Shown here one piece after another: positions 1-64,000 of a stretch of 64,000 nucleotides of DNA. The stretch is from Blastocystis sp. Blastoise (Eukaryota; Protista; Bigyra: Opalinata). How positions within the stretch are numbered: position 1 is the stretch's first letter; the number at the start of each line of letters is the position of its first letter. Made by a program: the position numbers and the translations under genes. The notes under the pieces are model-generated. The model searched no databases and was not told where the DNA came from. It saw nothing but the letters and a program-made list of their open reading frames with translations. The stretch covers positions 248,001 through 312,000 of the forward strand of contig JBBPEB010000028.1 in the NCBI GenBank assembly GCA_039096225.1, in the 5' to 3' direction.

Positions 1-1549
1 TATTTTATAAAATTATTATACAAAAAGAATTTATTGCTTCGTTGCTATACTCAGAATATTGATGATTTAGAGAGAAATGTTGATATTCCTGACAATCGTC
101 TTGTTCAGTCCCACGGTTCTTTCTCTACTGCTTCTTGTATTAAATGTGGACGTCGTTATAAAACAGAAGTAGTGAAAAAAGCTGTTTTAAAAAGTATATA
201 TATATATATATTTTGCATGTTTTATTTTTTATTATAATTATGATTAGTAATGTATATTTATTATATATCATTTTTATGTGTTTTTATCATTATTAATAGT
301 TTTATTTTTTTTTTGATGTTTTATCATTAATAATAGTTTTATTTTTATATGTTTAATCATTAATTATTGTTTTTATTTATATATTTTATCAATGATAATA
401 GTTTCATTTTGATTACATAATATCATTATACTATTAATTATATATATATAATAGATGAGATCCCTCATTGTAAGGAGAAGACTTGTCGTGGGTATATAAA
501 GCCAGATATCGTATTCTTTGGGGAACCCCTACCTTTAAAGTTTAATATGTTAAATAAAGCAGATATGTTAGCGGCTGACTTACTGATTGTGATGGGAACA
601 TCGCTACAAGTACAACCTTTCTGTGGTATATATATATATAATGTATAGTATACTTATTAAGATTATTATTAATAACAGTATTTTCAATAGTTGATTAGCT
701 TATTACACTAGTCTATATTATATGTTAATAGAATCTTTTTTATTTATTTATTATCATGAATCATTCTATTGTATTATCTCTATATGTTTATATTATTTAT
801 ATATCCATTATATATCACTTATATATTTATTATATATCACTTATATATTTATTATATATCATTTATATATTTATTATATATCATTTATATATATCTCTAT
901 AGGTTTAGTAAATAAAGTGAAAGAAGATTGTCCTCGTCTTCTAATAAATAGAGAGCCTGTGGGTCCATTTCGTTTCTATACTATGGATTGTTGTTATAGA
1001 GATGTTGTGTATTTAGGGGATTGTGATAGTGGTGTACGTGCATTATGTAAAGAATTAGGTTGGCTTGACGAATTAGAGGACATGTTTACCAAGGGAAATA
1101 CTAAATTAGAAAAAATAAGACAGAAATATATTGCTTCTAAATTATTAGCAACTGCTAAGATAGATGAACATTTCCAGAATATAAATAATACTATAGAAAA
1201 AGATGAAGAAGGAAATGAGATTGTTAAAGAGCTGATGAAAGAGAAAGAGAAGGAAATAGAAACAAAGAAAGAAATGAAGAATAATGTTGAAAGTGAAATT
1301 GTGATATTACATAAAGATACAAAAGATATAAATACAACTTTACCCTTAGTAAAGTCAGAAGTACCTCTACCATCAATAGAGTCTAAACAAGATAGTTATA
1401 TACGTATGCGAAATTCTTCAGCGTCTTCTGTGAGTTCGGATATGCTATTATCAACAGATGATGATGATTTTACTTCTGATTATAATAGTATGAGACATCT
1501 TAATGGAAATATATCTCCTATTGGTAAAATACATACTATTAATATATAA
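1..1549 (+). CDS. NAD-dependent deacetylase, Sir2 family (class I, SIRT2/Hst2-like); 5' end lies outside the window; spliced
   Basis: Motifs across exons: YTQNIDDLE, HGSFSTASCIKC, CKEKTCRGYIKPDIVFFGE, LIVMGTSLQVQPF, PRLLINRE, LGDCDSGV. Stop at 1547-1549. Confidence 0.92.
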
Positions 1550-1844
1550 TCTATAGTCTATATTCTTTATTTTTGTAAGATTTATATTATATTATATTAT
1601 ATTATATATTTTTGAAAATAATATATAAAAGAACAAAAAAATTACTCTCTAGTTAGTATTTATTATCAATATTTATTTTGTTTCTCTCTTTTTCTTTTTC
1701 TTTTTTTAATTTACATTTTTTTTTTAGTTTCTCTCTTATTCAATATATTGTATAGTATACTTTTTTCGTAGTAATTCTTACTTTTCTTTTATTTATTAAC
1801 TATCTTTTTGTTTCTTTTAAATTTTTATAAATATATATACTTTT

Positions 1845-1882
<38 letters not shown>

Positions 1883-2224
1883 ATCTCTAATTGGAAATAA
1901 TATTAAGAATATATCTTTCTAACATTCATTATAATCATTTCCTTATCATTCTTCTAACTTACATTGTTTTCTATGTATATATCCATTTATTGCTATTCTA
2001 TTCATGTTTCTATGTTCAATATATTATATATATATATGTATATATTCTTTTTTAAGTATATGTATAATTTGTAGTCAAGAATTGGTTTTATTTAATCATT
2101 ATATATATTTTATTATGATCTGCATTTTTTGATCAACAATAAAAATCACACTAAACGAATAAAAACACATCCAAAAAGTAATGAACTAATTCTTATTATT
2201 TCTTTAATAATAACACATAAATAA

Positions 2225-2762
2225 TTATTTTTCTTTATTTTCTTCATTCAAATCTACTTGCTCCATCTGTTCGTCATAACCAAATATTTTTTTTCTATAA
2301 CATTCTTGGTTTTTCTCATATAAAGCCTTATAATCAGGAGGTTGCACCAAAGGTTTGAATACTATTTTCTTCCTACAAAGGGCTAATGGCTCATCATCTA
2401 CAATATAAAAACATTTTGAAAAAAAATAAGTATATTCAGAGAATGTAAAAAAATATGATGACAAAACGAAAATAATTGTAGTGTTTCATATAATAAATAA
2501 TGTGTAAATACCATTATGAGGAATAATAACATCGGTACCTATTTCATATTCGTATCTTCCGACAAATGTTAATCCATTCATGTCTAATTGTGGCTCATTT
2601 GTTTCAAGTCTCTATAAATATTCATGAAAAAAATACAAATAAGAGTATAATAAGAAAAAAATAAATGTGTACACTTAATTTGATCTTTGTTGTGTCTGTA
2701 TACATTGAAGATCCATATATATTCTCGAATTCAATCTTAATATATTGATCTTCCACACTCAT
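2225..2762 (-). CDS. TFIIIC subunit 6 (GTF3C6/Tfc7-like) small protein, 3 exons
   Basis: Spliced translation MSVEDQYIKIEF...IKLS|RLETNEPQLDMNGLTFVGRYEYEIGTDVII|...LCRKKIVF resembles the TFIIIC_sub6 domain pattern (LDTxxP...FxGxYExxIGT). Confidence 0.65.
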
Positions 2763-3376
2763 TGCAAGACTTAATGATAAGTATCGAAAAAAAGAATCTA
2801 AAAGTTTTTCAATAATGTTTATTTGTGTTAAAAGATGGTTAAAAATATGTTTTCTCATTTATAATAAAGAATAATAAGTGTCAACTATTTATGTCAGCTT
2901 TTATGTTTAAAATAACATGTTTATAAATCTAAAAAGTCATTTACAATTATGAAACTTAGCTTTTAACTTATTATAAATAATCTATAATGAATATAAATAA
3001 TATCAGTATATATAAGAATAGTTTATTAATTCTTTTAATGAAAATCATTCAATAATATATTATTCATATATTTATATCCTATTTAATATTGTATGATACA
3101 GTATTCTATATGCGCATATAGACACGTTTATCGCTTTCATTTATGTCTATAAATAAAATTAAAGTAATAAAATGTGATTTACAATATATGGATAAAAAAC
3201 TTTTTAGGGAAGGAATGTCTGATGAAATACATTTTCTCGTAATTGTGGGGAAATAAACCAGGGAGTTTTTCCCAGCATTTTATTTAGAATTCAAATTAAT
3301 GTAAGTACTCTCTGGATACATTTCAAGATTTATATATATTGATTTATTATAGTGAAGATCATTGAATTGTAAAAGA

Positions 3377-8405
<5,029 letters not shown>

Positions 8406-8768
8406 TAGGTCACCTTTATTGTATTGGTGACTCAATCTCATAGTTTTCATAATTTATTTTGTGTCCTACTTATGTTTAAAACGAATATTTTGTTAATATA
8501 TTCATTTACTCTTAGTTTGGTTTGATTATTACTTTTTTTTTGTCTTGGATTAGAGTGATTATAAAATAATACAACTCTCTAGATGCTATATACATCATAG
8601 CACTAGTTTTGTCTCAATCATGCTTTGAATCATTCTCAAAAACAAAAGTTGAACTTTTTTCTTTTCTGAAAAAGAGCTAAATTCAGATGTTTTCAGCATT
8701 TTTTTCTGTGGGTGGACGAGAATCGTTGTTGAAATTTTTTTTTTATTTTTTTTAGTTATTAGAGACGA

Positions 8769-9868
8769 ATGCCGAAGAAACGAAGTGTAAAAAGTTGGAG
8801 AAAGAGTGAGGCTGGTGAAGAATTCAGAGAGGCTGTAGAAAATGATGTAAATAATGCTGCCTTAAATTCTGTTACTGATGATAAGTTGTTTGTTATCGAT
8901 ACTTCTGCTAATGAGAAGGTTAAAAAACTTGTTGTTGAAGACATTGAAATGAGAAAATTCACTGAGAATGAAAAACGTGCTATTCGAAAGATCATGAAAA
9001 AGAAGAATAGTTCAGAAGTCGTTAAATCAAAACGCAGCAAACCTGAGATCTCTGATATTTGGGGTTCTACTCCTAAGACTGGTATGATTTCGATCATTTA
9101 TTGATATTCAATCATATGTAATTATACATATATACATATAGAAACTAAAAAAGATGAATGGGTTACAGAAGACGATTTATCTATACCCAAAAAATCAAAA
9201 CATGTATGTATTCATATAGGATTATAAATCTTATAAACTGTTATTTATTAATACTTATATATATTTTTCTATATTCTAGCCTCGTAAAATCATAAAATCC
9301 AGTTATCCCGCGGTTAAGATTCCTATTCCTGGCGCCTCTTATAATCCTGATCCTGTCCAACATCAAGTATAGATTATATTATTATATTTATTATTATATT
9401 ATTATATTTATTGTATTAATATATTTATTATATATATTATATATATTATATATATTATATTTATATTAATATATATATGTTTATTATATAATTATAGGAT
9501 GCTATTGGAGAAGCACTAGCTGAAGATATTCATCTAGAAGAGAAGATGAATAAGGAATACAAATTACCCAAGGGAGTAGATATTAATGCACTTAGACATT
9601 ATAAAGTTAATTACAGTGCAGATACCTTAGGTGAATTGGCTGATACAGATGAAGAAGAAGAGAAAGAAGAAGAAACTAAAGAAGAAGAAGAAGGAGAAGG
9701 AGAAAAGAAGGAAGTTAATTTAGATGCTCCTGGTTTTGGGTTCAATGCTCCGGTTGTAGTTAAACGAAAGACTCGAGCTCAAAGAAACAGAGAAAAGAAA
9801 CATGAAAAACTGTTACGTTTACATCAACGTATTAAACGAGCAAATCTTCATAAACATTTATTAGATAA

Positions 9869-9904
<36 letters not shown>

Positions 9905-10475
9905 ATTGAATATTAGATTCAATAATAGTTTCTATATTCTATATTCTATTTACAAATATATATTACACTTCTATATATAGTATTGAGACAATTGACCAGA
10001 ATATGAAAGAATCTTCAGAGAAGAAGAAGAAGGATAAGAAAGAAAGACAAGCGTTACAAGCCGTTAAAGATTCGAAATATGAACCCCCAATTATCCGTTC
10101 TGGAAAGAAAGTGTATGTTATATATATATATATATAATTTATTATAAACTATTTTTATTAATATGTTATATTATATGATCTATATTATATATATATATAT
10201 AGAGAAGAGAAGCCTCGTTTAGATATCTATTTAAGTGACGAATTACCTGCTTCCATGAGAGAAATGACTGTATATATATATATACAATAAATTAACTATA
10301 TTCTTATTCCTATATATATATATATATATAGCCTGTAGCTAATCCTTTATATGATCGTATTGCTTCATTAGAGAAACGACGTTTGTTTGAAAAGGGTCAA
10401 CAACTGAAGAAGAGTCAATTAGTTGCCAAACGTACTACAAAGAATAAATATAAGTCTCCTTTTGTTAAAGAATAA
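8769..10475 (+). CDS. NOP53: Ribosome biogenesis protein NOP53 (GLTSCR2), multi-exon
   Basis: KSWRK, LFVIDT, PIPGASYNPDPVQHQ, KRKTRAQRNRE, LSDELPASMREMTPVANPLYDRIASLEKRRLFE. Stop at 10473-10475. Confidence 0.9.
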
Positions 10476-11328
10476 ACATACTAGATATATATATATATTA
10501 ATATGAAAAAATATTTTTTTTATTATAAATTTGTTTTCTTTGTATTTTTAGATTTTTTTTTGTATCGTTGTTTCTGTTCTCTGTCATTAAATTGATTTTG
10601 TGTGTTTATTTCCATATTTGTTTTTATAGTATTAATATTACTTATCTATTCTGTCTTGTTTGTTTTATATAATAAACTAAATACTAAAGTAGAGAAAATC
10701 AATTTTAGTTTTAATTTCAAATGAATGAAATGCTTTAATAGCTTTGGAAATTATGATTATTATATATTCGTGGTTTAAGAAATTATAAACATATATATAC
10801 ATATTTTTATTATAATAGATACATGAAATTTAGCCAATTATTCTTTATGAACTATTAGATAAATATTATTGTATGATCATTTCTAATTTCATTAACAGAA
10901 TACTTCTAGAGTAAGAAAGAATTCCTTTGAAATAAATATATCATTTATATATACTACTATAATGTAACTATAAAATACATAATAGAATTCTCATTATGTT
11001 AATCGTTACTTTATATATTCTTTAATAGAAACATATATTTATAGTATATATCGTTTTATTTAGCAAATGATTATGATTATAATTGAATAAGAATATATAT
11101 ACACAAAACTATAATGATAAATACAATAACAACAAAAAGCATCAACTTAAAAATATAAGAATGAATTGAATGATAAGTATAATTGAGAAATTTATAACAA
11201 CTGGAAAAGATAAAAAGAAATAAAAAAGTTTAATAAAAAGAATAATATAAGTAATCATGAAGCTGTTTAAACACCAAAAAATATAGAGGATTTGAGTTAT
11301 ATATATATATATATATATATTATTAGTA

Positions 11329-11554
11329 TTATTCCATTTCTGTGGATTCTTCCCACCATGAGAGTAGACCTAAACCATCATCGCTGATATCCCCGTGGTT
11401 ATATTAAGGATTATATAAGGATATATATATATAGATAGTAATAATAATAATCTTAATCGTCATAATAATAATTTATAATAATAATATGTATATATATGAG
11501 GATATAATAATAGTCATAGGAACTGGTACAACACCCAAAATATCACGAACATCA

Positions 11555-11625
<71 letters not shown>

Positions 11626-11681
11626 GAGGATCTATTTAATTTGATTTCAGGACCTTGAACATCAATCGATTGTGTACGACT

Positions 11682-11741
<60 letters not shown>

Positions 11742-12550
11742 CTTGATCTTTTTGTTCTGAATCATTGACTGGATTCACGGATTCGCTTACAGTTAATATA
11801 TCCTTTTCAAGTTTATTAAATCGAATTCCAGTAACTTTAAATTTTACAATTGAGTCACTAACAATTTCAAACGTTTCATTTTCATCTGTTTCTTCATCAT
11901 GATAGGTCCATACCCAATTACGCGTCATAGCGTCATAAACAGAAGGTTGAGGAAGTAAGATTTATGAAGGAATATATATATATAATACTGAATATAAAAA
12001 ATTGAATAATTATATAACTATATATAACAATTAAACTATTTAAAGCTTAAATATAATTAAAAGAAAAAAATAAGTATTTAATTAAACATTTACTAAATAA
12101 ATATAAATAAATATAAATAAAGATATGATTATGACTTGGAATCCAGATGTCTTCCATAAAATCTAGACTGACACGAAGACCATATTTATTACTTGTTGCA
12201 ATCTTACCAATCATAATCTCTCCTTCAACAGGTCGGAACATAATGAGTCTGAATTTTACTAAAAAAAACATAGAATACTGGATAAATTATGGATGTGATA
12301 GAATGTTTCTAATTGTATATAATAGAAGCAATCAATAAATACATTTTGTATGAGATGCACCGTCTCCAGGAAAGATTACACCTTTATCAACATCAATAAA
12401 ATCATAAAAACAAATGCACAATCCATAATTCAATATAACTTTATTTGAATATTTGATATTTATTTCATTTATCAGCTCCTTTGTATAATCTAAATTGAAA
12501 TATTTTGGCTCAAGTCGAATTGTATCAGTGATTGTAACCAGAACAAACAT
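11329..12550 (-). CDS. POLR3H: RNA polymerase III subunit RPC25/RPC8 (Rpb7 family), multi-exon
   Basis: MFVLVTITDTIRLEP...KYSNKVILNYGLCI...PGDGASHTK|VKFRLIMFRPVEGEIMIGKI...GLRVSLDFMEDIWIP...WVW, with C-terminal DDGLGLLSWW. Confidence 0.92.
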
Positions 12551-12631
12551 TACTTAGGTGTTCTATTGTAAAAAAACAAGAAATGAGTCTTTTTCAGCTA
12601 TTTTTGAAATATTTAAGGGAAATTTTGAAAA

Positions 12632-12640
12632 AACTACTGG
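12632..12640 (+). repeat. Left 9-bp target-site duplication AACTACTGG
   Basis: Directly precedes the left TIR. An identical 9-mer directly follows the right TIR (55987-55995). Confidence 0.95.
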
Positions 12641-13926
12641 GAGAACTCGACCTGCCACGTTCATTTTCTAAAAGTTGCCGTTACGTAGTTCAAAAGTGAT
12701 GTTCGTCATACGCACCAAGTTTGGTTCATCCAATTATTTTCTATATTTTATGATACAATCATTAAATACTTTTTTAATAAAAAATATATAATAAATATTA
12801 AAATATAAATTTTTATGATATATAACCTATAGTTGATTTTTAAATATTTAAAAAATACATTTTATGACTTTCTTTAAATACTCTATATAGTTGTTTTTTT
12901 ATATTTTCATTAAAACTATAAAATTAGCATTAAACTGAAGCATTATTATATAAATAATTGTAAGCATGACTTGATAGAAACATAAAAGCGTTTTATAGCA
13001 ATTATATTGCAAAAATACTAACTATTTAACTACTTTCATTATAATGCACTGTAATTCCGTTATTTATTTATATTTTCGAGCTATTTTTGAGTACATAAAT
13101 GTATAGCGTTTAATACATAGTAATTTGTTATAAGTCAACAATTATTTAAAGAAATGAAAGAGTAATGTACACATTTATATTAATAACAGAGATTCAACTT
13201 GAAACTGATATCCTGTATTATTCATCACTATTTATAGTTTATGAATGAATTACAAAAGAAAAAACGAATGTTACAATTAATTAATTGTTAATGCATTGAA
13301 GTATAATTATATTTTATAACAGAATCAAAGAAATAAACACTTTAAATAAATAAATAAATTATATATATGTTTTAAAATAAGATATTAAAGATAATATTTA
13401 GAATTTTTATTTAAAGTATAGATTCAATGATTAAATGATTTAAAACTGATAATAATGGTATTCTAAGTGATATACAGCTAGAAATAATAAGATATATTTA
13501 GAATGAATGGAATGAATACTCTTAAAGTATTATAAAACAATTCTAAAGATATCCTATTGCAATCTAGATGATCATAGAAACGCATGATTATAAAATTATG
13601 CTTTTAATATAATATTAAGATTATAAAATTAAGATGTGTTGATTTTTTGTCTAATAAATTATTATATCAATTACCTAACACTTCAAAAGTATGCAGAAGG
13701 ATCATTAGCATCCTTAATTAATCCAGAATTGAGTAAATGAAAATATAAGCTAATGCAATTGTAATGTTGTGTCTACTTCATTTTGATAAAATATTAATAT
13801 CACTTTTAAGTAGATAGCCTATAGATATAACTCATGAGTGAATATCAACGTATAATATTGAAATATGACTGAAATAATACAAATTCTAACAAAGAAAAAA
13901 AAATCTTAAAAAATCTTTAAAAAAAT

Positions 13927-13992
13927 ACTTAAGTCAGGATTTGAACCTGAAGATTGTCTAGAATGACCCTCTCTTGCCATTCAAGCTTAAGT
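13927..13992 (-). ncRNA. tRNA-like cloverleaf with B-box (left TIR copy)
   Basis: ACTTAAG-CTTG AATGG CAAG-AGAGGGTC ATTCTA GACAATCT-TCAGG TTCAAAT CCTGA-CTTAAGT, followed by ATTTTTTT. Not a canonical tRNA. Confidence 0.55.
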
Positions 13993-14952
13993 AAAGGTGA
14001 TATACTGCATAAATATATATATTATTTAAAATAACAACAATAAATATTACATTCCCAATTGCCATTCTTAGACTTTACATACATATGTCTTTAATGTTAA
14101 AGCCAAATAATAATTCATATTACATAGAATAAAATTGGGTATCTATATGATTCTATAATCAGGTTATCATAATAATATTATTAATAATAAATATATATAT
14201 ATATATACTTATTTTAAAACCATTCTCACATTTATTATCTTTTATTTTATCAATAACTATATAATAATATATATATTATTTCTATTATTATTACAATCAT
14301 CTAAAAACTCTATTTCTAAATATTTTGGGCTTACATTTAAAAACAAATAGATAATCAGTATCATATAATCTATATATGTATAATAATAATAATATAATGA
14401 TGATACTAATAATAATAAATATACTAAATTATTATATATGTTAACATTAATCAGATTTAATAGCAATAAATATAATAATTTTTTGATGAATAATAATAAT
14501 AATAATTTGGTTAATGTAATACTATAACTATGTATCGTTCTGTATATGTATTCAATAATAATTGTTGTAAAGGGTTTCGATGAGTACTTTTAGATAAGAA
14601 GATCGAAGGAGTAGATATATACTATATATATATATATATATAAACTTTCAATTATTATAGGTAATTATAATATATATATACAGTAACATTAGCAAAATGT
14701 TCGATATAATTTATGCATAAATTGTTCATCAAGTTAAAAAAAAATATTTCTCCGAAAAATAACCATCATTTATATATAATGTATTATTACTATTTCATAT
14801 TCTATATATAATAGTATAAATAATTAAAATGATTCAAAAAAGAATACACTTATCTATCATACAACATTAAATAAATAAACATATATAAAGAAGATAAATA
14901 ATAATAATATATAATAATCTATATAATAATTTATATATATATATACATATAC

Positions 14953-15123
14953 GTAAAATGGTACATTTTGTTTGAATTCTATTCCACATCCTGAACATTC
15001 ACATTTGCGATTAATCATTCGATACATTTCAGAATCATTTTTACCTTCTGAAATAGACTGAATACTCTTTCTATTAATATAAACCATCGATGGGAACAAG
15101 GGAGTCGGTGTTTGAACATCAAT
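14953..15123 (-). pseudogene. Copy of a VPS13 exon incorporated in the left TIR
   Basis: IDVQTPTPLFPSMVYINRK... is identical to the exon at 53504-53674. The ORF track shows the same peptide at 14857-15099 and 53528-53770. Confidence 0.75.
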
Positions 15124-16088
15124 CTATTTAATAATTATATATATATATATATATATAATATTGTATTATGTGTATACGATAATAACCGGCTTTAAAAACA
15201 GATAGACCAAATAATAATAATAATAGCATCCTAATGGAAACATATCCTATATACTATAACTATTACTATTAATAATATGTATAATATATAATAATAATAC
15301 ATACTCTAAATAAGATTACCTATATATATAATAATAATAATAGTAATGTAATAATTACACTATATATTTATAAAACGAAAACCTAAAAATATACAGAATA
15401 TCTATAATAGTAATAAAATAAAAATAATATTTTATAATAACACAACAACCAATATATCTATATATGTAATTATCTATATACAATAATTATGATTTTATAT
15501 AATAGTGCAATATCTATAACCTATATATGTAAATAATAATATCATTATATTAATAAGATAAACTATATGAATAATAATGATAAGTATAATAATAAGTATA
15601 GTATTAATAATAATAAATAGGATAAATATAATAAAAATAGATATTAAAAATAAAATAATAAACATAATAATAATAATAATAATAAATATATATACCCCAA
15701 TTTTTGTTTTTCTTTGTATATTGTTTACATATTTCTTCATATTTAGAAACATCATTTTCATTTTCAGTCACAATATCTGCATATTTATATTGTTGAATTG
15801 AATATTGATTTATTTTATCAACATCATTACTCTCTGTAATACATTGTCTTTAAAGAATATATATAATCATAATAAGAATATTTTTAAATAATATATATTA
15901 TTGACAAATATACAACTATATGTATAAATACTTTATAATTCTTAAAGTATGATTATTCATCCCTTCTTTAAATAAATATTTACTTAGTTCAAATTTATAT
16001 ATAGATATATCTAAATCTATTTCTATATATATATATATATAGTAGTATAAAATACTCTAATTTCATATATTCTATTATTATAGTTAAA

Positions 16089-16127
<39 letters not shown>

Positions 16128-16129
16128 TA

Positions 16130-18209
16130 TACTTTTATCCTTACTAATCTGTAAAATATGTTCTATTCTTTTATTTATATAAATATACTCATTTTTACAT
16201 CCATATATATTATAGATCTTCAAATGATTAATAAGAATTGTATATATATCAGTTAAAAGTATTTTTTCCATATATTTAAGCAAAGAATCGCGGTTATTTG
16301 ATGAAGATGATTGATAATGAAGAAACATAATAGTTTCTAAATATGTATATAGATCTGATATATATGAATATGTATATATAGAAAGAGAAGAAGACAGATG
16401 CTTTGATATATTTACTAAAGAAATGAAATATAGTAAAATAATAATAAATAATGTTATTAACACAATAGTAATTTAAGTATAAAATATATATAAATATAAT
16501 AATATATATAACTATAAATATAATAATAAATGTAATAAATATAATACTAATATACAAATAGTAGATGATGATGGAAGAGAATTATGTTCATAAAGAGAAT
16601 CAAAATATTGAATATAATTATATTTTGTAAGAAGCTCAATACTCATAGACTCTATATATAATGTAATGATATAGTATAGATAAATATCTATTCTACATAC
16701 ATAAACATATATATATATCTAGAATAAAAAATATATAGTATATATATATACTTTCATTATGAAGTGTATTATTATATATATTCATATATTGATCTATAAA
16801 TGTATTTATATGCTTAAAAGATGATGATGAAATCTGACGAATCATATCAAATACACCTTTATTAATACTATTAGATGCTAAATAATCACGGGAATGAATC
16901 GTATCATCTAACAAAAGTGGAGATTCCCATGAATAAGATTGAAGACTCATATAATAATATTGATCGATATCTTTTGTCTCAGCATCAATAATACCATTCG
17001 ATATATACCTATATGAACAAGAAGAGGAAGAATGATAAACATATATATAATATATATATATATATATATGTATATACATATTAAATAAACCATATAATCG
17101 TAAAGAAGACATGCTTTCAGCAAGAGGAAGAAAGATTTGTGAATTCCCACGGGATTCTTGGGTATTCAATGAAGAATCAACACTATATATACATGATAGA
17201 ATATATAAAAAAATAAAGAAAATAAATAAATATATAAATATACATATAAAGTGCTTTCATGTTATCTCGATCATTACGTTTATTTGTATATATATAAGTA
17301 TCTGAAAATATTTGAATATCTTTCTTTATATATATATATAACTATCGATATCATCAATTTCTTGATAGATTCCCGCCATCTTTTGGCGGTAAATTTCTTT
17401 TTCTTGAGACGATATCATAACAGAATCATAAGGAGATAGTAAAGGTTTTCCTAAAGTATTCTTATTCCCGCGATTATTTTCATAAAGATAGAGATTATAA
17501 TCATAAAGAAGTGTTGCTAGATAAAAATGATTTGTATATATACATATATCAATTAATAGAAAAATAGGAAGAGAAAGAGAGACTAATATAGAACAGAAAG
17601 GATCTATGAAATAACCGTGGAAATAGAAAGAGTTTGTTTGGCTTCAATAAATACATATATAGTTAATGGAAGAAGATAATACTGAAATATAGGAATAGAT
17701 GTATAGTTGAGGAAACACTATATATATATAATTGAATAATAATAATATTTATATATATACAATAATATTAGGTAATTGTGATTTAATTTTAAGTTGATTA
17801 TATGTATTAAATAAATAGACTATATGTTGTTGTATATATTCATATATAGTAGAATAAGAGACAATATGAAGAGAAGAAGAAGGAACATTAGGAAGAGATA
17901 GAGAAAGAGATGAAATATGATTGGACCTATATATAAATTTATTAAGGAAAACCTTTTAATATTATAAAAACAATATATATATATATACTTATCGCTATTG
18001 ATAGATTTTAAGAATAAAAGTATATGTTTATATTTATAAACAGATTTGGGGATATCTTTATACAATTGAGAAATCAAGTTATTTTTTGAAAGATAATAAA
18101 GATTTAGAATAGTTTCATAGGAATCTAAAGGTTTATTACTATATTTTATCCAATTCCCATGAGAAATATACAAAGATGAATAGAGTAATGAACATAAGCT
18201 TAAAAGGTT
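16130..18209 (-). pseudogene. Captured multi-exon host fragment, possibly the FAT/HEAT region of a PIKK (ATM/Tel1-like)
   Basis: Spliceable exons such as LAESMSSLRLYG|...YYYMSLQSYSWE...|ESMSIELLTKY loosely recall ATM FAT helices. The family call is weak and the boundaries are approximate. Confidence 0.25.
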
Positions 18210-18266
18210 CTATAGAGGAGATTAATACAAATATAAAATAATAATAATAATAATATATATATATAC

Positions 18267-20477
18267 TTTGAAATATCTAGAAATACCAGCAAAAGGTAAG
18301 TAACTGTCTTGAGCTCTTACTCGTCCATCTAATGTCATTTGAAGACAATTCTCTATTAAACTCTTCATAGGAGTATAGCCCAAAGATAATAAAGCTCTAT
18401 ATATAGTATTATTATTAGTATGATATAAATAATAAAAAATAATTTTTTATATATTAAATATATATAATAAAAAAAAAGAAATAAAAAATATATATGTATT
18501 AATTATTTCCATAATCTATTCAAAATAAAATAAATAATTAATTAAATATACGAATAAAAATAAAATATAAATACCTTCTCTTCAGATACAACAAGTATGT
18601 ATTAAAAATATTTATAATATAATTATATCTTTCAATAGCTACTTCTTTAGCTTCATCACGACCCTTTATATATAAACAGAAACATGTTCACAGAGTACAG
18701 GAAAAAGAAGAGGAGGTAATACTGATTAAAGAATGCATATATTTATAATAGATAATAGATACTATGATTATTATATATTAACAATATACATATATAATTT
18801 TTTATAAATATGTATATATATAAAGGATATTATTATTATCTCCAAGAGAAGCTTCAACACGTTTAACTATTTGTTTATATCATTCTTCATCAAATACTAG
18901 TTGATTATATATACTATATATATATTATTATTATTATTATATATAATCAGAAAATGTATATATAGTATAATGAATAGATTATATATATATATATACCTAA
19001 GAATAGTAGGCATAAATTAAATATATTCTAATGCCTCACCTTCTTTTTCAAATCAACCAAGAGATGCTTTTGTAGGATATAATCTATATATATATTTAAT
19101 ATTGTAAATAAATAAATAAATAAAAAATAAAGAATTAAATAAAAAATATATATATATACATACATTTCTTTAGCAATAATACTGAATTGCAGAACATAAT
19201 GTTCTTTATTAATTCTATTATATAACTGTAAAAGAATACTGGCCACCATCTCTATGACTTGAGAAGAACAATTATGGAAACTAATATATATACAATAGAA
19301 TATATATATATATATACTATTTAGTAAATTGAATAACAAAAGAAGAAGATAGTTTTTAAGCTTTCATGAAAGCATTTACATCATTTTATACTAATAAAAA
19401 TATGTAATAATAATAATAATAATGATAATAATATATATATATATATATATATATACCATATCACTATGAAGTTTATACCATTTTCTTTTTGATTTTCTTC
19501 TAAGAATAAATTCACTTGACTATCCTCTTCAGGAATTCCCGTGAATATACACTTCTTTTTCCAATTAGTAGTTTTAATAACTAGAGGAATATTCCATCTA
19601 TATAATAATATTAATAATAACATATAATAATAATAATCGTGGGAATATACTTGAAATCTTTGTCAATTTCTTGATGATTAATAAAGAAACGTTCTTGAGA
19701 TAATTCAAGTTACCCTATATATATATCCTATATATTATATATTATATATATATACATTATTTTCTTTAATAATTAGAAGAGGATATCCCGTGGTTTTAAT
19801 CCAGTTATCTAAAGGTCAGCTACATCAATTCCCGCGGGACAAGAGAGATGTTTCCAAAGATTTTCAGTAGCGGTATTCTTATATTTAAAAGTAGTTAAAT
19901 AACTAGATATATCCTTTCTAAAAGCTTCTCTTCCTATATATATATATATTAAACAATTATTTCCTATATTTTATTGATTATACATGGAATATATAAATAA
20001 TATATATATAAGTGTATATATATACCAATAAAGTTATAGAGCATCCAAATAACAGTAGCTCCTTTAGAATAACTGATTCCATCAAATATTTGACTGACTT
20101 CTTCTGGTCTATTCACGGTTATTTCTATAGGATGAGAAGACTTTATACAATCCTCAGATAACACACCCATATTATTCTCACTATATATAATAATATGTAT
20201 AATAATATATAAATTAAAATATATATATGATATATGTATATAATATATGTATAATATATTTATAATAACCATAATAACCATAATATATTAATAAAAAATA
20301 ATAATATATGAAACACTAAAAATAATAATAATAATAACATATATATACGTCACAAATGTATCTAGCATATGCCATTCTGGATGAATATGATCTAAGCATA
20401 TATAGTCCATAAAAGAGGTAACCCCCTATTTAACCATATATAAGTCCACAAAGTCATAGGGATTAAATCACTAAACA
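18267..20477 (-). pseudogene. Decayed M1 (puromycin-sensitive-like) aminopeptidase, C-terminal part
   Basis: WTYIWLN.G, DHIHPEW, SSHPIEITVNRPEEVSQIFDGISYSKGA, YKNTATENLWKHL, NWIKTTGYP, LSQERF, WNIPL, GRVRAQD. Frameshifts near 20420 and 19815; no HEXXH motif seen. Confidence 0.82.
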
Positions 20478-20715
20478 CTATATATTATATATATTATACT
20501 TATTAACACTTATAAGAACTATTATTATTATTAGTAATAGTAGTTGAATTATAATATAATTATAATTATGAACAATACCAAAATTATAAATAGAACTAAT
20601 GAAATATATAAAATATTTTAAAACAATTCTATAATAATAATAATATGTATAATAAAAGCAAATAAATAATATAACGATAAATGCAATAATACAACAATAT
20701 ATATATATTATTTAC

Positions 20716-21236
20716 CTTAACATCATTCTTATGTGGTTTAAACTATTTCTAAGTGGCTTTCTCTACAGCATTTATAATCTTGCCAACCATGTGAAATAAC
20801 CCTAATGACCGCTTTATAGGAATAATAATAAGATTGCAACGGAAACCCTAAGTAGAGAAAAGAGGGATATAAATAATATAAATAATAATAAGAATAATAT
20901 ATATCTAATATATATTATATAATTAATATTTATGCAATATATATAATATATTAATACTATATAAATCCTTTGAATTCGTGTGTATTGGTCATTTCATTAG
21001 ATAAATGACTATGCCTGTAACGGTACTTGTAACGCTCTTAACAAATCCCTCAGCACCATCTCTAATATCTACATATAATATAATATAAACATATTATGTA
21101 TATAATATAATATATTATATAATACATACCTAATAATGAATTTCTGTTTCTTTTTGTAAACATATTATTTCGTTCTCTTTTGAAGTCTTTATCTAATAAC
21201 ATCATAGTAAATACAGTATCAACACTTTCTGACATT
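20716..21236 (-). pseudogene. Decayed VPS13 C-terminal (APT1/ATG2_C-like) fragment
   Basis: MSESVDTVFTMMLLDKDFKRERN|DIRDGAEGFVKSVTSTVTGIV resembles the Gly-rich VPS13 C-terminus. In-frame stops follow. Confidence 0.5.
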
Positions 21237-24200
21237 TATATATATAAAATAGTTACAGAAATAGAAATGATAAAAAATATTATTTATGCAATATATATAT
21301 ATCATTAATATTAAAAAAGAATAAAAAATATTTATGTATACTAAATACAAATATAATCAAACATAATTCACAAATCATAAGTGATAATGTTGGTAAAATC
21401 ATCTTGAAAATCTTGTCTTTCTTTTTCTGATAATGTAATTATTACTTTACGCGTATTCGATTACAATAGTCATGACAAAACGATGATCTTTACTGAAATA
21501 GAATTCTCTGCCTTTGAAGTTAAACAGATGATTTAGAATTTTAAAAGCTCATTCACTAACATCTTCATTTCCAACACGATATACGTGATCCTAGAATGAT
21601 ATTATATTTGTAACAATACTGATATAAATTTAATATAAAAATATACAACAAAAAATCAATCACGCTTTCTTTCTACAAATGATGGCTTTTAATCTTCTTT
21701 TAAGTATTTGACTAATAATATACAAACTTCGATTATATCAAGAAGATTCTAAGTAGGCTGCCAAAACGACATCAAATATAATAAATCAACTAGAAAAACC
21801 TAATTGCAGACATATAATCTCTTCAATATAAAGCATACTTATGTATATTGATATACAATATCATAACTTTATTCTCTATTTGTAACTAATACAATATACA
21901 TAGATTCTAAGAAAACTAATTAACTTTTAAATTTTAAATTTGATTATGATTAAATTAAATTTTTACTGTAAAAATGTAAAAAAAAACAGAAATATTCACA
22001 AAAATTGTTATTCATTCTTTATACTATTGTTCTTTTTGAATATGCATCTTATAAAGAATGTATTGCTAACAATTCGAAAAATGCATGATAATCGAGCGTA
22101 TATTAGTTTTTAAAAGTCTTAATAGTCTCCCATTTACTTTCATTCTTAGTTTGTGTTGATGAATCGTTGATCTTGATACAAATAACTGTTATATGATGTA
22201 TGATATAGATAACAGTTACGAATACTGCGTATGAAGATATATTATTATGAATGTTCTTATAATGTTGGCTTCAACGAATTATTTTGATGCATTAATTGTT
22301 GCAATGAAGCATACAGCTTCCAATCACTGAGAAATCATGAATGTAATTAATAATAATTATTATTTTTTACTGATTGTTAATCCCGTTACTTCTTGTTGGT
22401 AATCATTGATCTTTTTAGATGGATATTTTATCTTGAAGTTAAACACAATGATTTTAACAATTATTTATATTCTTCAGTTCAATTTGTTGGTACATTCTTC
22501 TTCTTCTTCTTCCATTTCTTTTGTTGATTTAGTATTCAATGTAACTTTGTATCTGCATATCTTTAATTTTTTGGTTACCAAACATAAGATTTCAGTACTT
22601 TTTATGATATTACGAATCTTCTGGGATTCATTGTTCCTAGTCTTTTGTATCCTCATTAATATCTCCTCTTCCCGTTTATTTTCCTATATCTTGATTTTTT
22701 CCCGTAATTGTAATTGATATTCTGTAACTGATTATTCATTTCCTTTATTTATTATAATTTTACTAATTACTTTTAATATTCTTTTCATATCTTTTTCTAT
22801 GTCTTTACTTCCTTTTAGTATTATTTCCTTTGTAACTCCACCAATATTATTCTTTTTATATCTCGTTAGTTTTACGTTTTATCTTAAATAGTCTTCCTTC
22901 ATTCTGTTATTCTTCATGATTTACTCTGTTTTCTTTACAGCTGATTCATTAATTATAATTTTATTCATTTACTTCTTCGTTAATCTTTCTTGTTTTGTCT
23001 TCACTATTATTAAATATTGTACATGTATATAACTTTGTTTATCTCTTTATTTTAAGATTTCCTTCTATCCTTTTAAATTTCAGTTCTGGCTTTAACCATC
23101 ATTTTCCATTTATTTAAATATCTATTCTTCATCTTTGTTATTCATTTATTAAAGTAATTAGCCATTAATATTGTTTTAATTTTCCATTTCTTTATTATAA
23201 ACAATTCAATTTTAGTATATTTTTGTACTTTTTTTCTACGTTTTTCCCTATTAATCAACTTTGTATCTATTTCCTATTTCTTCAATAGTTACCTTTTGTC
23301 TATTTTATTAACTCACGTAATTAATATATTTTTAATATTATCTTCTCTTTATCATTAATTAGAACCATATTTAAATATATACTCCAATTGATTATGTATA
23401 TACATTTTTATATGTCCTTCTAAATACCTCTATTACAGTATATATCTCTATCATTCATTTTCTCCTTCTCGTTGTATATTTTCGGCAGTTTTCTTTGTTG
23501 AGTACTTAAATAGCATGATGATAGGGTTCCTATTACACTTTAAAATTATATCCTTCTTTCTACTCATTTGCAAGCTTCATGTACATTTTTGGTTTTTGTT
23601 TGATTTTTAATACCCATTTATTTATACTATAAGTAATGTTATCTTCTTTTCAGAACTTTTTATAATTTTGTAATATTGTTTATGTTCATCACCTTTTCTT
23701 ATTTATTACGACTGTATATATATGATTCTTTATCATTGATATATCCTTATATGTTTTATTTTCATTTATTTTTTGATTTCATATCTGCGTCATCTTCTAG
23801 AAATACTTTAACTGATTTATATTTTGTTTCTATCTTCTTTATCATCGTAACTCATCTTATCCTTCTTTAATCCATTTTCATTATTCATACTGATATATAT
23901 TCTTTATTCATAAAAATTGCTTTATGTTTATCGTTTATGATACTTATATATGCTATTCTTTGTTATTGTTTCAATTTTATTTTCCTCCATGATTATATAA
24001 ACTTGATATAAATCGTACAGACTTCCTCCTAAATTCATAAATATATATATCATTTTTCATCTTTTGATCTTATGTCCATAGCATTTCTTTATCAATGGTT
24101 GTAATTCAAATAAGTATCAAAATTTAAGTCAGTTTTATGTGTTTAGTTATTCCTGTTTCAATGTTATTATTGTTATTCTAATTCTGTTATGTTCTGATAT

Positions 24201-24949
24201 ATGTATTAAATATCACCATAAATTCTTTGAATAATTATCTTCTTTCTAATCTGCATTCAGTTATATTTCTCTTTTTTATATCATTACAATTATATCATCT
24301 CGGTTTAAATTAAAGTCTGTTTCAGTATTCCCTTTTGAGACTTTATATTCGTTTCCACTTCTCTTCTTGTTCCTGAGTTTCTTTATATTTTTTTCCTTTA
24401 TTACATTAAATATTTAGTAACAGTAACATATGAATAAACATTAGTGATGAAGAAGTGCAAATTATGACGAAATACTTTTTGAAATATCAAATTATTACAT
24501 AGATAAGCATAAATAAAGAAAAATAAATAAAGATTTTATTTTTAAATATATTTATTAGTTAGCTTATTATTATGATAAACATAACAACGATTAGTAGTAT
24601 TAAGAAACAAACTAACTTATTTTATGCTTAGTATGTGATATAAGGAATTATTTTATTTACTCTAAAGTATTAGAAATTATTCATCTTCTATTATTTAATA
24701 ATGGCTAACAAAAGTTATGGAAATAAAAAAGTATATAAAATATAGAAATTTATAATAGGTTATAAGGATTAATAGTTATAATATAGAATAAATTATATAG
24801 TAAAACATAAAACAGTCAATATATATATATAATAATAATAATATTGTATATATATAATAATAATAATATTGTATATATTAAAGAATATATACTGTCTACA
24901 TAATATATTTATACAAATTAATTCAAATAATATATTTAAAAGATGGAAA

Positions 24950-26348
24950 CTAGAGCTTATAATTTCTTTTACATCTTTGAATTTTTCGTGGGGAAAATCT
25001 TTTTGCATGTCTGAGACGTAATTTGTTTGGATTACAGATAAATGATTTGTGTCCAATAGAAGAAGATTCCTTTTTATGATATTTCTTCTTAACATCACAG
25101 TGTCTTCTATTACGAAGTATATTTAATGAATACATTAGTCTATTATAAGCACATAGACTATATAATATAAAGAAACATATGAAGAAAATATATATACTTT
25201 TCATTTCTAAATTGTTCCAATTTCTTTTTTGATATTTTTTTACTATGATTACAATCGTTAATATCATTTAATTCATTTATTGATAAGAGTGCATCTGAGA
25301 CAGAAGTGAAACCTATATATATATAATAGAATCTAATACATATTATACGTCTTTTTATACTGTCATATCCTTTGAGAGATGACATAGCCTTAATTTGATT
25401 ATACATTTGAATTCTATCTCTTTCTGTTATATCATTGTAACTGATATTGGGTTCTAAAACCCATAAAGCATAATTATCGATAATATATTTTAGGTTTTTT
25501 AATAAATACATCCCACAATCAAAAGAATTATGCTGTTGTGGAGATACCTATGTATTTAAAATATTTAAAAAATATATAGCATACATATTTGTATATTCTT
25601 ATTTTAATAGCATTTGGAAGAATAGTATTATACATATATTCATTTTGTGATTCCATGATAAGTTTTCTTTGGTATTCTAATACTAAACACTTAACAAATC
25701 TATATATATATATTATTAGATTGTTTCTTTAAAGAAATACAAAATATATACATTTCGATTTCTTTATTACATGAATAGATATTGCATTTAAGAGAGTCAT
25801 AGCAGCGTATATAGAGCTAAAAAATTAATTTAATAATTGTTAATAATATACCTCAACACTAGTTGATGTTGGATTATGTTTTTTCTCTATATAAAGAAAA
25901 ATGATACTTTTTGATAGATTTTTAGCAATAAAAAATAATACCAAATAACTATTCATACCTTTTAAAAAACTGTTAATATCAAATGTATAGAGTAGCCAAT
26001 GATTATTTCTATAATAATAAAAATATACAATAATCATTCATACAATAGATAAGGAATCAAAACTACCGTTTTATCTGAATCTATTATTTTATTTACCATA
26101 GATATAAACTATAAAGAAATTAAGAAATAGTTATTATATCTACATACTGGTTTTTCATTAATGCATCTTTTATCAATTGAGAGTCTATCAAAATAGTTTA
26201 TTATATATATACAATTTTCTATTTTTAGAGATTGGCAGATAGATTCTCTTTTAATCCATAAATAGTTTGAATATGAATCTATTATATAATCATTAAGGTA
26301 TAACTCCTTTGAGTTAGTACATAAATCAACAGATTTCAACAATATTCC
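24950..26348 (-). CDS. Ulp1/SENP (peptidase C48) domain exons of the fusion gene
   Basis: Catalytic His (NHW, about 26000), Asp (YDSL, about 25797) and Gln/Cys (PQQHNSFDCG, about 25515-25541) occur in the correct order and frame. Confidence 0.88.
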
Positions 26349-29300
26349 CTATATATTATTCATATGTTTAGTATATATCATACCTTCGATCGTTCTACTA
26401 ATAAATTTTCGTATTCGTTGGTCTCTATATAAGTCTCTATGAAATATTGATATTAATAGCTTTATATACTGTCTTTATTATCGTCATCCATTTGACTATT
26501 ATCTGATACATTAATAATATCAGAACAATTAGATAAACGATTATCTGTTTTTCTACTATCTTTTTGTATATCAATAATTATATTATCAACATTTAAATTA
26601 TTTTTTTCGTTATCTGCTATATATGAAGAATAATACCATAATATAAAAATAATGTTATGTATAATTGTTCATGAAATCAAACTATGTTAAAAATAATATA
26701 TATACTTTCTTCATGAATTGATGATATGTCAACAGTAGGTGTAACTTCTATGTTTATTTCATTAAACAAAGAATCTGATGGTTTACTTTCGTTTCGTAAT
26801 ATTTTATCTATAAAAAGATAAAATAAATGTATGATTATATATATATTTATAAAATCATTGAAAGAATAAAGTATATTTATTTAATATACCATGATTATTG
26901 ATAGTATCTTCAGAAATAAGATATTTTACTATAGAAAGAAATATATAGCAAACTATAAATGAAATAATATACACAAGCGTTTCACGACTGGCTACGCCAG
27001 CCTACGCTTGGGTTTTGATAGTTGTCATCTCTTAATTATTATATTTTATGTTGATTTTTTTTTAAATATTATGTTTATTTTTATGTTTTTGTTATTCATT
27101 TCTATTTTTTTATTTTTAGGATGAAGACTATTTCATATTTTATAAATTATTATTTCAATTGTTTTAGTTGTTATCTTCTATTGTTTAGTTATTAGTTTAG
27201 TATATTCTAAATAATTTAATTCACAATTTATTCATAATTCCTATTTAACATTTTATATTACATTTTTTGAGTATTATTTCCTTTTTTATTTAGTATTATT
27301 TTAGCTATTTTTATTATTGATTATATATATTTATTGTTTATTAATGATAATTGATTAGCTCTTGTGTTTTAGTTTTGATCTTATTCATATTTCTATTTCT
27401 ATTTCTATTTCTATTTCTATTTCTATTTCTATTTCTATTTCTATTTCTATTTCTATTTCTATTTCTATTTCTATTTCTATTTCTATTTCTATTTCTATTT
27501 CTATTTCTATTTCTATTTCTTTTTCTATTTCTTTTTCTATTTCTATTTCTATTTCTATTTCTATTTCTATTTCTATTTCTATTTCTATTTCTATTTCTAT
27601 TTCTATTTCTATTTCTATTTCTATTTCTATTTCTATTTCTATTTCTATTTAGTTTTTAGTTTTCAATATTAATTCACTTTTCTTTGTTATTTCATTTATA
27701 ACTTTCTATGTATTTTATCAATTCATTTAGTTTTATAAATATTTAGTATTTTAAATAATATCAATATGATTATAAAATACTTTTTCTTTTAAAACATATT
27801 ATTATCACTTATACCCTACCTTTAAATATTTATGTTTTATTTGAATTAGTCTATATAATTATTATTGTGAGAAATAGCTTATTCTCTTGTCTAAAAAAAT
27901 ATTATATATTCTTTTTTATTCTTTTCATATATTGTTTTGTTTTATTTTTAAAATATTATAATTTTGATATCTATTTGTTTTTTTATATTTTATCCTTTCC
28001 TTTTATATATACTATTATATAAATATTTTAGAAATTTTATTATACAGCTTTTCTCAATTAATAAATGTTTAATTATATAAATAGTAATCATATCTTGATA
28101 TTATTTGATAAATATTATAATTTTTCTTTTATTATACTTATTTTAGTTTGAATTATTAATACAAAAGTACTCTTAATAATTAAAAGATATTTATTACTTT
28201 ATATAATAAACAAAAAAATTAGAGTCTTATTTTAATATTTATCATTAATAGAATCTATTCGTTTTAAGTAAAAGAGAATATTTATAGAGAAATTATCTTT
28301 TCATTATTTAAAATTAATTAATTCAAGTTTAATTCAATTTTTATAGTGTTATCAAAATCATTTCATTAAATGAAACGAAAAACTAAATATAAACCAAAAA
28401 TTACATTCCATTTCATAACTAAATAGATTTAAATACTTTGGAAACTTTACCTATTATACATAAAATATAGTTTATAAAACAAATAAGTTATTTTTAAAAA
28501 ACTCTAAAAGATTTTAACGTTTTTAAATACACATATCCACTTTTATTAAAACGAATTTTATATTAATATACATATATATTTAATTTATTATTTTAATTTG
28601 TAAAAAATAACTTGAATCTCTTTTGTTTTAAGTCACAATTACAAAGAATGAGTTCTTTTGAAAGACAAAAAACATTCTTTAAACAATAATAATTTTGTAT
28701 TTAGTGACATAAAAACGTATTATACAGTTTTAGAAACAATTAAAATCTTTTTACCCATTTTAACACTCCTATCAAACAGTCAACCATGTTTAATTAAACT
28801 AATTTTTAATATTTTATATTCTATAATAAGTCTATTTATTATTATTATAAAAAGTGACTTGAATCTCTTGACTTAACTATTGTAATTCTAAAAAAATAAT
28901 TTTTTGAACAACTTAAAATGTTTATTTATTGTAGATTTTAATATAAAATACTCTAAAAACACTCAATATATACTTATTGTAACCATTTTAGAAAAATAGA
29001 CTCATTTTAACATTTTGGTCAAACACACAACCACCTTTATTTCAAACAATTCTTTTATTATTATAAACATTAAACACTCTAATACTCATTTTTATAAAAA
29101 GTGTATTGAATCTCTTCACTTAAGACAGTCAAACAGACAATTCAAAATTATTTTATCCTTTAAACTCATTATAAAGTGATAATATTTATAGAATTGCTTT
29201 GATATGTGGTTTAGGACATATTTAACTACTTTTTTCAAAATTATGAGTCAACATGTGCATATACTCATACACTCGTCTAACTTATTTTTGACTAATTTTT

Positions 29301-32300
29301 TGAGAAATGCAATACATATAATGTCTAGTTTTCAAATATGTAAAAATTAATTGTCAAATATGAATTTGATTTGTCAACTTTCGGAAAATTTTTAGAAAAA
29401 TGATTTTTCAATTTTCAGTTTTTTAACATGTTATACTATTGACTCTACTGAACTCATTTCTTAATTAATTTTAAATGTTAAAATTTATATTATTAATATG
29501 TGTTATTCTCTATATTTATTTGCTAAAATTATATTAAATAATTAAATATTGACTGAGAAATTAATGTTATAAAGTATACCCTTTTTTCAAAAATTAATTT
29601 TTTTATGTTTTGCATATATAATTTTTTATCTCAAAAGTTATTTAATATTTTGATAATATTTTTATAAATATATAAACTATAGGTTGTCTAGTTTATATAT
29701 AAGTTTTATTTATTTTTTAAAAATTAATATTGATGGAGAAATTGTCAAAATAAACTATAGTATCCAAAATGCTTTCTTCTTTTTAAACGACTTATTTCAC
29801 TAATTAAAGATAATTAAAAGCATATTTATTTATTTAAAGCATATTTATGATATTTACAACTTAGTAAGACTGATAACTTACTTTTTAGAACAAACATTGT
29901 CTGTATCAGTTCAACATGTTGTCCTAACTTTTTCAAATAAATCATATTCAGTGTCCATGAATGATTCTAAACACTAATTAAAACGTTTTAAGAGTTTATT
30001 GAGTTAACATTGTCTGGTGATCTGTTGTCACAGTCTTTTAAAAACAAAATAAAATTATAAAATATGTTTATTTTGATATATAGTTTTTAAATATAAAGTC
30101 TAATGTCAAATAAAATTGTTAATGATGAAAATATAAACAAAAAACAAATGAAAACTTTTTAAGAAAATTTTTTGAAAGTCATTTTTTATTGAGTTCAACT
30201 ATTGACTCTTGTCACCTGAGTTTTCAATTAATTAAAAAAATGAAAAATATGTATCTGCTATGACATGTCTAGTTTCTAAATATGTTCTAACTTTTTTATT
30301 TTATTAAGAATTGATTGAGAAATCACAATAACAAACTATACCCTTTTTTTGAAAATTTTCATTTTTATGTTTTTCATATAAATGAATGTTTCTCAGTCAA
30401 TATTAAATATTTAGATAAAATAAAAAATATGTATCTGCAATAGCTTATCTTAATTATAATTATACTTTTATTTTTAAAAAATACCCAAAACTCAAGGAGA
30501 AAGACGAATAACAAACTATACTATCAAAACATCAAAATTTCTATTATCAAATATTTTCTTATTAAAACATATTATTAAAATATAAAACATATTTATGACG
30601 GATACAGAGTTAAATAAATACATTAAAGCTCAAATAAATTTATAAAGAAGGAATGTGTCGGATATCAGTTTGACTTTTGTTGTTATTTAAAGGAATTATT
30701 GTGGTTTCAGAGTAGTTGAGGTCAGTATCATAACAACTGAAACCATTTTAGAGTTTATAGTTAGTGATGTGTGTATTGATATGTTGTCAAGTTGTAAATA
30801 TAAACAAATTTACCCGTCAAAACTATTTATAAGACTAACCCGTCAATAAAAGTCAATTTTATAAAAATAAATATAGAGTATGTGAAGTGATATAGGAAAA
30901 ATAAGAAAACAATAAAAAATGAAAATGGAAAAATAAGTGTTTTTATAAAAATGAAAAATATTGGATAAAATAAAAATAATCCAATAATTTTGGTTAAAAT
31001 TTTGTGCGAAAATGGTTTTTTGCGATTTTTAGCCAGAAATTTAGAGTTTTTGAAAAATTTCTTTAACAGTCATTTTCAGAATTGTGTTCCGGATTTTATG
31101 ATGTTATTTTTATTTTATAAAAGTTAATAACAAAGTCAAGAATAGTGAAAGTCTGTGAGACACCGTACGCTACATGAACTAAATTAAGGATATTAATGAT
31201 GAATCCCATTCAATCTGTGTTATTTTTAAAGATGATAATTGTAGAAAACAATCTTGAACATATTCAGGTATAGAATCACCTAAGTAATATAATAAACTAA
31301 CAATAAATAAATACCTAATATTATGATTCTATTACATCTAAAAATTGATGCCTCAATTAATTGTTTCAGTTGATCAATGTTTTTGATATTTATTTCTGAC
31401 ACTATAACCAATTATAATATCAATAAAAACAAGAAATACAATTTAATTGAAGTTTGCTCATATTGTAGTATATATTAGTATTATATGGTTGTGAATCATA
31501 ATCAATACTAACTGTTTGATTCAAATCTAGATAATATAGTAAAAATATTAATAACGCAAATATATAAAAAGAAGAATATATATATATATCATTACTATAT
31601 ATATGAGAATAGGCAAAAAAATTCCCATTGGTCAGTTTTTGGAAAATGCATTTGATTGGTTAAGGTATACTATAGTTTGTACCCACAACTCCTCTAAACT
31701 TACGGGGAGTTAACTTTTGGTTGAAACACAGTTCAATAGGATATAACATGTAGTTGTGCACCGTATATTTGGTTAAGCGATATTGTTTATAATTAAAAAG
31801 ATATTAATAAAAGAACAGAAAACATGATTTTTGAGTCGTTTTTGATTGGCTCTTTGGGGTGACCCCGATAAAAATTGTTGACCAGACAATTGGAAAATAA
31901 ACATGGGGTAAACTTGATTTTTTATCAATCCCACAATATACGTTATCCGTGTTTATTCTTTATATTTATCTATTTTTTAATACTTTTTCATATTGAACAC
32001 GTGAGGCCTTAACGGTCAAATTTAGATTCTTAATTTGACATCATATTCTGATTCAGGAGGTCAAAAAACCTAGGTGTACCAATTTTCAGCTCCTGAGGAC
32101 GATTTTTGAGTGATCGATATTTTCTTTGATCTTCTTATAATCGACTAATATTACAGTATTGTAATTGATAGGTCCTCAAACTACTATAGTTAAAACAAAG
32201 TCTTAAAATAATGAGTTTGAGTGTCACAATTCTGAAAAATGTGAATTAAGTGGTCTTAGAGGATAAGATTCAATATAATGACTTTTATTTAGTAAACTAG

Positions 32301-33616
32301 AGATAATACTCTATACTATATTAAAAGAAGAGTCAAAACTATGAAAGTCAAAGTGTATGACCAAATGACAAAATGTGTCTTAAAAAGTAAAAGGGTGTCT
32401 ATATGTGTTTCAAATGTTAAGTCAAGTCAATTCTATGAATAAGAGCTTTAAATAAATAGTTTAAGGTTGTCAAATTCAAAAGAATGTGTAAAACATAGTC
32501 TTAAACTATGAATAAAAAATTTAGAGATATTAATCAGTGTACAGCTGTAGTAGCTCTACAACATATCAAAAGTACAAAGAAAATAATTTTTAGAGAGTGG
32601 ATGTGTGAAGGGTTGTGACTATTATTTAAAATTTATTTTTACTTCAGTTTGAGCAAAATCGTGAATTTCGTGCACTGTAGAAAAATTGAGTCAAAAAATC
32701 AACTCTAAGGGTCTTAATTTTGAAAAATGTAAAAATGAGTGACTTAGAGGACGAGATTCAATATTTGAGTGTTTAGTCATTAAACTAGACTGTATGATCT
32801 ATATTATATTAAAAGAAGGGACAAAACTATTTTGATCAAAGTGTATGACCAAATGGTAAAGTGTCTTTAAAAGTGTTATGGTGATGCCAGTTGTGTTTAA
32901 GGGTCTAAATCAAGTTTACTCTTAAAATATCAACTTTAAATAACCAGTTAAAGGTTGTCAATTTGTCAAAATGTTTTAAAGCGTGTCTTAAACAAAGAGA
33001 TTCAAGAAGTTGACTTTCATTTTATACATAACATGTATATATAAACACTTTACTAAAAGAACTTTGGAAAATATTGTGGATGAGTGTTTTGTCAAATGGC
33101 AAAGTTGTATCAAGAGTTGATTGTTTCCATTCATTTTTGTTTAAATCAATGTTTTATGTCTACTCTATAAAAATAACCTTTTAATACTGAGTTTAACGTT
33201 TAAAAGTCAACATGTGTGTTTGGTTTGTTTACTTTTGAGAGTTGAAAATCAGTTTAAAATGATAAATTATGACATACACGTCTATATTGATTGATTCAAA
33301 CAGTTTTGAGATGACTTAGTTGCTCGAGTTAAAATGGATTTTGTTCTCATTCTGACTGTTGTTGAGAAGAGGAAGTCTAAAAAAAACTATAAAAAGTTAG
33401 ATATATGTATGCAATGTCAAAATTGAAAAGTATAAAGTAAAATGGATTAAAATGAATTTAAAAAAGAGAATATATATATATATATATAATATGTAAAAAA
33501 TATTAAAGAAAAAGAAAAATAAGACTTCATGTCAGGAATTGAACCTGAAAACAATCTATAATGATTGTTTCTCTCCTTCTAGAGCATAAAGGGAGTTTAT
33601 AAATAATAATAATAAT

Positions 33617-33651
<35 letters not shown>

Positions 33652-36540
33652 GGAATGAAGGAAGTAGGAAGAAAGAAGTAGGAAGTAGGAAGAAAGAAGT
33701 AGGAAGTAGGAAGAAAGAAGAAAGAATGAAGAATGAGGAAGAATGAAGTAGGAAGGATGAGGAAGGATGAGGAAGAAGGAAGAATGAGGAAGGATGTAAA
33801 AGTAGGAATGATGAGGAAGAAGGAAGAATGAGGAAGAAGAAGGAAAAAACAAGGATGAAGGATGAGGAAGAAGGAAGAAGGAAGAATCAAGGATGGGAAA
33901 GAAGAAAGAAGGAAGCAGGAAGAAGGAAATGATGAATGATGAAGCAGGAAGAAGTAGGAAGAAGTAGGAAGAAGTAGGAAGAATGCCAGATGAGGAAGAA
34001 GGAAGTAGGAAGAATAAGGAAGACGGAAGAAGGATGAGAAAGAAGGAAGAAGTAAGTAGGATGAGGAAGAAGGAAGAATAAGGAAGGAAGAATGACGGAT
34101 GAGGAAGGAAGGAAGAAAGAAGTAGGAAGGATAAGAAAGACGGAAGAAGAAAGAAGGAAGAAAGAAGGAAGAAAGAAGTAGGAAGGATAAGGAAGAAGGA
34201 AGAAGTAAAATGAAGAAGAAAGAAGGAAGAAAGAAGAAAAAAGAACAAGAAGACTATAAAACCTATATATAATAGAAAACATATAAAAATAAATAAATAA
34301 TAAATAAATAATAAATAAATAAATATAATAAATAAATAAATAAATAAATATAATAAATAAATAAATATAATAAATAAATATAATAAATATAATAAATAAA
34401 TATAATAAATAAATAAATAAATATAATAAATAAATAAATAAAAAACATAAATAAATAAATAAAAAACATAAATAATAAATAATAAAAATGAAAATAATAA
34501 ATAAAATATAAATATATACCTAATAGATTAATCTGAAACCACAGACTAAAGAAGAATGACATGAAAAAACGAAGACGACAACACATCAACAACATTTTCT
34601 TTCCTATAGAATAAAAATAATTAAAAACTATTTAATAAATGATATAAAAAGACAAAATAAATAATATAGATAACAAAAATATAAAATAAAACAAAGTAAT
34701 GAGAGAATTAAAAAACAAATACTATAAAAATAAATATATATTATATACCTGACACAAAGTAATCAAATTAACATAGCCGTGACCACTTCAAGAACTCTTT
34801 ACTACAACAACCAAGACAAATATAAGAGAATCCTATAAAAAAGTGTATTATTTTGAATAAATAAATAACTATATAGATAGATAGATATAATGCAATATAA
34901 AACAATATCAAATAAATAAATAAAATATACAGAATCAAATAATATAATCAAATATTTAAAAAATGTAAAAAACTATGTTTTTTGGGTACCATAAATGTTT
35001 TTAATAGAAAATGACCCAATTATTACTTTTGTAAATAAATCAATGAAAACTCAAGGGTATTTTTGATTTCTATTAGATTTTAAGAAGCATATTTTTATAA
35101 AAGACCCTTTTCTTTAAAAGTAGAAATATAAACACAATTTTTATATTAAGAGAAAACACTTATTTTTTATAATTAAAATATTATCTAAGATGCCTCAGAA
35201 GGCATGATGCTGTCAAGATCGAAGTGTGTAGATGGAAAAATATACATTTCTCAAAAACTTTCAGGTTCTTCTACTCAATAGGATCCAGTTGTGTATGTTC
35301 TTGGTCTTGGTATTACTTGCTCTGATGGTCTTAAAGGTTCTTCTATGTTATTTGTATCATACGGAGGCTGTGGTGTTGCCTGTTATGCTAACTGTGAAGG
35401 TTCTTCTGTTGCTTTAAATGATGCTAATGGTTCTGTTTACGTAGATATAGGTTCCTCTTATGGTATTGAAGGTATGTTGCCAATCATTTATTTTATTATA
35501 TTTTTCTTTTGTTATTTCTTTGTATATATAGGTTCTTCAGTTGTTGTGCATGTAAACAGTGGTGTAGATGAAGATATCTGTGTAGTGTTGAAGGTATGTT
35601 GTCATTCATTTATTTTTCTTTTTTACTTTTATATATATTTAGGTTCTTCTGATGTTTTCAATACTGCTGCTGATGTTGTTGGTGATCAGGTAGACTGTTC
35701 CTATGGTATTAAAGGTATATATATATATTGTCATTCATTTATTATTATTTTTTTTTTATTTATTATTTGTCTATTACTGTTTCTTTATAGGTTCTTTTAT
35801 TGTTGTGTGTGTGGTTGCTGAAGGTGTTAATAATTAAGGTATGTCTATTTTTTAAATTTAATTTAGTTTATTTTTATTTATTATTTATATATAGGTCCTT
35901 CTATTCTGATCGAGTCTTCTATTATAGGTAATGATACAGGTATATTCATATTTCTTTATTTTTTAATTTCTTTTTATTTTATTAATACTAATTTGTTCAT
36001 ATATAGGTTGTTCAACTCAGTTATGATATCATGGTTATTCTTCTGTTCCTTCTTTAGAAGGTATATATATATATATATTTATTGTTTATTCATGTATATT
36101 ATTATTATTATCTCAATCATTTATTATATATAGGTGTACCATCTAATTTGGAATACTATCATCATGATGATAATGTTTATTCTTATAAATAGAAATATAT
36201 CTAAAGGTATATATATATATTACATATATTTATTATAATGTATCTTTTATATATATATCTTTATCTATATAGGTGATAGTGTGGATAGGTCTCTAATACT
36301 TAAAGGTATATATATATATCATATATTTATTATTATATCTCTTATATATATATATATATATGTCTTTTATTTTTTAGGCTTTTCTAATATGATGGGTATA
36401 CTTAGAATGTTTTTATTTTTTTAATTTTCTTTTTCTTTTGCTTATTATTTTTTATTTATATTTTCTTTCTTTATATATCTATTTATTTACTTTGTTTAGC
36501 TTTAGCTAATCTATATTTACTTATTTAATATAATACTTTG

Positions 36541-36571
<31 letters not shown>

Positions 36572-38099
36572 TGTTTTTTTGCTTTGTTTTTTAATTTTAA
36601 TTGTTGACTATTAAAACAATTGTTAAATTAGTTAATATTAATAGTATGGATCATTTTAATCTTTGTATTTAATTTAATTAAAACATTTATTGATCTCATC
36701 TAATTCTATATAGACTCACCAATGTAATCATATCAATAATTGACTTATTATTAAGTTTTGAATCCTCCACATACTTTTTTTATATAGTTTATTATATGTA
36801 AAATTGTAAAAATTAATAAATGTTAAAAAATAGGCTCTTCAACTAAGAGATTAAAAATTCTAAAAATTGTTTAATATAAAATAGCATGCACTCTACAACA
36901 TGTAAAAAATTAAAATAATTTTATTTTTCACAAGTGAATTAAAAATGTGTTTGAGTTGTCTAAAAATTTAAAAGAGTTTGTCTGTTTGTTTAAAACTGTG
37001 TTTTTGTTATAATATGAAAGTACTGACTTTTAAAAACAAGTTTAAAGGGTTTTATTTAAAAAAAATATAATAATAAGTTTTAGGAGGATGCGATTCAATA
37101 CGAAACATTTTATTTATCAAACTATAATTTATGTTTTAAACTATATCAAAACGAGGGACAGAAATACACTTGACAAAGTGTATGACCAAATGTAAAAGGC
37201 TTATAAAGAGTGTTAAAATCGTTATTAACGTGTTTATAGAGTTATGCTGAGTATAGTGTGTAAATGTTAGCTTTTTAAATTAACTTTAAGTGTGTCAACT
37301 TTTCAAAATGTATAAAAAAGGGTCTCTATATCAGAGATTCAAGACATCAAATTTTAATTAATATATAACACAATGAGATCTATATTGTGTGAAAGTTATG
37401 TTTAAAACTATTTTGATACACTGGATATCAAAATGGTGAAGTCTCTCTAAAACCGATATTGTTGACACCTTTATGTATAGAAATGCTATTTAAAGTGACT
37501 TTATTAATATTAATTCTAAAACTATGTGTTTAAGTCGTTAAAGTGAAAATGAATGTTGACTTTGTTGTGTTAAATGGGTTTTGGTTTTATGAAATGATTA
37601 AAGAAAGTGTAAACTACCTTATTATAATCTATTTAAAATGATTTTACATAATAATGACTTTCAATACTTAACATTGTGAGCCATTTCTAAATTTATTAGC
37701 TTTAGAAACTCCATAATAATTAAAATAGTAACTTAACTATTTATAAATACAATATATATTTTTAAAATAATAAATAACAAATATAATGATTCAAAAAGGG
37801 TTTCTCATTTTTTTAAGTATTGTTTTTAGTTTTTCAGATACTATTCAAATGATCAATTTAATAATTATATCAGGAATTGAACCTGATTATAATCAACAAA
37901 TGATTATTACTCTCCATATAGAGTATAAGAAGTGTTAATAAAATAATATATATAATATATAATATATAGTATATAATATATATTATATATTATATATAAT
38001 AGATAATAATGAAAAAAAGAAAATAAAAGCCAAACTGTTATTATTCTTTGTAGCCGCAGGTCCGGTGCCGTTAGGCCCCGGACCTGCGGCGTGACCCTA

Positions 38100-38134
<35 letters not shown>

Positions 38135-38405
38135 CTAATATAAGAATTTTGATTTTAATTTTATATGAAATGAAAGACGTCAGAAATTTCTCCATGCTAC
38201 ATTTGCCTAAAGATAGCAATTGGTAGCATTTCTTTATTATGAAAATAATAAAATTTATACAATCAATATGAATAATTCCATTTGAAAAAATCATTGGCTT
38301 CAATGGATTATTTGGAGGAACTATAAAAGTAAAATTGTTTATATCTATATATACAATAAACATTGCAGTTGAAGTTTGTATCATCGAAATAAAATGGTAA
38401 TTGAA

Positions 38406-38457
<52 letters not shown>

Positions 38458-41400
38458 AGTGAAAATAATCGCTTTACTGTTTTTTGCAACTGATACTGTT
38501 GGCAAACAAAAGTACTACTATTTTTACTTATTAATGTTCCTTCTAACGAAAACATAAATACAGAAACATCACTCGGTATTTGTAACGTTTCCTATATATC
38601 TGATTATATGCACCATAATATAGATACTTCTAATAAATTATAAAAACCCATGTTAGATGTTATATCATCTATTGGAAGGATAATAACTTCTCCTGTTTTG
38701 ATGTTGATACACTGCAATATTTTCTATACAAAATGAGATAGAAAGTTATATATAGTATTATTTACCTCTTTATTAACAAATATTAATGAATCTGGTTTAA
38801 GAATTGATACAGAAGGAGGTATAGACGAATAGACGGTATATGTCAAGTTGGTTTCTTGAGTTGATGCTTTTCTTTCGGAATCTTTTACAACGTCAAGAAT
38901 AGCATCTAATGATATTAATATCCTTAATTTAGTTCATGTAGCGTACGGTGTCTCACACACTTTCACATTTATTGACTTTGTTATTAACTTTTATAAAATA
39001 AAAATAACATCATAAAAACCGGAACACAATTCTGAAAATGACTGTTAAAGAAATTTTTCGAAAACTCTAAATTTCTGGCTAAAAAACGCAAAAAACCATT
39101 TTCGCACAAAATTTTAACCAAAATTATTGGATTATTTCTATTTTATCCAATATTTTTCATTTTTATAAAAACACTTATTTTTCGTTTTTTATTTTTTATT
39201 GTTTTCTTATTTTTTCTATATCTACTCACATTCTTTATATTTATTTTTATAAAATTGACTTTTATTGACGGGTTAGTCTAATAAATAGTTTTGACGGGTA
39301 AATTTGTTTATATTTAGAAGTTGACAACATATCAATACACACATCACTAACTATAAACTCTAAAACCATTTTATATGCAATGATACTGACCTCAACTACT
39401 CTGAAACAACAATAATTCCTTTAAATAACAACAAAAGACAAACTGATATCCAACACATTCCTTCTTTATAAACTTATTTGAGTTTATTCAAGTGATTTTG
39501 AATCAATACATGTCAGAAATATGTCTTTTAGTTGTTTAAAAAGTTTTAATAAGAAAATATTTGATAATAGAAATTTTGATGTTTTGATAGTATAGTTTGT
39601 TATTCGTCTTTCTCCTTGAGTTTTGGGTATTTTTTAAAAATAAAAGTATAATTATAATTAAGATAAGCTATTGCAGATACATATTTTTTATTTTATCTAA
39701 ATATTGAATATTGACTGAGAAACATTCATTTATATGAAAAACATAAAAATGAAAATTTTCAAAAAAGGGTATAGTTTGTTATTGTGATTTCTCAATCAAT
39801 TCTTAATAAAATAAAAAAGTTAAAACATATTTAGAAACTAGACATGTCATAGCAGATACATATTTTTCATTTTTTTAATTAATTGAAAACTCAGGTGACA
39901 AGAGTCAATAGTTGAACTCAATAAAAAATGACTTTCAAAAAATTTTCTTAAAAAGTTTTCATTTGTTTTTTGTTTATATTTTCATCATTAACAATTTTAT
40001 TTGACATTTTACTTTATATTTAAAAACTACATACCAAAATAAACATATTTTACAATTTTATTTTGTTTTTAAAAGACTTTAACAACAGATCACCAGACAA
40101 TGTTAACTCAATAAACTCTTAAAACGTTTTAATATGTGTTTAGAACCACTCATGGATACTATATATCACTTATTTGAAAAAGTTAAGACAACATGTTGAA
40201 CTGATACAGACAATGTTTGTTTTAAAAAGTTAGTTATGAGTCTTTATGAGTTGTATATGTCATAAATAAGCTTAAAATAAATAAATAAGTTTTTAATTGT
40301 CTTTAATTAGTGAAATAAATCGTTTAAAAAAAGAAAACATTTTTGATACTATAGTTTATTTTGACAATTTCTCCATCAATATTAATTTTTAAAAAATAAA
40401 TAAAACTTATATATAAACTAGACAACCTATAGTTTATATATTGATAAAAATCTTATCAAAATATATAATAACTTTTGAGATAAAAAATTATATATGAAAA
40501 ACATAAAAAAATTATTTTTTGAAAAAAGGGTATACTTTATAACATTAATTTCTCAGTCAATATTTTATTATTTTATATAATTTTAACAAATAAATACATA
40601 GAATAAGATATATTAATTATATTATTTTTAATATTTGAAATTAATAAAAAAATGAGTTCAGTAGAGTCAATAGTATAACATGTTAAAAAACTGAAAATTG
40701 AAAAATCGTTTTTCTAAAAATTTTCTGAAAGTTGACAAATCAAATTCATATTTGACAATTAATTTTTACATATTTGAAAACTAGACCTTATATGTATTGC
40801 ATATCTCAAAAAAATGGTCAAAAGTGGAGTTGACGAGTGAATGAGTATATGCACATGTTGGCTCATAATTTTATAAAAAGTAGTTCAATATGTCCTAAAC
40901 CACATATTAGGACAATTCTATAAATATTATCACTTTATAATGAGTTTAAAGGGTAAAATAATTTTGAATTGTCTGTTTGACTGTCTTAAGTGAAGAGATT
41001 CAAGTCACTTTTTGTAAAAATGAGTATTAGAGTGTTTAATGTTTATAATAATAAAAGAATTGTTTGAAATAAAGGTGGTTGTGTGTTTGACCAAAATGTT
41101 AAAATGAGTCTATTTTAAAAAAATGGTTAGAATAAGAAAGTATTGAGTGTTTTTGGAGTATTTTATATTAAAATCTACAATAAATAAACATTTTAAGTTG
41201 TTTAAAAATTTGATTCTTTAGAATTACAATAGTTAAGTCAAGAGATTCAAGTCACTTTTTATAAAAATAATAAATAGACTTATTATAGAATATAAAATAT
41301 TAAAAATTAGTTTAATTAAATGTAGTTGACTGTTTGATAGGAATGTTAGAATGGGTAAAAAGATTTTAATTGTTTCTAAAACAGTATAATACGTTTTTTT

Positions 41401-43302
41401 GTCACTAAATACAAAAATATTATTGTTTAAAGAATGTTTTTTATCTTTCAAAAGAACTCATTTTTTGTAATTGTGACTTTAAACAAATGAAATTCAAGTT
41501 ACTTTTTATAAATTAAAATAATAAATTAAATATATATGTATATTAGCATAAAATTAGTTAAAATAAAAGTGGATATGTGTATTTCAAAACGTTAAAGTCT
41601 TTTAGAGTTTTTTTAAAATAACTCATTTGTTTTATAAACTATATTTTATGTATGATAGTTACAGTTTTTAAAGTACTAAATCTATTTATGATATAGAATG
41701 TAATTTTTGGTTTATATTTAGTTTTTCGTTTCATTTAATGAAATGATTTTGAAAACATTATAAAAAATGAATAGATAATTTTTAAAAATAATTCTTTTTT
41801 TCTTTTATAAAAGAAATTCTATATATGATAAATATTTAGAAAGAACTCTATGAGTTATTATCGATTATATAGAATAATATATATATTTTAATTATTAAAA
41901 ATATATATATATTTTTTTAAATCCAAATTGAAATAGGAGTAATAAAAAATAATAATATTATAAACATTTGAATCTGATAGTATTAAAATATAGTAACTAT
42001 TACATATAATTAAACATTTATTAATAAGAAAAGGGGTATAATAAAATATTAAATATATATATATAATAGTATATATAAAAAGAAATGATAGAATATAAAA
42101 AATCAAATAGAGATAAAAATGATAATAATTTAAAATGGAATAAAATAATATATGAGAAAATTTATAAAAGAATAAATAATATTTTTTAGACAAAAGAGTA
42201 AGTTCTTTCTCATAATAATAATTATATAGAATAATTAAAAATAAAAAATAAATTCTTAAAGATAAGAAATAACTGATAATAATAAGTTTTAAAAGAAAAA
42301 ATATTTTATAATCATAATAATATTGTTTAAAGTATAAAATATTTATAAAACTAAATGAATTTATAATTACAAAAACAGTTATAAATAAATTAACAAAGAA
42401 AAGTGAATTAATATAGAAAACTAAAATATAAATTTAAATCTAAATAGAAATCTAAATAGAAATAGAAATAGAAATAGAAATAGAAATCTAAATAGAAATC
42501 TAAATAGAAATAGAAATAGAAATAGAAATAGAAATAGAAATAGAAATAGAAATAGAAATAGAAATAGAAATAGAAATAGAAATAGAAATAGAAATAGAAA
42601 TAGAAATAGAAATAGAAATAGAAATAGAAATAGAAATAGAAATAGAAATAGAAATAGAAATAGAAATAGAAATAGAAATAGAAATAGAAATAGAAATAGA
42701 AATAGAAATAGAAATTGAAATCTAAATTGAAATAGAAATATGAATAAGATTAAAAATAAAATATAAGAGCTAATCAATTATTATTAATAAACAATAAATA
42801 TATATAATCAATAATAAAAATAGCTAAAATGATACTAAATAAAAAAGGAAATACTACTCAAAAAATGTAATATAAAATGTTAAATAGGAATTATGAATAA
42901 AGTGTGAATTAAATTATTTAGAATATACTAAACTAATAACTAAACAATAGAAGATAACAACTAAAACAATTGAAATAATAATTTATAAAATATGAAATAG
43001 TCTTCATCCTAAAAATAAAAAAATAGAAATGAATAACAAAAACATAAAAATAAACATAATATTTAAAAAAAAAACCAACATAAAATATAACAATTAAGAG
43101 ATGACAACTATCAAAACTCAAGCGTAGGCTGGCGTAGCCAGTCGTGAAACGCTTGTATAATATTATAATAATAATACATACATACTTTCACGAAATGGGT
43201 TTTGTTGTTCATAATATTTTCTGAATACTAAATATTGGTTGAATTCCAAGGGGAATTCTAAAGAATGTACACTAGTACATGGAACCTATGTATATATATA
43301 GT

Positions 43303-43364
<62 letters not shown>

Positions 43365-45846
43365 CGAATATCTCTAGGAATTTTGAATTTAATTCTTTAG
43401 TAAACTCTATATATTTCTATATAGAGTTTATAATGGATATATACATACCGATATAATCAATATTAATATTGTCTGAATCTAATAGATCAAATAATCTATA
43501 ACCATAATTAACCATTTTATCTTCTATTCTACTGGTTCTAAATATTGGCTTATAAAAAAGGGATGAAAACAAATAAAAAATGCATGAATTATATGGTAAT
43601 ACATTTAAAGATTTATATAGATTCTTTATAAAATAAGTAGGAAGTGTTTTGAAATCTAAATTCTTTTCTTTAATTAAGAAAATAATATGTTTACATATAA
43701 TATTATTGTGTGCTATGTTACAACTACATTGAAGAGTTTTTGTAGGTATATAATATACTTCACTAACTTCTTTTCTACTATTACAGCAAATATAATATTT
43801 ATTTATTTCAATTGAGGCTAGATATAGTACTTCTTTTTTATCGTATTCTGTTATGTTACTTATGGAAGAAGGAATTATTCTGTGAATTAAACAATCATCT
43901 TGATTCTTATTCATCATCTCAATGGTCTTTATGTGATAAAAAAAGGGGAATAGGCATAAAGGCGATTTTCGGATGGATTCTAACCATAATGAATGGATTT
44001 GCTCCGTTGGATTATTACTAAGAATAGTAATAATACTATTCTTAAAAGAAAATCTACAAAATGACTTACAACATCCATTAAGGTAATCCTTTAATATAAT
44101 AATATCTTGCGAATTTATTGACTCATTATTATCATTAATTGATTCATTTGATTTATATAGGGCATCTTCTATAACTGCATCAGCATCTTCTTGCTTCGAC
44201 GCGTTACAATAATTAAAAAAAAGATTATTAACAGATTTAGATGGTTTAATTTTGGTTGTTGTATACATTATCGAACGTGCATGAAAAATGCACATAACAT
44301 TAACAGAACTTGGGAATATGTCGTTTATAGCTTTACCAATTCCAACTAAGCCATCAGAATGAATAACATATTTCGTTTCTGGATTCATACCTAAATAATA
44401 TTAATTTATTACTAACAAGATAAATTATAGAATGAGTATTAATAAGATGAATAATATGACGAATAATAATATGATGATTAATAATAAGATGAATAATAAT
44501 ATGATTAATAATATGATGAATAATAATATGATGATTAATAATATGATTAATAATAAGATGAATAATAATAAGATGAATAATAATATGATTAATAATATAT
44601 GAATAATAATAAGATGAATAATAAGATGAATAATAATAAGATGAATATTAATAAGATTAATAATATGAATAATAATATGAATAATAATATGAATAATAAT
44701 ATGAATAATAATATGATTAATAATAAGATCAATTATAATAAGATTAATATGAAATATAAGATGAATATTAATTAGATGAATATTAACAAGACGAATTATA
44801 ATAAGATGCATATGAATAATAATAATATATATACCATGAGTAGAAAGGAAACTGAATAGATCTTTCCATGTATTGGAACCTTCTCCGTAAAGATCTATCA
44901 TGTAACCTAGTAGATACTTTTTATTATATTGAGATAGTGTTACCATATTATATATAAGAAATTTGTCCTTTGATTGTGAATGGGTAGCGTCAATAAATAT
45001 CTCATTATTATATAATCTAGAAAGTTCGTTGACAATCCTTCTATATATTACTATTATCCTAAATAGCTTTTTGTCACTTTTATTAATATAGACTTTATAA
45101 TCAATATTTTCAACAGCTTTGATTGAGTATAAAATTGAAGGAATCATATTATATGAATCAATATAATCTCCAAAGATATTATAGAATAATTTCTTATGCC
45201 ATTTATCTAGTATTGTAATTGAAGTATCTGGAAATAATGTTTTCTCTACTGATTTAAAACTTGAGAAGAGACCAAATGGGTCCTGTAGAAAGTAATAATA
45301 CATCTTTGTTTCAAAATCTTCATATACTACCATTGTCTTAGTATATGTTTTCTGAAGAAGTGTGCTATTCACTATATGAAAAATAATATTTATATATTGA
45401 AAAAACATTTATAGAATATTTTAATTATTAATTATATGATGATAGTTTATGATATAGTTTATTCATACAAAAAAATAGTTAAAATAATAAAAATATACAT
45501 GATATGTCAAACACCTCTTTAACATCATATAACTGATTAGTTATCGCTATATTAATATTAATATTGAAATATAAATATATATATGAATACAATCATGATT
45601 GTGTTTGCAATAATAATACTTAATTGTATATGAATCACCACTTTTTTTAAATTTTATAATAAAATTGCATTTCTGTGTTGTACAAACATAGACCAAGCAA
45701 TGACCACCACGTTGTCTAATTGAGTAGTGAAACTTAGATTTGTAATTGCGAACATCAACTAAAATTTCTTCGCGTGATGTGTATTCTTCTTTGAAGCCTA
45801 TCGATGCAAGTGTATTACTTGTAGATAGAGAGAAAGGATCAGCCAT
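24950..45846 (-). CDS. MULE transposase-Ulp1 (C48) protease fusion gene, about 27-28 exons, interrupted by three Helitron-like insertions
   Basis: N-terminal CTTQKC...KHNH Zn finger; DDE core IFIDATH / IHSDG / CIFH / SNNPTEQ; SWIM CSC...ICKHI; C48 motifs YLNDYIIDSY, LIP, NHWLL, YDSL, PQQHNSFDCG. Manual splicing keeps one frame from ATG 45846 to TAG 24950 once the insertions are removed. Confidence 0.8.
26974..31190 (-). mobile_element. Non-autonomous Helitron-like element, family A copy 1 (4,217 bp)
   Basis: 5' TC(CTTAATTTAG...), 3' GC-rich hairpin then CTTG; sits between A and T with no TSD. Removal restores the host exon frame (ATA-T|GT donor). Homologous along its length to 38921-43155. 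Confidence 0.75.
27389..27650 (+). repeat. (TTTCTA)n hexamer microsatellite inside family A copy 1
   Basis: Directly visible; the counterpart (TAGAAA)n lies at about 42440-42740. Confidence 0.95.
33525..33591 (-). ncRNA. tRNA-like cloverleaf with B-box (Helitron B copy 1)
   Basis: CTTTATG-CTCT AGAAGG AGAG-AAACAATC ATTATA GATTGTTT-TCAGG TTCAATT CCTGA-CATGAAG, followed by T-runs. Confidence 0.55.
33651..34250 (+). repeat. Purine-rich (GAAG/GGAAGAA/GTAGGAA) low-complexity tract in Helitron B
   Basis: About 600 bp of almost pure A/G on the + strand. It generates the spurious F/L/S/P ORFs on the - strand. Confidence 0.9.
35264..36306 (+). pseudogene. Decayed series of short exons captured in Helitron B
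   Basis: About eight short segments bounded by AG|GT acceptors and mostly AAG|GTAT donors, several starting GSS. Stops are present and no family was recognised. Confidence 0.35.
37863..37930 (-). ncRNA. tRNA-like cloverleaf with B-box (Helitron B copy 2)
   Basis: TTATA-CTCT ATATGG AGAG-(TA)ATAATCA TTTGT TGATTAT(AA)-TCAGG TTCAATT CCTGA-TATAA. Confidence 0.5.
38921..43155 (+). mobile_element. Non-autonomous Helitron-like element, family A copy 2 (4,235 bp)
   Basis: A|TCCTTAATTTAG...CAAGCGTAGGCTGGCGTAGCCAGTCGTGAAACGCTTG|T. Removal rebuilds a short GTATGT...CATTAG intron of the transposase gene with matching phase. Confidence 0.75.
42440..42740 (+). repeat. (TAGAAA)n hexamer microsatellite inside family A copy 2
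   Basis: Directly visible, with TAGAAATCTAAA variant units. Confidence 0.95.
43450..45846 (-). CDS. MULE transposase core exons (Zn finger, DDE, SWIM)
   Basis: ORFs 45547-45846, 44425-45408 and 43417-44388 join via GT-AG introns, with a 48-nt exon near 45499-45546. All catalytic motifs are present. Confidence 0.9.
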
Positions 45847-47346
45847 ATCTTATAATTATTATTAAAAAAGTATTTGAAGAATTACTATTGGTCACCATTA
45901 TGGCAAACATGAATAAAAATTTGGGCCTACCCAACAAAGTAAAATAGAGTGTAAATAAAGTAATAAGCTTATTCAATTTTCCCACAAAAATGTTCCAAAA
46001 GTTGAAGTTGACATAGTTTTCTTGTCTTATTTCATATGATAATTCTCTTATTAATTCTTTTAAATGATGTAATATGTCTTGTATAAATGATGTAATTATA
46101 GAAAGCGCAACTAGTTACTTTTTGCTTAATTCATGTAGCATTCATTTTTAAAAAGGGCGGAATTACATTAATATCTAATATTTATCAATTTCACACATGT
46201 GATTCATTGAGATTCTAAATAAAACAAAGGAAAAAAACAAGATTATGTCATTCTTCCTAAATCTTAATTATTGAAACTGAGTGATATACGAATAATTGTC
46301 TCATAAAGTCTTTTCTTACATTAGTTATAATCAATTGGTAGAATCTTATTTTTCTCTTGAATATGTCAAATCTGATTTATTTTTATTATTCCATTTAGTT
46401 GTGATTATTCAAATGATTTGCTTATATGTTTATTTAGTATATATGCTGTATCATATCTGATATCTATTAATTTTATGCTTGCTACTTAATTGTGTTATAT
46501 CTGGTTTGCTAAATATGATTTTATTTGATAATTTCTATCAGTACAGTATTTAAATTTCTTTTTTTTTTGTTTGCTTGTTTTTATAATGTACTTTGTATTT
46601 TATTTATTGTCATTACATCTGATTTACTTCTCTCATTTCTTTTAGTTTTTATTGCTTTTTCATATATTTGCTTGATCTCTTGTTGCCTTAATGATTATAA
46701 TTAATGTGTTTCTTAGCTTGAATTACTTTTTATTGTGCTTGTATCTTCAATAGAATTGTAAAACTGAATAAATATTTTTTTATACCATATATATTTTGGT
46801 TTTATAGTCAGGGGCTTATTGACAATTGGCTAGATGTATTACAAATATTTAATATGTCCTCAATTATTCTTCTTCCACATGTTTTTGTTTCTATTCATTA
46901 TGGCATCAAATAAGGTATATTATTATGTTATTCTGATTAATGTATATGCTTTTTATTTCTATTATTCAGTATATTAGTGACTTTTCTTTGTTTTTAAAAT
47001 TTCTTTGAATTATTAATATTATTTCTCCTTTATTATACCCATATATTATTAATAAATTAATGAAACATGTAGAAAAACATATGTCGTTAATTAGTATTAT
47101 AATTATATGTTTTATGTATATATAGTAAATTTTTTTCATTTTACATGAAAAGTCTTTCTTATTTAAGTATAAATTATTGATTTCAATTGTTTTTTAGATG
47201 TTATTATATTTGGTTTTATTATATATATCTATAGGTAAGTTGATAATAACACCTGCTCTTTTTATTAATACTCAAACTCAAACTGTTTTAGTAATTAAAT
47301 TATTGGGTAAAATAGATGATATGTAATTAATACTAATAATTACAGT

Positions 47347-53674
<6,328 letters not shown>

Positions 53675-54634
53675 GTATATGTATATATATATATAAATTA
53701 TTATATAGATTATTATATATTATTATTATTTATCTTCTTTATATATGTTTATTTATTTAATGTTGTATGATAGATAAGTGTATTCTTTTTTGAATCATTT
53801 TAATTATTTATACTATTATATATAGAATATGAAATAGTAATAATACATTATATATAAATGATGGTTATTTTTCGGAGAAATATTTTTTTTTAACTTGATG
53901 AACAATTTATGCATAAATTATATCGAACATTTTGCTAATGTTACTGTATATATATATTATAATTACCTATAATAATTGAAAGTTTATATATATATATATA
54001 TATAGTATATATCTACTCCTTCGATCTTCTTATCTAAAAGTACTCATCGAAACCCTTTACAACAATTATTATTGAATACATATACAGAACGATACATAGT
54101 TATAGTATTACATTAACCAAATTATTATTATTATTATTCATCAAAAAATTATTATATTTATTGCTATTAAATCTGATTAATGTTAACATATATAATAATT
54201 TAGTATATTTATTATTATTAGTATCATCATTATATTATTATTATTATACATATATAGATTATATGATACTGATTATCTATTTGTTTTTAAATGTAAGCCC
54301 AAAATATTTAGAAATAGAGTTTTTAGATGATTGTAATAATAATAGAAATAATATATATATTATTATATAGTTATTGATAAAATAAAAGATAATAAATGTG
54401 AGAATGGTTTTAAAATAAGTATATATATATATATATTTATTATTAATAATATTATTATGATAACCTGATTATAGAATCATATAGATACCCAATTTTATTC
54501 TATGTAATATGAATTATTATTTGGCTTTAACATTAAAGACATATGTATGTAAAGTCTAAGAATGGCAATTGGGAATGTAATATTTATTGTTGTTATTTTA
54601 AATAATATATATATTTATGCAGTATATCACCTTT

Positions 54635-54700
54635 ACTTAAGCTTGAATGGCAAGAGAGGGTCATTCTAGACAATCTTCAGGTTCAAATCCTGACTTAAGT
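54635..54700 (+). ncRNA. tRNA-like cloverleaf with B-box (right TIR copy)
   Basis: Same 66-nt sequence as 13927-13992: GGTTCAAATCC B-box, 7-bp closing stem and T7 just downstream. Confidence 0.55.
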
Positions 54701-55986
54701 ATTTTTTTAAAGATTTTTTAAGATTTTTTTTTCTTTGTTAGAATTTGTATTATTTCAGTCATATTTCAATATTATACGTTGATATTCACTCATGAGTTAT
54801 ATCTATAGGCTATCTACTTAAAAGTGATATTAATATTTTATCAAAATGAAGTAGACACAACATTGCAATTGCATTAGCTTATATTTTCATTTACTCAATT
54901 CTGGATTAATTAAGGATGCTAATGATCCTTCTGCATACTTTTGAAGTGTTAGGTAATTGATATAATAATTTATTAGACAAAAAATCAACACATCTTAATT
55001 TTATAATCTTAATATTATATTAAAAGCATAATTTTATAATCATGCGTTTCTATGATCATCTAGATTGCAATAGGATATCTTTAGAATTGTTTTATAATAC
55101 TTTAAGAGTATTCATTCCATTCATTCTAAATATATCTTATTATTTCTAGCTGTATATCACTTAGAATACCATTATTATCAGTTTTAAATCATTTAATCAT
55201 TGAATCTATACTTTAAATAAAAATTCTAAATATTATCTTTAATATCTTATTTTAAAACATATATATAATTTATTTATTTATTTAAAGTGTTTATTTCTTT
55301 GATTCTGTTATAAAATATAATTATACTTCAATGCATTAACAATTAATTAATTGTAACATTCGTTTTTTCTTTTGTAATTCATTCATAAACTATAAATAGT
55401 GATGAATAATACAGGATATCAGTTTCAAGTTGAATCTCTGTTATTAATATAAATGTGTACATTACTCTTTCATTTCTTTAAATAATTGTTGACTTATAAC
55501 AAATTACTATGTATTAAACGCTATACATTTATGTACTCAAAAATAGCTCGAAAATATAAATAAATAACGGAATTACAGTGCATTATAATGAAAGTAGTTA
55601 AATAGTTAGTATTTTTGCAATATAATTGCTATAAAACGCTTTTATGTTTCTATCAAGTCATGCTTACAATTATTTATATAATAATGCTTCAGTTTAATGC
55701 TAATTTTATAGTTTTAATGAAAATATAAAAAAACAACTATATAGAGTATTTAAAGAAAGTCATAAAATGTATTTTTTAAATATTTAAAAATCAACTATAG
55801 GTTATATATCATAAAAATTTATATTTTAATATTTATTATATATTTTTTATTAAAAAAGTATTTAATGATTGTATCATAAAATATAGAAAATAATTGGATG
55901 AACCAAACTTGGTGCGTATGACGAACATCACTTTTGAACTACGTAACGGCAACTTTTAGAAAATGAACGTGGCAGGTCGAGTTCTC

Positions 55987-55995
55987 AACTACTGG
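55987..55995 (+). repeat. Right 9-bp target-site duplication AACTACTGG
   Basis: Identical to 12632-12640. Confidence 0.95.
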
Positions 55996-56319
55996 AACAC
56001 TGAAAAAAAGATGAATTATTTTCAGTTACTTTATAAATGATTAAGGAAAAAGAGCGAATTATAAGATAAATTGATTATATTCTTATTCTAGCTAATTACA
56101 CAGATTCTAATAATACTACTCAATGTTAAAAAAGTTAATAAAATTGATCATCTCAAATAAAAAAATGATCAATTTACTTGGAATGTTAGAAACTACAAAC
56201 AAGAGAATTAATAAAAATGACAAAACAACATAAGGAATAAAAATATACATAGAATAATTTTTAAACAAATAAAATAGCAAACATAACAACTTCAAACGAA
56301 AATTCCATTGAGAATGATT

Positions 56320-57295
56320 TTAGTGACGAATTTTGAATCCAAGTTTATTAATAGTATTACGAACAAGAGATTTTGGTTCAGAAATTTCTATAGAATAGAG
56401 GAATAATAATAGATAAATTGTTATAAACTAGAAGAGTAAAGAGAATGCCAAATAAATAATTACCTTCATTATTATGAATAGATTGATCAGCAATAGATGT
56501 TTTTATTGGTTCTTCTTCAGTCTTTGGTGCTTCTTCAATTTTTAACTCTTCTTTCTATAAATATATATATATAGATAAATATAGAATAATATAATAGTTT
56601 TAAGATATATATACTGGCTTTTCTTCATTATTGACAATTTCATTTTCTATTTTTGTTTTTTTCGATTCCTTTTGAACATTATTATTTATATCTTCATGAT
56701 TATCAATATTTCTCTTTTCAGATTTCTTACTGGAAGATTTGTTTCTATTCATTTGGTGCTTTATATCTATATACAATAACAATTGTAATTTTATTACAAT
56801 AAATATGATTATTAATATAATATAATATAATAATAGAATAATAGAATATAATAAAATTAAATTAAAAAATACTATAATATAATTTAATAAATACTTCTAG
56901 TTATTTTCTTAAGTGTGCCTGCAATCTTTTCTTCTTGATTATCACTAATTTTAGAACGTAAAACAGGACTGTCACTATATTTAAATCCTTTAATAAAGGC
57001 AACAAAGGATTTCTTTTCATTTTTATCTTCTATAAATTGTGATAATACAGTATATACAATATCTCCACGTAAGTAGATACATAATCTTAATAAAGATATG
57101 AAATCCATCTTACTAATAGCATATATATAGGGAAGAGAAAGAGGACTAGCAAGTTGTACATATTCATAAAAGAATGGACATGTTTTTTCATTTAATTCAA
57201 TCTAATATATATATATATATAAGAAAAGGAATCATATAAATATATATATAAATATATATATATAAACATATACATAAGAAAATGAACATACGAAT

Positions 57296-57330
<35 letters not shown>

Positions 57331-59305
57331 CATATACTTTTCCTCCATTTTCTTTTAATCCCAGAATACTCATAATAAATTGTTTGGCTTCGTCTTTGCT
57401 ATCTTTAGGCTCTGATTTCCCGCGGTTATCGCACTCACCAAGTAAAATAGGCTTTAATAATTCAGATATTTCTTTATCATATACCTATATATATAAGTAT
57501 GAATGATAATAGACAAAAAAAAGTGATAAAAAACATAATTATGCTTATATATATATATATATATACTTGATTTCTTCTGCATGAATTAAATAATTGTAAC
57601 ACAACTCCTTTTTTAGATTTATATAAAGCAGAAATAGAAGGACTAAGAATTTCATATGATTTTTTTACTAAGTTCTTTTCATAAATACAAGCAAGAAGCT
57701 GTTGAATGACATAATTACCATTTCGATCGTCAACATATTCAAGAAGAGAATCAACTAATGATGACTATAATATATATAATATTCAATAGTATGTAATAAT
57801 ATATTGTAAATATCACCAATGATATATATATAATAGTCAATAATCAATAGTATATAATAATATATTGCAACAATCAACAGCGATATATATATGTATATAT
57901 ACATAAATAATAATAAGTTTCTTATTGGGTATAAAAGGAGTAATAGCCTCAAGTGTACGTGCACCGATAGTATTCTTAATTAAATGTATATATAAAGAAG
58001 TAGAATAAGAGAGGACATCATCATCATCCTGAATCTATATATATATATAATCATAATAATAACTGCTATATTAAAGACAACAGAATCATCATTATCATAT
58101 TCAAAATACATACTAATATATATATATATATATACTTGTAGAATTGAAGTAGCAAGAGAAACAGAGGAAGTTGCAGGAAGAATTGTTAATAATAACTGAA
58201 TAACAGGGCTTCCATACTATATATTCATGGGAATAATTATCATTGTATATATATATATACAATAATAACTCATATTTATAAAAAATAACAATAAAAAAAT
58301 AACAATATTATTTTTATAATAAAAATAATATATATATATATATATATATATACTTGATTTGTAAGAACTTCTTCCATTTCTTCTAAAGATAATTTATTCA
58401 TTTCTTCAGTTAATAATAATAAACTAGATTCATATTCTTGAGGGAATATATGTTTTTCCTATAAGTATATATATATAATAATATATATAATGATATATAA
58501 AATAATATATAAAATAATATATAAAATAATATATAAAATAATATATAAAATAATATATAAAATAATATATAAAATAATATATAAAATAATATATAAAATA
58601 ATATATAAAATAATATATAAGATAATATATAAAACAATATATAAACAATATATATATATATACATTATTACCACGTTTTCCTTTATTCAAATGTTTCTTT
58701 TCTTTGGCATAATAAGGTGGATATCCACAGAGAATACATAAAAGAATTCTTATCACGTGAGTAGCACATGGGTCACACATTAATTTATTAAATGAACTAC
58801 TTAATTCACTTACAATTTGAATAATAATTTGAGATAAAGTCTCTAAAGGCTCTCCTAAAGGTGTAGTTTCCACCGTATCTGTACTCTCTTTATTTCTTAA
58901 AAAATATGATGCTTGTTCTAAAGCAGTTTGCATCACATGAGATGCATAACGCTGAGTAAACATATGAATAGTAAAACCTTTACAATAAGACAAAAACAAA
59001 CGTAATTGACTTCTTGAAGAAGCTTTGATAATCTTTTCAATAGTGAAACTAACCTTTCTATCAGTAGCTAAACTAACTTCCATCCCTCTTAATTCTTGAT
59101 TTACATTAGAAATTAATGTAATTTTTTCTTCAGGATCTTCTGTATTATCTAATACACCTTGAATTTGAGATATATATCTCAAGCTGTCCTCAGTAGGCTT
59201 CTTAGGACGTAAAGTATGACTATAATCAACTAATAAATTGCAATTTATTATTATTTACTATTGATTGAAAGGAGAACTAGCAGCTTCAGGTGTTTCTGTA
59301 TCCAT
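56320..59305 (-). CDS. NOP9: Nucleolar protein 9 (PUF-repeat), multi-exon
   Basis: EDSLRYISQI...ELRGMEVSLATDRKVSFTIEKII...RYASHVMQTAL...DPCATHVIRILLCILCG...GNYVIQQLL. Start codon inferred at 59305; stop at 56320-56322. Confidence 0.82.
58495..58650. repeat. 12-bp tandem repeat (ATATAAAATAAT)n in a NOP9 intron
   Basis: Directly visible. It gives the IIYK and ILFY repeat ORFs. Confidence 0.9.
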
Positions 59306-59544
59306 ATTTATAATTTTAAACAATGTATTACTAATCAAGGAATCAAAAGCTTTTCTTTTGTTTCTGGTTTCTTTCTTTTTAATTCCCCCATGATTATTTA
59401 TTTGTGCCAAATTCCCACAAATGCCGACAGCCGCCGATTGTACGTTGCTGATTTGTTTTGTCAGAAAAAATTAGCATTTTTCTTTTTTATTTCATAGGTG
59501 TTTCCATTAGGGTAATCGTTTTTACACCACTGTATTTGAAAATC

Positions 59545-59686
59545 GGCATAATTCATACTCAGCATAGTAGAAGGTGTTTTCTTTAGAGTATGCATAGTAG
59601 ACCAGGCCAATAGGCTACCCGCCTATTGGCCAAACTATGCTGAGCATGAATTTTTTCGTCATACTATGCTGAGCATGAATTATCCC
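59545..59686. mobile_element. MITE-like or transposon-end remnant with 25-bp inverted repeats and a central GC hairpin
   Basis: GGCATAATTCATACTCAGCATAGTA (59545-59569) matches the reverse complement of 59662-59686 at 23/25. An extra motif copy lies at 59634-59652, and an 11-bp hairpin GGCCAATAGGC/GCCTATTGGCC at 59605-59631. No clean TSD. Confidence 0.55.
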
Positions 59687-59688
59687 TT

Positions 59689-60554
59689 TATTTGAATCCT
59701 CAGAAAACAAGTCACTATGATTTTTATCAATATTTCTTGCAATTAACAGATGAAGATGGAGAGAAATTCTTGCCTTATTATACAGATTTACCAGATAAAG
59801 AGATTCAGGAGATTATTATGGAACACAGAAAGACACCTGAAAATAGACTAGTTCAAAAAACAATTGCAAGTATATATTCTTTATTTATTTATATATATGT
59901 ATATATTATTTAATATTTTTCAATCAATTTTATATGTATAGAAAGTTTAATTACTGAGATTCGTGGAGAAGAAGCATATAGGATTGCTTCTGCTGTATAT
60001 AAATATTAGTTTTATTTACATATATGTTTATTTACTTATAATATTGTATTTATTTATATTATTTTAATTATAAATTAAATATTTGTATATATTATTCTAT
60101 AGTGTACAGATATTCTCTTTAAACGTATATACGATAACATTACTATAGAAGAAATAGAGCCCTATTTGAATGAATTACCTGCTTTTGAAATACCTTACGA
60201 GAATATAAAAGACAAAAAATTATTAGATATATTATTTCAATGTAAATTTGGTCCTTCTAAAAGTATATTTTTAAAGTTTATATATATATATAATATTCTT
60301 TATAAACTAATAACTTTTATATAAAAAATTAATTAGATTTTATAATTATGTTCAATAATAGAATAACTATTAATATAATTATAATACTATATATAGAAGA
60401 TATTCAGCGAGTTATTAAGAGTGGTGGTTTGTCTTTAAACAATCAAATAGTGAAAGATCATCTATATACATTAAAAGAAAGTGATATTATTGCACATAAA
60501 TGGCTCTATGTAAAACGAGGCAAAAGACAAGTCCTCATTATTCGTGTTATCTAA
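59689..60554 (+). pseudogene. Bacterial/mitochondrial-type tyrosyl-tRNA synthetase, C-terminal half only (anticodon-binding and S4 domains)
   Basis: YLNPQKTSHYDFYQYF...PENRLVQKTIA...IRGEEA...IKSGGLSLNN...VKRGKR. No HIGH/KMSKS catalytic domain lies upstream. Confidence 0.8.
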
Positions 60555-61613
60555 GTTATTCTTATTCTAGTTTGTGTTTGTGTTTTTTTTAATAACTTTT
60601 ATATTTTTATTCTATGTGTTTTGTTTATCAAAAATTAGTTAGGCTATTTTGAGGTTTCACCAATTATGGTTTCGTGATCTTTCTGTCAAGAAAACAGTGA
60701 ATAAGAAGAAAAATACACATTAAAATACCAAGAATCTAATTGAAAGAATTTCTAATATTCATTGGTAGCTTAATAAACACTCATATAACAAAACAAAGAC
60801 ATATATACAATATATAACATATAATAAACAAATAATAATAATAATGAATATTATAATGGAGTCAATCAGTACTTATAACACATTCTTAAGTATAATCATC
60901 TATATATAAACATAATTAGAATAATATAAAACATTAATTAATTATAATAAATATTTAAATAACAAAAAATATATACTAAAAATTCAAATAATAACAAAAA
61001 TAATAATAAATATAATATATATATATGTACACAAAAAACTATATAAATATAATTGATGCTAGTTAAAATAGGATAAAAATAAATAATATATATACCATTT
61101 AAATCTAAATTCTTTCTGAATCAAACGAATCTTTGTAATTTGTAAAAAAAAAGAAGAAATAGAATATAAATATGTGAACATACAATGATTCAACGTTATA
61201 GAAGACAAAGAAGGTCAACCATAACAAAAAATGACGTTATCTAGAGAAAGGAATAGAATTAAGCAAAATAAAACACACCTTAAACTTCAAGCAACTACTA
61301 TATACATACCAGACAGAAATAAACCAATATCTTTTAAATATTACAAGCATCCATAGTTAAAAGATGACTCACGATAATAAATATAATGTGAAATCAATAT
61401 AGATAAAATGATAATAAATGTTTATGACATAAATTCAAAAGATATAGTGCAAAATAATAGTATAAATAAGAATGATAAAGATTTATTTTTTATATAAGAC
61501 TTATTAGGGATTTTGTATTACCAAAATTTCCTTAGTAAGAAAGTATTTTTCCTTTATTACGATTTTATTCTATATAAATAATATAGTTTTTCTAGAGATC
61601 ACATGTTTTTGAA

Positions 61614-64000
61614 ATGGAGCCTTCAGTGACGCTTTCAGATGAGATATTGAATAACTCTCCGTCAAAATTAGATGGAATTCCTGAAGATATAGAGTTTGAT
61701 TATAGAGTATTTGGTTGCCAACTAATCCGTGAAGCTTCTATTCGTCTTAAACTATCACAACTTGTCAGTGCGTCAGGTCAAATACTGTTACAGCGTTTTT
61801 ACTACAAACGGTCTTTCAAACAGTATCATCCATTTTTTGGTATATATATGTTATTAGAATTAAGAAATATTTAGTATATATTATATATAGTGTCCATGAG
61901 TTGTCTTTTCTTAGCTTCAAAGATGGAAGAAGAGCAAGTTCGCTTGTCATCTTTATTAAAGTGTTTCTTTTTAATGTTTTTAACACGCAATGAATTACCT
62001 CTTCGACGACTCGATATAAATGATCCTATATATATATATATATATATATATTGTTATAACATATATTTATTAATTATAATGAATGTATATATTGTTATAA
62101 ACATATATTTATTAATTATAATGAATATGATCTATATTATTAATATATAGGTAACATGTAGTATAGCATTATATATATATATAATATATATAGATATATC
62201 AGCAATGGAGTTCACGAATTGTCAAGATAGAACAGTTATTATTATATTTATTTGAATATAAATTAAGATATATTACTGATCATCCTCATAAATTTATATT
62301 ATTATTTATTAAAAGAATTGATGGTGATATTTCTATGGCTCAAAAAGCATGGAATATTTGTAATGATATGTATATTATTATTATATCTATTGTTATTATG
62401 TATTTTATTTTATTTATATTTATTATAGTTATATTTATATTTATTATTATTATATTTATATTAATTATTATTATATTTATATTAATTATTATTATGATTC
62501 TAAAGGTTGTCTACCGATTTATGTCTTCGATTTCCCTCCAATACTTTAGCGGCAACTGCTATCTATATATGTACATTGTATATATTTTTTTTGTAATTTA
62601 TTTTTATTATATATTTATATATTGATTAATAACATAATATATATATAAAGATATAATAAGAAACCTCTTCCTGATTGTACATATAAATTATTCTCTACTT
62701 CTAAAGAAGATATCCTTTTTATTTATATTATTTATATATATATTATACGATATATGTTTATATTCTTATTTCATTCAGATAATATATATATCCTTCATGT
62801 TATTTACAAATAGAACATGTATTAGTTTATATTCAACGATTATATAAAGAAAAACCTATTATATGGATACCAGATCTTTATTCCTACTGTATATATATAT
62901 ATATTAAATCTATTTATGTATATTCAAATTATAGTTTTTTTCTGTTTAAAGATCTATATATATTAAAACTTTATAATCTTTTTTTATTATTTCTCCTATA
63001 AAAGATATATATATATATATAGTAAAATTATTAAAAGACAAAGATCCTAGTCTTTATACGACTATAAATATGGATTCTTTTCATTATAATAATAATACAA
63101 AGCCTGGTATTCCTTCTATTACTGATTCTATTAATATAAAGAATGCAATAACGAATAAAGATGCAACTAATGCTTCTTCTACGAGTAATAGTATAACAGG
63201 AAATAATGAAAATAAACTTGAAAATAAACTTGAAAATAATGAAAATAATGAAAATAAACTTGAAAATAAGCTTGAAAATAAGCTTGAAAATGATATACAG
63301 ATATCTATAGATACACATATAACTCCAGAATCTGAAAACTATAAATATATACATGTTGATCTCTTGGAAGATTATTGTCCACCTCCTATCTATGAAGATC
63401 TTCTTCAGTATATATATATATATATATATATATAGTTTTCTTTTATATATAGTCAATTGTAATTCATATCTATTATATAATTGTTTAAATATATTATTTT
63501 GATTTATATATTTGTCTATCTATTGTTATTATCACTCTTTATATTTATATATAGAAAGAAATCAAGATTTGCAGATAATAATACACTAAGTATATTTATA
63601 ATTATAATAATAATAATTATTATTATTATCTATAGATGTATCACCAGAAGTATTATCTTCTCATGGTTCTTCTAAGAAAGATATTCATGATGAACGTAGA
63701 AGTAGAATAGAAGAACATAAGAGTAAAGATAAGCATTATTCTAGTCATAGAGATAGTCATAGACATCATGATAGAAGTAGAAGTAGAGATAATTATAGAA
63801 GTAAAGGTAGAGATAGAAGTAGAAGTAGAGATAATTATAGGGATAGAAACAGAAGCAAAAGTAGAGATAATTATAGGGATAGAAACAGAAGTAGAGATAA
63901 TTATAGAGATAAAGATAATTATAGAGATAAAGATAATTATAGAGATAGAAGTAGAAGTAGAGATAATTATAGAGATAAAGATAATTATAGAGATAATTAT
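61614..64000 (+). CDS. CCNL1: Cyclin L with RS/RD-rich C-terminal tail; runs off the window
   Basis: NSPSKLDGI...RVFGCQLIREASIRLKLSQ...GQILLQRFYY, CLFLASKMEE, HPHKFI, AQKAWNICND; R/S/D repeats at about 63700-64000. Confidence 0.88.

Follow-up and report, generated by a model that had tools for sequence, protein, structure and literature searches.

Zisupton transposons encode a SWIM-finger transposase and a SUMO-protease domain in one protein, with a KDZ-type catalytic core. Ginger1 transposases carry a C-terminal Ulp1 or OTU domain (PMC2836005), and in the same work Bao et al. 2010 aligned the Ulp1 domains of 'Mutator TPases' from hydra, lancelet and others and proposed that the protease has a role in transposition and repair. 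KI-carrying Vandals have C48 fused to VANC (PMC4948706, PMC13317346, PMC2528002). The TIRs of MULEs span 14–500 bp in a published survey (PMC6446971). The tethering of a transposase to Ulp1, treated as new in a preliminary description of the locus analysed here, has already been published for Ginger1 and Mutator (PMC2836005) and for rice MULE–ULP (PMC12903978). A reason for the occurrence of Ulp1 and OTU proteases in many unrelated transposons has been proposed, but the papers we found contain no test of it.

The window analysed here is a 64,000-nucleotide stretch of the genome of Blastocystis sp. Blastoise, a tortoise gut protist. It very probably holds one MULE gene whose single spliced mRNA would encode a transposase–protease of ~1,380 residues, and which was later hit by three Helitron-like inserts, one of them breaking it. 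Judged by its sequence, the interval 12641–55986 is a single copy of a cut-and-paste transposon of the Mutator superfamily (MULE), 43.3 kb long, or 28 kb minus the three inserts. This enclosing element, with its TIRs, TSD and VPS13 and aminopeptidase cargo, was overlooked in the preliminary description. Its parts outside the transposase–protease gene are as follows.

12632–12640, no strand: left 9-bp TSD, AACTACTGG, adjoining the left TIR
12641–15153, no strand: left TIR, 2,513 bp, 5′ GAGAAC
15154–21200, minus strand, limits approximate: captured M1 aminopeptidase gene piece with introns (Peptidase_M1, ERAP1_C)
47328–53473, plus strand: captured VPS13 gene piece with introns (VPS13_VAB)
53474–55986, no strand: right TIR, 2,513 bp
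55987–55995, no strand: right 9-bp TSD, AACTACTGG

The two TIR arms differ by 1 mismatch over 2,513 bp. The possibility that these 2.5-kb inverted repeats arose as two separate insertions was rejected, as the TSD flanks the outer ends only. The aminopeptidase piece has copies at 93–94% on C1 and C29, and the VPS13 piece, which sits between the start of the transposase–protease gene and the TIR, has ~90% copies on C16, C34 and C3. Five further TIR/TSD-bounded copies are present in the genome, from two sister families (B and C, the window copy belonging to family A) at 41–43% identity; family C carries a piece of the Cse1 host gene. The 9-bp TSD is found on all six full copies and falls within the 8–11 bp expected for the superfamily, and the TIRs, at 705, 2,513 and ~5,140 bp, exceed the surveyed MULE range, up to ten times.

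The transposase–protease gene lies on the minus strand, between the ATG at 45846 and a stop codon ending at 24950, the same ends as in the preliminary description. Leaving out 38921–43155, 31589–38100 and 26974–31190 yields 28 exons and 27 GT–AG introns with no internal stop, in a spliced frame that runs from a MULE DDE transposase through a SWIM finger and a linker to a C48 protease with His-Asp-Cys. Its exons and inserts are listed in transcript order.

24950–45846, minus strand: whole transposase–protease gene, 28 predicted exons and 1,380 codons minus the three inserts
45591–45846, minus strand: exon 1, with an N-terminal C-x4-C...H-x-H finger, a putative DNA-binding domain
44835–45371, minus strand: exon 3, where D229 (FIDATH) is the first of the catalytic Asp residues; PF10551 and PF00872 hits in the paralogues
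43449–44390, minus strand: exon 4, with the second Asp (D293), CxxH, the catalytic Glu (E410) and the SWIM finger
43186–43406, minus strand: exons 5–6 (44 and 100 nt), of equal lengths in families B, C and D
38921–43155, plus strand: insert 1, a Helitron-like non-autonomous element of 4,235 bp, intronic, between A and T
38132–38905, minus strand: exons 7–12 of the linker
31589–38100, plus strand: insert 2, a Helitron-like element of 6,512 bp, in a TA run of intron 12
31191–31526, minus strand: exons 13–15 of the linker (87, 87 and 90 nt), the final base of exon 15 lying at 26973
26974–31190, minus strand: insert 3, of the insert 1 family, 4,217 bp, inside exon 15
26384–26928, minus strand: exons 16–19, an acidic, poorly conserved spacer
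25349–26348, minus strand: exons 20–26, the Peptidase C48 domain (His1122, Asp1154, Gln1212, Cys1218)
24950–25312, minus strand: exons 27–28, a C-terminal tail with a conserved basic motif, possibly NLS-like, retained in the C48-less family D too

The central claim of the preliminary description, one stop-free frame joining a MULE transposase to a Ulp1-family (C48) protease, is upheld at 1,380 codons in 28 exons, and every splice junction that it quoted was recovered. A stop-free spliced frame alone is nevertheless weak evidence, because the same splice parser, run as a chance control on 4 local shuffles, reached the end without a stop in 2 of them. Parse scores separate the two sets: real genes score 442–483 and are 62–73% coding, whereas no spliced shuffle parse exceeds 93 or 23%. 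Creation of stop codons by polyadenylation was rejected, with no TGTTTGTT motif near the gene and encoded stops kept in tortoise isolates.

The three inserts share Helitron traits, namely a 5′ TC, a 3′ hairpin followed by CTRR or a variant of it, an A/T insertion site and no TSD. Insert 1 starts with TC and ends in a hairpin followed by CTTG, and insert 2 starts with TC and ends in a strong hairpin followed by CTAG; the CTTG of inserts 1 and 3 is a variant of the CTRR consensus. The hairpins have z scores of −3.4 to −7.6. Insert 1 has ~40 relatives, with 7 others at ~100%. No RepHel piece was found in the three inserts; the rest of the genome holds ~50 RepHel matches. The frame is open without these inserts, as had been described, yet they are not equivalent: inserts 1 and 2 are intronic, whereas insert 3 is exonic, one base short of the end of exon 15, and read unspliced it stops the frame three codons in. 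For this reason the fusion is the pre-insertion state of the window copy, which is no longer intact, its frame being broken before the protease; it would now encode at most a truncated transposase.

Database searches were made with the spliced model exon by exon. Families A, B and C all have D229, D293, C314-x2-H317 and E410, along with the SWIM and N-terminal zinc finger motifs, fingers that many but not all members of the superfamily carry. PF00872 is above the cut-off in paralogues, and the SWIM profile PF04434 gives an E-value of 0.004, short of its cut-off. With its DDE core, 9-bp TSD, TIRs and fingers, the predicted transposase belongs to the Mutator/MULE superfamily. A profile of three SWIM exons searched against 1.84 billion proteins returned two matches, both from this genome, and word-index searches with the transposase core and with the protease returned nothing beyond this genome's proteins. 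As these searches found no relative outside the genome, function rests on family knowledge.

The arrangement is repeated in the sister copies, where the MULE exon is followed by C48 on one strand in 5/5. This is stronger evidence than an open frame: families B and C, parsed independently, agree closely in the length and phase of exons 4–15 and likewise of the protease exons, and 19 of 21 exon pairs between families show homology at z 3–42. The family C model is open across 1,408 codons, and that of family B is open except for a TAA that only the C33 copy carries. Four NCBI models (KAK8795504.1, KAK8803205.1, KAK8814268.1 and KAK8803343.1) place Transposase_mut and Peptidase_C48 in one chain, although these are themselves predictions and several of their exons differ from ours. 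The uninterrupted paralogues, which the preliminary description had named as a check, hold transposase and protease in one gene, not two.

Two near-identical family C copies differ by ten precise GT–AG intron indels, with zero substitutions over about 6.3 kb. Eight of the ten are at previously predicted borders and two at family A/B positions, and the indels confirm ten splice borders in the family C linker and protease. The losses are reciprocal between the copies and grouped in tracts; five further introns are lost in both, and all 15 losses are 3′ of intron 7. The precisely lost introns do not include introns 4–7, and the SWIM-to-linker junction is therefore a predicted one. Tentatively, with a weight just under even, we consider these elements a lineage-specific MULE variant (multi-kb TIRs, transposase–SWIM–ubiquitin-like–C48) whose copies may be rewritten by their own spliced RNA, introns being lost before point mutations. 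The tracts would then reflect cDNA- or RNA-templated repair, possibly at breaks from transposition or duplication. An assembly or polishing artefact, with spliced reads leaking into the consensus, could account for the zero substitutions by homogenisation, and a sentence of the genome paper lists DNA and RNA reads jointly for 'polishing and annotation'. We regard it as improbable: the methods of that paper specify nanopore racon, Illumina DNA PolyPolish and short-read POLCA, the reciprocal, tract-like, partly shared and 3′-confined losses do not favour it, and the genome carries about 20 reverse-transcriptase ORFs. Even artefactual indels would mean that those introns are spliced. If the differences are in the DNA, intron loss outruns point mutation and the reverse-transcriptase model is directly testable; this side observation may outweigh the fusion in importance. 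Separately, SDHA duplicates were located in the genome.

These data bear on how the coding region is expressed. Transposase and protease could be two tandem genes, like Kaonashi in Arabidopsis MULEs, with the joined frame a parsing artefact; the plant arrangement is already known (PMC4948706, PMC13317346), shuffled DNA can also yield a spliced frame without stops, and NCBI gives the C26 copy as two proteins. That copy, however, is interrupted by insertions totalling about 28 kb, there is neither an intergenic gap nor a conserved second start, and phases are conserved over three diverged families. Moreover, the introns from the SWIM exon to exon 8 are 34–107 nt in families B and C, leaving little space for a second promoter, and we consider separate genes very improbable. 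Less remote, and still unlikely, is alternative splicing in which transposition is the work of a short transposase that terminates behind the SWIM exon, the long protease form being minor. The acceptor at 43416 named in the preliminary description is present: intron 4 of the window copy contains two AGs, at 32 and 42 nt, the first of which leads to EIYRVY-stop, family B holds extra AGs, and retention of intron 4 (families A and B) or introns 4–5 (family C) brings a stop within about 30 codons. Against this, the 44-nt exon 5 is retained in four families, intron 4 of family C contains just one AG, and the cDNA-like loss of introns implies that transcripts of the 3′ half are spliced. The single spliced transposase–protease mRNA is the reading we favour.

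The protease half matches the Peptidase C48 profile at 26.1 bits in window exon 26 (curated cut-off 20.7) and at E 1.5e-11 and 7.9e-13 in paralogues. The His-Asp-Cys triad and oxyanion Gln are present in families A and C, and Asn replaces the triad Asp in family B. The nearest solved sequence is SENP8, with weak E-values of 0.009–0.035, followed by SENP5/2/7 and Ulp1, all weak. SENP8 is a NEDD8 protease, and the earlier label of deSUMOylase is not borne out by these matches. We give SUMO about an even chance of being the target, with NEDD8 and ubiquitin or another substrate each taking about half of the remainder. An early part of the linker (exons 8–9, 38723–38457) is a possible ubiquitin-like domain, with atlas features shared at 0.76–0.80 with ubiquitin clusters and a weak Pfam match (E 0.05–0.1). 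A protease that is not directed at host SUMO, cutting its own polyprotein or NEDD8/ubiquitin and perhaps docking on such a linker domain, is plausible at somewhat less than even weight; the SENP8 match, weak as it is, and the ubiquitin-like signals in exons 8–9 speak for it. On the other side, no family examined has a Gly-Gly closing the ubiquitin-like stretch, the single-sequence fold of exons 8–9 reaches a pLDDT of 34, and a local ubiquitin profile gave no score on the family C exon. An LRR identity for exons 13–15 was dropped, being a low-recognition lead only. Because family D lacks C48, the protease is judged accessory to the element.

In the favoured reading of one fused protein, the order would be a zinc-finger DNA-binding domain, DDE core, SWIM finger, linker, C48 cysteine protease and basic tail. 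The transposase would bind the TIRs and make the 9-bp TSDs, and the tethered protease may strip a ubiquitin-like modifier from its attached transposase, or else from chromatin or repair proteins at the element ends. Three Helitron-like elements would have hit the copy later, the exonic one severing the protease. Young elements with intact motifs, a naturally protease-less family D and a cultured host offer a test system for the role of the protease.

The closest described system, Mutator/MuDR-Ulp1 (PMC2836005), likewise has a Ulp1 domain in a Mutator transposase; the Blastocystis fusion differs in its stramenopile host, up to 27 introns and TIRs of 0.7–5.1 kb, and SWIM-profile and word-index searches found no sequence link between the two. 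Ginger1 (PMC2836005) shares a DDE transposase and C-terminal Ulp1 in one polypeptide, with introns, whereas its core is of the Gypsy-integrase type, its TIRs are 44–270 bp and its introns number 0–4. In contrast to Zisupton, the Pfam matches of the Blastocystis gene are MULE and Transposase_mut. Kaonashi/KI-MULEs (VANDAL), CUMULE and grapevine C48-MULEs (PMC4948706, PMC13317346, PMC2528002) are also MULEs with C48, kept or lost by lineage, but C48 in those elements, which often lack TIRs, is reported as a second gene, whereas here it lies within the transposase frame, with conserved phases in exons 4–15. The rice ULP–MULE fusions (PMC12903978) are described at gene-model level as MULE and ULP domains predicted within one protein; they come from a different lineage and probably represent an independent capture. 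As in Pack-MULEs, intron-containing host gene pieces (VPS13 and M1 aminopeptidase; Cse1 in family C) are bounded by TIRs and TSDs, but the window element also carries its own transposase gene and spans 43 kb. Unusual features of the Blastocystis elements are their multi-kb TIRs and a probably ongoing loss of introns.

The fused gene lies on the minus strand, at the coordinates given in the preliminary description, and all of the peptides quoted there were found. In this window (C5:248001–312000) of approximately 22% G+C, the argument concerns the following features.

24950–45846, minus strand: window gene (family A), with a MULE transposase, SWIM, a linker and a C48 protease; exons are numbered from the ATG
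38921–43155: insert 1, within the gene
31589–38100: insert 2, within the gene
26974–31190: insert 3, within the gene
12641–15153 and 53474–55986: arms of an enclosing terminal inverted repeat (TIR), 2,513 bp, one mismatch

The three inserts were removed and the remainder was parsed with a simple homology-free splice model, after which three exons were corrected against paralogues. The resulting gene runs from an ATG at 45846 to a stop at 24950 through 28 exons and 1,380 codons with no internal stops, recovering the single stop-free frame claimed to join transposase and protease, and its 27 introns, all GT–AG, span 33–444 nt. The spliced gene was searched one exon at a time, and the joined frame was checked locally for stops and motifs. 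A stop-free path is by itself no proof, because the same parser got through two of four shuffled sequences; those paths had approximately 15% coding sequence and no score above 93, as opposed to 62–73% and 442–483 for the real genes.

The preliminary description had proposed a search for uninterrupted paralogues. Across the genome (33.3 Mb, 34 contigs), the SWIM exon has five sister copies at 41–43% identity, plus one match at 31–35%, and in all five the SWIM exon is followed by a C48 match on the same strand. The five form two families of transposase–protease elements.

Sister elements, every copy with 9-bp target-site duplications (TSDs)
Family B: contigs C33, C4 and C26; 7.9 kb when free of insertions; TIRs of 705 bp
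Family C: contigs C2 and C4; 16.4–16.7 kb; TIRs of ~5.1 kb

Exon lengths after the SWIM exon (nt)
Window gene: 44, 100, 140, 96, 135, 52, 60, 75, 87, 87, 90
Family B: 44, 100, 140, 96, 135, 52, 63, 75, 87, 87, 84
Family C: 44, 100, 146, 421, 87, 87, 84

The 421-nt exon of family C equals exactly 96+135+52+63+75, and the exon phases after the SWIM exon are concordant across all three families. Between families A and B, 19 of 21 exon pairs score z > 3, at 22–54% identity. The family C frame is open through 1,408 codons; the C33 copy of family B carries one TAA, at a site where the other two copies have a Leu codon. The DDE, CxxH, SWIM and N-terminal finger motifs are present in families A, B and C, as are the protease His, Gln and Cys, with Asp replaced by Asn in B. 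NCBI models of four copies, labelled ‘hypothetical protein’, place Transposase_mut and Peptidase_C48 in a single chain; these models are predictions and omit several exons of the present parse. Near-identical copies with distinct TSDs show recent transposition.

At both family C loci (C2:179–196 kb and C4:62–78 kb), the NCBI models extend into a piece of the exportin Cse1, apparently inside the TIR, and host gene pieces may thus be duplicated in both ~5.1-kb arms. The C26 copy of family B (L021:4986, L022:4170) is interrupted by ~28 kb of DNA, itself bounded by GC-rich inverted ends and representing another TIR element family.

The two family C copies differ in TSDs and flanks, with no substitutions in the ~6.3 kb between their TIRs. 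Over L016:4639–6574 (C2), alignment with L017 (C4) reveals ten indels, each one complete GT–AG intron: the C4 copy lacks eight introns, grouped as two runs of four, and the C2 copy lacks two neighbouring ones. The eight coincide with borders predicted earlier by the splice parse, and the two with intron positions of families A and B; another five A/B introns are missing from both copies. Because these positions are common to A and B, some also to family D, a relative lacking the C48 domain, loss is the derived state. All 15 missing introns lie 3′ of intron 7 (0 of 7 versus 15 of 19), in tracts, so that the losses are not independent. Among family B copies and cargo copies, no precise intron loss was seen.

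The losses most likely arose by recombination with cDNA of the spliced transcript; the genome holds approximately 20 reverse-transcriptase ORFs, many of 2,400–2,800 codons and in tandem pairs. That the ten differences are an artefact, with no real change in the DNA, seems improbable: the genome methods describe polishing with DNA reads, the reads of the last POLCA round being specified only as ‘short-read’ (PMC12129017). Whether the losses are real or artefactual, the linker and protease introns concerned are spliced as predicted. The transposase-to-linker join is still one that we infer, because introns 4–7 are absent from the lost set.

Each insert starts with TC, sits between A and T without duplication at the site, and has a terminal hairpin (z −3.4 to −7.6), after which comes CTAG in insert 2 and CTTG in inserts 1 and 3; these features are signatures of Helitrons. 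No RepHel pieces were found in the three inserts; genome-wide there are approximately 50 RepHel ORFs of ~1,600 codons, and the main text of the genome paper nowhere mentions Helitrons (PMC12129017). Inserts 1 and 3 belong to a family of approximately 40 genomic members, eight of them near 100% identical, which also struck a family B copy. Inserts 1 and 2 are intronic, whereas insert 3 lies within exon 15, one base short of the donor, and reading into it meets a stop after three codons; the window copy therefore cannot yield the fusion via ancestral splicing. The hidden single-ORF fusion is very probably real, as the ancestral state, before insertion, of a copy that is now broken.

The gene is nested in a larger element of 43,346 bp, missing from the preliminary description. 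The TIR arms begin GAGAAC, and a copy of the 9-bp direct repeat AACTACTGG borders each of them on the outside; core motifs, TIRs and TSD place the element in the Mutator superfamily. Pack-MULE-like cargo separates the arms from the gene, in the form of intron-containing fragments of genes for an M1 aminopeptidase and for VPS13, which have ~90–94% copies elsewhere in the genome. The ATG lies 7.6 kb from the TIR, versus 11 and 126 nt in sister elements.

At C1:322032–330584, a 96% copy of the window TIR precedes the aminopeptidase cargo seen in the window element; the transposase has no match there, and this copy is probably a non-autonomous derivative. AT-rich segments in or beside the TIR (14360–14530 and 15210–15690) match dozens of loci at 70–80%, often in tandem with ~110-bp spacing and also as inverted pairs (on C15 and C16 and in the family C TIRs); they are possibly a subterminal repeat common to many foldback-like elements, or merely low complexity. 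Two inverted SDHA copies ~17 kb apart (C18:586444 and 603555) possibly belong to the two arms of a further giant foldback element. The A-rich minus-strand stretch at 21900–24500, between cargo and transposase stop, has short broken frames and looks like a decayed intron-poor ORF. A Pumilio/NOP9-type host gene (58433–59254, minus strand; PF22493, E 1e-29) adjoins the element’s right end.

MULE transposases bind their own TIRs and cut and paste via a DDE core, and C48 enzymes strip ubiquitin-like modifiers. Tethering would carry the protease to the ends of the element, and SUMO- or NEDD8-dependent steps of silencing, turnover or repair could be undone there; Bao et al. 2010 proposed a comparable role for Ulp1 in transposases (PMC2836005). 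Of the suggested deSUMOylase acting at its own ends, the Ulp1-family C48 domain is present, but its nearest solved match is SENP8, and weak. On inspection, the first linker segment looks ubiquitin-like, with weak signals in searches; neither structure prediction nor a local profile confirmed the likeness.

In family D the protease exons are missing, and transposase, linker and basic tail are retained, so the protease is dispensable in one relative. Its single-copy gene (L020:3186–8071, at C4:1.74 Mb, minus strand) lies immediately downstream of a host gene; the CxxH and Glu motifs are degenerate, with neither the CxxH His nor the NNPxEQ motif, and no bracketing TIR was seen in the 10 kb of sequence that includes the gene. 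From its sequence, it may be a domesticated transposase.

In Kaonashi-type elements, C48 is a second gene (PMC4948706, PMC13317346), whereas here it sits in the transposase frame, which rules out a Kaonashi-type identity. A tethered Ulp1 is not new: Ginger1 carries transposase and Ulp1 in one chain, Ulp1 domains of Mutator transposases were aligned in the same paper (PMC2836005), and a rice study reports MULE–ULP fusions (PMC12903978), making this a known kind of fusion. The distinct features are TIRs of 0.7–5.1 kb, where a survey covering 1,631 MULEs gives 14–500 bp (PMC6446971), up to 27 introns, no relative outside this genome detected by a SWIM-exon profile (1.84 billion proteins) or word-index searches, and ongoing intron loss. 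The main interest lies in the giant TIRs and the intron loss, more than in the fusion itself.
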